Shown one piece after another: positions 1 through 64,000 of a DNA stretch of 64,000 nucleotides. The notes beneath the pieces were generated by a model. That model searched no databases and was not told where the DNA came from. It saw only the letters and a list, made by a program, of their open reading frames with translations. Position 1 is the stretch's first letter; each line of letters opens with the position of its first letter. The translations under genes were made by a program, and so were the position numbers. Source of the stretch: Macrostomum lignano. Taxonomy: Eukaryota. Location of the stretch: positions 1 to 64,000 of the forward strand of contig NIVC01002269.1 in assembly GCA_002269645.1 (NCBI GenBank), in the 5' to 3' direction.

Positions 1-3000
1 GACATGCATTTCCAAGGCGGAAGTGTACGGGACAATCAGGAAAATTAGAAATAGACGATTGACTTAAGCGATGTCTCAATAATGTGTTTTTGGTGTTTTT
101 AACAACTGTAAATGAGCAACTGCACAAAAAGACCCATTAACTATATAGGTAAAACTACTTCAAAGAGACTCAATTGAATTACCTCATTTTAATAATATAA
201 GTACCTTCACTAACATAGTCCTAGTCACATCACAATGTCTTATAAAGTTATGGTCTAATAATTAAAATAACGTCTTAACCATTCTACAGAATTTTATAGT
301 AGTGGACATTGTTAGACGCGATACTCAAGCGAGATTAAAGCCGACAACAGTCTGAGCCTGACTGTCTGGCCTCTGAACTCAATAGAAAAAAAACTAATAA
401 TACAGCCATTGTTGTGGGCCTCAGGTCGTCCACTCGTCCGTTGTCGACCTTTTTTCATTCTAATTGTATATACATTATAATCCCACAGTCCGCCCCACCC
501 CGTGCCCGCAGCTCGGCGAGTGACTGACAAGCTGCGGTCACTCATGGTCTGTGATGATGAAGGAGGATGCTGGGTGTGTCCTGAGCGACGAATCCCCAGA
601 CGACACGATGATGATGAGAGAAAGGAGTTGAACAAGCAATAGAAAGAGAAAGGTTTATAATTATTATAAGAGCTGCATTGCATGCGCAGAAATCTTGTGC
701 TAGAGTTGTTGTTGTTGGCCACAAAAGGTGTGGCGGTTGACAATAGAAGAAAGCAAGGCTTTGACGAAAGAAAGGTAAGAAAGTCTCGAAGCCTGCAGCT
801 AATGCTCAGGTATATCTGAGGTGGCTGCGGCTTGAGAGGGAATATTATAACACGCACCTAATGCCTTCGCCGTGTCCCGTGGTGGCAGTTCAACCGACCT
901 ACCTTATCCGACCCTCGATCCACCTGACTCCCTGCATCGTTCCGGCGCCGCATGCTGCTTCATCCGATTGAGCTCTGAGAGAGTCTGAGATTTTTAAAAA
1001 GAGATCGACCAACCCCGCCCCTCGCCGTCAAGATTGCATTCATTTGGCGGCAGGGCTCATTGTCTGGCTGCCTGCACAGCCTCTCTCCCTTTTATTTTGC
1101 GTCTTTTGTTACTGAGTGAGAGTTAGAGAGTTGACATGCGATGAAGTGGCTGTAGGGCTTATGATGATGATGGCGCCGCCCATTATTAATTGTGTGTGCT
1201 GTGTGTGTGCGTGTAACTATGCGCTGACACTGGCTTGGGCCCGCCTCTCTTCCCGCCCAGATATAGGCCTGTATATATAAGGATTTTCAATAGACTTTCA
1301 ATATAAGGTCCTCCCCTCTTTGTTGTTGCAGAAAAGTGGGGATTTAGTGAAGAAAGGTCGAGAGAACGAGAGAGTTTTCGAGGCGACAGCCGGCAGGTAT
1401 GTAGGCTATATGTGATGCGGTTTTCCGAAAGTGTCAAATTCAAACGTTGATTTTACTGAAAATAAAAATAATTAACAGGTTAACAAAGCCACTTTTGTTT
1501 AATTGGCTATTTTTAAAAAACTATTTTCCGGCTTTGGTTCGAATTTCAAATTAGCATGGACTATTGGACCTTTAGATCGCAGAGGCTTTCCCGAATTTCC
1601 AGGAACCGAACTAAAAGAAACCCTACCCGCCGGCGGGTAGCAACTACAAAAATTTGCTTTATCGCAGATCAGATTGTTACTCGTACTCACCCTGTTGTTT
1701 AGTCTCGGCTCGAGGTCCGGAGCAGGCGGCACAATACAGTACACTCGAAAATATATATTGCAGCACAGCAATCAAAGTCGAATATTGATTGGGTATAATT
1801 CCTCTTGGAAAATGTCTTTGAATTACTCACTTTGCCTATCGATTACTGGGCTAGACGTGGGCTAGAAAATTCCAAGCCAGAAATTTTATTGTTCAAATAA
1901 AAGAAAATAACACTTTTTAGTCGAATTTTGCCCGGTGAATAAAAAATAGACTTGGGCTTGCGGCCTTTTGGTGGTTGTTCGCCTAGAAAGTGAGAGTAGA
2001 GAGAAGAAAAATAAAAAGAAACAATTCTATTCTGGTCTAGGACTGACTCACTAAGAAAAGAGAAAATGGAATGTGTTCTAGCCAGAAGAAAGAAAAACCT
2101 GTTTTGCCTTGTTCAAAATAGCTCACGCAACTGTTGTATTCGGTTCTGTCTGTATCGTTCGCTCGCTCGTTCGCTCTTTTTAGTCTTGCTGCCCCTCCCC
2201 CAAAGTCTGAACAGGCTTCGCTCGGGTGGCAAAATGCACAATAAACAATTGGTTGGAAGGAAGAGGGCGCTCGCTTTAGCGGAGAGAAGAGTGCCATTAA
2301 GCTACACAAGGCTAAGGCTTATACAGCGACACCCAGCCGCAGTGAGGCCTTTACAATTGTATTCAACCTGACCCCCTCATCCTAATGTGGCGCACAAAAT
2401 GTTCTCCCCCTCCATTATAAGAGACTATATGAACTGGTTGGGGGGACGGGGGTTGTGGATTGGCGCACCAGACTAAGGCCATAAAACGAGCCAAAGTAAA
2501 GAGTGGAGAAAGGCTACAAGTACACCCACCCCAAAGTTGGCGCGCGGGCCCCTTCTATTCTGTCCTTATCAGTGGGGGAAGGGTTTAAGTGTCGGTGGGG
2601 TGGAAAGGGTTGAGGGTGGGGCAAAGGCAGAGAATAGCGGAGTGAGGGGTAGGGGTCCATTATTAAAATTAAGTATACCCACCCGCTGCTACTAAAATTG
2701 GCGAGACGGGGCTAGAAAAATAAGGGCTGATGCTGCCAGCGCAAGCAGTCAGTCCCACCCAGCCGTGGGTTGGTCGCTGCGCGTGGCTGGTTGAAAAGAA
2801 AGGAAGAAGGGTTGGAGGTACGAGCTAAATTAGAAGGCGCAATTTTGAAATAAGAAAGAATTCCAACAACACTTGACTCCGTTGTAGCGGTTTTCCTGTG
2901 AGCGCAGTGCGCCCCGCCTGGTCCGACTTAGGCTGTGTGCATGTACAGCACAGTATCAACCGTTTGAATGGGCCATGTGTGTCCTTCAACTACAAAGCAA

Positions 3001-6000
3001 AGCTCATATCCGAAGCCACCACCCCTTTGCAACAAGCTACAAGGCGCTCAGCTCCACTTTCTATTCCTGCTTAAATTATATTTATGTTTTCCATAGGCCT
3101 CTGCAATTACAAGTACAATGCACACAAGCTTTTTGCTTTGAACTCAGAAGATACATGAAAGTAAAAATGATTTGAAAAGTCTTAAACTTCTACTCTAAGG
3201 CAACACTTATCGACCTCGATATCCAATATTACTTTCCAGTATCCGTCTATCCTTATTGTTACAGCACGCTCGTGGTCAGCGATAGATTGCAATAGCAAAA
3301 ATTGCAATAAAAGGCTATAGTCTAGTTAGCATGCATGACAATGCGTCGATCGTGCCGTGCGTATGTCAGCTTAAAATGCAAATCTATACTTACATTTCCA
3401 GCGTTCTATTAATAGCGATTACTAGCAGGGGTTATAAGCAGATCAAAGCGAATACTGGACCGGACCTCACTCACTGCCCAGACAGTAGGAGGTAAGATAT
3501 AAGGTATGGCTCGAATAGTGGCCAAATTCTGCGTGAATAGTGAATAGAAACCAATAGGAAATTCGAACACCAAAGACTGCTCAGAGTTCAGCTCGGAGAT
3601 CACCTTCAGTGGCGTATATGTAGCTTCATCTTGAGGAGCAGGAGGAGGTCACGAGTCAGAGCCAGAGCACCCAGATTCCCACAGTCATTGTTCAGTCGCC
3701 AGGAAAATAAATTTTGCTATAGTGGGGCAAGAGACCCAGATCCCAATCACTGAGCAAAACAATTTAGCGTTAGCTCGACAAGGTGAAATTTTAGCTTTTA
3801 AAAGTCGTGTCTCTTACATGCACCCTGTTGTTGACAATTGCAAATAGTAAGACTCAAAACCCCCAAGGACCACAGACAGGAACTCACCTTTTTTAGTATT
3901 GTTGCTTTCTTCACCTTTAAGCAAAGCGTTGAAACGTTTCGTTATTGATTTCTTTCTTGGGAGTTCGACTAAAGGGTAGATGGCATGGATGGCTGGCCGA
4001 ATGGACAGCTCGGCAACTAGACCAATCGGGTATTGTTGTTACCAGCGAGCGTCGATAACAAGTCCAACAACAATGCACAATCGAGCATCCGCCGGTTTTT
4101 TGGAGTTCAGTCGCTTCTCTGCTGCAGTGCCAGCAAATCGATAGAGCCTTTTGAGGGAGGCTGAGAGGGGGCCGGGGAAGTGTCGGGATAAGTGATGTAG
4201 CAAGGGTAGGTCGGCGTTCGGAGGCCCAGGAGAGATCGAGGCGGCGCAGTTTTTGGGGACCCGGAGAGTGCGTGCGAGAGGGAGAGAGAGAAGGAGAGAG
4301 AAAGGAGTGTGTTAGTTGTGTGTGGGAACAGAGGGTAACACAAACGGCGCACAAAACACTGCTGATGGTGGCAGAGCCCTTACCCTTCCTTCATCCCCCT
4401 CTGTGTTCCAAGACTTTGGGTTGGCTCGGGCCAGAGAGTTCTTTCAATTCAATGGGAGAGAGAAAGGGGAGGAGCGGAGGCTGAAGGATGCAAAAGGGGA
4501 AGGGAGAATGAATGGGGATGGAGATAAGCTCGACCAACCTCCCCTCAAACTACCCCTTCGTCTCTTTCCACTGTGCCTCCCAGAGGCTTCACATGGGCTC
4601 GACAACCGAGGCAGCATCCCTGCATCCCCCAATACCCTCTCCTGGAAGCCCCACCCCTCCGCTTGCTCCGTCTCCCCTTTCGAATAAGCTCGAAGCCCTG
4701 AAAGCCTGCCTCTGACACGCGAAGTAGCCGGGAGATAATAGAGACTGTACGGGAGGCAAGCCAGCCTGGCTTTAGCCACACACAAGGGAAAATCGCCCCT
4801 CTGTTCCCCATCCTACTGTCTCTCTAACCCATCGGTCTCCCCGCTCCCCTACCCACGCCTCGCTCTTTTCGACGAATACATTGTGTGTCACGCGGCCCCG
4901 TACGTCACCGAGGCCCACTGCTGTACGCCACAAACTATTCGAGACCGGAGTGGGGAAGAGAAACAGGAGAGAGAAATGGGAGAGACGAATAGCAAGCTGG
5001 TGCAGCCCAGAAAGAAAGAGGAGCGAGAGAACCGGCAACCCTCCCCATATATTTTGCCTCTTTCTTCTCCATTCCTGGCTGCTCCACAGAACCCCTTGGT
5101 TTCCTCGTCTTCTCCCAGCTAGCTACCCATTTTCCCCCGAGGCGGAGGTGGGGTAGGTGGGGGAGAACGGAGAACAGGAGGAAGGATTCGCCTGGGAGCT
5201 GATGGGAACAAGAGAATTCGAAATCGAGGAGGGAGTCCAAGAGTAGGGGGGGGGGCTGTTTGGATCGAGTCCCAGAGTCTCCATCCGCTCGCACGGCATT
5301 CCCCCTCTTCCAGTCTCCTACGAGTCTCCCCTCGGTTGGCTTCGTCACGCCTGTGCCTGTTCCACTGTTCCCCGCGCTCGTGTGCGCGAATTCGAATGCA
5401 CCACTTTTGTGTTCAATCGCGGCACACAGTCGCCCAGCACTCTGTCTCTATACGGCTGCGCCTATTGTGTACAATGAATAGACCCAGGAGGAAGAGAGAA
5501 GAGAGGCGGAGAGACGATGGAGAGGATCTGGGATATTATGGGAGAATTGTTGTGCCGCTGCTGCCGGCTTCTGGAGGAAAGAAAGGAAAGAGAGGGAGAG
5601 GAAGGGGAGAAATACGAGGCAAAGACGAGGAAGGAAAAGGAAGCTTCGAATGGGAGGAGAAGCAATTTCAGCAGACTCCGGGATTTGGGATCATTCGATG
5701 GGGAGACTCCTTCAGCTCGCCTCCTTTCTCTTACTCTTGCTCTCCTACCCCTCCATCGGATGCATTCTTTTCTTTCTGGCTCAACCGCCTCGCTCGGTGA
5801 AGCCTTTCCCAAACTGAGAGCTCGCACCTCCATTCTCCCCTCTCCCTCCCCCTTTCTGTCGCCTCGCCATCGCTCTCCTGCAATTCCCCATGACTTACGC
5901 ACACAATTTCGAAGCAGACAGACACAGCGCAGACAGGCAATCCACGGCATATTCAGCTGCCGCCAGCCAACTCCCCCCCCCCTCGGGCTCTCTCTCCCAC

Positions 6001-9000
6001 CAGCCTCTATATAGTAGTTAGTCTTCCTTCGACTCTAGTATAGAGACCACGCAGAACATCGAGTAGGAAGACAGAGAGAGGCAGAGAAGAGATAAAGACA
6101 GAGTGTAGAAGGAGGTGAAAACCAGCAGCTTGGAGGAAGAAAAGTGACTTCCTTGTCAGGCGCGGCCTTCGACTCAGTTCTGTTTCACACACTCTTCGTC
6201 GCTTCCCCGGCGAGGCATCCCTTTATTTTACACCGACTGACACATTCGCGGGCCTGGGGACCTTATTCGAGAAAATTCCCCACCCCCATGTGCCGTGCTC
6301 CCTTTCTTCTTTCCTCCATCCTCATCCTCGCACCACTTTATCCTTCTCTGCCCCTCAGCCTTCAGCCCGCCAAGTCTTTTAACCCGAGCTGCAGGCGCGG
6401 CGGCAAAGTGGATGACTTAGCTATTTTCCGTGAGGGTTGGGAGGGAGTTAGCGGTAGCTGTGCTGGGAAAGAGACAGTAGATAGTTTCGAGGTTGGGGAA
6501 TGAGGCTAGCAAAGAAGTCCTGAGTCACCTGGGCATCCCCAGAAGGCGCCCGGCGACTAACTCGCATGTTGTCAATAGGCCCAAATAAAGCAGAGTTTCG
6601 AATTTCTTGAGAAGCCAGCCTTCGCTGCAACAACAAATAATTATCCGACTCCCCTGTCGTCAAAATTTATTAGCATTTCATTTAATCCTGATGTGATTCA
6701 ATCTTCTGAATTTTCAATTTTCTATTCATCGACAAGTAAATAACAAAAGCAACAAGAGATGTAAGCCCCATACAGATAGTCAGTCCACTAATCGATGAGT
6801 TTAGCAGGTAAATCCCTGAAGATATTGGGAGCCAGACCGGACACAGAATGTCCTGAGCAGCATGGCGTCCAGCTGTCGCTATCGTAGCCATCAGCTTCAC
6901 GTCTCGGCTCGTCCAATTAGGACAGATAAGCAGACAAACGCGAGAGCGTACCGTACAGACACACTCACAGATGGTCTGTACGGTACGGTACGGTACGGTA
7001 CGGTACAGTAAAAGTTAAATGTTCGTATAGTAATACAGAAGTAAGCGTGCATCGATCGATATTCGTCGATACTGGAACAACATTTTGGGGAGAAATCTGA
7101 AATATAAGCGCAACCTAACCTTACTTGGGGTTAATCGGATTTCAAGCTCGTTGAGTTTCCAGCAAAGTGCATGGAATCACCTCATATCTGGATATTAAAA
7201 CAAAAGCAACAAAATTTGAAAGAAATTCTTGGAAGGCAGCAAAACTTACGGCGGCTTCATCTATGCACACGAAGGTGGGTGGAAAGTGATATATTACGTC
7301 ACTGTTCTACTCTTGGTGCAGATTTTTTTCTCAATAAAATTGTCCACTTGAATATTATGGCAGCGGCTACTGCTGCAGCGAATGGAGATTCTCAAATTGA
7401 TCGGGCTTAGTTATCAACTTGTCTGAAAAAAGCATTGCTTGTCAGGTGTGTGGCTACGGTTGATGGTACGATGGTCAGGTTATTACCGAGCGCCTTATTA
7501 CAAAGTCGGACACATTTGCTGCGCTCTCAAATTAATGCGAAAACAGGTGCGCGGAATCGGAATTACGCACTTCGTAATCTATAGCTACCCCCCCCTCCCC
7601 CGGTTTAATTTTTTATACATTCCAAATTGGACCATTCCAAACAAAAACACAGTATATCCCGTAGCAACACAACGAATAGCGAATACGTTCGTGTAGGCGC
7701 TGAGTCCAGTCGATTAGTCAGGGGGGGGGGGTAGTTTTCTTTACCCCCATCTGCCCGCCTTGTTTGCCTCGCTCTCCAGAATCCCTTCCTTCCAAATTCA
7801 TGCATAATCAGTTTTTTGCCCATTGTGCTTGTCTTGAGGAAGGAGAGAGCTGCCCTCAGTCCGGTCTTGAGTGCGGCTTTCTCCAGCCGTTATTCAACTC
7901 CCCCAGGGCAACAATACATCTGCTTTGAAAATCTTGCTGAGAGCGGAGAGATGAATTGAGAATGCGAATTATATGCATAAATAATAAAAAATTACATTCA
8001 GCATTTCGGCTTAAAGAGTGAAACACGAAACAGGAAAATAGGGCCGGGCCGTTGTACCCAGTACCCGCACAGAAGGACTGACTGGTCGGGCTTGTGGCGC
8101 AGTTGATGAAGAATAAGAATGCTCCTTCCATCCGAGAAAAGAAAATGGGAAGCGACGGCTGTGAAATGCTTTCTGGTTAATAAGTACCGGTATTGATTCA
8201 GGATCTCGAAATTAATAAACTGTGATTTTTGTCAGGAAATTCGTTTCTGGTACCGTCAATGGTAGTCTTTTGTTAAACAGAATCCAGATAAAAAGCAAAG
8301 TAGTTTCAGATTATTATTTTGATTAGTTAATCGACTAAAAGTTTGCCTTCTGTTGGAGTTTCATAATTGCGAAAATTATATTGATGCTTGATGATGAAAA
8401 TCAAGAAAAAAAAATAAAATATATGATACCGAATGGTCCTACGGTATATACTAGTAGTCCATAAATTGCTCTAGTGCAAAAATGGTTTGATTAAAACAAA
8501 ACTCAGTCTAAATTCTGAAAATTATTGAAATCTATTCCAGTGTTATTACTACCTATAAAAACACTATGGCCTAAATCACATAAATGGCGTTTGACTTTGA
8601 AGTAGTTCAAAGTCACTCTTAATCATGTCAATCGATACCACTGCACCTCCACGCTAAAGCATGCATTGAAGCAAGTAAGAGGAGAGAGGGAATATAGGAT
8701 GAGTTTGAGTCGAGTGGCATGAGTCGAGATAAATAAACAGAAAGAGACTGCAGGAGAGACAGGAAAGATTGAAGGGGAGTATTAGGGTCGCGGGTTTCAC
8801 CGCTAAGACACTTCTTATCCCATCTTCCTTATCCCATTCGCAGACAGAGTTTTGCCGGCCGGTAGAGCTTGGAGTTCGGCTGCAGCAGTCGACTCTTGCT
8901 CGCAGAAGAGGCCGACTGCGTGTAATCAGAGAGACAGGGGAATCTGGATGGGCTTGATGGGACGGACGGGACGGGGAGAGGAAAGGCGTGGGCGCGAGTG

Positions 9001-10117
9001 CGAGAGGCGAGAATAAGCGGGATCGCGAGGCAGAATCTTTGCCTCATCGCACACAATGGCAGCTGCAAAAGAGGTGGCTGGGGGAATATTCCACAGCAGC
9101 CTGGTTTTCGCCTCGATGTCTCTCCCATGATCCCCTTCTAACTCTTCCCCGCCTGCCGTCCCGACCCCGAGGCCAACAAAAGGAAGACGCTGAAAGCAAG
9201 GCGGGATGTGCGTGCGAATTCGCACTCGAGATTCTGGGGGAGGGGGGGGCGGCGCAGCACGCGTGCGTCTTGCCTCATCAGAGTTTCCAGAGCTTGCAAG
9301 CAATAGTTGAGGGAGAATTCTATCCTCGTATCAGCGAGTTCCGTCCCTTCTAGCGATTATTTACGCCCTGCTGGTGCCTGTAACTACTATCTAACGATGC
9401 ACAAGCTGAAGCGAAAGTAAAAGTCAATTTAATGATTTTGTAGAGGCAAAGCGCTCCTCCGCCGACTCCGCCTCTTCCCTCCGTTGTAACTACACACAAA
9501 GCAATATTATTATTGTTCCCCGTTCTGTTGCTGCTGAAAGCAGCCTCACAGGTGCTGGAACAATGACAGAGCTACTATATAAAGACTCAGAGGGAGAAGG
9601 CAGTGCTAGCAAATTCTTCTTTGTCAAAGCCCATTGTTTCTATCTGCAGTCAATAGCCTTTTACTCTGCTTATTGTATATATTACAATATTCAGACGTAC
9701 CCCTCCCCTACTTAACCAATGCGCCCCAGAGAGCTACTCACACCTTTGTCTCCTAGGGGAAGGTAGCTGAGTTGCATTATCTTCCTTGTTCATTGTTTCA
9801 TTTTGCCAAACAATGGCCTACGGCAGGCTAACAGAAGAAAATAAACCCATACCCGGGCCAGCCACCTTGGCGAGTAACGGAGACCAATGGCATAGTCTGT
9901 CAACGTAACACAATGGAACAATGCACGAGGTGGGTGAACACTGAGACAGCTTGTCCCATCTCTGGCTATAGCTGGGTACGGCTGAGGCAATTATCCACAA
10001 AGAAAACTTAGCAAGAGAATAGTTAATCAATTCTATACAGGGCTTGGCACAGGAAGGCCGTCCGAGACGTTATGTAGGATATTCAGACATTATTACAGCA
10101 AAAAATTGTAAGGGCGA

Positions 10118-11715
10118 TTATTGAGGTGTCGGGGCGATTCTGAGTCACTTAAGGCAATTATTGAGGTGTCGGGGCGATTCTGAGTCACTTAAGGCAATTA
10201 TTGAGGTGACGGGGCGGTTTTAAGTCGCTTAAGGCAATTATTGAGGTGTCGGGGCGATTCTGAGTCACTTAAGGCAATTATTGAGGTGTCGGGGCGATTC
10301 TGCATCACTTAAGCCAATTATTGAGGTGTCGGGGCGATTCTGAGTCACTTAAGGCAATTATTGAGGTGTCGGGGCGATTCTGCATTACTTAAGCCAATTA
10401 TTGAGGTGTCGGGGCGATTCTGAGTCACTTAAGGCAATTATTGAGGTGTCGGGGCGATTCTGCATTACTTAAGGCAATTATTGAGGTGTCGGGGTGATTC
10501 TGCATTACTTAAGCCAATTATTGAGGTGTCGGGGCGATTCTGCATCACTTAAGGCAATTATTGAGGTGTCGGGGCGATTCTGAGTCACTTAAGGCAATTA
10601 TTGAGGTGTCGGGGCGATTCTGCATTACTTAAGGCAATTATTGAGGTGTCGGGGTGATTCTGCATTACTTAAGCCAATTATTGAGGTGTCGGGGCGATTC
10701 TGCATCACTTAAGGCAATTATTGAGGTGTCGGGGCGATTCTGAGTCACTTAAGGCAATTATTGAGGTGTCGGGGCGATTCTGCATCACTTAAGCCAATTA
10801 TTGAGGTGTCGGGGCGATTCTGAGTCACTTAAGGCAATTATTGAGGTGTCGGGGCGATTCTGAGTCACTTAAGGCAATTATTGAGGTGTCGGGGCGATTC
10901 TGAGTCACTTAAGGCAATTATTGAGGTGTCGGGGCGATTCTGCATCACTTAAGCCAATTATTGAGGTGTCGGGGCGATTCTGAGTCACTTAAGGCAATTA
11001 TTGAGGTGTCGGGGCGATTCTGCATTACTTAAGCCAATTATTGAGGTGTCGGGGCGATTCTGCATTACTTAAGCCAATTATTGAGGTGTCGGGGCGATTC
11101 TGAGTCACTTAAGGCAATTATTGAGGTGTCGGGGCGATTCTGAGTCACTTAAGGCAATTATTGAGGTGTCGGGGCGATTCTGCATTACTTAAGCCAATTA
11201 TTGAGGTGTCGGGGCGATTCTGAGTCACTTAAGGCAATTATTGAGGTGTCGGGGCGATTCTGAGTCACTTAAGGCAATTATTGAGGTGTCGGGGCGATTC
11301 TGCATTACTTAAGGCAATTATTGAGGTGTCGGGGTGATTGTGAGTCACTTAAGACAATTATTGAGGTGTCGGGGCGATTCTGAGTCACTTAAGGCAATTA
11401 TTGAGGTGTCGGGGTGGTTTTAAGTCGCTTAAGGCAGCTATTGAGGTGTCAGGGAGATTCTAAAGGATTAATGACTAGTATTGAGGTGTCGGGGAGATTC
11501 TAAAGGATTAATGACTAGTATTGAGGTGTCGGGGCGATTCTAAAGGATTAATGACTAGTATTGAAGTGTCGGGGAGATTCTAAAGGATTAATGACTAGTA
11601 TTGAGGTGTCGGGGAGATTCTAAAGGATTAATGACTAGTATTGAGGTGTCGGGGCGATTCTAAAGGATTAATGACTAGTATTGAGGTGTCGGGGCGATTC
11701 TAAAGGATTTATGGC
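10118..11715. repeat. 40-bp minisatellite array (about 40 units)
   Basis: Unit TTGAGGTGTCGGGGCGATTCTGAGTCACTTAAGGCAATTA. The last ~7 units switch to a TAAAGGATTAATGACTAGTA variant. Confidence 0.97.
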
Positions 11716-12497
11716 GATTATTGGTGTCGTGCGAATCGTGCAACCTGTCGTTCAGGCTGGAAGTCTTCTATTAAACTAAATTGTCAAGTTGACTCGCTTG
11801 CATAATGGTAGCCTATTGTGCGAAAATAATAAAATGCTGACAATCTGAAAAGAAATAATATTAAGCAGGATGAAGTGAGAATGCAATTCCATCCAGGTGG
11901 TAAATGAGTGAAGACACCAACCAGCATAAGGTAAATGCTTGGGCGCCTCTTCCCTGGCTATTGAGAAACCGGTTCACAAGATCACAATAGGCAAGCAAAG
12001 CCGAATTCACAATAAAAAATTCTAATGAGAACGATTGATCAGGCCCCGCATGTGTTGATTGTTAACAACCTGAGGGCGGACTGAAGAGAATTTTGCTCCT
12101 CAACCACTTCTCCATCGTTGTTTTGTTCCTTCTTTTCTCATTTCTTTTGTTAACAACAGCATACATGTAGGAGCTACATTGTCGTCCCAGCCAGAGACAG
12201 GCATGGTGACGACAGGTGACTTCTATAGCTAGCTAGTTAGCAGTACAGTACGCGGTCGCGCTTCCATTGTTTCACTCGATGGGTGAATGAATGAATTGGG
12301 AGACGACGGTGTTGGAGACAATAGGGGGGAATCGACGGGTGATTATGCTCAACCCTCCCCCCGTCTAAACTGTTGTTCAACACACCGTTGATCTTGTTTC
12401 TATAAATGCACACCCGTAATTTAATTGAAAATTTTCTCATCTATAATAAGCAGACTTGCAAACAGCATATCTAGCTAGCGTTGCTTAATCCGGTGGT

Positions 12498-13728
12498 CAT
12501 AGGCGTAGGAACTGGGGGGGGGGGGGAGGGGCAGTGGGGACATGGCTTCTCCACATTTTAAATGCAAAATGCAGACTTTTTGCTTATTTTTTATTCTTTC
12601 TTTTATTTTTGCTGCTTTGCATGAATGCATTTTGCTGCAGGGCGACAAAACAGAGTGCCTGCGGCGCTAAAATGGGTGCCTGCGGCGCTAAAATGAGTGC
12701 ATGCGGCGCTAAAATGAGTGCTTGCGGCGCTAAAATGAGTGCCTGTGGCGCTAAAATGAGTGCTTGCGGCGCTAAAATGAGTGCTTGCGACGCTAAAATG
12801 AGTGCCTGCGGCGCTAAAATGAGTGCATGCGGCGCTAAAATGAGGGCCTGTGGCGCTAAAATTGGGACTGCGGGGCTAAAATTGGGACTGCGGGGCTAAA
12901 ATTGGGACTGCGGCGCTAAAATTGGGACTGCGGGGCTAAAATTGGGACTGCGGCGCTAAAATGGGTGCCTGCGGCGCTAAAATGGGTGCCTGCGGCGCTA
13001 AAATGGGTGCCTGTGGCGCTAAAATTGGGACTGCGGGGCTAAAATTGGGACTGCGGGGCTAAAATTGGGACTGCGGCGCTAAAATGGGTGCCTGCGGCGC
13101 TAAAATGGGTGCCTGTGGCGCTAAAATTGGGACTGCGGGGCTAAAATTGGGACTGCGGCGCTAAAATTGGGACTGCGGCGCTAAAATTGGGACTGCGGCG
13201 CTAAAATGGGTGCCTGCGGCGCTAAAATGGGTGCCTGCGGCGCTAAAATGAGTGCCTGCGGCGCTAAAATGGGTGCCTGCGGCGCTAAAATGAGTGCCTG
13301 CGGCGCTAAAATGAGGGCCTGTGGCGCTAAAATTGGGACTGCGGGGCTAAAATTGGGACTGCGGCGCTAAAATGGGTGCCTGCGGCGCTAAAATGGGTGC
13401 CTGTGGCGCTAAAATTGGGACTGCGGGGCTAAAATTGGGACTGCGGGGCTAAAATGGGTGCCTGCGGCGCTAAAATGGGTGCCTGCGGCGCTAAAATGAG
13501 TGCCTGCGGCGCTAAAATGAGTGCCTGCGGCGCTAAAATGGGTGCCTGCGGCGCTAAAATGAGTGCTGACACAGATTCTAAAAATAATTGGTACATGATA
13601 ATGTGCATTTTCCATAAAAATAGAAAAATCTATCTCGACATTCAGAACGTGCACCCTGTGCGCCCCCCCCCCCTTAAATCCGCCACTGAAGCCCCCCCCC
13701 CACTTTTTGAAACGTTCCTACGCCTATG
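12498..13728. mobile_element. Non-autonomous hAT-like element (MITE) carrying an internal 21-bp minisatellite
   Basis: Perfect 15-bp TIRs CATAGGCGTAGGAAC (12498-12512) / GTTCCTACGCCTATG (13714-13728). Exact 8-bp TSD CCGGTGGT at 12490-12497 and 13729-13736; an 8-bp TSD is typical of hAT. Confidence 0.9.
12655..13567. repeat. 21-bp minisatellite inside the MITE
   Basis: Unit GCGGCGCTAAAATGGGTGCCT and variants, ~43 copies; source of the spurious MSACGAK ORFs. Confidence 0.95.
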
Positions 13729-14971
13729 CCGGTGGTGTGGGTTCTTTAGTTAGTATCGATTTTTATTCTAGTAAAACGATCATCTACTTTGTTATTGTAG
13801 TTGAAAATTGCAAAGCAAGTTATCAATTGCAGCTGGCTTGGTCTGGATCTTGACTTCGGGGTCCGTTCACTTTCACTTCGACATTTAGTTTCGATTAAAT
13901 TTCGAAATATTACCAACCATTTTTTTTTGTTGTACTAAAATTGGTCCTTTGCCCAAAATCTAATCAATGCTTCACAATGCGATAATTCTAAAACTTTCTC
14001 CAAAACAGGTGCTAAACTGGAACACGTCAAACTCGAATGCAGTTAGCTCAAAATTATTAGAAAAAAACCTTTTTCTACTGACCCTAAAAGTTGCGGGGAG
14101 AGGGGGGGAGGGCAGCAAACTTAAGGATAATGCCAGGCCTTGTCGCGGGCTCTGCAGATGAGGCGAAAATGCCCCAATTCTTCCCATCAAGCGGCTACTG
14201 CAGGGGGGGGGGGCGATCCGAGCTCTCGGTCGCGTGACGAGGCGGAGCTTCGAATGGAAGGGGCGCTTCATCGATCCGAGCGGAGGCTGGGGGCGCACTG
14301 CTTTAGTAAGCCGGGCTTTCTCAACAATGGACAGGCAGCAGAGAGGAGCGGAGAGCGCGATAGAGAGGCCGAGTGGTTCGGGTCCGGGGTCCAGTTTTGT
14401 GGAAGTGGAAAGAAGAGCTTGATTTCAGAGAGAGGGAGAGGGGAGGGACGGGAGCTACCGTTGCGAGTCGACTGTTGGCATTGCAGAATCCCGACAATCA
14501 ATCCCTGCCCCAAATAGCTCCCCTTTTCCTTCCAGAGCGCCTGGAGAATAAGGAGAGCGGGAGAGGGACGGGCCGAGCAAAAAGGGGCCTAGAGAAGAAG
14601 CAGCTCAAGCATTCGAGTACTCGGCGCAAATAAGGGGGTGCATTGGGAGAAAAGAGTGAGAGGAAGAAGAGGGAGAAGTATAGGAAGGGATGGGGCATTT
14701 TGGGAGAAAGAAACTGGGCAGAGGAGGCGGAGGAGCACGGTGGGACTCCGGGGAGGTAAGGACTAAGGAAAGAAAGATGGAGAATTCGAGGCTCGTCGGA
14801 GGAAGCGGCGCAGCCGCAGTTTCGCTCAGGCGTAGGGGGCATTTGGAAGGCTTGTCGGATTGAGCCTGGGAGAAAGGGGAGGAGGAGGCGGGTAAGAAAG
14901 CGAGTTTGGGTTCTGTGCGATTCGCGCTTGGCTGAATAAGCTTTCTTCCTTTCTTCTTCTTGTCTCTCATT

Positions 14972-16812
14972 CTACCGCCGCCTCATCTCCGCACCATCCA
15001 GCTTCTCCGGGATATCACGGCAGCAGCTTGTATAGAATGGGAGAGCGCCTTCTCCTAATGGGATATATAAATATCTGAAGAGGGCAATGCCGTTGACAGG
15101 GCGGTCAACGACAAGGGCGTCCCAGATTCTGGCAACAAATCCATTATCCTCATAGGCATCACTGAAAGAGTGGAGAGAATGTAGCGCTGACTCCATAGTT
15201 TTTCCCAGATACCTGTAGCATTATATTAATGCTCAATGCCTTTATTCTGAAGTATGAGTTCCGCATGTAGCTTCGGAGATCTCGATTCACAGAGTAGATC
15301 CCGAATCACAGAGTAGAAGATCCCGAATCATAGAGAAGATCCCGAATCATAGAGAAGATCCCGAATCATAGAGTAGAAGATCTCGAATAAAAAAAGTAGA
15401 ATATCCCAAATCATAGAGTAGAAGATCCCAAATCATAGATTAGAAGATTCCGAATCATAGAGTAGAAGATCCCGAATCATGGAGTGAAGATTCCGAATCA
15501 TAGAGTAGAAGATTCCGAATCATAGAGTAGAAGATCTCGAATCATAGAGTAGAAGATCCCAAATCATAGAGTAGAAGATCCCAAATCATAGAGTAGAAGA
15601 TCCCAAATCATAGAGTAGAAGATCCCAAATCATAGAGTAGAAGATCCCGAATCATAGAGTAGAAGATCTCGAATCATAGAGTAGAAGATCCCAAATCATA
15701 GAGTAGAAGATCCCAAATCATAGAGTAGAAGATCCCAAATCATAGAGTAGAAGATCTCGAATCATAGAGTAGAAGATCCCAAATCATAGAGTAGAAGATC
15801 TCGAATCATAGAGTAGAATATCCCAAATCATAGAGTAGAAGATCTCGAATCATAGAGTAGAAGATCCCAAATCATAGAGTAGAAGATCCCAAATCATAGA
15901 GTAGAAGATCCCAAATCATAGAGTAGAAGATCCCAAATCATAGAGTAGAAGATCCCGAATCATAGAGTAGAAGATCTCGAATCATAGAGTAGAAGATCCC
16001 AAATCATAGAGTAGAAGATCCCAAATCATAGAGTAGAAGATCCCAAATCATAGAGTAGAAGATCCCGAATCATAGATTAGAAGATCTCGAATCATAGAGT
16101 AGAAGATCCCAAATCATAGAGTAGAAGATCTCGAATCATAGAGTAGAAGATCCCAAATCATAGAGTAGAAGATCTCGAATCATAGAGTAGAAGATCCCAA
16201 ATCATAGAGTAGAAGATCTCGAATCATAGAGTAGAAGATTCCGAATCATAGAGTAGAAGATCTTGAATCATAGAGTAGAAGATCCCAAATCATAGAGTAG
16301 AAGATCTCGAATCATAGAGTAGAAGATCCCAAATCATAGAGTAGAAGATCCCGAATCATAGATTAGAAGATTCCGAATCATAGAGTAGAAGATCCCAAAT
16401 CATAGAGTAGAAGATCCCAAATCATAGAGTAGAAGATCCCAAATCATAGAGTAGAAGATCTCGAATCATAGAGTAGAAGATCCCAAATCATAGAGTAGAA
16501 GATTCCGAATAATAGAGTAGAAGATCCCAAAGTATAGGATTTAGCATCATATAGATGTAAATCTACATGTAGGTTTGTAGATAAAAATATAAATGGAACA
16601 AACATCATCATACGAGTAGATAGACATCAAAGTCGATTTATTTTACACCAATATTGGTAGTCACAGTGCAGTATATATACGATAACAAGTCTAATGGTTA
16701 TACCTGGCAGTGTCACACCTATTGTGCCTCGGTGCAACCGCAATCCAGTTATATTTATGACAATCTTAGCAAGTAAAACTCACTGAGTACAAGCAGTAAG
16801 GATACCCGATTC
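14972..16812 (-). CDS. Candidate exons of an unidentified gene downstream of COPZ: 16812-16784 (29 nt) and 15212-14972
   Basis: TTTAG|...|GTGAGT 29-nt exon joins in frame to CTACAG|G-TAT..., giving ESGILTACTQYLGKTMESALHSLHSFSDAYEDNGFVARIWDALVVDRPVNG...AEMRRR*. The putative intron holds a 22-bp array. No start codon found and no firm homology. Confidence 0.3.
15290..16530. repeat. 22-bp minisatellite (~56 units)
   Basis: Unit AGAAGATCCCAAATCATAGAGT with CCA/TCG/CCG variants. Confidence 0.97.
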
Positions 16813-17116
16813 CTAAATATATACCAAGAGCAAATAACCGAAATTCCAAAGCACACAGAAAAAAAAATTATAATTAACAAGACTTAATTGTTTTGAAAAG
16901 CAAACTAACATTCATTAGATGCCTGATTTACTCTGCTTTTCCTTTTTCCTCTTCCGAAAAATTCCAAAAGTGAACTCTCGGAAATTTTTGGCCAGCGAAA
17001 TTAACATTCATGATGATACACGTTAGTGGATAAAGGTCATATGCAATAAAATAATTAACAAAAAACTACACGAGTTGACTCAAGAGAAGAGATCGGTGAA
17101 GACTTTCAGTTCACCA

Positions 17117-17932
17117 GACAGTGTCACCAGACACAGTGTCACCAGATACAGTGTCACCAGACAGTGTCACCAGACAGTGTCACCAGACACAGTGTCACCA
17201 GATACAGTGTCACCAGACACAGTGTCACCAGACACAGTGTCACCAGACACAGTGTCACCAGACACAGTGTCACCAGACACAGTGTCACCAGACACAGTGT
17301 CACCAGACACAGTGTCACCAGACACAGTGTCACCAGACACAGTGTCACCAGACACAGTGTCACCAGACACAGTGTCACCAGACACAGTGTCACCAGACAC
17401 AGTGTCACCAGACACAGTGTCACCAGACACAGTGTCACCAGACACAGTGTCACCAGACACAGTGTCACCAGACACAGTGTCACCAGACACAGTGTCACCA
17501 GACACAGTGTCACCAGACACAGTGTCACCAGACACAGTGTCACCAGACACAGTGTCACCAGACACAGTGTCACCAGACATAGTGTCACCAGACATAGCGT
17601 CACCAGACACAGTGTCACCAGACATAGCGTCACCAGACACAGTGTCACCAGACATAGCGTCACCAGACACAGTGTCACCAGACACAGTGTCACCAGACAC
17701 AGTGTCACCAGACACAGTGTCACCAGACACAGTGTCACCAGACACAGTGTCACCAGACATAGCGTCACCAGACACAGTGTCACCAGACATAGCGTCACCA
17801 GACACAGTGTCACCAGACATAGCGTCACCAGACACAGTGTCACCAGACATAGCGTCACCAGAGACAGTGTCACCAGACATAGCGTCACCAGACACAGTGT
17901 CACCAGACATAGCGTCACCAGACACAGTGTCA
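17117..17932. repeat. 15-bp minisatellite (~54 units)
   Basis: Unit CAGTGTCACCAGACA; open in several frames (DTVSP, HSVTR, VTLCL), which marks it as non-coding. Confidence 0.97.
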
Positions 17933-18252
17933 CAACCAAATAAGTCACCGTCTCATTATAGAAATAAAGCAAAAACTCCCTTTGCATTCTGCAGTTTAAC
18001 CTCTGCAGGGAGTTGACTAAGATGAGCCAAATTTTGCACCTGGACTCGACCCAGTCAATAATTCCAGTTGTTTCCAAACAAGAACAAAAATCTACTAAAG
18101 TCATTAACGTACTCAGAAATGTTCACAAACATAGCATAAATATATCGATAGGGTAAAGCGGTAAATTGAAATGAATTTAACTAAGCAAAAAAACAAATAG
18201 TTAAGGAGAGAAGCATTTGTCGGCGATCTAGAAGTACAAGCTGTCCTTTTCT

Positions 18253-21200
18253 CTACTTCAAAAGCGACCACTTGAACTGCTCTTTGGCCTGCTGGAGAAC
18301 CTGAAATACGTTAGATAAATAAATAAATTTAGATTAATTTGCGACTTAGCAGTAAAATTGCATAAAAGGTAAACACGTTAAAGACACTACTCATAGTAGA
18401 TAGTCTGGTACGTACTAGTGTACTATAATGTAGCCGGGGAAAAAACACGAAAGCACAACTAATAAAATCAGTCTCGATTCTATTCAAAAAAATTATGGTT
18501 CGAATATAGCAATACGTATTAGAAGGCAAATATTCACTCGGGTATTTAAATGCGCATTAGAATTTTAAATTAAATAGTTATGAGCATTTAAGTCTAAATG
18601 CTGCGCCCACCACTCTATGAGGTAATTTGATTGGCTCATCTGGTAGCTGCACCTGCCACTCTATGAGGTAATTTGATTGGCTCATCTGGTAGCTGCACCT
18701 GCCACTCTATGTCATTTGATTGGCTCATCTGGTAGCTGCACCTGCCACTCTATGAGGTCATTTGATTAGCTCATCTGGTAGCTGCACCTGCCACTCTATG
18801 AGGTAATTTGATTGGCTCATCTGGTAGCTGCAACTACAACTCTATGATGTCATTTGATTGGCTCATCTGGTAGCTGCACCTGCCACTCTATGAGGTCATT
18901 TGATTGGCTCATCTGGTAGCTGCACCTGCCACTCTATGAGGTCATTTGATTAGCTCATCTGGTAGCTGCACCTGCCACTCTATGAGGTCATTTGATTGGC
19001 TCATCTGGTAGCTGCACCTGCCACTCTATGAGGTCATTTGATTGGCTCATCTGGTAGACATCAATATACTTTATAGAATTTTATGTATTGCACGAAGTTA
19101 AGATACCAAAGCACTGCTAGTAAACATTAATTAAGCACAGAAAGTAGGTCGCCTTTAACTTCCCTTCGGCTAATAATACCACGTTGAATAAGATTTTTTC
19201 ACCAAAACATTTCCAGGAAAAACAAATTACACAGGACAAGGGCATGGTGCATTATTCGAACGCTTACAACTGCCAATTGGTACAAGCAAAGCGGAGCTCG
19301 TTTTGAAGTTGGACTTTCCCACGGCTCGATCCTACACCAGGATCCCAGTCCCTAATACCAGGATCCCAGTCTCTAATACCAGGATCCCAGTCCCTAATAC
19401 CAGGATCCCAGTCCCGGATACCAGGATCCCAGTCCTGAATACCAGGATCCCAGTCCCGGATACCAGGATCCCAGTCCTGAATACCAGGATCCCAGTCCCT
19501 AATACCAGGATCCCAGTCCCGGATACCAGGATCCCAGTTCCGAATACCAAGATCCCAGTCCCGAATACCAGGATCCCAGTCCCGAATACCAGGATCCCAG
19601 TCTCGAATCGAATACCAGGATCCCAGTCCCGAATACCAGGATCCCAGTCTCGAATCGAATACCAGGATCCCAGTCCCGAATACCAGGATTCGAATACCAA
19701 GGTCCCAGTCCCGAATACCAGAATCCCAGTCCCGAATACCAGGATCCCAGTCCCGAATACCAGGATCCCAGTCCCGGATACCAGGATCCCAGTCCCTAAT
19801 ACCAGGATCCCAGTCCCGGATACCAGGATCCCAGTTCCAAATACCAAGATCTCAGTCCCGAATACCAGGATCCCAGTCCCTAATACCAAGATCCCAGTCC
19901 CGAATACCAGGATCCCAGTCTCGAATACCAGGATCCCAGTCCCTAATACCAGGATCCCAGTCCCTAATACCAAGATCCCAGTCCTGAATACCAGGATCCC
20001 AGTCCCTAATACCAGGATCCCAGTCCCGGATACCAGGATCCCAGTTCCGAATACCAAGATCCCAGTCCCGAATACCAGGATCTCAGTCCCGAATACCAGG
20101 ATCCCAGTCCCGAATACCAGGATCTCAGTCCCGAATACCAGGATCCCAGTCCTGAATACCAGGATCCCAGTCCCGAATACCAGGATCGCAGTCCTGAATA
20201 CCAGGATCCCAGTCCCGAATACCAGGATCGCAGTCCTGAATACCAGGATCCCAGTCCCGAATACCAGGCTCCTAATCGGCAATACTAAGATCCAAGTCAC
20301 GAATCATTCTATCATGATTTCTAACCCTAGATTTTCGAACCTTACTTGTGTCTTAATCACGAATCACAGGACCAGAGTTCCAATTCGAAAATCTCAATTC
20401 AGAGTTAGAATTCACACCTTCACCAAAGCGTGTGACCAAGTGTACTAATGCTAATTAATGAGCCAATAGACGTGTCACAGGTAAAGACGGTGATAAAAAA
20501 GATACACAATAGGTGACAAAACCCATCAAAACTCGAACTGAGCTATCTTACTCACCTGCAGTTTCTGGGAGACTTGCTATAAATAGACAGATATAATAGA
20601 CAGGTTAGACGGATAGAGGTGACAACTACAGATTACCTAATCCAAATTGATACAAAATTAAACGACGTGCGGAACATTCGAAGCAAAACAATATCAAAGC
20701 AAAATGTTATTAATGCAAATAAGAACTGCATTTAGGACCAGAAATTCTTTTGGGATCTGGAACAGTGTGACATGCTCCCTCTGAAATCTGGAACAGTATC
20801 TGACATGCTCCCTCTGACATCTGGAACTGTATCTGACATGCTCCCTCTGACATCTGGAACTGTATCTGACATGCTCCCTCTGACATCTGGAACTGTATCT
20901 GACATGCTCCCTCTGACATCTGGAACTGTATCTCACATGCTCCCTCTGACATCTGGAACTGTATCTGACATGCTCCCTCTGACATCTGGAACTGTATCTG
21001 ACATGCTTCCTCTGACATCTGGAATAGTATCTGACATGCTCCCTCTGACATCTGGAACTGTATCTGACATGCTCCCTCTGACATCTGGAACTGTATCTGA
21101 CATGCTCCCTCTGACATCTGGAACTGTATCTGATATGCTCCCTCTGACATCTGGAACTGTATCTGACATGCTCCCTCTGACATCTGGAACTGTATCTGAC

Positions 21201-22528
21201 ATGCTCCCTCTGACATCTGGAACTGTATCTGACATGCTCCCTCTGACATCTGGAACTGTATCTGACATGCTCCCTCTGACATCTGGAACTGTATCTGACA
21301 TGCTCCCCCTGACATCTGGAATAGTATCTGACATGCTCCCTCTGACATCTGCAACAGTATCTGACGTGCTCCCTCTGACATCTGGAACTGTATCTGACGT
21401 GCTCCCTCTGACATCTGGAACTGTATCTGACGTGCTCCCTCTGACATCTGGAACAGTATCTGACATGCTCCCTCTGACATCTGGAACAGTATCTGACATG
21501 CTCCCTCTGACATCTGGAACTGTATCTGACGTGCTCCCTCTGACATCTGGAACAGTATCTGACGTGCTCCCTCTGACATCTGGAATAGTATCTGACATGC
21601 TCCCTCTGACATCTGGAATAGTATCTGATATGCTCCCTCTGACATCTGGAACTGTATCTGACATGCTCCCTCTGACATCTGGAATAGTATCTGACATGCT
21701 CCCTCTGACATCTGGAACTGTATCTGACATGCTCCATCTGACATCTGGAACTGTATCTGATATGCTCCCTCTGACATCTGGAACTGTATCTGACGTGCTC
21801 CCTCTGACATCTGGAACAGTATCTGACATGCTCCATCTGACATCTGGAACTGTATCTGACACCCTCCATCTGACAATTAATGACATTCTGTACATCAAAA
21901 CAGGTGTAGAACTTTTATGTACAATGAGGCCCCCCTGACGACATGGACAACTATTGGAAAATGGCATCACTAACAACAAGCCATAATGACAAAATATAAA
22001 CAACGAAAACTCGACATCATCTAGATTGAAGTCACGAACCTGCGTGACGGAGCCCTCCAACTGCTGCGTGTCGTCTAGTCTGGAGCCGACCCTGGACACC
22101 AGCTGGATGCTGTCGGTCTCCAACACGATGCCGCTGTCGCACAGCTCATCGATAGCAAGAAATACCAAGTCCAAGCTATCCAACAAGGCGCGCTTCTCCA
22201 CATTTTTCTTTAAAATCTGCGACACTGCATCGTACAGAGTGTTGAGAGTGTTAGATAAGATTAGTTCGTTCTCGACCGCGTCTCCAATCACGTAGAAGAT
22301 TAGATCCACGTTGCTCTTGAATACGCAGGTGTAACCTTCAAACATGACTATTTCGGCGGCCAAATTCTTCGACGTCTTGGCAAATAGGCTGGTCTCGAAT
22401 GCGCGCTGTTCTTTTACAGACGGCATCGAGTCTGCGCCATAGTATTTGGCAATAATGCGCCTCCCATCGTTGTCAAGGATGAGGATGGCTTTGATCGTGT
22501 GCAACGAGATATCCAGGAAATTGTCGAT
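18253..22528 (-). CDS. COPZ1: Coatomer subunit zeta (zeta-COP); exons 22528-22040, optional 20576-20556, 18300-18253
   Basis: Exon 1 reads (I)DNFLDISLHTIKAILILDNDGRRIIAKYY...VEKRALL...DELCDSGIVLETD...SVTQ, donor CAG|GTTCGT at 22039. The last exon after TTTCAG reads VLQQAKEQFKWSLLK*, matching the vertebrate C-terminus VLQSAKEQIKWSLLR. The expected start codon is ATC (22528-22526). The 523-aa ORF in the track is read-through into an intronic repeat. Confidence 0.95.
18610..19056. repeat. 46-bp minisatellite (~10 units) in a COPZ intron
   Basis: Unit CCACTCTATGAGGTCATTTGATTGGCTCATCTGGTAGCTGCACCTG. Confidence 0.95.
19335..20268. repeat. 21-bp minisatellite (~44 units) in a COPZ intron
   Basis: Unit ATACCAGGATCCCAGTCCCGA. 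Confidence 0.96.
20556..20576 (-). CDS. COPZ1: Candidate 21-nt in-frame microexon of COPZ (QVSQKLQ)
   Basis: TTTATAG|CAAGTCTCCCAGAAACTGCAG|GTGAGT, phase 0/0 like the flanking junctions, in an island of unique sequence between two arrays. Confidence 0.6.
20768..21872. repeat. 33-bp minisatellite (~33 units) in COPZ intron 1
   Basis: Unit TGACATCTGGAACTGTATCTGACATGCTCCCTC. Confidence 0.97.
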
Positions 22529-22558
22529 TTTGCGAAAGATGTATGCATTGAAGTGAAA

Positions 22559-23055
22559 ACTGGGTTTTTGGTTTGATTTAAGGTCAAGACTGGGTTCTGG
22601 GTTTGATTTAAGGTCAAGACTGGGTTTTAGGTTCGATTTAAGGTCAAGACTGGGTTCTGGGTTTGATTTAAGGTCAAGACTGGGTTCTGGGTTTGATTTA
22701 AGGTCAAGACCTTAAATCAAGGATTTAAGGTCAAGACTGGGTTTTAGGTTCGATTTAAGGTCAAGACTGGGTTCTGGGTTTGATTTAAGGTCAAGACTGG
22801 GTTTTAGGTTCGATTTAAGGTCAAGACTGGGTTCTGGGTTTGATTTAAGGTCAAGACTGGGTTTTAGGTTCGATTTAAGGTCAAGACTGGGTTCTGGGTT
22901 TGATTTAAGGTCAAGACTGGGTTCTGGGTTTGACTTAAGGTCAAGACTGGGTTCTGGGTTTGATTTAAGGTTAAGACTGGGTTCTGGGTTTGATTTAAGG
23001 TCAAGACTGGGTTTTGGGTTCGATTTAAGGTCAAGACTGGGTTTGATTTAAGGTT
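22559..23055. repeat. 30-bp minisatellite (~16 units) directly upstream of COPZ
   Basis: Unit ACTGGGTTCTGGGTTTGATTTAAGGTCAAG with two partly alternating variants; short internal inversion near 22710-22730. Confidence 0.95.
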
Positions 23056-23210
23056 GGGGCTGTGCTTTGAGCTTGGCTAGAGGTCAAGGTTAGCTCCTAG
23101 GTCAGGTTAGGGTTAATGTTATATTCTGTATATGAGAATAACATTTAATCCATCTTCTATTCTGGCTATATGAACTAGTAGTGAAAATTCAAAGTTAGAC
23201 TAGTTATTTT

Positions 23211-23612
23211 TAAGGGTTGGACGTGATCACAATCGTGATCATGATTTCGTGAATTCATGACCATTTTTTTACAATCGTTATTTCCTTGAAACCCATTCAC
23301 GACAGTCGTGAATTTCCGATTTATTACATTTTTTATTAGAAGTATAACTTTTCTACTTGGTTTACCAAAACATGTGAACACAAATGTGTAAAAGAGTAAT
23401 AAATTTTAAATTTGTTGACTTGACAGCATTACTGGGTAGCTATTATCTATTTATAAATATTTCTTTTCTTGTTTTGTTATTTTCAACACTTGTAACTTAC
23501 AAGCTCAAAATACGTGTATGCAAATATAAATTCACGATCACGATCACGATCAAATTTGAAAATTTCACAAAATTTCACGCCTGACCAAAATTTTCTGCTT
23601 GTCCGACCTCTA
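23211..23612. mobile_element. Degenerate hAT-like MITE (402 bp)
   Basis: 8-bp TSD GTTATTTT at 23203-23210 and 23613-23620. Imperfect TIRs TAAGGGTTGGAC vs reverse-complement TAGAGGTCGGAC. Subterminal CGTGAT motifs on the left are mirrored by ATCACG on the right. Confidence 0.7.
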
Positions 23613-24538
23613 GTTATTTTAATTGATTTTGGATATAGAACCCAACTTTGAAAATTATGGTTTAATAAAAAATTAATATAGCATTAAAAAACTGCTATTT
23701 AAAAGAATGAAAAAAAATAATAATTGATTTTATACCCTGTATTTATTAAACATTTTACTTATGACCTGGTAACAATGAAAATTACAATAGATTGCATACA
23801 TTGAATTGTTGACAACTAATAATCTATTTGACATTTCTTCAATAATAAAATTGGAAGCATCATTTGCATCACCTGTTAAGAAGCCTTGTCTATTAGATCT
23901 AGTACTGTTAATTGCAATTGCAATCTCTACTATTAATTGGTACTGGTACTGTTAATTGCAATCTCTAGAGCATTATGGACATTCAAGCATTCAAGCATAA
24001 AACCTTAGAGATTTAGTATATTTGGATAGATTGTAATGAAATATCCTATGATTAGTAAATTTAACAATTGTACAAGTATGGCGATTTTTAATGGTATATT
24101 AGGAATTGGACAACAACAACTTAGTCACACATCATATACCTATGTCTCATCAAGGTATAACTTAATAGATAACAGCATTTAAATTTGTGCCAAGAACAAT
24201 CTGATCAAACAAAATCTATGCATTTAAACTTTTATTCATAAACAGAAAACAGTAAATAAATAAATTATATATTTGGAATAGTTGATAATGGAAATTACAA
24301 AACTGTTATACATAGGACTGAGAAAAAACCTTTATAGGAGTAAAATAGTGAGAATAGAATAAACAGTGCCATTAGACTACTTAGGCCCAAAGTATAGTAC
24401 ATGTACATATGCTACTAATAGATTAATATATGCTACCAGTACAGAAGTAGATACATTACAAATAGATATAAGTATAAGCATCAAGTACATATATACAAAA
24501 GTACATTAATAACTGTCAATAGGAGAATATAGGAATTA

Positions 24539-24599
24539 TACCATTTTACCCATTTTACCTATGTAAAATGGATTTTATACTTGCGAGGGTAAAATGGTA
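24539..24599. mobile_element. Miniature Tc1/mariner-type inverted-repeat element
   Basis: TA|TACCATTTTACCC...GGGTAAAATGGTA|TA: 13-bp perfect TIR flanked by TA on both sides. Confidence 0.45.
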
Positions 24600-24853
24600 T
24601 ACCTCTAGCATAATACTAATGGCATTGATAGGATTATTCTAAGGGAAGTTAGGCCTATCCCTATGTCAACTTTGGTGGCAGCTTTAGGATATTTATAATG
24701 AGAACAATCAGCATTGTTATAGCTTGATAAGAGCATTGAGATTTCTAAAAGAGGGAATATAGCCCCTGCTACATATGGGGGAATTTAGCCCTTGCTAAAA
24801 ATCTTGCTAAAGTCCCTATATATGATATAGACAAAAGATATCAATGCTTGGGC

Positions 24854-25003
24854 GCAACCTTGGGATTCACTCGGCTGTTTCTGTTAGCAATACACACATG
24901 TAAGTTGCTATTGGATGGAATAGTAGTCATGTGACTGCTCTCAGCCAATAGCGACTTACATGTATGTTGCCAATAGAAATGGCTAGGTGATTCCCAAGGT
25001 TGC
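24854..25003. repeat. 150-bp imperfect palindrome (fold-back, MITE-like)
   Basis: Arms GCAACCTTGGGATTCAC...CATGTAAGTTGCTATTGG and CCAATAGCGACTTACATG...GTGATTCCCAAGGTTGC around central GTCATGTGAC. Confidence 0.8.
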
Positions 25004-26910
25004 ACATGTATAAAAGACATATATAGGTAATAGTATCCTATCAATTGAAAAAAATTAAGCAAAAGCTTATTTTAGGCAAAAAATGATGTTTTCCACTAGC
25101 TAGTAGTACTAATGGTAGTCATAAAATATAATGAAAATTAGCAAATTTAGTTTTTATAAAGTTTTTATTATTTAGCTACTAATTAATAACCATATATAGA
25201 GTATAGTTAAAATAGCATGCGCTAGAAATTTTTTTGACGACAATATATCTACTATCTATGCCCTGTCTCTAATTATGATTGTGTAAATTGAAACAAACAA
25301 AAGAGCCCACTGGAACTATGTCTATGTTCAAAACTAATAATTCTTCATTCTAATACTAATAGAAGTCTAGAAGACTAATAAAACAGAACTCCAATAAACG
25401 AAAAATTAGGAAGTCTAACAAAGACAAATCAAGAAGTATATTATCCTTGCTTGTATGAGTTAAATGTTTCAGTAACATTGAATGCACATATGAACTATGC
25501 TGCTGCACTAAAAAGTAAAAAAGTTGCGATGTAAGGAAATTGAAAATGTGCATTGGCGCGTCAGAATTAATGAAGAATGAATAACAAAACAATACATAAA
25601 ATAAAACTTTAAACTAATGTATTAGAGACAGGGAAAAATTTTACAAATGGATTTCAGTATTTCAATTTGAAATAGCTGAGTATAGTAATTTGCCTTGTTA
25701 TCAATGTGATAAATGGCGGATTTGTCGGTAAAATACATGGTTTGTTGATATTTTATGTCATAAAGGGATAAAGCCACGTTTCGTGCGTGCTAAAAGATAG
25801 TAATTTCCTTAATTTTTAGTAGTCTTGATTTAGTCTTTCTAAAACAAAACTATAATAAAAAACTTAAGACGAAGAAATAGAAATATAGTTAATCTTTTTT
25901 TAGCCACAAAGCTTCAACATCTGTCCTTTATGCCCCTGAACCAAATATTTATCGTTAAAGAATTTGTATACAGTGACCCACCTTTCTGCTTCAATTTGAA
26001 GAGGTTTTACTAAAGCAGGAGGGGCACTCAAAAATGCATACATGTATATCTCTTGGAAAGTTTTGTAGGCGGTTGTTAACGAAAATATAAATGTACACTA
26101 AACGAGCGTAGAGATGCCAAGGACCACTTGCAGTATACAGTGGTCCTTGCGAGATTCATGCAGTAAAAATTCTAGAAAACACAAGTTTGATCGTTGCAGT
26201 AGTATCGAATCTAGCAATTCTTACCACATTACATATGTAAAAGTGTTGTTTGAACGACATACAGACCGCCTGTTCACTCATACATGTACGAGTATATGCA
26301 AATATATTCTTGCTTATCTCATATAAATGTACACCATTTTGCTATTTTTCGAGCTGTGCGAAATCGATCCAGCTTGCCAGCTTGAAGACAAGCAAATGTA
26401 GCTAATATTTTGCAAGAAATCCTAGCTTATAATGTAGTAAATTCCTTCCGTCACGGAATGCGATCTCAGATACATGTGGGTCCAACGCAATACACAAGTG
26501 GCTAGAGAAAGCTTAGGCTTATTTTAAATTCGTATACGAATTCGAGTTACAGATGGATAGCTAATAATGATGCGTGTGTGGTGTGCTTAATCAGATACAT
26601 GCTGCAGAGATTCATCGGACATATATGTGCACTTCAAGTGCACAAGATCGATATTGAATTGTCCGAGCTATTTTTTAGCTTGAATCTGCAAGCCCTACTA
26701 TGATTAACTAATCAATCAGTGGCCGGTTTCCACTTTCTACAGATGATCGAGTTCGAATTGAAGCGAGCCAGCCAGATCAACTACTGTACGGCATGACTGA
26801 ATCCATTAAAAAGCTATTCATATTTTGAGCAATCAACCTTGGTCTCCGGGGCGGAGCGAGCGCGTGCCTTCCGGTGAATCCTCGTTGGACCTGAACAATG
26901 GGGCCCGCAC

Positions 26911-27072
26911 CTGTGAAAGTAGGGCAGCAGGTGGGGGCTCAAATTCAATTTCCTGAGCGCGGGACCGTTCGGCTTTGACCAATTGCTGCTTCAGCGAAAG
27001 CATCACGAAATAGAAGAGAGCAGCCATGAGAAGAGAAACCCCTCCATATCCCTCTCGTGCAACTCTTGTCAT
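26911..27072 (-). CDS. Candidate first coding exon of a secreted or signal-anchored protein
   Basis: AAACT-ATG context; MTRVAREGYGGVSLLMAALFYFVMLSLKQQLVKA-ERSRAQEIEFEPPPAALLSQ ending at phase-0 donor CAG|GTGCGG. Downstream exons were not identified. Confidence 0.4.
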
Positions 27073-27433
27073 AGTTTTACCCTATCCTGACTGCCTCTGA
27101 TCCCAGTTTCTGATCTCAATCCATCAATTATCTCAAACGGTTGAGTGGCTTTCGTGTTCGATTCGCCGCTTTTGTTCTTCATCGTCGTCGATAAACAGCG
27201 AATCCCAGACATTTCCCTTCCCTCCTCTTTATCTGCCGGTCGGCCGAGAATCAAGAGAGGACCACTTCAGAAAGTATTGAATATTTTGATTGGATACAGT
27301 ATGAATGATAGCGGGCTATTTGTTCAATCAAAACTCTCGACTTTTTTTCTCATCTTACTAGATATGGAAAGTTAAGAAAACTCCGATCCAAATATTGGTT
27401 AAATATAATTTTAGCGGCATTACCGGTGTCACT

Positions 27434-28884
27434 AGGGCAATATTAGAGACAGCAGGGCACTATTAGAGACAGCAGGGCACAATTAGAAACAGCAGGGCAC
27501 TATTAGAGATAACAGGGCACTATTAGAGACAGCAGGGCACTATTAGAGACAACAGGGCACTATTAGAAACAGCAGGGCATTATTAGAGACAGCAGGGCAC
27601 AATTAGAAACAGCAGGGCACTATTAGAGATAACAGGGCACTATTAGAGACATCAGGGCACTATTAGAGACAACAGGGCACTATTAGAGACAGCAGGGCAC
27701 TATTAGAAACAGCAGGCACTATTAGAGATAACAGGGCACTTATTAGAGATAACAGGGCACTATTAGAGACAGCAGGGCACTATTAGAAACAACAGGGCAC
27801 TATTAGAGACAGCAGGGCACTATTAGAAACAGCAGGCACTATTAGAGATAACAGGGCACTTATTAGAGATAACAGGGCACTATTAGAGACATCAGGGCAC
27901 TATTAGAGACAACAGGGCACTATTAGAGACAGCAGGGCACTATTAGAAACAACAGGGCACTATTAGAGACAGCAGGGCACTATTAGAAACAGCAGGGCAC
28001 TATTAGAGACATCAGGGCACTATTAGAGACAGCAGGGCACTATTAGAGACAGCAGGGCACTATTAGAGACAACAGGGCACTATTAGAGATAACAGGGCAC
28101 TATTAGAGACAACAGGGCACTATTAGAGACAGCAGGGCACTATTAGAGATAACAGGGCACTATTAGAGACATCAGGGCACTATTAGAGACAGCAGGGCAC
28201 TATTAGAAACAACAGGGCACTATTAGAGACAGCAGGGCACTATTAGAAACAGCAGGGCACTATTAGAAACAACAGGGCACTATTAGAGACAGCAGGGCAC
28301 TATTAGAAACAACAGGGCACTATTAGAGACAGCAGGGCACTATTAGAAACAGCAGGGCACTATTAGAAACAACAGGGCACTATTAGAGACAGCAGGGCAC
28401 TATTAGAAACAGCAGGGCACTATTAGAAACAACAGGGCACTATTAGAGACAGCAGGGCACTATTAGAAACAGCAGGCACTATTAGAGACATCAGGGCACT
28501 ATTAGAGACATCAGGGCACTATTAGAGACATCAGGGCACTATTAGAAACAGCAGGGCACTATTAGAGACATCAGGGCACTATTAGAGACATCAGGGCACT
28601 ATTAGAAACAGCAGGGCACTATTAGAGACAGCAGGGCACTATTAGAAACAGCAGGGCACTATTAGAGACAACAGGGCACTATTAGAAACAGCAGGGCACT
28701 ATTAGAGACATCAGGGCACTATTAGAAACAGCAGGGCACTATTAGAGACAGCAGGGCACTATTAGAAACAGCAGGGCACTATTAGAGACATCAGGGCACT
28801 ATTAGAAACAGCAGGGCACTATTAGAGACATCAGGGCACTATTAGAGATAACAGGGCACTATTAGAAACAGCAGGGCACTATTA
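27434..28884. repeat. 20-bp minisatellite (~72 units)
   Basis: Unit AGGGCACTATTAGAGACAGC; a 120-bp block carrying the same indels is duplicated (about 27711 and 27831). Confidence 0.97.
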
Positions 28885-30224
28885 GTTGCGCTACCGAAGG
28901 CATGCTTTTTCTAAGAACAACTTAATATAATAAAATATTTTTAATTGAGACACTACATGGGTCACGACACCAACGCCCTTTCAGACAAATTTTCAGCTGC
29001 TTAAAATCCATGCTATTTCTACTTTTCGGCCAAGTTCGTGTTACTTTTTTCTCTGACGCCTTTCTTCTTTCACTTCCCGTTGCCACTGGCAACACACCGG
29101 CGTCATTGCATTGCATATCGACTTGCGCTCCACGCATATAGACTATCCAATTTGCCCACTCTTCCGGGTGGGGGGTTTTGTTGGCTCACTTGGGCCGATC
29201 AGAGACTGCACATGGGGAGAAAAGGTGCAGGACTTCAGACTGACGACGAGAAGACAGCGATGCAAATAAAGTGTCTCTGCAGTTTTTTGGTGGACCAGCA
29301 GGGCAATCATCCCCCCAATGGATTGGTCTAACTCATCGATTGAGTGCTGATCAAATTTAGCGTCGCAATTTATATAGCTTTTATTCTCTCGTGTTAGCTC
29401 AATGACTGTTTGCCCCGACAGGCAGCATAGCCCGAGACCAAGTGTATGCGAACGGATCAAACAATGAATGAATAAATGCTGATCGAGATACACAAGTCTT
29501 ACCGGGGGAGAGTGCCGCGATTACCATCCATCATCAGGCTCAGAATGCTCACTGTACTATAAAATTGGGATTATTGAATGCTGCATGGCTGCAATTGCAG
29601 GCGATCATGACTTTTTTGGGCACCGAAAACTGTTTCGGAGCTTCTCCTAACTTGCCTAACTTGTTTGCCTCCATTCTATAGCTGGCCAAAAAGCGAAAAT
29701 GGGAAGAGAGAGAGAGAGTTTAGAGTCAATCAAACAATGACTGCATTGTTTGTCCGGCTGTTAGAGCCATCATTTTAGGCGGGATGAGGCGTAAGAGAGA
29801 ATTGGAGGCTCAGTGGGGTGGGGTAATGGACTTTGTGCCACCGGGTGGAAGCAGATCTGAAAGACAGAATTAGCCAGGAAAAAAGTAACTAAAGCTGATG
29901 CCAAATTCGTCCTAAGATGAAAAGTGACTGTGAGGACAGAGCTATAGGCTGAAATCGAAGTAATGCCCGACATTAGGCTAGCAACTAACTGATCGAACTG
30001 CTGATATTATCGTCAAATTCCTCCCTGTTTTAAGCCATGGGCTTCAGCTCCCCCTGCCATATATGGTCAACGCATTTCCCGCTTGTGACAATTGATTTTT
30101 TGGAACGCCTCATTTGGCTGATGAAGCAAGGAAAGCATTGCTCAGGAATCTTTAGATCAGGAACTAACATAAACAAAAGGGAAGTTGTAAGAATCGGATG
30201 AAACTGTAGATTATTTATCGCAGG

Positions 30225-30615
30225 GAAGCAGCGGGATCACTGGGGAGCAGTGGGGAACACAGGGGAGCAGAGAGGATCACAGGGAAGCAGTGGGGATCAC
30301 AAGGGAGCAGTGGGGATCACAGGGGAGCAGAGAGGATCACAGGGAAGCAGTGGGGATCACAAGGGAGCAGTGGGGATCACAGGGGAGCCGTGGGGATCAC
30401 AGAGGAGCAGTGGGGATCACAGAGGAGTAGTGGGGATCACAGGGGAGCAGTGGGGATCACTGGGAGCAGTGGGGATCACAAGGGAGCAGTGGGGATCACA
30501 AGGGAGCAGTGGGGATCACAGGGGAGCCGTGGGGATCACAAGAGAGCAGTGGGGATCACAGGGAGCAGTAGGGATCACAAGGGAGCAGTGGGGGTCACTG
30601 GGGAGCAGTGGGGAT
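30225..30615. repeat. ~20-bp degenerate minisatellite
   Basis: Unit GGGAGCAGTGGGGATCACAA and variants. Confidence 0.9.
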
Positions 30616-31272
30616 CGTGTTTTACAGAAACCGAAGACCGTTGCGTTTGCTAAGGTCTTATAATTTTACGATCCAAGCAGGCAATATCCTTGCGATAAGA
30701 CGCTCGATCGCCACGAGCAGAAAACAAATTGTTGAACAAAAAAAGACTGGCGGATCTGCGACCCTTTGAGTGAGGCAGATTTTTGGCGAGGCCCTCGATG
30801 CAAGGATGAATTCGCTGCTGATTGGAAAGCAGTATTTAGCTAGCTGGTTACAGCAGGTTAAACAAATTCATTGAACCCCTGTTAACCCAGACACCAAGGT
30901 GAAACTTGATCGTATTGTAATAACAATTGATGCATGAATGCAGTTCGAGAAAACTCCCCGCTAAACACCCGGTTGCGATACAGATACGAGTTGAGATGGG
31001 GCCAGGGAGCATTAGAAAGAAAATCTGGAGTGGCGGCTAAATTTAATTGAACATGAATTTTTTTACAAATTTAACACTTTGGTGAGAATTAGTTCATTGG
31101 TGTAAGGGTGTTGTTAGAAAGCTGGCTCAGTAAGAGCTCCTTTGACAATCCAGATTTCTATTCGGTGTCCCTGGTTGGGAGGGGGACAAATTATGCCCCC
31201 ATTCAGGCAGCGAATCAGGCACTCAGGGACCCAGCGCCCACTCAGAGAGTCAAGCCAAGAGGCTGGACCAGC

Positions 31273-31279
31273 TATATAA
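31273..31279 (+). promoter_or_regulatory. TATA box of the neuropeptide gene
   Basis: TATATAA about 115 nt upstream of the signal-peptide ATG (31392), with no intervening ATG. Confidence 0.55.
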
Positions 31280-31391
31280 GGCCGAATTGGGACGCCAGGC
31301 TCGGATCCCGCCACTAGGGAGTCGAACCTTGTCTCTCTTAACCAGCCCGTTCTTGATAATCCGGCAAGCCTGAACACCGTTCTACACTGAG

Positions 31392-34300
31392 ATGAGGCAC
31401 TGCACACTGACACTGCTGCTGGCTGTGGTCGTGGGTGAGTCCTGGCAGGTGGTTAATTGTAACTATGCGTCATTCGCACGACATTCCCGCCTGAAGACTT
31501 GTTCGCCTGCGCGTGTTTTTTAAACCGGCTTAGAGGTTAGAACTCTGTTTTTGTCAATTTTCTTTCAGCCGCAACACTTTCCCTTGCCGTCTCATGGGGT
31601 CGCGAAATCTCCTCAATCACGCAGCGTTTGTCGAGCAGGAGAAGACGAATGCGAGAGAATCTCCTCTGACAGGTCTGCAAACGCGTGGCGGCGCTACCCA
31701 CCTCTCTTTCTCTCTCTCTCTCTCTCTATGCTCGATAATATCGAAGCAGAACAGTGACGAATTCTCTTATTATATCAATTAATATAGCTACGACGTCGAC
31801 TTATATATAACTGGATGGGCACACCCCAACGAAGAATAGTGCGGCTCGACTGATGGCCACTCAATTAGGAAAAGTTGCGCCTTTCAATTTCAAGCGACTC
31901 TTCATCTTTCGAATCTTTCGTCTTTTCTTCCTACTCCAGTCTTCAAGTCTTTGGCTGAACTTCCTGAAGCGCTTTTTTCGTCTCCGGAGGATCGGGCAAA
32001 GCGGTAGAATTGAGCGAATTTCGAGCAATGAGTTGAGAACTATTGAGCAAAACTGGGATAGAACGGAGAGCATAGACTAACAGGCCTTCATATTTCTAAT
32101 ACCCCGCGATATGGCTAATCTGCCGACAAGGTTTTTTATTGAATAGTTTGCAATTTTTCCCATCATCAGGCCAAAGTGTGTTTCACCAGCAGAAACCGAG
32201 TCGCACAGAGAGCATTTTTGCAATGCGTAGCGAATGACGGGCGGGCAAGGCCATGCGCACAGGCTTGGATCAACAGCGATTTGATTGATCACCTTGTCTA
32301 TAGGTTAGGCAGAGGAGCCAGCATGTTTGTCATAGATATTAGCCGGGGCACAGGACCCCGGGGGGGGGTCGATCCCGGGCCAATTCTGATAATAAAATGT
32401 CAACTTCCCGCATCCCGGAGTTCCGGGGATTCTCGAGAGGGAGCGTCGAATTTGTTTGAGCAAGAGCGAGTCTCGTATCTTTTGAGTGCAGATTAAACAG
32501 TTGCTGACCAGATCCGTGGCCCATTTTCCCCTAGCAACTAACGCAGTCCAACTGTCCACCTGCGGTACTTGCCCACGTCGAAGACAGTGGGACCAATCAC
32601 GGGAATTGACTTTCATCACATCATTAACTTCCTGTCGCAAAAACACACACACAGAACCTGCACGCTGGCTCATATATTGAATAGTATTTTCTTTAACCAT
32701 TAAGCAAACAATTTTTGGGCATCATTCTGAATACACAAAACTGCGACTGTTTCCGATCTGGGTGGGTAACCGATCCCAGCACGACGGAGTGCAAACTGCG
32801 CCTAATTAATGAGGAAATCAACCCTCCCGACCGCTACCTCTGCCTTCTCCCTCATCTCCCACTTCCTCCCATCATTCGTGTTTGAGTAGCAAATTTTTCT
32901 CCAACTAAAACTTTGCTAGTAGATAAAAAAACATTCGATAAAATATTCAAATTTTCTCTCTCTACATATTAAACGACTTTCTAGCTGCAAAAGTTTTAGT
33001 GTAAATTTATTCGAGAAAACGACCCAGAAACGGCCTGGATGGATCACGGACCAATTTTGTCTTGGATTAAACCGTAAATTTCAGGCTCAAAACGAAGCTG
33101 AGAAGAAATAATTAATTAATAATGCAAAACGTTCTTTCCAAACCTTCAGACATACATTATTGAAGTAGCGACTTGAATTAGAGCTCGGGGGGGGGGAGCA
33201 AGCACCGCAACCCGAGGCTGACATGTTCATCGAGCGTAAAATAGGTTCTGGAATGGGGACTTCAGCGGCTATATTTATGAGCGACGTCAGTTCATCAGAG
33301 TCCGGCATCCTATACTAGAGTTCATGCTAGGCAGAAAGCAGCTCCGCTTCTGCCACTCCGCTAGGTTAATTGACAACAAGAGCCCAGCGGAGTGGTTTGC
33401 AGGGCCGGTTACGGCTGCTTGGTTTTGAGCAAAAATCTCTGCAACTTCCGATTATTTGGGCCGGTGTGTGGGGGGGGGGGCGGGCGGGGGTTCAGCGCTA
33501 CTTAAGAGCCAGGTTTCAGGATGCGGGATGCGAAGCAAACTCACGGGGCGTGCCTAACCAGGCCATTGTGCCAGAATCGAGGGGGGGGGGTTGAAGTCAA
33601 CTTTCGCCTCGTTCATTCTTCGCCTATTCTATAGTCCAATAGTTCTTTTTAATTCACTAACAGCTGGCTGGCTCGCCGCACTTGTGTATTCACAAATCTG
33701 CAGCGGGGAGATAGATCGCCACTCTCAGCGGGACATTGTCAATGCTGGATGGGAAGCGGCGTGGCACCGGAGAGCAATAGAGATAGAATGGAATAGGTAG
33801 GAGAACAATCGGTTGCTATGGTGACTTGTGTGACAATTCATGGGAGCAGAAGCAGTCAGTACTAACACGTTCCATACAGCGCTAATCTCAGTTGATTGCA
33901 TGAATGCCTCAGGAGAGTCGAGTGCGCGATGATGATTAATCTATATGGCTGCGGAACAAGCTGCGTGGTAAATGAATTGAAAACTAGCCGCTAATTGGAT
34001 GATTGTTAATCCCGAACTGGATTCCCTTGCATCCCTCAGCCATCTGCATGATGAACGGCGCCACCGGCGAGGAAGTCAAAAAGCGCAGCTCCATCGACAA
34101 CCAGGAGATTGAGCAATTTGAGCCGGAACCCTTCGACGAGGAAACCGACGATGAGGACGACGTGGACAAGAGGGCGATGCGCCTCATGCGCTTGGGCAAG
34201 AAGCGCGCCATGCGTCTAATGCGTCTGGGCAAGCGCGACTGGGACGACGGCGCGGACGAAGAGAAGCGGGCGATGCGCCTCATGCGCCTGGGCAAGCGCG

Positions 34301-34725
34301 AGTGGGAGGAGGAAATGGACGAGGAGAAGCGCGCCATGCGCCTCATGCGTCTGGGCAAGCGTGACAACGACAAGCGCGCCATGCGCCTCATGCGCCTGGG
34401 CAAGCGTGACAACGACAAGCGCGCCATGCGCCTCATGCGCCTGGGCAAGCGTGACAACGACAAGCGCGCCATGCGTCTCATGCGTCTGGGCAAGCGTGAC
34501 AACGACAAGCGCGCCATGCGCCTCATGCGCCTGGGCAAGCGTGACAACGACAAGCGGGCCATGCGCCTCATGCGCCTGGGCAAGCGTGACAACGACAAGC
34601 GGGCCATGCGCCTCATGCGCCTGGGCAAGCGTGACAACGACAAGCGGGCCATGCGCCTCATGCGCCTGGGCAAGCGTGACGACATGGAAGAGAAGCGCGC
34701 CATGCGTCTCATGCGCCTTGGCTGA
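31392..34725 (+). CDS. npp-6: Myomodulin-like neuropeptide precursor, 242 aa, 12 x AMRLMRL-amide; exons 31392-31434 and 34040-34725
   Basis: Exon 1 MRHCTLTLLLAVVV(G|GTGAGT) joins phase 1 to CTCAG|CC-ATC, giving signal peptide MRHCTLTLLLAVVVAICMMNGATG. It is followed by acidic spacers and 12 copies of KR-AMRLMRL-G; the last ends G-stop. The symbol rests on recalled similarity to flatworm npp-6 AVRLMRL-amide. Confidence 0.93.
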
Positions 34726-35657
34726 GCTTTTTAACGTTACCTTTACTCTCCGCTTTCGATTTAACAGTCTCTCTATATTTGTCTCTCGTCCCGCCCGATA
34801 TACTAAACAAAGACTGACTGCTTGAAAATGGAAACCAGAATGCCCCAGCGCCACCGGAACCTCCTTGACTAGCGCTTGAGACTAGGCAATGGCAGGCAAA
34901 GAGCTCGAAAAAAAGAACAAGAGAACAAGCAGGCCACCAATGAGACTAAGCCCAGATTGACAAATAACCATGCTTCGATAATAATAAAACAGCGTTGCGA
35001 CCAAAAAATGCAACCATTTAAAAGATGATCTAATAGTTTGTTTTCGGTGATGATTCGTTAATTTTCAAGCAATTCAATGCAACTTTTGCTTTTATCAGTG
35101 ATTGGCCAATAAGAAATTCACTGCAAAGAGGGCGTCGTGCGTTCGTCGCGTTCTACTTCAGCTTATTTCTATCGTGCAAAGAAAGTTAACCTGCATCATC
35201 ATTAATCCTGCCTGCTGTCAGAGTCTTAAGAGAGTTGCGATGGCAGAACAAAAATACTTGCATCATAGGATAAGCAGTGAGGGAGCTAAGACTACACAAA
35301 GGCTCCATCACTCTTTGATTGGACTCACAGAAGAATTCCAGCGACGGCTGTACGCGGAGACTCAAAAACAAGCGTCGGAGGGTTAATTAAAGATTCAATT
35401 TTTTCAGTTAAAAGCGGCAGCAGTAGCGTGAAGATACGTCAAAGGAGGTTGGAATCAACACGACGCATTTTCCTCGTTAAAGAAAGCCGAAAGGGCCCGT
35501 GTAGCCGCTCCATTATCTCATTAGTCTTTAATCCTGACGCTTTCATTTCTTCATCTTGATTTCATGAAGAGACCGTTTTTTTCTCTGTGAACGTTATCCC
35601 TTTTCGTCTAATTGAATATCCCAATCACCTTCATGACCCCTTCATGCGCGAACACTA

Positions 35658-35920
35658 GGGGGTTGTAGCCTAAGTGGTCAGAGCGTCAGACTCACGACTT
35701 GAAGGTCGGGGGTTCGATTGCCGATCCCGCTGGAACAATCTGTGTCCTTGAGCAAGACACTTAACTCTGCATTGCTTCAGTTCACCCAGCTGTAAAATGG
35801 GTGCCAGCTGGGGTAATTGAAGGGGTTGTGCGTGGCGATCCCCAGTCCTTGGACTGAACAGCCGTACGCAGTCTTCAGATGCGCCACGCACATCTGCCCA
35901 GGTAGGGCAGGTATAAAAAA
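35658..35920 (+). mobile_element. tRNA-derived SINE with CORE-like central domain, copy 1
   Basis: A box TAGCCTAAGTGG, tRNA-Met-like arm GCGTCAGACTCACGACTTGAAGGTCG, B box GGTTCGATT, then 35741-35801 TGTGTCCTTGAGCAAGACACTTAAC...CTGTAAAATGGG. A second copy lies at ~51030-51340. Confidence 0.88.
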
Positions 35921-36744
35921 ATCCTACCGAAGTTCACAGGCCTTACAGTTTCCTGGAACCTGCGGCGTCGCTAAAAAATAATCCACCATCTACCAAATAA
36001 GCCTTCTACCGAATTCACCAATCTACCCAATGTATCTGTCATTTCTCTAAAAGTTAAGCTAAAAAACATCACCGAAAATTCACTCCCACAGAGTTGGACA
36101 AATTTCGTGCTTCGGATGCTCTGTCTGAGTAGCAGGATTAGTTTAACGCAGTTATACACCTGCTTCATCACGCGACTAGTCGGCATATAATCAAGGCTGC
36201 AAATAACTTTGTCGGTAACAGAAGCACTTACTAGGCTATAGCAAACACAGGGCACTGATACTAGGCATTGGTCTCGCTCTGCATGTAACTCGGCGGCAGG
36301 GTTAATTTGATTGCTTGCAGCATCGACAGCCCCACCATGGCCCTCAGAGCCTAATCTCTCGTTGGTTTATCCGTCGAAGACGCCACAGATTGGGGCTGTG
36401 CAGCGCCAGAGACTCATGAAAACAGCAGGAAGGGAGAAAAACTTTAATAACTTTGCATCAGGCGTCACATCTAATTCGGCCCAGGACGACATGGAATTAT
36501 GACTCTTTTATCGGGAGCAGCCGCCAGCTAGCTGGAAACTGGGCCAAGCAAAGGGAAGGCTCAATTACGAGGAACGGCTCGTAAAAGAGGCGCAAGAAAT
36601 GCCGAGCAATTCTTAAGCAAAACCGGTGGAGCTCAGTAAAATAATTGTGAGAACTATATTAGCTGCTCCTGAAAGTTCTCGATAAAATAGATAGATAAAT
36701 AAATATATCTAGATACGAGCCAAGATGTAGACTTGATAGATTGA

Positions 36745-36764
36745 TACAAGACGGATAGATAAAC

Positions 36765-36795
<31 letters not shown>

Positions 36796-36798
36796 TAA

Positions 36799-36829
<31 letters not shown>

Positions 36830-36830
36830 T

Positions 36831-36867
<37 letters not shown>

Positions 36868-36880
36868 TAGACAGACAGAC

Positions 36881-36931
<51 letters not shown>

Positions 36932-36945
36932 GAGACAGACAGAAA
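36745..36945. repeat. Compound (GATA)n/(GACA)n microsatellite
   Basis: Read directly from the sequence. Confidence 0.97.
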
Positions 36946-37375
36946 GATACTGAAGTAGATAACCAGACAAGGGCAGCAATACACACGGGATACTGGAGCA
37001 GAAGCTCAAGCTGAGTGTGGAACTGGGCCCTTAATATCCAGCTGGCATGCAAATAACCGAGCCGTTTCTCAAGAAGCGATCAGATGCGCTTCGATTCATG
37101 CGAGGCGGGCACGCAGAGCGTAGCAAAATGGAGACTCGGGAGAGACGGAGAAGCTAAAATAAGTTTCTACTACTTGAATCAAGAAGACAGACGATTGAGA
37201 AGAATGAGAATCTGAATGTTTATCAACGCATACAGCCAGTTGGCACAGTAATACAGGAAGCATTGCTTAAATATCTGGGAAACCATGAAAGGAACGCCAC
37301 CCTAGTTGTGAGAGGTGGGGTCAAATAGTATCGATAATAATGAAGTGACTTAAAAAATAGAATCTAATCTAATCC

Positions 37376-39428
37376 ATTAAACGTCTTTCCGGCCGTGTCA
37401 CCTCCTCAGCTCGTAACATCATCATCATTTTCGACGGAAGACCGACCAAGACCGACGCGGAGGCGGCTAATCGGCTTAATAAACAGTTCACGCAGCCGCG
37501 TGCTCACTGTTCGAATCCAGCCATGCGCTTCGTCCGCCGCAAAGTTGCTGCACTCCCGCGCGAAGACCCTACCCTCCTGTATTTCTCCAAAGACAACCTG
37601 GTGCAGGCCATCAAACGCTCTAAGCCTTCGAAGGCTATCGGCCCTGACGGTATCTGTCCGCTAGTCATTAAACAGTTCGGCCCCAAAGCCATCGACGTGC
37701 TCCTCGGCCTGTTCAACCGTTCGCTGCACTACAATGAAATCCCCGCGGTTTGGAAGAAATCGCTGATCTGCCCATTAATCAAAAGTGGCAAACCTCCGGA
37801 TGACGGAGCCTCCTACCGCCCGATTTCGTTCCTCTCCCCGCTGGCTAAAATCTTTAAAAAACTCCTGCTGCCCCTGCTGACTGACGACCACCTTAAGCTC
37901 CCAGCTTGGCAGCACGGTTTCCGCCCAATGCACTCTACCACTACCGCATTGTGTCAGGTCGCCGAGCAGATCAGTACTGGTTTCTGCCAAGCCAAGCCCC
38001 CGGCGAGAACTGGCACTGCTGCTCTCGATCTGAAGGCTGCCTTTGATTGTGTGGACCACTGTGAGCTCATCACCGACGTCTTCAACTCCGACCTGCCGAA
38101 CCTCATCAAAGGCTGGCTCTGCAACTACCTTCTCGGTCGTCAAGCCCGCACAATACTGCGCGACTGCAAGTCCGCCTGGCGCCAAGTTTGTATGGGAGTG
38201 CCTCAAGGTAGCGCGATCAGCTCGCTTCTTTTCGCCTTCTACGAGCTACCTGAAGGACACCCCTACGCCGGATGACCCGAACTCCAGCCTTATCGGCTAT
38301 GCCGATGACCTTACAGCGGCTGCCTCTTCCGCGTCCATATCGCGCATCCAAGAGCAACTCAACGCCTACTTAACGCGCTTGGCGCCGTTCCTCCATGCCC
38401 GCAAGCTCAAGGTCTCGGCAGCAAAATGCACCACGACGCTCTTTACTCCGGACCAACGGGAGTACGCCAGGGCCCTCGAGGTCTACTTCGACGGTTCCAG
38501 ACTACTCCAGGCTCTCTATCCTAAAATCCTGGGCGTGATCTTTGATCCGAAGATGACGTTCAGCCGTCACGTCAAGGCCACTATCGAGAAGGCCCACAAA
38601 CGTAACAGCGTCCTCCGCTGCTTGGCGGGTAGCAGTTGGGGCAGCTGCAAGGAGCTGCTGCTCAACACTTACAAGGCCATTTCGCGCAGCATCCTCAACT
38701 ACGCTGCTCCTGTTTGGGGACCTGTCATCTCGTCCACCTCCTGGAACGGGCTCCAGTCGGTCCAAAACGCGGCCATTCGGTGCATCACCGGCTGCATCGT
38801 CAATACCTCTGTTGCCGACCTTCACTGCGAGACCCGGATGCTCGCGGTCCAGCAGCACAACAGGCTCCTGTCTCTCCAGTTCCTCCTGGCCTCTCGCCGT
38901 CCTGAGCACCCCTGCTACCACCTTTCCGCCTGACCGGCTCCTCGCCGGCGCATGAAGCCGTCCATTTTTACCGCACCATTCTTTGACGATTCCTGGCAGC
39001 CAGTCGACGCCCCGGCGGTCCTCGACGACGCGGCAGCCTGGGACAGGGCGAGGCGAGCTCAACACTCGCTCATCGTGCTCAATCACATCGACGGCCTACC
39101 TCCTAACCGCGTCGTCGGCCTTCGCCCCGACGTCTGCGATTCCGAGCGTTCTTTGCCGCGTCGGACCCGCTCTCTGCTCGCCCAGCTGCGCTCTGGCTTC
39201 AGTCCTATGCTTCTTAGTTACCAGCACCGGCTGAATCCTGAGACGCCTCCAAGCTGTCCTGAGTGCGACGCGGCCACGCATGATTGCCTGCATCTTTTTA
39301 ATTGCCCGGCTCACCCCACCGAGTTGGTGCCCTCTGACCTGTGGCGCAACCCTGTTGAAGTCGCTGAGTTCCTGTCGCTGCCTGTCCAGCGCGACCCTGG
39401 CGAGGGTTAAAAACAACAACAACAACAA
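37376..39428 (+). mobile_element. 5'-truncated, inactivated non-LTR retrotransposon (RT plus C-terminal Zn knuckle, no RNase H; I-group/Ingi-Vingi-like)
   Basis: Frame open from 37376 (IKRLSG...NKQFT). RT motifs GPDGI, YRPISFLSP, QHGFRP, LDLKAAFD, GVPQGS, YADD, ILGV. A 7-bp insertion at 38243-38249 shifts the frame; in-frame TGA at 38931. C-terminus LAQLRSG...CPEC...HLFNCP...DLW; stop at 39410 followed directly by (CAA)n. No endonuclease domain and no TSD seen. Confidence 0.92.
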
Positions 39429-39429
39429 C

Positions 39430-39765
39430 AAACCCCCAGCTTCATCACAAAACCTCAGCTTCATCACAAACCCTAAGCTTCATCACAAACCCTAAACTTC
39501 ATCACGAACCCTCAAACTCATTACAAACCCTAAACTTCATCACAAACCACAGCTTCATCACAAACCCCCAGCTTCATCACAAACCCTAAGCTTCATCACA
39601 AACCCTAAGCTTCATCACAAACCCTAAGCTTCATCACAAACCACAGCTTCATCACAAACCCTAAGCTTCATCACAAACCCTAAACTTCATCACAAACCCT
39701 AAGCTTCATCACAAACCCTAAACTTCATCACAAACCCTAAGCTTTATCACAAACCCTAAACTTCA
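39430..39765. repeat. 19-bp minisatellite containing AACCCTAA
   Basis: Unit CTTCATCACAAACCCTAAG, ~17 copies, abutting the LINE tail. Confidence 0.92.
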
Positions 39766-40562
39766 TAAATTGTAAACTGTGAGACTGAATTTAGCCTAAA
39801 AAGATAAATATAAAAATCGAAAGCTGAAAAACAAATGTTGTTAAGTCACGAATAGGTCAAACAACACAAATAATTAACTATATGATATGGGATCAGTAAT
39901 ATATGCTTATATATTTATTTACAGAACATAATTTATTTACACTTTGCTGCTCAAACGCTAACACACTTCGCCATGACTAGATCAGAAAACATGCATAATC
40001 AGATTTCTAATATGATGACCAAACACAGTTGAAAAAGCTGTTTTTAAGATTCCAATTATTGAGTTCCACTCCAATTGTAAGGCTAAAATGAAAATATAAT
40101 AATTGTTTTATCAATAAGAGTCGCAATTCATAGTGAAATATGAAAAATGGAGGCAAATTTTATAACACAAACCCGACAGACGCCAGAGCGGCACTGCAAG
40201 TATTAATAGATTTTTGTTGAGATGCATCCAATTGCTTGTTCGTTCGGCGGGAGAGACTGACATGGCTGAGACTGGATAGACAGGTGTTTTAACCCCGATA
40301 AAAATGATTGTCTGAGACTGAACACTGGCATAGATTTTTAACTCATTTATTGTCCACAAAATTATTGTTACAGGGTAATGAACATTGCAAGTAATGAGTA
40401 CAAAACAATACAAAAGGTTTAATAGTAATAATAATTATAATACAATAAAATATAAACTGTGTACTTCGAAAAGCGTGCAAATAAAATTGTAAACAGTAGG
40501 AATACTTTAAGATTTTTTGCAGGGGGCGGCTAGCTCCCTTTTAATTTAAGATGTCTTAAAAA

Positions 40563-40680
40563 TACGAGGGCTGTCCCAACAGTGTTACTCTTCATTATAT
40601 CTCTCGTTCCGATGATCCTAATAACATCATTTTGCACAAATTTATAGCGGCAACATTCTTCCTCATATTAATTTTAACAT
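40563..40680 (+). mobile_element. Possible solo Tc1/mariner terminal fragment
   Basis: TACGAGGGCTGTCCC resembles mariner TIR starts; no partner TIR found. Confidence 0.3.
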
Positions 40681-41454
40681 CTTCAAAAACAGACAATGGG
40701 GGTTGTCTGGAAGTGAGAATTCATGGTAATAGCCATAGACACGAGCGGCGATAGCCACGATTGTCAATTTGGCCATTACCATGTTTTCTCACTTCCAGCT
40801 AACTTCATTCATTGGTGAATTACCATAGCCCCCACTTACAACCATAGACTATTTTATCTTACGCTCATAGACTCGTTCGTTTTCTAAAATGATATCCCGC
40901 TAAATTGCTTTATTGTCAATTTCAAACAAATGACCGGTCATTTCTTGAATGTCATTGCCTTAACGTAAATTACCATAGACATTTTGAACAATGGAAACAA
41001 AAGTTTATGAGCAAAAATTTAGCAGGAGTTCGACCACAGGCAAACAAATAACAAATAACTTTTGTTCCGATTGTCTGTGTTTGAAGATGTTAAAGTTAGT
41101 ATGAAGAAGAGAATTGCCGCTATATATTTGTGCGCCCAAAAGTATGAATTATTTCTTTGCTCGTTAATCCTACTGTTAATAACAATAACAAGCCAGTTAA
41201 TTATGTCAAGCTTCGATGCAACAAGAATCTGCGTATTTTGTAAATAAAAATATACAAATATAAACGCACGATATGAGCTGTACACAGCTGCCTCAGCTCT
41301 GCAAGTTAAAAAATTAGAATACTATATATGCAGAGTTCTTATAGCTAGCAAATTACACGCGCACAAACTGTGTGATAGCTCTGATCTGTACCAATTTATA
41401 TCTGATCCATTATGTACATTATGTATGTATATGTAAGCAACTGACTAGCAAGAA

Positions 41455-44400
41455 TCAATCGTAGCCACTTTGCTGACTTGGCGGCGCAGCCTGGCCCATT
41501 AGCATGGCTCCCATTGGCAAACAGGAGAATAACGAAGCTGCCGTAGGTTGAATCATGCCGCCGCCGCTGCCGCTAGCAACAGCACCGGATGCGCTGCCGT
41601 AACTTGCAGTAGCACCCATTGATGCCGGCTGGGCGCTTAAATCTGGCATCGGACCTTCCAGCCACTGCAACACGATTTTTATAGATACTAAGATTTTCTC
41701 ATTAAAACTTTGCATAGCCATATTCGCTGCTTGGCTACTCATAGTAGGCTAAATGAATGTAAACAATGAAGTTTAGATGAAATAAGAAAATTTTCGATAG
41801 TCAAGATTGAGAGACAGTCATTCTGTTTTAGAAAATAGATAGAAGTAGTAGAACTATACTTTCAGAATACTACCGGTTTTCACACAGGAAGGTCTTACTT
41901 CCGGTTGTCAGAAGGAAGGCCCTACTTCCGGTTGTCAGACCGAAAAGTCCTATTTCCGGTTGTAAGAATGAAAGGCCCTATTTCCGGTCGCCACACTGAA
42001 AGGTCCTATTTCCGGTTGTCACATCAAAAGGTCCTACGCCGGTTATCAGACTGAAAGGTGCTACTTTCGGTTGTCAGACTGAAAGGTCCTGCTTCTGGTT
42101 GTCACATTGAAAGGTGTTACTTCCGGTTGTTAAAATGAAAGCCCCTAATTCTAGTTGTCACACCAAAAGGTGCTACTTCCGGTTGTTAGAATGAGATGCC
42201 CTACTCCAGTTGTTAGAATGATAGGCCCTACTTCCGGTTGTCAGATAGAAAGGCCCCACTTCCGTTTGTCAGACCGAAAGGCCGTATTTCCGGTTGTCAG
42301 ATTGAAAGGCTCCACTTCAGGTTGTCAGACAGAAAGGCCCCGCTTCCGGTTGTCAAAATGAAAGGCCCTACTTCTGATTGTCACACTGAAAGGTCCTACT
42401 TTTGGTTGCCATACTGAAAGGTCATACTTCCGGTTGTCACACTGTAAGTGCCACTTCCGGTTGTCAGACAGAAAGGCCCCGCTTCCGGTTGTCAAAATGA
42501 AAGGCCCTACTTCTGATTGTCAGACTGAAAGGTCCTACTTCCGGTTGTCACACTGAAAGGTCCTACTTTTGGTTGTCAGACTGAAAGGTTCTACTTCCGG
42601 TCGTAAGTCTAAAAGGTGTTTCCGGTTGTCACACTGAAAGGCTCTACTACTGGTTGTCAAATTCGGAGACCCTACTATTGTTCTGCAGATAGTAAATAAA
42701 TTAAAAACATGCACTCACGTAAACAAGTTGATGCTCAGGCTGGGCGGTGGCCATCTCAATGCTGACCTGATACTTGTGCAACAGTGCTGAGCACTGCTGA
42801 GCGCAGCTGGCCTCCAGCACAGAGTTACCCTCGGCTCTGTACAAATCGCGCATCAATGTGCTGGCCCACAATTGAACAGCTTCGTCGGGCATTTGATCGG
42901 CAAGCTGCACTGCCGTGTCGACTACATTTTTAACCTCATCGTATTGGCCAGTGGCAAAGTGAATCTGGCCGAGAACAATTAGCGAACAGGTGAGCATGCG
43001 CTTCAGGTTCTCCATGTTGGCCAGTTTCAAGCACTCGCGGATGTACACTCTGCAAGTCGATTTCGGGTGGTGCTTTTCTGGCTAGGTCTTTGTAGTTAAA
43101 TTATACAAATTATATTAAAGGAGAGAATTGAAGCACGAAGATCTTGGAGGCTGGCCCAGCAACCGAGGATCTGGGAGGCTGGCCCAGCAACTGAGGATCT
43201 GGGAAGATGGTGGTCAGCAACTGAGGATCTGGGAAGATGGTGGTCAGCAACTGAGGATCTGGGAAGATGGTGGTCAGCAACTGAGGATCTGGGAAGATGG
43301 TGGTCAGCAACTGAGGATCTGGGAAGATGGTGGTCAGCAACTGAGGATCTGGGAAGATGGTGGTCAGCAACTGAGGATCTGGGAAGATGGTGGTCAGCAA
43401 CTGAGGATCTGGGAAGATGGTGGTCAGCAACTGAGGATCTGGGAAGATGGTGGTCAGCAACTGAGGATCTGGGAAGATGGTGGTCAGCAACTGAGGATCT
43501 GGGAAGATGGTGGTCAGCAACTGAGGATCTGGGAAGATGGTGGTCAGCAACTGAGGATCTGGGAAGATGGTGGTCAGCAACTGAGGATCTGGGAGGCTGG
43601 CCCAGCAACTGATACTCTGGGAGGCTGGCCCAGCAACTGAGGATCTGGGAGGCTGGCCCAGCAACTGAGGATCTGGGAGGCTGGCCCAGCAACTGAGGAT
43701 TTGGGAAGCTGGCCCCAGCAACTGAGGTTCTGGGAGGCTGGCCCAGCAACTGAGGATCTGGGAGGCTGGCCCAGCAACTGAGGATCTGGGAGGCTGGCCC
43801 AGCAACTGAGGATCTGGGAGGCTGGCCCAGCAACTGAGGATCTGGGAGGCTGGCCCAGCAACTGAGGATCTGGGATGCTGGCCCAGCAACTGAGGATCTG
43901 GAAGGCTGGCCAAGCAACTGAGGATCTGGGAAGATGGTGGTGGTGGCCCAGCAACTGACACTCTGGGAGGCTGGCCCAGCAACTGACACTCTGGGAGGCT
44001 GGCCCAGCAACTGAGGATCTGGGAAGATGGTGGTGGTGGCCCAGCAACTGACACTCTGGGAGGCTGGCCCAGCAACTGAGGATCTGGGAGGCTGGCCTAG
44101 CAACTGACACTCTGGGAGATGGCACAGCAACTGAGGCTCTGGGAAGATAGAGGCTTGGCCGAACTCACTTGGCCTGGCCGAAGTCGCCTAGCATAAAGGC
44201 CAGCAGGCCCCGAACCCAGTGCCCGGCAGCCCTGAGTCCGTGCGGCGGATCCGGGTGCCGGAATTCGTCCAGCACGGATCGGCAATCGTTCAATCGATTC
44301 TGCCTGAGCATGAGCAGGGCCAGGTTAAGTTGAACCAGGTGCAACAGATCTGAGCGAGGCCGCTCGGCCAGGGCCCGCCTGAACTGGCTCTCAGCGGCGC

Positions 44401-47400
44401 CGAGGCAGTTGGTGCACATGCTGTACAGGGCTAGCATCGAGCGCGTGTGTGCCGCACGACCGCGCACCGGACACAACTCGGACAGCCGGACACAAGCGGC
44501 CAGATCGGATAGGGCACCCGGACGGTCGCCAGACACTAATCGGCATTGGAACAGTTGCTCCTGGTTGATGCGTGGTGGGGGAGCATCCGGATTGTGAATT
44601 AATGATAGGGGTCAGTCTAATGACTGTCAAAGGCCATTCTACTGACTGTCAAAAGCCATCATTCTAATGACTGTCAAAGACGATTTTAATGACTGTCAAA
44701 GGCAATTCTAATGACTGTCAATGACGATTCTAATGACTGTCAAAGGCCATTCTAATGACTGTCAAAGACGATTTTAATGACTGTCAAAGGCAATTCTAAT
44801 GACTGTCAATGACGATTCTAATGACTGTCAAAGGCCAATCTAATAACTGTCAAAGGCCATTCTAATGACTGTCAAAGACCATTCTAATGACTGTCAAAGG
44901 CAATTCTAATAACTGTCAAAGTGCAATTTTAATGACTGTCAAAGGCAGTTCTAATGACTGTCAAAAGCCATCATTCTAATGACTGTCAAAGGCGATTCTA
45001 ATGACTGTCAAAGGCTATTATAATGACTGTCAAAGGCTATTCTAATGACTGTCAAAGGCCATTCTAATGACTGTCAAAGGCCATTCTAATGACTGTCAAA
45101 GGCGATTCTAATGACTGTCAAAGGCTATTATAATGACTGTCAAAGGCTATTCTAATGACTGTCAAAGGCCATTCTAATGACTGTCAAAGGCAATTCTAAT
45201 AACTGTCAAAGTGCAATTTTAATGACTGTCAAGGGCAGTTCTAATGACTGTCAAAAGCCATCATTCTAATGACTGTCAAAGGCGATTCTAATGACTGTCA
45301 AAGGCTATTATAATGACTGTCAAAGGCTATTATAATGACTGTCAAAGGCTATTATAATGACTGTCAAAGTGCAATTCTAATGACTGTCAAAGGCCATCAT
45401 TCTAAGGACTGTCAAAGGCGATTCTAATGATTGTCAAAAGCCATTCTAATAACTGTCAAAGGCCATTCTAATGACTGTCAAAGACGATTTTAATGACTGT
45501 CAAACGGAGATTCTAAGGGAAAAGCTAGTCACATTTTAGATAATAGGGGGCAGCTCACCTGAATGCACAGCTGCAGCGCTAGAAATAGTCTGTTACTAAT
45601 ATTATTATTCAGACTGGTAGTTGCGCCTCCAGTTCCGTCTGAAACTGCGCGCAGCTTCTCAAGCTGCATCAGGGCTTTGTCGGCGTAGCGTCGAACCTGC
45701 GTTGAGAAAAGCGCAAGCACGTGGGTTGAGAAACAGTTTAATACCATGTAGTTTGATTCTTTCAAAAATAAAATTTTAATCCAGGTCAACTGACTACAAT
45801 GCTTTAAGTTAAGTAGAGTTGGTAGCGGTTAGTACACAGATAATCCAGAGGTGCGGATCATGACGGTCAAGACCGAGGGGGGATCCTGTCGGTCAAAACC
45901 CAGGGGTGGGTGATCCTGACGGTCAAGACCCTGGGGAGGGATCCTGTCGGTCAAAACCCAGGGGTGGGGGATCCTGACGGTCAAGACCCAGGGGTGGGGG
46001 ATCCTGACGGTCAAGATCCAGGAGTGGGGGATCCTGACGGTCAAGACCCTGGGGAGGGAGCCTGACGGTCAAGACCCAGGGGAGGGAGCCTGACGGTCAA
46101 GACCCAGGGGTGGGGGGATCCTGACGGTCAAGACCCAGGGGTCGGGGATCCTGACGGTCAAGACCCAGGGGTCGGGGATCCTGACGGTCAAGACCCAGGG
46201 GAGGGAGCCTGACGGTCAAGACCCAGGGGTCGGGGATCCTGACGGTCAAGACCCAGGGGAGGGAGCCTGACGGTCAAGACCCAGGGGTCGGGGATCCTGA
46301 CGGTCAAGACCGAGGGGGGATCCTGTCGGTCAAAACCCAGGGGTGGGGGATCCTGACGGTCAAGACCCAGGGGTGGGGGATCCTGACGGTCAAGATCCAG
46401 GAGTGGGGGATCCTGACGGTCAAGACCCAGGAGTGGGAGCCTGACGGTCATGACCCAGGGGTGGGGGGATCCTGACGGTCAAGACCCAGGGGTCGGGGAT
46501 CCTGACGGTCAAGACCCAGGGGAGGGAGCCTGACGGTCAAGACCCAGGGGAGGGAGCCTGACGGTCAAGACCAAGGGGAGGGAGCCTGACAGTCAAGACC
46601 CAGGGGAGGGAGCCTGACAGTCAAGACCCAGGGGAGGGAGCCTGACAGTCAAGACCCAGGGAGGGAACCTGACGGTCAAGACCCAGGGAGGGAGCCTGAC
46701 GGTCAAGACTTAGGGGAGGGAGCCTGACGGTCAAGACCCAGGGGGCGGATCCTGACGGTCAAGGGCAAAAGGGGGACAAGGGGTCAAGAAACAGAGGGGC
46801 ACAAGGGGTCAAGAAACAGAGGGGGACAAGGGGTCAAGAAACAGAGGGGCACAAGGGGTCAAGAAACAGAGGGGGACAAGGGGTCAAGAAACAGAGGGGC
46901 ACAAGGGGTCAAGAAACAGAGGGGGACAAGGGGTCAAGAAACAGAGAGGGACAAGGGGTCAAGAAACAGAGGGGGACAAGGGGTCAAGAAACAGAGGGGG
47001 ACAAGGGGTCAAGAAAAAGAGGGGGACAAGGGGTCAAGAAACAGAGGGGGACAAGGGATCAAGAAACAGAGGGGGACAAGGGGTCAAGAAAAAGAGGGGG
47101 ACAAGGGGTCAAGAAACAGAGAGGGACAAGGGGTCAAGACCTAAAGAGGGGGGGGGGGCAGATCCGAGGGCTCAAGACCTCAAAAAGATGATGTAAAACA
47201 CCATACACTTCCATCGCTAACCTTATCGTAAGTGGCCTCCTGCATGCAGTGGAGCAGAGTGAGCAGATAGGTGAGCACAGACAGCTGCTCCCTGCTAAGC
47301 CACTCCAGCTGGCCTAGAGCTTCCAGTTCTTCGGACAATTCCAAACCGGAAGACCCATCGGCCGCGGCGGAAACAGACGCGTAACCGGAAGTTGAAGCGG

Positions 47401-50400
47401 TCGACGAGCCGGAAGCGGCTGCGGCGACGGCAGCGGCCTCTTCTTGCATAGCCGAATAAGACTGCACAGAGCGTTGCAGCTGGCGCAGGATTGGGCGAGC
47501 CTGTTTGGCCTGGCCAGCCACCAGACTGTTCAACACCTGGACAGGTGGTGGGCATTTTAAAACGTTAAAGAAACCCAGAATCACGCCAGTCTGAGCTGTC
47601 ACATCTCACCTCGTTCAGATCCCATCTCAGAATCACGCCAGTCTGAGCTGTCACATCTCACCTCGTTCAGATCCCATCTCAGAATCACGCCAGTCTGAGC
47701 TGTCACATCTCACCTCGTTCAGATCCCATCTAAGAATCACGCCAGTCTGAGCTGTCACATCTCACCTCGTTCAGATCCCATCTCAGAATCACGCCAGTCT
47801 GAGCTGTCACATCTCACCTCGTTCAGATCCCATCTAAGAATCACGTCAGGCTGAACTGTCACATCTCACCTCGTTCAGATCCCATCTCAGAATCACGTCA
47901 GGCTGAACTGTCACATCTCAACTCGTTCAGATCCCATCTCAGAATCACGTCAGGCTGAACTGTCACATCTCACCTCGTTCAGATCCCATCTCAGAATCAC
48001 GCCAGTCTGAGCTGTCACATCTCATCTCGCTCAGATCCCATCTCAGAATAGAAATCCCCACTTCCTAAATCCCTTAAACAGATCCCTATCCAAAACCCAT
48101 AAACTCCATAAATCATGGAGACAGATGACAACTGAACGCAAGCAGAGAATACCAATTAAACCCAACAGCTACCTCTACTACACACATATCGCACCTGAAT
48201 GAGTAAAGAGAAAGTTCTCAACGCCTCCTGTCGTCGCGGATGCGGCATCTGGTCCACCAGCTTGGAAGCCACAGTCAGGGTGTTGTGCACCTCGGCCAGC
48301 TGCCTGTTGGCCAGCAGCGGCACGCACTTGGCCAGCAGGAAGAGGCCCCTGGCGTATTCGCTGCCGTGCTGTTGCGCGTATTGCGAACCGAGCGCCAATA
48401 GCTCGCAGGCCCGCGAGGAATCCGATGAGCTGAGGCACTGCGCCTGCTTGAGTAGGAAGCGGCCGTACCTGCGGTGGCAAATGCATTGGGATACAGTTAG
48501 AGTAGCCATGATTGCGTATGCACTGACATTTAGTTGCTATGACCATCTATGAACTGACATTTAGTTGCTATGACCATCTATGCACTGACATTTAGTTGCT
48601 ATGACCATCCATGCAACTGACATTTAGTTGCTGTGACCATCTATACACTGACATTTAGTTGCTATGACCATCTATACACTGACATTTAGTTGCTATGACC
48701 ATATATGCACTGACATTTAGTTGCTGTGACCATTTATGCACTGACATTTAGTTGCTGTGACCATATATGGTGACCATATATGGACTGACATTTAGTTGCT
48801 ATGACCATATATGGACTGACATTTAGTTGCTATGACCATATATGGACTGACATTTAGTTGCTATGACCATATATGGACTGACATTTAGTTGCTATGACCA
48901 TATATGGACTGACATTTAGTTGCTGTGACCATATATGGACTGACATTTAGTTGCTATGACCATATATGGACTGACATTTAGTTGCTATGACCATATATGC
49001 ACTGACATTTAGTTGCTATGACCATATATGGAGAGAAATTTCACTGCTAAGACTGGAATTAATATTAGCTGGCACTGAAATTGTCTTTTAAGTGATATTA
49101 GGCGGAAAGAAACTGTCTACGGAGTGACTTGGCGAAAGCGACTGTCTATGGAGTGATTTTTGGTGAAAGAGACTCTCAAAAAGTTTATCAGTTATCACCT
49201 CAGCGCAACACATCAAGGTCAAGTCACACTGAAACTCACCATTCAGGCAGGTGCTGGCTAAGTCTAGCAGCCTCTTCAAGCAGCTGCGGCAGTCGAAACG
49301 CCCCGCTAAGCTGCTCATTGCTTGAGTACAAATCTGACAGCAGATCAGCGGCGTGAAGGCAAGCGGCTAACAAGTCGGCTACGTCAGTTGAGCCAGTAGC
49401 AAAGAGAGAGCGCAGCTTCCAGGCGGCCTCCAGATGCTGGGCCGCCTTGTCCTGACAGGATCGGGCGGCGTGCTGCATCAGCAGGCGACCAATCTGTAGG
49501 TTGGTCCTGTCAAGGTTGACCCGGGGGGGGATTGTGCACTAAATCAACTATCGCGATACGCGCTCATACAATCGCTCACACGAGAGAGCGACCCTGATAT
49601 ATAGCTTTCTAATCGTCAAGGCATGTACATCCTCTGCGTCTTGGGGTTGGCCCAAGGACAACTCAAAGAAGGACGGGAAACTACGTTTCTTAGAAAAAGT
49701 AACGGAGGCTGGTTTTCGCGGAAAAAAGTATAAGGACGGGAAACTACGTTTCTTAGAAAAAGTAACGAAGGCTGGTTTTCGCGGAAAAAAAAGTATAAGG
49801 ACGGGAAACTACGTTTCTTAGAAAAAGCTGAGGCTGGTTTTCGCGGAAAAAAAAGTAGGACGGGAAACTACGTTTCTTAGAAAAAGTAACGGAGGCTGGT
49901 TTTCGCGGAAAAAAGTAGCATGGGAAACTACGTTTCTTAGAAAAAGTAACGGAGGCTGGTTTTCGCGGAAAAAAGTATAAGGACAGGAAATTACGTTTCT
50001 TAGAAAAAAGTTAAGAAGGCTGGTTTTCGCCGAAAAATACACTACAGAGATGGGAACTTTTCACTTTTCATATTAAAAATATGAAAGGCAGATCCAATGT
50101 TCATATTTGATATGTTGTGCTTTTCTTATAGCTCTATTATTATTTAATAAAGGTTTTCGTTCAGAAAATTAGGGTTCTAAGTCATTTTTTTATTTACAGC
50201 TCGACTCTTTGGTTTCAGGAATCTACTTTATCATCTGTTACACATATTTGTTACACAGTCAGCTAAGAATGATAAAATAGATTTATAAAGATGAACATTA
50301 TGTCTGCCTCCTATCCAAAGCAATAAGAATTTTAATGTTTAAAAATTGAAAAGCTCCTATCTCCGTAGTGTATTTTTCGGCGAAAACCAGCCTCCTTAAC

Positions 50401-51805
50401 TTTCTGAGTTGTCCTTGGGTTGGCTCTCATTGCTGCGAATTGCACGAAAACCTGAATAGGCTGAGAGTGATTGGCAAATATGGCAAATACTCGCAAGGCT
50501 CGGGCTCCAGAAAGGGCGGCTGGAGCCTGAGCAATAGACACTCTTGCCTATTGAGTAGCTAAAATTGAGCTAAAAAACATGAAAGATTGGCAGTGTGTTC
50601 TTACATAACCCGTTGAAAGCGTTACTGCGACAAGGATCGCTAGAGGGTCATAGTAAACAACTCACTAGCAGCGACTTTAGCGACTTTTTAACAATTAAAA
50701 CGACCGCAATGCGACGCAAAGGCGACTGTTGAGTCACGAGCGCATCACGTGGGTTTCGGAATTGCAAGAGTGGCGAAAACGTCGTTGTGCAAACGCTTAA
50801 CTTTCTACTAGCTCAGTAGACTAAATAGAGTTTTTATAAATGCGAAATGCGCTCAAGACGCAACTCGGTGATTCCACAGCGACTCGGGAGCATGAACCAG
50901 AGACGACTCTACGGCCCCATATTTATTACAGAAGCGCCCGAGAGTCGTTACAGAGTCGCAGACAATCAAACACCTCAAATTGACTTTTGGGTGACTCTTA
51001 GACGTTATCGTTTTAGAGTCGTCTAGAGTCACTTCTTTCCTATTTTACCTGTGTTATCTGCAACGACTCTGGGGCGACCCAGGTGACACAGGGACGCTTC
51101 TAGGCCTAGACGCATCTGAAGGCTGCGTACGGCTGTTCAGTCCAAGGACTGGGGAGTCGCCACAGACACCCTCAATTACCCCAGCTAATGCTGGCACCCA
51201 TTTTACAGCTGGGTGAATTGAAGCAATGCAGAGTGAAGTGTCTTGCCAAAGGACACAAATTGTTCCAGTTCCAGTGGGACCGGGAATCGAACCCCCGACC
51301 TTCAAATCGTGAGTCTGACGCTCTGACTATTAGGCCAGAATCTAGATAGCGGGGTCTGCACAAAGTCAAAACTCAGTAAAGCCAATCTTGATAGCTCAAA
51401 ACCTCACAAATTTCGAGCTTGCGAAAGAGAATCTAAATAACATAATGCGGACTTCAGAGATAGTACCGGCAAACCCCAACCGCTAATAGTGAAACCAATA
51501 AAAGTGCAAACCCACCAAGCCAATTGCAGATCAGTCAATTTGCAGTGCAAAGCCGCTTTTAAACAATGCAAACAGAGTTGATAATTGCCGTCAACTCTGA
51601 ACCGCTCGGCCATGCCTAGCAGGGAGGCGTAGCAGGCCTCCTGATCTGCCCATTCCGAGGCGCCGTGAGCAGCCTGGCTGGTCGATGGCGCCGCCGATGA
51701 CGCCAATGCTTTGCTGCCATGATGCGAAGCCGCAGCGGATGAGACCGGTTCGACCGGCTCCTCCAGAGCGCGGGATAAAAAGGATTCTGAGTTCCAATGA
51801 CTCAT
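41455..51805 (-). CDS. MAU2: MAU2/Scc4 cohesin loading factor, 738 aa; exons 51805-51516, 49506-49240, 48468-48195, 47536-47222, 45696-45559, 44560-44169, 43049-42719, 41664-41455
   Basis: All seven introns are GT-AG with matching phases; exon lengths sum to 2217 nt. Motifs match human MAU2: [100 protein letters not shown]. The start Met is the less certain part; an upstream in-frame ATG exists at 51910. Confidence 0.96.
41893..42660. repeat. 28-bp degenerate minisatellite, MAU2 intron 7
   Basis: Consensus CTTCCGGTTGTCAGACTGAAAGGTCCTA. Confidence 0.92.
43137..44150. repeat. Compound 30-bp/28-bp minisatellite, MAU2 intron 6
   Basis: Units CAGCAACTGAGGATCTGGGAAGATGGTGGT and GGCTGGCCCAGCAACTGAGGATCTGGGA share a core. 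Confidence 0.96.
44615..45500. repeat. 22-bp minisatellite, MAU2 intron 5
   Basis: Unit CTAATGACTGTCAAAGGCCATT. Confidence 0.95.
45855..47140. repeat. Two adjacent minisatellites (~28 bp, then 25 bp), MAU2 intron 4
   Basis: GATCCTGACGGTCAAGACCCAGGGGTGGGG-type to ~46760, then GGGGGACAAGGGGTCAAGAAACAGA; both share GGTCAAGA. Confidence 0.95.
47575..48047. repeat. 52-bp minisatellite (9 units), MAU2 intron 3
   Basis: Unit AGAATCACGCCAGTCTGAGCTGTCACATCTCACCTCGTTCAGATCCCATCTC. Confidence 0.96.
48520..49030. repeat. 31-bp minisatellite (~16 units), MAU2 intron 2
   Basis: Unit CTGACATTTAGTTGCTATGACCATATATGGA. Confidence 0.96.
49653..50417. mobile_element. hAT-like MITE in MAU2 intron 1 whose left subterminal unit is amplified (63 bp x ~6)
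   Basis: TIR CAAGGACAACTCA / TGAGTTGTCCTTG; flanks GGTTGGCC and GGTTGGCT (7/8; alternatively an exact 6-bp GTTGGC). Positions 50360-50402 are the inverted copy of 50010-50050. Confidence 0.75.
51030..51340 (-). mobile_element. tRNA-derived CORE-like SINE, copy 2 (MAU2 intron 1)
   Basis: Reverse complement is colinear with copy 1 from the A box through GGACTGAACAGCCGTACGCAG.CTTCAGATGCG, then the tails diverge. Confidence 0.88.
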
Positions 51806-51914
51806 GGGATGGGGATCGGGGCCGGGACTGTCGAACTGGGAGACTGCAAGGCGAGCGGTGGTGGTGTGCAAGGGGGCGAATTGGTCTGACTTAAGTGCCC
51901 CCCTAAGCATGTCT

Positions 51915-53000
51915 TAGCCTGTCTTGTGTCTTATAGGACACTTGATGTGTCTCACAGCCTGTCTTGTGTCTTTAGGACACTGTCCTAATGTGTCTCATAG
52001 TCTGTCTTAATGTCTCATAGACTGTCCTAATATGTCTCATAGTCTGTCTTAATGTCTCATGAACTGTCCTAATGTGTCTCATAGTCTGTCTTAATGTCTC
52101 ATAGACTGTCCTAATATGTCTCATAGTCTGTCTTAATGTCTCATGAACTGTCCTAATGTGTCTCATAGTCTGTCTTAATGTCTCATAAACTGTCATAATG
52201 TGTCTCATAGCCTGTTTTAATGTGTCTCATAGCCTGTCTTAATGTCTCATAGACTGTCCTAATGTGTCTCATAGCCTGTCTTAATGTCTCATAGACTGTC
52301 CTAATGTGTCTCATAGCCTGTCTTAATGTCTCATAGACTGTCCTAATGTGTCTCATAGCCTGTCTTAATGTCTCATAGACTGTTTTAATGTGTCTCATAG
52401 CCTGTCTTAATGTCTCATAGACTGTCCTAATGTGTCTCATAGCCTGTCTTAATGTCTCATAGACTGTCCTAATGTGTCTCATAGCCTGTCTTAATGTCTC
52501 ATAGACTGTTTTAATGTGTCTCATAGCCTGTCTTAATGTCTCATAGACTGTTTTAATGTGTCTCATAGCCTGTCTTAATGTCTCATAGACTGTCCTAATG
52601 TGTCTCATAGCCTGTCTTAATGTCTCATAGACTGTCCTAATGTGTCTCATAGCCTGTCTTAATGTCTCATAGACTGTCCTAATGTGTCTCATAGCCTGTC
52701 TTAATGTCTCATAGACTGTCCTAATGTGTCTCATAGCCTGTCTTAATGTCTCATAGACTGTCCTAATGTGTCTCATAGCCTGTCTTAATGTCTCATAGAC
52801 TGTTTTAATGTGTCTCATAGCCTGTCTTAATGTCTCATAGACTGTCCTAATGTGTCTCATAGCCTGTCTTAATGTCTCATAAACTGTCCTAATGTGTCTC
52901 ATAGCCTGTCTTAATGTCTCATAAACTGTCCTAATGTGTCTCATAGCCTGTCCTAATGTCTCATAGACTGTCCTAATGTGTCTCATAGCCTGTCCTAATA
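51915..53000. repeat. 42-bp (20+22 dimer) minisatellite upstream of MAU2
   Basis: Unit TGTCTCATAGCCTGTCTTAATGTCTCATAGACTGTCCTAATG. Confidence 0.96.
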
Positions 53001-53924
53001 GCATATCTGACAACCCATTGCTTGACCAATCTATTTCCATCGAATTCCAGTTATTAGATTAGACTCTGACCAGAGCACAAGTCTGACTGTATTCCAATGG
53101 AAAATTTCAATTGGATTCTGGTTGCTGTTTTTTCAGTAGGATCTTTGCACAATATACAGCATGTATCATTAGTGCCCTCTTGTTTTTGCTTGCCAGTTTA
53201 CACCTATATGATGACTGTCCACAGAGAAGATAAATCTTCACTCAATTTTATAGGTCGCTAACTAGGCAAATTATACTAGAGACAGTAACAGATTATTATA
53301 ATTTAATGAGTTTATATTCATCAAAGGACATTTTATGAATAATAAAACTAAAACTTAGGGATCAAAAGTTCTATATGCTTTGTGTTTAATGGTACAAACT
53401 GTATCTTAATATGAGTTTTATAAAAAAACATATGAGCATTTCCTTATTGATTCATAGCTTTCCAATCAGGCCCTTAACCCCAAACTGTTATGCTACCTAT
53501 ACTGCTTTCCTAAACTAGCCTATCTTTACAAATAACAAATAGACAGCGAAATAAAGCCTTCATAAAAAACAACAGACATTCCCTCTAAAAACGAAACATC
53601 CCAAGACAGCAAGCATCTCCAGACAGCATTCAAGCATCGATCCCCAAATGGCAAGAATCCCCCTAGATAGCAAGAAACCCCAGATAGCAAGCATAACCTG
53701 GATACAAAGAGACCTTATAGATATCTAGCAACCCCCTCAGATAGCAAGTACCCTCCAACCCCCAAGAGCAAGCATGTCCCAATAGGAAGTTACCCTAGTA
53801 GCAAGCATCCCCCCAATAGCAAGTATCCCTCAAATAGCAAGTATCCATCCTTAAATAGCAAGCATCCACCAGAGAACAAGTAGCTAGTGCAACAATTTCC
53901 TTAGCTTTATAGTAGCTCCATTTT

Positions 53925-55710
53925 TTGGCGTGACACTTCTTTTTATGTTTGAAACGGTGTCTCTTTTATGTTTGAAATGGTGGCTCTTTAATGTTTGAAA
54001 TAGTGTTTCTTCTATGTTTGACATGGTGGCTCTTTTGTGTTTCACATGATAGCTCTTTAATTTTTGACATGTAGCACTTCTATGTTTGACATGGTAGCTC
54101 TTTAATGTTGACATGGTGGCTCTTCTATGTTTAAAATAGTGTTTCTTCTATGTTTGACATGGTGGCTCTTTTGTGTTTCACATGATAGCTCTTTAATTTT
54201 TGACATGTAGCACTTCTATGTTTGACATGGTAGCTCTTTAATGTTGACATGGTGGCTCTTCTATGTTTGACATGGCAGCCCTTTTATGTTTAAAATGGTG
54301 TCTCTGTTATGTTTGACATAGTGGCTCAGTTGTTTGACATGGTAGCTCTTTAATGTTTGACATGGAGTCACGTATATGTTTGACTTAGTGGCTCCCTTAT
54401 GTGTGGCATGAATCATGATGTCTCTTTTATGTTTATTGTTTGACATGGTGGCTCTTTAATTTTTGACTTGGAGTCACGTATATGTTTGACATGGTGGCTC
54501 CTTTATGTGTGGCATGGTGGCTCTTTTATGTTTGACATGGTGGCCCTTTTACATTTTAAATGGTGTCTTTTTTGTTTGGCATGGTGGCTCAATAATTTTT
54601 TGACATGGTAGCTCTTTTTTGTTTGATATGGTGGCTCCTTTGTGTGTAACAGTGTCTCTTTTATGTTTAATGTTTGACATAAAGTCATGTATATGTTTGA
54701 CATGGTAGCACTTTAATGTTTGACATGGTTGCTTTTGAATGTTTTGCATAGTGGCTTTTTATTGTTTGACATGAAGTCATGTATATGTTTAACATGGTAG
54801 CTCTTTAATGTTTGACATGGTTGCTCTTTAATGTTTGACATGGTGGCTCTTTAATGTTTGACAATTGACATGGTGGCTTTTTTATGTTTGACATGGTGGC
54901 TTTTTATTGTTCGAAATGGTTGGCTCTTTTTATGTTTGGCATAGTGGCTCTTTTATGTTTGACATGGTCATGGTGGCTCTTTTATGTTTGGCATGGTGGC
55001 TCTTTAATGTTCGACATGGTTGGCTATTTTATGGTTGGCATGGTGGCTCTTCTATGTTCAACATGGTGGCTCTTTTTGATGTTTGGCAAGGTGGCTCATT
55101 AATGTTTGACATGGTGGCTCTTTTATGTTTGACATAGAGTCACGTATATGTTTGACATGGTGGCTCTTTAATGTTTGACATGGTGGCTCTATAATGTTTG
55201 ACACGGTGGCTCTTTAATGTTTGATATGGTGGCTCATTAATGGTTGACATGGTGGCTCTTTAATGTTTGACATGGTGGCTCTTTAATGTTTGACATGGAA
55301 TAACGTATATGTTTGACATGGTGGCTTTTAAATGTTTTTCATAGTGGCTCTTTTATGTTTGACATGGAGTCACATACATGTTCAACATGGTGGCTCTTTT
55401 ATGTTCAACATGGTGGCTCTTTTATGTTTGACATGGTGGAGCTTTAATGTTTGACATGGTGACTCTTGAATGTTTGACATGGTGACTCTTAAATGTTTAA
55501 CATGGTGACTCTTTAATGTTCCACATGGTGGCTCTTTAATGTTTGACATGGTGGCCCTTTACATTTGAAATGGTGTCTTTTTTATGTTTGGCATGGTGCC
55601 TCAATAATGTTTTGATATGGTGGCTCTTTTATATCTGACATGGTGACTCTTTTATGTTTGACATGGTAGCTCTTTTATGTTTGACATGGATGGTGGCTCT
55701 TTTTTGTTTA
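53925..55710. repeat. Old, degenerate ~23-bp minisatellite
   Basis: Consensus TTTGACATGGTGGCTCTTTAATG with many substitutions. Confidence 0.9.
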
Positions 55711-55759
55711 GCATTTTGTATTTTTATGGTGTTTTAACAAAAAAATTATTTTGCACTAC

Positions 55760-55817
55760 TATGATTCGAACCCAGGTTGCTTCATTAGCAGTCTAGTCTG
55801 TTTGCATCTAGGCTATC
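55760..55817 (-). pseudogene. Degenerate tRNA-like head (pseudo-tRNA or old SINE)
   Basis: Minus strand TAGCCTAGATGC (A-box-like), AGACTGCTAAT (GCT anticodon loop), GGGTTCGAATC (B box); no intact acceptor stem. Confidence 0.35.
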
Positions 55818-58800
55818 TCTTTTCAATTGGAGAACATGAATTGTGGCCCTTATAACTCAATACTTACAGCAAGTTGGTTAGAGTAAAAAGTTATGACATA
55901 AATCAATTTCTCAGTTAGCCAGTATCAGTCTCAATTTAAGTTAGCAATATGGTTATGCAATTTCAATCAAGTCTTATGCACATTTCTTTGACAATGTTTT
56001 CAACTTGTTGTGATGCAATCTTTAACAGAATCAGAATTCAACTAGTCAGTTTTGTCTCTAGCATTCTTACAATGCATTTCAAGTCAAAAATTTAGCTTGA
56101 CCTTTGAAAAAAAGCATGTTTTTCGAATATTTAATCCCTTTAACATTGAGCAATTTCTTAGCCAAGATACTGTCACGGGAAAATTTCTGATCAAATGGTG
56201 CAAGATTGAAGAAAATTGGTAGAGCCATTTTTTCTGAAATCTATCACATACCTACCTACCCACAGATAACTAATTTTTAGTATATAGGAGAAGGAGAAGA
56301 TGTCTTAAACTAAGTACATGATATGCATTATCAGCTAAGTGTTTTGCAGAAAAATATACATTAGAAGTACTATTAATTGATATTATTACTAATTATACAT
56401 TTAGATTTTCATTGCAAAGGTGCCTTAAGACTATAGCTAATAGTAGATAATAGATAGCTAGATTAGATTATTAGATTAATAATATTAATCTATCTAATAT
56501 TATCTAATATTATAATTAATATTAGATAATATTAGATTATTATCAAATTCATTTATAATAAATATTTGTTGCCAATTTTTTTTATTGTATGGGAGTTAGG
56601 TTGGCACTTTAGTTGTTTGTATTTTCATTATTTTAGAAACTTAACTTTTGTAGAAGACTTTTTTTGCCTGCTTTGACCTAGAATTGGCATTATTGTTATT
56701 TTTCTCTTTGTTGGCTATTGTCTTTGTCCTAGCTATAGTGCTTTTTTGTTTTTATCTTTGGCCCTATTATGCCCCATTCTTAGTTTTAATCCCATTTTCT
56801 GCTATTTTATCTATATTTTCTTTTATTTTCCATTGGCCTATCCAATCCCAGTTTTGTATTTGCCTATACACTGCCCTGCGGGTTGGCAATACTAATTTTG
56901 TTCACATAAATATATCTTAAATGATGATGGTTATAACTTCCCTCCTACCTTTTATACTTTCAACTTATAAACTTTCCTTTGATACTAATTTAATACTTGT
57001 TTAATAGTTAGTTTACCAAACCTTTGCCACTTTAGTGACTGTTTTATTTTAACTTAGCCTCAGCACACCACAGCTCTGCCAGTTTATTTTGTTAGTCATC
57101 TCGCATAATTTATCAACTTGCTTAATTTCAATTAACTATTTATCTATTAGCAACCAATAAAACTAAATGAAACAGTATTTATTCATTCATCAATAAAAGC
57201 CCATAGCATTATCTTGAGTCATTTGCCTATGGGCATAAAACAACCAAATTGATCTCATTTCTACATAAGCTTTAAGTAAATTAACAATAATGTTTTATAA
57301 TATATAAATTATAATGATAGTACTGCTATTCTACTAATAGTAATTATCAAATCATTTCAATATACACTGAAACTATAGTATTTAAGGACAATTAAACAAC
57401 AATGCCTAATGAAGACCACTCAACTATAACAATTACCCTTCCCCCAAAAATTCCAAAATTGAGGACTAAACAGACAGAATTTAGGAGAAAAAATTGTTGG
57501 AATTCAATTATATAATTTTTCTAGCTTTATTATATGCAAACTCAATGCCAGTAGCCTTTAAAATTCTATAAACCAACCCACTGACCTAAAAGCAATTTTT
57601 CCATTTTATTTCTATTACTATTACTAAATTGGTTAGCATCCAAAAATGAGCTTAAGATATTCAACACAATTCCTAACATAATAGCTAATATTTCCTACCT
57701 TTATGCTAGATATCACTATTTATATTTAAATTGATTTTTGGCAAATGTTTTCAATTTCATTCAATAATCTAGTGTTCATATTTATATATAAATAGATAAT
57801 ATTTAATAGATAATAATAAGATTACCATATTATTACGAAAAATAATAATGACTTTTTTATAATCTTTAAAGTTTAATTATGATCATTTGAATATCATTAT
57901 TTTTAACTAGGCCTAGGCCCTAAATTAAATGAGCAAAATATTGTTTGACAAAAGCATTTTTGGTGAAATGTCTTGGAATCCTATTATACCTATACCATTG
58001 GCATTGTTCTTAGCCTATTTATTAAAATTATCAAAAAGATGGTATGATGTTCCTGAAGATAAGGTCAGTAAAATACTTTCAGATTAGAAACCTTTTGTAG
58101 TTTGTTAGCCTAGTCTTGTACTCAAAATGCATTCTTTAATCTTTATGCAGTTGTGTTATGTCAAAAGCATTTAACCCGAACTTGGCTTATGTTAAGCAAG
58201 GCCTATCTACTGTTGCAATTTGCAATTAAAGTTCAAGAAAATGAAAACAATGAGGTAGGCCCTAGGCCTAGCCTATTCGGTAACGTTAGTCTTAAGACTT
58301 AGACTTAGACTTAGACTTAGCAAAAAATATACTAAGCGGAAAACTTCTTAAAGCGTGAAGATGTTTAGGGCCTACTACAGTAATGAATTGAAAAAGGCTA
58401 TGCAGTAAGCAGTCTGTATTTAATGTATTGTAGACTTGTAGTTTCCAGCATGCTCACGTTGCGACTTGCGTCCCTAGACGCGCTGACTTAATTGAAAAAA
58501 AATTGAAAAGAAAGTAAATTGTTTTTGTGGCTGACCCAATAAATATACTTAATTATAGGTTATCCTAAATAAAAACTGTGCTGTTTTTTTCTACCCAAAA
58601 GTTATTGAACTATTTTGCTGCAATATATTAATTTCATAATCGCAACAAAATTTTCGTTTTGTTTAACTTTGACAAATTTAGCTTTTATTTTTTAAATAGC
58701 GCAAATCTCTACAGAATTAATTTAGACAATTGTTGCTATTCACCTTTTGATTTACAGTATAGTAGTTGATCAAAGTCTTTTTCTGAATTATTTACGAAGC

Positions 58801-58902
58801 TCTTACAGTTTTCTGGTCTTACTCGTACAATTACAGAATGAGCAACAATTGTGCAGAATGACAGAATTACAGAATTGACTCGTACAATACAGAATGACAG
58901 AA

Positions 58903-58980
58903 TACAAATGTGCTGTCTGTTTGCAAAAAAACAAAACGACATGTAATGTATTGAAAATCTACTTGCACAACATCTGCTTC
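58903..58980 (+). pseudogene. Relic of a piggyBac-type transposase C-terminal cysteine-rich domain
   Basis: YKCAVCLQKNKTTCNVLKIYLHNICF fits C-x2-C-x7-C-x2-(C)-x3-LH-x2-CF with one Cys lost; no catalytic domain or TIR recognised. Confidence 0.4.
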
Positions 58981-59822
58981 GTGAATTTATCCGAATATGA
59001 TCCTATTAAAATCAAGTATGACTGGATTAAAAAACGCAAATAAATTTTCTGTTGGCGACCATAGTCTTGAACAAATAACCAAGAAAAAATGCCCCATAAG
59101 ACCACAAGTATATTCTTCTTCACTCGTGTACCCATGCAGCTCGCATGTAAAATCATCTTAAACCGTCTTAATCGGACGTAATTCCTCAAAAATGCTGCTC
59201 CTTTTTTGCATTCTTGATCAAATAGTCAGCTGTTTTTTCTTACTTTTATGCCTTTCTGAAAAGTTATACATGTACTTGCATGGAGCAACTATAAACTATA
59301 AATTGTACCTAGATATGTAACCTGTAAATAAATGGATAGCAATCGACTTTCATTCTATACTGAATAATAATGAAATGAATGGCTCTAAAAAGCTGCTTTA
59401 TAGCAATTTGTTTCTAGTTTTAATTCGGTAATTTAACAAGCAGCTGCAACTACGATCGCTACATTCATTGATCTATATATATAGAGTTTTGATTTATAGG
59501 TATAGATTATGCTTACAGTTCGTGTTCCTTTTGTCGATACAAGTGTACTTTTTATATTAGATGATGGGCATAGCGTACTAAATACATGCTAGTGTATTGG
59601 ATGCTGCATTTTACACTGTATACAGCATGTATCAACAGAAAAAATGTAGACACGAGCTAATCAGATATTTGAGTACGTTAATTCGGCTGGATTATAAATC
59701 TATGTACATGTACAAAAACTTCGCACATTTACAAGCTCTGTACCTATATGAAATTATCCTTTGAATGAACTGCTATCCATGTACATGTTGCTCATACAAT
59801 TTCAGACGGCAAATTTAGCAAA

Positions 59823-61542
59823 ATGGAAAAGCTGCTGGTCATTCAGACAGGAGGTAAGAAATTTGAGCTCGTCGTTTAGGGCCTGTTCAAACATCAGTTG
59901 GATGCAGGAAACCTACATTGAAAGTAGGTTTTTGAACATACTTCCTTCCTGGATCCTTTCTAAGGTGTGTCCTTTTTAAGGTCCTCGGGTCATAGGGTCT
60001 TTCAGATCATCAGGCTGGGGCCACCATCTTCCTTTATCATCAGGTTGGGGCCACCATCTTCCTTTATCATCAGGTTGGGGCCACCATCTTCCTTTATCAT
60101 CAGGTTGGGGCCACCATCTTCCTTTATCATCAGGTTGGGGCCACCATCTTCCTTCATCATCAGGTTGGGGCCACCATCTTCCTTTATCATCAGGTTGGGG
60201 CCACCATTTTCCTTTATCATCAGGTTGGGGCCACCATCTTCCTACACCATTTTCCTTCCAATCTTCATGTAGTTTGGTAACCTATTTTATAGCTAGATCA
60301 AAACTGTCGATTCCCCAGGCACCATAGACAAATGCTATCCCAGAGCCATCGGAGGCTACGCCTTTGAGTTCGGGGACAGCGGCTATTGCCGTCAACTATT
60401 GGAGCGACAGCTCTCCGATTGGGAGTCGCGATTCGAATTTCTATCGATATTTGCCAAAGACGGTCAGGACATTTCCGACGTGTGTGTGTGCGTGTGCATG
60501 CTCAAGAGTCAGCGGATTGGGCACGACTGCTTAACTGCCTTCTCACTGGCTGCGGTTCGACTGTCACCTTGAGCTAAGGCAGTATCTAAACTGCCCCACT
60601 AAGGTAATTGGTATAAAAAACCACGCGAACTAATTTATTGCAGAGTAAAATTGGCCGAGGTCATTAAGTCGAGCGGCAGTCGAAGGGTCCTTGTAACGCA
60701 TGGCACGGACACACTGTTGGACACGGCCAGGTTTCTTCAGAGCTACCTAAAATCAGGGAGGGCACTTACATGTATATTGTCGGTATTTTCTTTATAAATA
60801 ATCAACTATCCTTACCAGTTAACTGCACCAAATATGGAATCCCAGTGCATGATGAATGGAAATTGATGAGTATCAAAAGGCTCATTAAGGGATTAATCAG
60901 ACTAGAAAGGCACTTCCCGTTCCGTCCCGTTCCGTCCCGTTCCGTCCCGTTCCGTCCCGTTCCGTCCCGTTCCGTCCCGTTCCGTCCCGTTCCGTCCCGT
61001 TCCGTCCCGTTCCGTCCCGTCCCGTTCCGTCCCGTTCCGTCCCGTTCCGTCCCGTTCCGTCCCGTTCCGTCCCGTTCCGTCCCGTTCCGTCCCGTTCCGT
61101 CCCGTTCCGTCCCGTTCCGTCCCGTTCCGTCCCGTTCCGTCCCGTTCCGTCCCGTTCCGTCCCGTTCCGTCCCGTTCCGTCCCGTTCCGTCCCGTTCCGT
61201 CCCGTTCCGTCCCGTTCCGTTCCGAATTAGCACGACAGCTCACGCGCCTAATTCTCTACAGACTTTGACGTCGCCAGCACCGCAGCGCCAGTTGTAATTC
61301 TGACCGGCGCCAGACTGCCCGGCGCTTTCAAAGACACCGACGCCGATTTAAACATCGGCTTTGCCCTCGGCTGTCTGGCCGCCGCCAGACCCGCTGCCAG
61401 AGACCAGGCCAATGGCGGCAATCGGACAACGTTGCTCAAGCCAGGTGTTTACACCTGTATGAACCTGCGACTCATGCGACCCGACGAAGTGGTCAGGAAT
61501 TTGGAAACCGGAGCGTTTGACTGGCCTGCCTGTTCCGACTAA
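59823..61542 (+). CDS. Short-chain, single-domain class 1 (bacterial-type) L-asparaginase-like protein, ~200 aa; exons 59823-59853, 60319-~60481, 60644-~60771, 61262-61542
   Basis: MEKLLVIQTG|GTIDKCYPR..GYAFEFG...KDGQDISD...LAEVIKSSGSRRVLVTHGTDTLLDTARFL...VVILTGARLPGAFKDTDADLNIGFALG...PGVYTCMNLR...VVRNLETGAF. Contains GGT and HGTDT motifs; AATAAA at 61639. The exon 2/3 and 3/4 donor positions are not fully resolved. Confidence 0.9.
60004..60245. repeat. 30-bp minisatellite (8 units), asparaginase intron 1
   Basis: Unit TCATCAGGTTGGGGCCACCATCTTCCTTTA. Confidence 0.95.
60916..61222. repeat. (CCGTTCCGTC)n 10-bp repeat, asparaginase intron 3
   Basis: Read directly from the sequence. Confidence 0.97.
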
Positions 61543-61797
61543 CGCGTCACAAATATCCGCATCGATGCGACCGATATTTCTAAGAAATTCGAAATCATGC
61601 AGAAGTTGTCCGTGATTGAGCACTAAGACAATCGGTGCAATAAATCACTTTTAGTTGCAAAAAATTGTTTTGACTGACAATGGTTATTGATTTGATATTA
61701 TTGTACGAGTATTTATTACACCGAATTCGATTTATATACACATAACGACGATAGACGTTAAATATTACGAAAATATGTCAGGCTGTGGCCGTGTGCT

Positions 61798-63285
61798 GGA
61801 CTGTAATTAAACTTTTGGTCTTCTTCGATCGGGACTCATCCGGATTCTGGGATCGGGACTCATCAGGATTCTGGAATCGGGACTCATCGGGATTCTGGGA
61901 TCGGGATTCATCAGGATTCTGGGATCGGGACTCATCAGGATTCTGGGATCGGGATTCATCAGGATTCTGGGATCGGGATTCATCAGGATTCTGGGATCGG
62001 GATTCATCAGGATTCTGGGATCGGGATTCATCAGGATTCTGGGATCGGGATTCATCAGGATTCTGGGATCGGGATTCATCAGGATTCTGGGATCGGGATT
62101 CATCAGGATTCTGGGATCGGGATTCATCAGGATTCTGGGATCGGGATTCATCAGGATTCTGGGATCGGGACTCATCGGGATTCTGGGATCGGGATTCATC
62201 AGGATTCTGGGATCGGGACTCATCAGGATTCTGGGATCGGGACTCATCAGGATTCTGGGATCGGGATTCATCAGGATTCTGGGATCGGGATTCATCAGGA
62301 TTCTGGGATCGGGATTCATCAGGATTCTGGGATCGGGATTCATCAGGATTCTGGGATCGGGATTCATCAGGATTCTGGGATCGGGACTCATCAGGATTCT
62401 GGGATCGGGACTCATCAGGATTCTGGGATCGGGACTCATCGGGATTCTGGGATCGGGATTCATCAGGATTCTGGGATCGGGACTCATCAGGATTCTGGGA
62501 TCGGGACTCATCGGGATTCAGGGATCGGGATTCATCAGGATTCTGGGATCGGGACTCATCGGGATTCTGGGATCGGGATTCATCAGGATTCTGGGATCGG
62601 GACTCATCAGGATTCTGGGATCGGGACTCATCAGGATTCTGGGATCGGGATTCATCAGGATTCTGGGATCGGGATTCATCAGGATTCTGGATCGGGATTC
62701 ATCAGGATTCTGGGATCGGGATTCATCAGGATTCTGGGATCGGGATTCATCAGGATTCTGGGATCGGGACTCATCGGGATTCTGGGATCGGGATTCATCA
62801 GGATTCTGGGATCGGGACTCATCATGATTCTGGGATCGGGACTCATCAGGATTCTGGGATCGGGATTCATCAGGATTCTGGGATCGGGATTCATCAGGAT
62901 TCTGGGATCGGGATTCATCAGGATTCTGGGATCGGGATTCATCAGGATTCTGGGATCGGGATTCATCAGGATTCTGGGATCGGGACTCATCAGGATTCTG
63001 GGATCGGGACTCATCAGGATTCTGGGATCGGGACTCATCGGGATTCTGGGATCGGGATTCATCAGGATTCTGGGATCGGGACTCATCTCGAGCTGCACAC
63101 CCTCGCGCTCGTAAAAGTTGGCCATGTAGGCGGCCTTATCCTCATCGGACATGGAGGAGGAACCGCCAGACTCTTCCTTGAGCAGTGTGTCGGCGTCCGT
63201 GCGCACACTTTTGCTACACAGAGTCCCATGCCGACCCATTGTGCGCGATAGCAATGGTCCCTTTTGTAAAAACCGCTAGTTTAAA
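61798..63285 (-). mobile_element. Decayed Polinton/Maverick (adintovirus-like) protein-primed DNA polymerase B remnant, interrupted by a minisatellite
   Basis: KGTIAIAHNGSAWD (63264-63223) resembles the ExoII motif. After a frameshift and large deletion, DTLLKEESG...SDEDKAAYMANFYEREGVQLE (63191-63087) matches the pPolB TFLKxKxEASG...EEKxxYIxxYxExEGIxLD segment. Beyond the array, PDRRRPKV*LQS lines up with NPGxRxxAKLxLNS (motif B). Confidence 0.8.
61826..63086. repeat. 24-bp minisatellite (~52 units)
   Basis: Unit GGGATTCATCAGGATTCTGGGATC; a single-base deletion near 62690 shifts the frame of the repeat ORFs. Confidence 0.97.
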
Positions 63286-63287
63286 GG

Positions 63288-63500
63288 CAGGGAGAGAGGC
63301 AGGGAGAGAGGCGGGGAGAGAGGCAGGGAGAGAGGCAGGGAGAGAGGCAGGGAGAGAGGCAGGGAGAGAGGCAGGGAGAGAGGCAGGGAGAGAGGCAGGG
63401 AGAGAGGCAGGGAGAGAGGCAGAGGAGAGAGGCAGGGAGAGAGGCAGGGAGAGAGGCAGGGAGAGAGGCAGGGAGAGAGGCAGGGAGAGAGGCAGAGGAG
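63288..63500. repeat. 12-bp purine-rich tandem repeat
   Basis: Unit AGGGAGAGAGGC. Confidence 0.96.
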
Positions 63501-64000
63501 AGATGCAGGCTGGGGCACCAGCCAAAGGGAGGGGCCCGGCTATTATCAATACTGGTCGGACACCCACCTTGCCTCCAGCATGTATTAAGTACTGTGCGAC
63601 TGAATATATCTCTTCAGAAGTGTGCAGTTGGTCAATCCAAAACCCCACGAAAGCTCAAGTTGAAAGCCTGAAAGAAATCTCTTCCATTCATTGCCTTGAG
63701 TACAGTGAAACCTGAGAACTCACAAAAACGGTTTGGAAAGAGGGGGTGAGAGAAAAATGAATGTACATGTACTGCTCATGAGACGCCTGTGCGCACAACG
63801 CCTTCCATGCTTTTTACCATGCGATAGCAGCAAACTGTGCACACTGCTTTCTCATTTCTGTCCCCCGCTACTGCTTCGGTACAAAAAGAGCCAGCTTGGA
63901 AAAGACAAAATTTTATAAATTCTTGCGCACCACTGACGGGACTCCTGCGGATAGCCCCCCCCCCCAACGAACGTTCGTTGGAGAGCCCACCCAACGAACT

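What the first reader, a model, noticed from the sequence alone, without database searches (positions are those of the whole stretch)
59823..61542. Intron-containing, bacterial-type short-chain L-asparaginase in an animal genome
Seen: four exons, invisible in the ORF track, splice into a ~200-aa protein with GGT and HGTDT motifs that stops after the N-terminal domain. Known: typical animal asparaginases are the two-domain ankyrin-fused ASPG type or the Ntn-hydrolase ASRGL1 type, whereas a lone N-terminal domain starting GGTIDKxYP is the short-chain class described in bacteria (Rhodospirillum rubrum-type). Inference: a domesticated horizontal acquisition that gained introns, or a patchily retained ancient family.
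Basis: partly seen in the sequence, partly recalled or inferred. Interest (0 to 1): 0.72.

Follow-up and report, generated by a model that had tools for sequence, protein, structure and literature searches.

The report
Short-chain asparaginase gene in a flatworm
The window, from the flatworm Macrostomum lignano, holds a real four-exon gene for a half-length "short-chain" asparaginase so far described only in bacteria, but the same gene, with two introns at the same positions, occurs across many invertebrate phyla, so it is an old animal gene and not a recent bacterial import.

Summary
Four + strand exons with GT-AG borders (59823-59853, 60319-60487, 60644-60771, 61262-61542) splice into about 202 aa. 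The product is a lone asparaginase N-terminal domain (Pfam PF00710). Its best solved relative is the 172-aa Rhodospirillum rubrum enzyme RrA.

The window is Macrostomum lignano: its coatomer-zeta exon is 99-100% identical to that species.

This is a short-chain (class 1 "type s") asparaginase homologue, but not a lineage-specific acquisition. Members of 160-200 aa occur in sponges, echinoderms, hemichordates, amphioxus, a tunicate, molluscs, an annelid, a brachiopod, a nemertean, schistosomes and crustaceans. Introns 1 and 2 sit in the same codon and phase in amphioxus, a sea urchin, an oyster and a sea slug; intron 1 also in a schistosome. The gene therefore predates the bilaterian ancestor.

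All animal copies, and the nearest prokaryotic ones, have Arg where RrA has its essential Lys158. The Macrostomum copy alone has Gly at the substrate-binding Ser58, which is invariant in 202 homologues. Activity is therefore inferred, not shown, and a decaying copy is not excluded. The searched scASNase papers mention no eukaryote, although databases already list the animal proteins.

Verdict: a new member of a known kind, of moderate interest.

The parts
59800..59805 (+). tttcag, a possible 3' splice acceptor (5'-UTR exon or spliced-leader trans-splice site), 17 nt upstream of the ATG
   Evidence: Sequence reading only. Inference, untested.
59823..59853 (+). Exon 1 (31 nt): MEKLLVIQTG + the first base of the second Gly of TGGTIDK
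   Evidence: It is the first ATG after an in-frame stop. The start matches schistosome homologues (MEILVIQTGGT).
59854..60318 (+). Intron 1 (phase 1), GTAAGA...CCCCAG. Holds a 30-bp minisatellite at 60006-60243 (7.9 copies).
   Evidence: Same codon and phase in Heterobilharzia, Diadema, Saccostrea, Elysia and Branchiostoma. In Pecten the tblastn exon ends place it at the same point; phase not mapped.
60319..60487 (+). Exon 2 (169 nt). Carries the nucleophile Thr12, Lys15, Tyr17, Asp58 and the unusual Gly59. Alternative donors lie at 60481 and 60493 within the (GT)n run.
60488..60643 (+). Intron 2 (phase 2), GTGCGT...TTGCAG
   Evidence: Same alignment column and phase as Diadema, Saccostrea, Elysia and Branchiostoma. 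Pecten has the split Arg codon at both exon ends in tblastn.
60644..60771 (+). Exon 3 (128 nt). Carries HGTDT (Thr88, Asp89).
60772..61261 (+). Intron 3 (phase 1), GTATAT...CTACAG. Not seen at this position in the other genes mapped. Holds a (TCCCGTTCCG)n array at 60915-61224.
   Evidence: The junction is supported by colinear similarity to the intronless TARA homologue P0001 (YLKAKLAAYTNLF against YLKSGRALTYFDV).
61262..61542 (+). Exon 4 (281 nt). Holds a 16-aa insert, Arg188 at the position of RrA Lys158, and the TAA stop at 61540-61542.
61639..61644 (+). AATAAA polyadenylation-type signal, 97 nt after the stop
   Evidence: Consensus match only.

Best explanation
This is an intact nuclear gene of the free-living flatworm Macrostomum lignano. 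It is missing from the M. lignano protein sets in the searched collection.

**What it encodes.** A protein of about 202 aa of the short-chain asparaginase family (scASNase, class 1 'type s', prototype R. rubrum RrA). It is a single Rossmann-like asparaginase N-terminal domain with no C-terminal domain.

**Its history.** The copy descends vertically from a gene already present, with introns 1 and 2, in the bilaterian ancestor. Related intronless genes exist in sponges.

**How it most likely works (by analogy with RrA; inferred).** It is a cytosolic homotetramer. Thr12 attacks the side-chain amide of L-asparagine to form an acyl-enzyme. Lys15 and Tyr17 assist proton transfer. Thr88, Asp89 and a C-terminal basic residue carry out deacylation, releasing aspartate and ammonia.

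**Two departures from RrA.**
- Like all animal members, it has Arg (Arg188) where RrA has the essential Lys158.
- Uniquely, it has Gly where every homologue examined has the substrate-binding Ser58.

Its activity or substrate preference may therefore be weakened or altered.
For: **Gene model and family**
- Canonical splice sites and an open frame across four exons.
- PF00710 over residues 3-149.
- Best PDB matches are the R. rubrum short asparaginase entries 8uoo and relatives: E 4e-10 for the single sequence, and E 5.5e-37 over the whole length with the family profile. The next best, a long asparaginase, scores 4e-20.
- Full-length colinearity with homologues and the same stop position.
- No Pfam domain, and so no asparaginase C-terminal domain, in the + frames downstream.

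**Host**
- 99-100% identity of the neighbouring coatomer-zeta exon to M. lignano.

**Vertical descent**
- Homologues in at least 11 animal phyla.
- Intron 1 (phase 1, second Gly of TGG|TIDK) shared with Heterobilharzia, Diadema, Saccostrea, Elysia and Branchiostoma; Pecten's exon ends put it at the same point.
- Intron 2 (phase 2) shared with Diadema, Saccostrea, Elysia and Branchiostoma; Pecten's exon ends agree.
- Signatures shared with schistosomes: TIDKCYP, YAFEFGDS and a 2-aa insert before KD.
- Mean identity to other animals is 42%, against 43-45% for schistosomes, so divergence is no greater than in other flatworms.

**Active-site residues**
- Equivalents of T16, K19, Y21, D57, T87 and D88 are all present.
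- Their roles come from Zhang et al. 2024 (PMC10949315).
Against: - There is no transcript evidence. The tools could not look up the spliced protein.
- No M. lignano homologue appears among the hits, although M. lignano proteins are in the database.
- Gly59 replaces a Ser that is invariant in 202 homologues. Zhang et al. call this Ser crucial for substrate binding.
- The protein departs from consensus at 5 of 37 columns that are at least 90% conserved: S59G, D66C, R67V, K119P and G178L. The median for the family is 1.
- K158M kills RrA, and I found no assay of any Arg-type member.
- The intron-2 donor lies in a (GT)n run and is ambiguous.
- Monophyly of the animal sequences is not resolved by the neighbour-joining tree.
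Confidence: 0.7

Rival explanations
1. A redundant copy under relaxed constraint: an unexpressed or decaying paralogue in the recently duplicated M. lignano genome. It is still open by chance and is no longer an asparaginase.
For: - The unique loss of the invariant Ser58, and 5 of 37 conserved columns changed.
- A (GT)n run has overwritten the conserved D-R codons at the exon 2 donor.
- Microsatellites fill introns 1 and 3.
- No annotated M. lignano protein is found.
Against: - A 606-nt frame is intact across four exons, all with GT-AG sites, two of them at ancestral positions.
- The other six active-site residues are kept.
- Divergence is similar to that of schistosome orthologues.
- An AATAAA signal is in place.
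Confidence: 0.2
2. A recent horizontal acquisition from bacteria in the Macrostomum or flatworm lineage, which later gained introns.
For: - The family was described only in bacteria (PMC10949315).
- Some prokaryotic members are about 50% identical to animal ones.
Against: - Two introns share codon and phase with deuterostomes and molluscs.
- Homologues occur in at least 11 animal phyla.
- Indels and motifs are shared with schistosomes.
- No bacterial sequence is closer than 41%.
Confidence: 0.04
3. The 5' part of a long (ASPG or AnsA-type) asparaginase gene whose C-terminal exons were missed.
For: PF00710 is also the N-terminal domain of the long enzymes.
Against: - The stop falls at the family-typical position after the conserved GVY..MNG...R.ETG.F tail.
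- The best structural relatives are the short RrA entries, by 17 orders of magnitude.
- NCBIfam type I and II models score far below their cut-offs.
- No Pfam domain lies in the + frames to the window end; a 24-bp satellite and a possible minus-strand exon follow.
Confidence: 0.03
4. Bacterial contamination or misassembly.
For: None beyond the bacterial flavour of the family.
Against: - Spliceosomal introns carry the same kind of minisatellites as the rest of the window.
- The gene lies on one 64-kb stretch with M. lignano COPZ, cohesin-loader exons and a reverse-transcriptase element.
Confidence: 0.01

Closest known systems
RrA, the Rhodospirillum rubrum short-chain L-asparaginase (scASNase; class 1 'type s'; PDB 8uoo, 8uou and others)
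   Same: - A single asparaginase N-terminal domain of about 170-200 aa with no C-terminal domain.
- The GGTIDK and HGTDT motifs.
- Equivalents of Thr16, Lys19 (the scASNase hallmark), Tyr21, Asp57, Thr87 and Asp88.
- It is the best PDB match over the full length.
   Different: - Only about 37% identity between RrA and the animal members.
- Arg instead of the essential Lys158.
- Gly instead of Ser58.
- RrA's Asn26, contributed across protomers, is not conserved in this subgroup.
- Two extra surface inserts.
- A eukaryotic gene with three introns.
- In the tree, the Lys-type (RrA-like) and Arg-type groups split with 100% bootstrap.
Arg-type short asparaginase homologues of invertebrates, annotated only automatically (for example Branchiostoma LOC118414066, Crassostrea 'probable L-asparaginase 2', Lingula 'L-asparaginase 1', Schistosoma mattheei A0A... 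protein)
   Same: The same architecture, the same Arg at the Lys158 position, the same introns 1 and 2, and the same start and stop positions.
   Different: The Macrostomum copy is more derived:
- S59G.
- The D-R motif is lost at the exon 2 donor.
- A third intron and two inserts.
- Only 38-46% identity to the others.
ASPG (60-kDa lysophospholipase/asparaginase) and bacterial AnsA/AnsB
   Same: A homologous N-terminal catalytic domain and the threonine-based mechanism.
   Different: These enzymes have the C-terminal domain, and ASPG adds ankyrin repeats. They complete the active site from within the tight dimer. The window protein scores only 28 bits against the type I model, whose cut-off is 260.
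ASRGL1 / plant-type (class 2, Ntn-hydrolase) asparaginases
   Same: The nominal reaction only.
   Different: An unrelated fold. No Pfam match to that family.

Membership tests
scASNase (short-chain class 1 'type s' L-asparaginase, RrA family) | Single asparaginase N-terminal domain, 160-200 aa, no C-terminal domain | tested here: met
   PF00710 is the only significant domain. The stop is at the family position. No Pfam domain in the downstream + frames.
scASNase (short-chain class 1 'type s' L-asparaginase, RrA family) | Sequence closer to RrA than to long type I or type II enzymes | tested here: met
   RrA entries score E 5.5e-37, against 4e-20 for the best long enzyme. The single sequence gives 4e-10 against 4e-3.
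scASNase (short-chain class 1 'type s' L-asparaginase, RrA family) | Nucleophile Thr16, Tyr21, Thr87 and Asp88, plus the scASNase-specific Lys19 and Asp57 | tested here: met
   All six are present in the window protein: T12, Y17, T88, D89, K15 and D58. Roles are from PMC10949315.
scASNase (short-chain class 1 'type s' L-asparaginase, RrA family) | Substrate-binding Ser58 | tested here: not met
   The window has Gly59 (codon GGT). Ser is present in 202 of 202 homologues.
scASNase (short-chain class 1 'type s' L-asparaginase, RrA family) | Catalytic Lys158 (K158M is inactive in RrA) | tested here: not met
   Arg188 in the window. The position is Arg in 149 of 202 homologues, including every animal member sampled, and Lys in 50. 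Zhang et al. note that this Lys is only moderately conserved in the family.
scASNase (short-chain class 1 'type s' L-asparaginase, RrA family) | Homotetramer with the active site completed by another protomer; L-asparagine hydrolysis with millimolar Km | not testable with these tools
Metazoan Arg-type scASNase orthologue group | Phase-1 intron in the second Gly of TGG|TIDK, and phase-2 intron in the codon after D-x-D | tested here: met
   Same column and phase as Branchiostoma, Diadema, Saccostrea and Elysia, when exon 2 ends at 60487.
ASPG / long type I-II asparaginases | C-terminal asparaginase domain (plus ankyrin repeats in ASPG) | tested here: not met
   The stop follows the N-domain. TIGR00519 scores 28 bits against a cut-off of 260. 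Nothing downstream.
ASRGL1 / Ntn-hydrolase asparaginases | Asparaginase_2 (Ntn) fold with an autoproteolytic Thr | tested here: not met
   No such Pfam match.

The most novel reading that the evidence does not exclude
Animals carry a third, so far undescribed kind of asparaginase-family enzyme: Arg-type short-chain proteins.
- They were acquired by exchange with prokaryotes before the bilaterian radiation, perhaps at the base of Metazoa.
- Sponges and Owenia have intronless genes, and bilaterians share two introns.
- None of the animal hits shown comes from a vertebrate, insect or nematode, but only the top 120 of 7787 were listed, so loss there is a guess.
- Because the Lys that is indispensable in RrA is Arg throughout this clade, these proteins may have a chemistry or substrate other than plain L-asparagine hydrolysis.
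- The Macrostomum copy (Ser58 to Gly) would be a further specialisation.
Probability: 0.3. Interest if true: 0.6.

Novelty: new member of a known kind. Interest (0 to 1): 0.42.

Why it matters
Short-chain asparaginases were defined in 2024 as a bacterial family. They were placed in class 1 as 'type s' in 2026. Every solved structure comes from one bacterium, and the two papers I read mention no eukaryote.

This gene is a convenient entry point to a different picture. The family is widespread in marine and parasitic invertebrates and in sponges. It has bilaterian-age introns, and every animal member sampled has Arg in place of the catalytic Lys.

That matters in three ways:
- for how animal asparagine catabolism is described, currently as ASPG and ASRGL1 only;
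- for an old prokaryote-animal gene exchange that can be dated by introns;
- for enzymologists seeking small asparaginases of animal origin.

For the Macrostomum locus itself, the result is an ordinary missed gene annotation with an odd active-site change.

Tried and rejected
- **Alternative splice models.** Donors at 60481 (200 aa) and 60493 (204 aa) keep the frame, but they shift intron 2 off the conserved column and give the wrong length. Pairing donor AG|GTTTCT with an acceptor inside exon 4 would delete the conserved F/Y-L helix end and make the segment 5 aa shorter than any homologue. I rejected that by reading the sequence. Treating the 16-aa insert (AARPAARDQANGGNRTTLLK) as a mini-intron would delete 9 family residues. 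The intronless TARA homologue P0001 has an insert at the same place.
- I tried to look up the spliced protein on transcript contigs and to predict its structure.
- **Tree.** A Biopython bootstrap tree timed out. I replaced it with my own neighbour-joining script using Kimura distances and 200 bootstraps. It resolves only the Arg-type/Lys-type split and shallow clades, not animal monophyly.
- **Naming hits.** Naming the EukProt and metagenome hits through cluster look-up gave no organism names.
- **Literature.** Searches for animal short asparaginases, for asparaginase in Macrostomum, and for the peptide string MRLMRL found nothing relevant.
- **Second copy.** There is no second copy of the gene in the window.

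Full report
**1. What is in the sequence**

Reading 59000-64000 and translating three frames shows four coding pieces on the + strand.

| Exon | Coordinates | Borders |
|---|---|---|
| 1 | 59823-59853 | ATG; donor GTAAGA |
| 2 | 60319-60487 | acceptor ...ccccag |
| 3 | 60644-60771 | acceptor ttattgcag; donor GTATAT |
| 4 | 61262-61542 | acceptor ctctacag; TAA stop |

These join in frame. Exon 2 ends in a (GT)n run that offers three in-frame donors, giving 200, 202 or 204 aa. The ATG is the first after an in-frame stop. An AATAAA lies 97 nt after the stop. Introns 1 and 3 are mostly tandem repeats: a 30-bp unit at 60006-60243 and a 10-bp unit at 60915-61224. The mechanical ORF list shows only spurious ORFs there.

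**2. What the protein is**

- Pfam finds only PF00710, the asparaginase N-terminal domain (E 1.2e-11).
- NCBIfam type I and II models score far below their cut-offs.
- Against PDB sequences, the best matches are the 185-residue tagged chains 8uoo and relatives, at E 4e-10. Long asparaginases follow at about 4e-3.
- With a profile of animal homologues, the same entries score E 5.5e-37 over the full length, against 4e-20 for the best long enzyme.
- These entries are RrA from Rhodospirillum rubrum, the prototype of the short-chain asparaginases (scASNases) (Zhang et al. 2024, PMC10949315). The family has since been placed as 'type s' of class 1 (PMC12951835).
- The window protein aligns end to end with 160-200-aa homologues and stops where they do.
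- The downstream + frames hold no Pfam domain.

It is a short-chain protein, not a truncated long one.

**3. Whose genome**

The long exon at 20933-22504 (-) encodes coatomer zeta. It is 99-100% identical to two Macrostomum lignano entries, and the next hits fall to 62-63%. The window also carries cohesin-loader (MAU2-type) exons, a broken reverse transcriptase and very many minisatellites. The host is the free-living flatworm M. lignano, so 'animal genome' is right.

**4. Distribution**

- A single-sequence search found 93 homologues. All have a single PF00710 domain and most are 160-195 aa (a few up to 264 aa). They include schistosomes, scallop, oyster, Owenia, krill, sea urchins and sea slugs, alongside Bacteroidota and other prokaryotic MAG proteins. 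The best identity was 41%.
It added Branchiostoma (3 species), Clavelina, Ptychodera, Glandiceps, Acanthaster, Antedon, Lingula, Lineus, Mytilus, Haliotis, Penaeus and the homoscleromorph sponges Oscarella and Corticium.
- Only the top 120 were listed, so absence from other phyla was not tested.
- No M. lignano protein appeared, so the gene is missing from the M. lignano protein sets held there. Those sets are present, as one search shows. For COPZ, the M. lignano hits came only from UniRef and NCBI. The absence therefore speaks to annotation, not to expression.

**5. Intron positions**

I rebuilt exact exon maps from the genomic loci (scripts).

| Species | Intron 1 (phase 1, second Gly of TGG\|TIDK) | Intron 2 (phase 2, codon after D-x-D) | Exon 2 length |
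|---|---|---|---|
| Window (donor 60487) | yes | yes | 169 nt (three extra codons) |
| Branchiostoma | yes | yes | 160 nt |
| Diadema | yes | yes | 160 nt |
| Saccostrea | yes | yes | 160 nt |
| Elysia | yes | yes | 160 nt |
| Pecten | exon ends agree (tblastn only) | exon ends agree (tblastn only) | not exactly mapped |
| Heterobilharzia | yes | no; different later introns | 209 nt |

- With donor 60487, the window's intron 2 falls in exactly the shared column and phase. That is why I prefer the 202-aa model.
- Intron 3 of the window lies in a lineage-specific insert and is not shared.
- Owenia and both sponges are intronless.
- The simplest reading is a gene with two introns in the bilaterian ancestor. 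Parallel gain at proto-splice sites (both junctions read AG|G) cannot be formally excluded, but it would have to have happened many times.

**6. Relation to prokaryotes**

- A neighbour-joining tree (165 columns, 69 sequences, 200 bootstraps) gives one strong deep split, at 100%. One side holds RrA, Oleiharenicola and eight metagenome proteins. The other holds everything else: all animals plus Ignavibacteria, Bacteroidota, Saccharimonadales and Aenigmatarchaeota MAG proteins.
- The split coincides with the residue at RrA Lys158: Lys on the RrA side, Arg on the other.
- Within the Arg group the backbone is unresolved. Animal monophyly is neither supported nor rejected.
- Some prokaryotic members are about 50% identical to animal proteins, the same as animal proteins are to each other (50-54%).
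- One of them sits in a dense, co-directional bacterial gene array on a 203-kb contig. These are real bacterial genes.
- This closeness, together with the intronless sponge genes, leaves room for an ancient exchange between prokaryotes and an early animal or pre-animal lineage. It does not support a transfer into Macrostomum.
- The window protein's mean identity to non-flatworm animals is 42%, like schistosomes at 43-45%. It shares TIDKCYP, YAFEFGDS and a 2-aa insert with them.

**7. Active site**

I used RrA numbering and the roles given by Zhang et al..

| RrA residue | Role or note | Window residue | Among 202 homologues |
|---|---|---|---|
| Thr16 | nucleophile | Thr12 | T 199 |
| Lys19 | scASNase-specific; K19A leaves 1% activity | Lys15 | K 199 |
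| Tyr21 | proton transfer | Tyr17 | Y 201 |
| Asp57 | binds substrate amino group | Asp58 | D 202 |
| Ser58 | binds the substrate alpha-carboxylate | **Gly59** | S 202; the window is the only exception |
| Thr87 | deacylation | Thr88 | T 199 |
| Asp88 | deacylation | Asp89 | D 200 |
| Lys158 | K158M leaves 0% activity | **Arg188** | R 149 (every animal member sampled), K 50 |

The window also departs from consensus at D66C and R67V (next to the (GT)n donor), K119P and G178L. That is 5 of 37 highly conserved columns, against a family median of 1.

**8. Interpretation**

- Shown: the gene, its family, its host, its wide animal distribution and the shared introns.
- Inferred: that it is expressed, that it forms an RrA-like tetramer, and that it hydrolyses L-asparagine by the two-threonine mechanism.
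- The Arg-for-Lys change across the whole animal clade means that no biochemically tested enzyme represents this subgroup.
- The Gly59 change means the Macrostomum copy may bind substrate poorly, may have shifted specificity, or may be a duplicate drifting towards loss. I cannot separate these without transcripts and homeologues.

**9. Novelty**

The searched literature describes scASNases only in bacteria. The animal proteins exist in RefSeq and UniProt only under automatic names such as 'probable L-asparaginase periplasmic' or 'uncharacterized protein'. The locus is therefore a new, unannotated member of a known family. The family-level point (animal scASNases, ancient introns, Arg subtype) is modestly surprising, but it can be read off public databases.

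Noticed in passing
window 34003-34725 (+); 45-bp repeat at 34327-34722: The ORF encodes at least 10 copies of KR-AMRLMRLG-KR separated by acidic spacers. That is the layout of a neuropeptide precursor: dibasic cleavage sites and a C-terminal Gly for amidation, predicting AMRLMRL-amide. There is no Pfam hit, and the peptide string is absent from the searched literature. From memory only, flatworm '-RLamide' peptides look similar. In this minisatellite-rich genome it could also be just a 45-bp repeat.
   Followed up: partly
window 20933-22504 (-): A single long exon encodes most of coatomer subunit zeta and is 99-100% identical to M. lignano. The mechanical ORF runs on into a 33-bp minisatellite (20768-21875).
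   Followed up: yes
window 37523-39410 (+): A non-LTR retrotransposon remnant. Reverse transcriptase (RVT_1) is split over two overlapping frames, so it carries a frameshift.
   Followed up: partly
window 44165-51910 (-): Exons matching the cohesin loading factor (PF10345, MAU2/SCC4 type) with TPR repeats. They are interspersed with several minisatellite-filled introns.
   Followed up: partly
window, throughout (e.g. 10113-11723, 15296-16528, 17107-17933, 27434-28885, 53941-55689, 61827-63087): An extraordinary density of long minisatellites: periods of 15-46 bp, 20-75 copies, 87-97% matches. Many produce long artefactual ORFs in several frames.
   Followed up: partly
window 63085-63254 (-): An exon-like ORF (MLSRTMGRHGTLCSK...DEDKAAYMANFYEREGVQLE) abuts the 24-bp satellite downstream of the asparaginase gene. 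It has no Pfam match and is probably the first exon of a minus-strand neighbour.
   Followed up: partly
protein P0094 (EukProt transcript, 378 aa): Two complete short-chain asparaginase domains are fused in tandem in one eukaryotic transcript of unknown species. This is a way of making a covalent dimer that is not seen in the other homologues.
   Followed up: partly
locus L001 (TARA Oceans scaffold, gene 864-1523): This is the closest homologue of the window protein (41% identity, sharing both inserts). It is an intronless 219-aa ORF on an AT-rich scaffold with 860 bp of ORF-free upstream DNA, so it is probably from an unidentified marine eukaryote.
   Followed up: partly
loci L004 (Owenia), L008 (Oscarella), L009 (Corticium): These animal scASNase genes have no introns, whereas bilaterians from molluscs to amphioxus share two. 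That fits either intron gain after an intronless origin, or retrogene replacement.
   Followed up: partly
locus L002 (Heterobilharzia americana, gene 6001-27199): The schistosome orthologue keeps intron 1, but its other two introns are at different positions. One of them is about 20.6 kb long.
   Followed up: no
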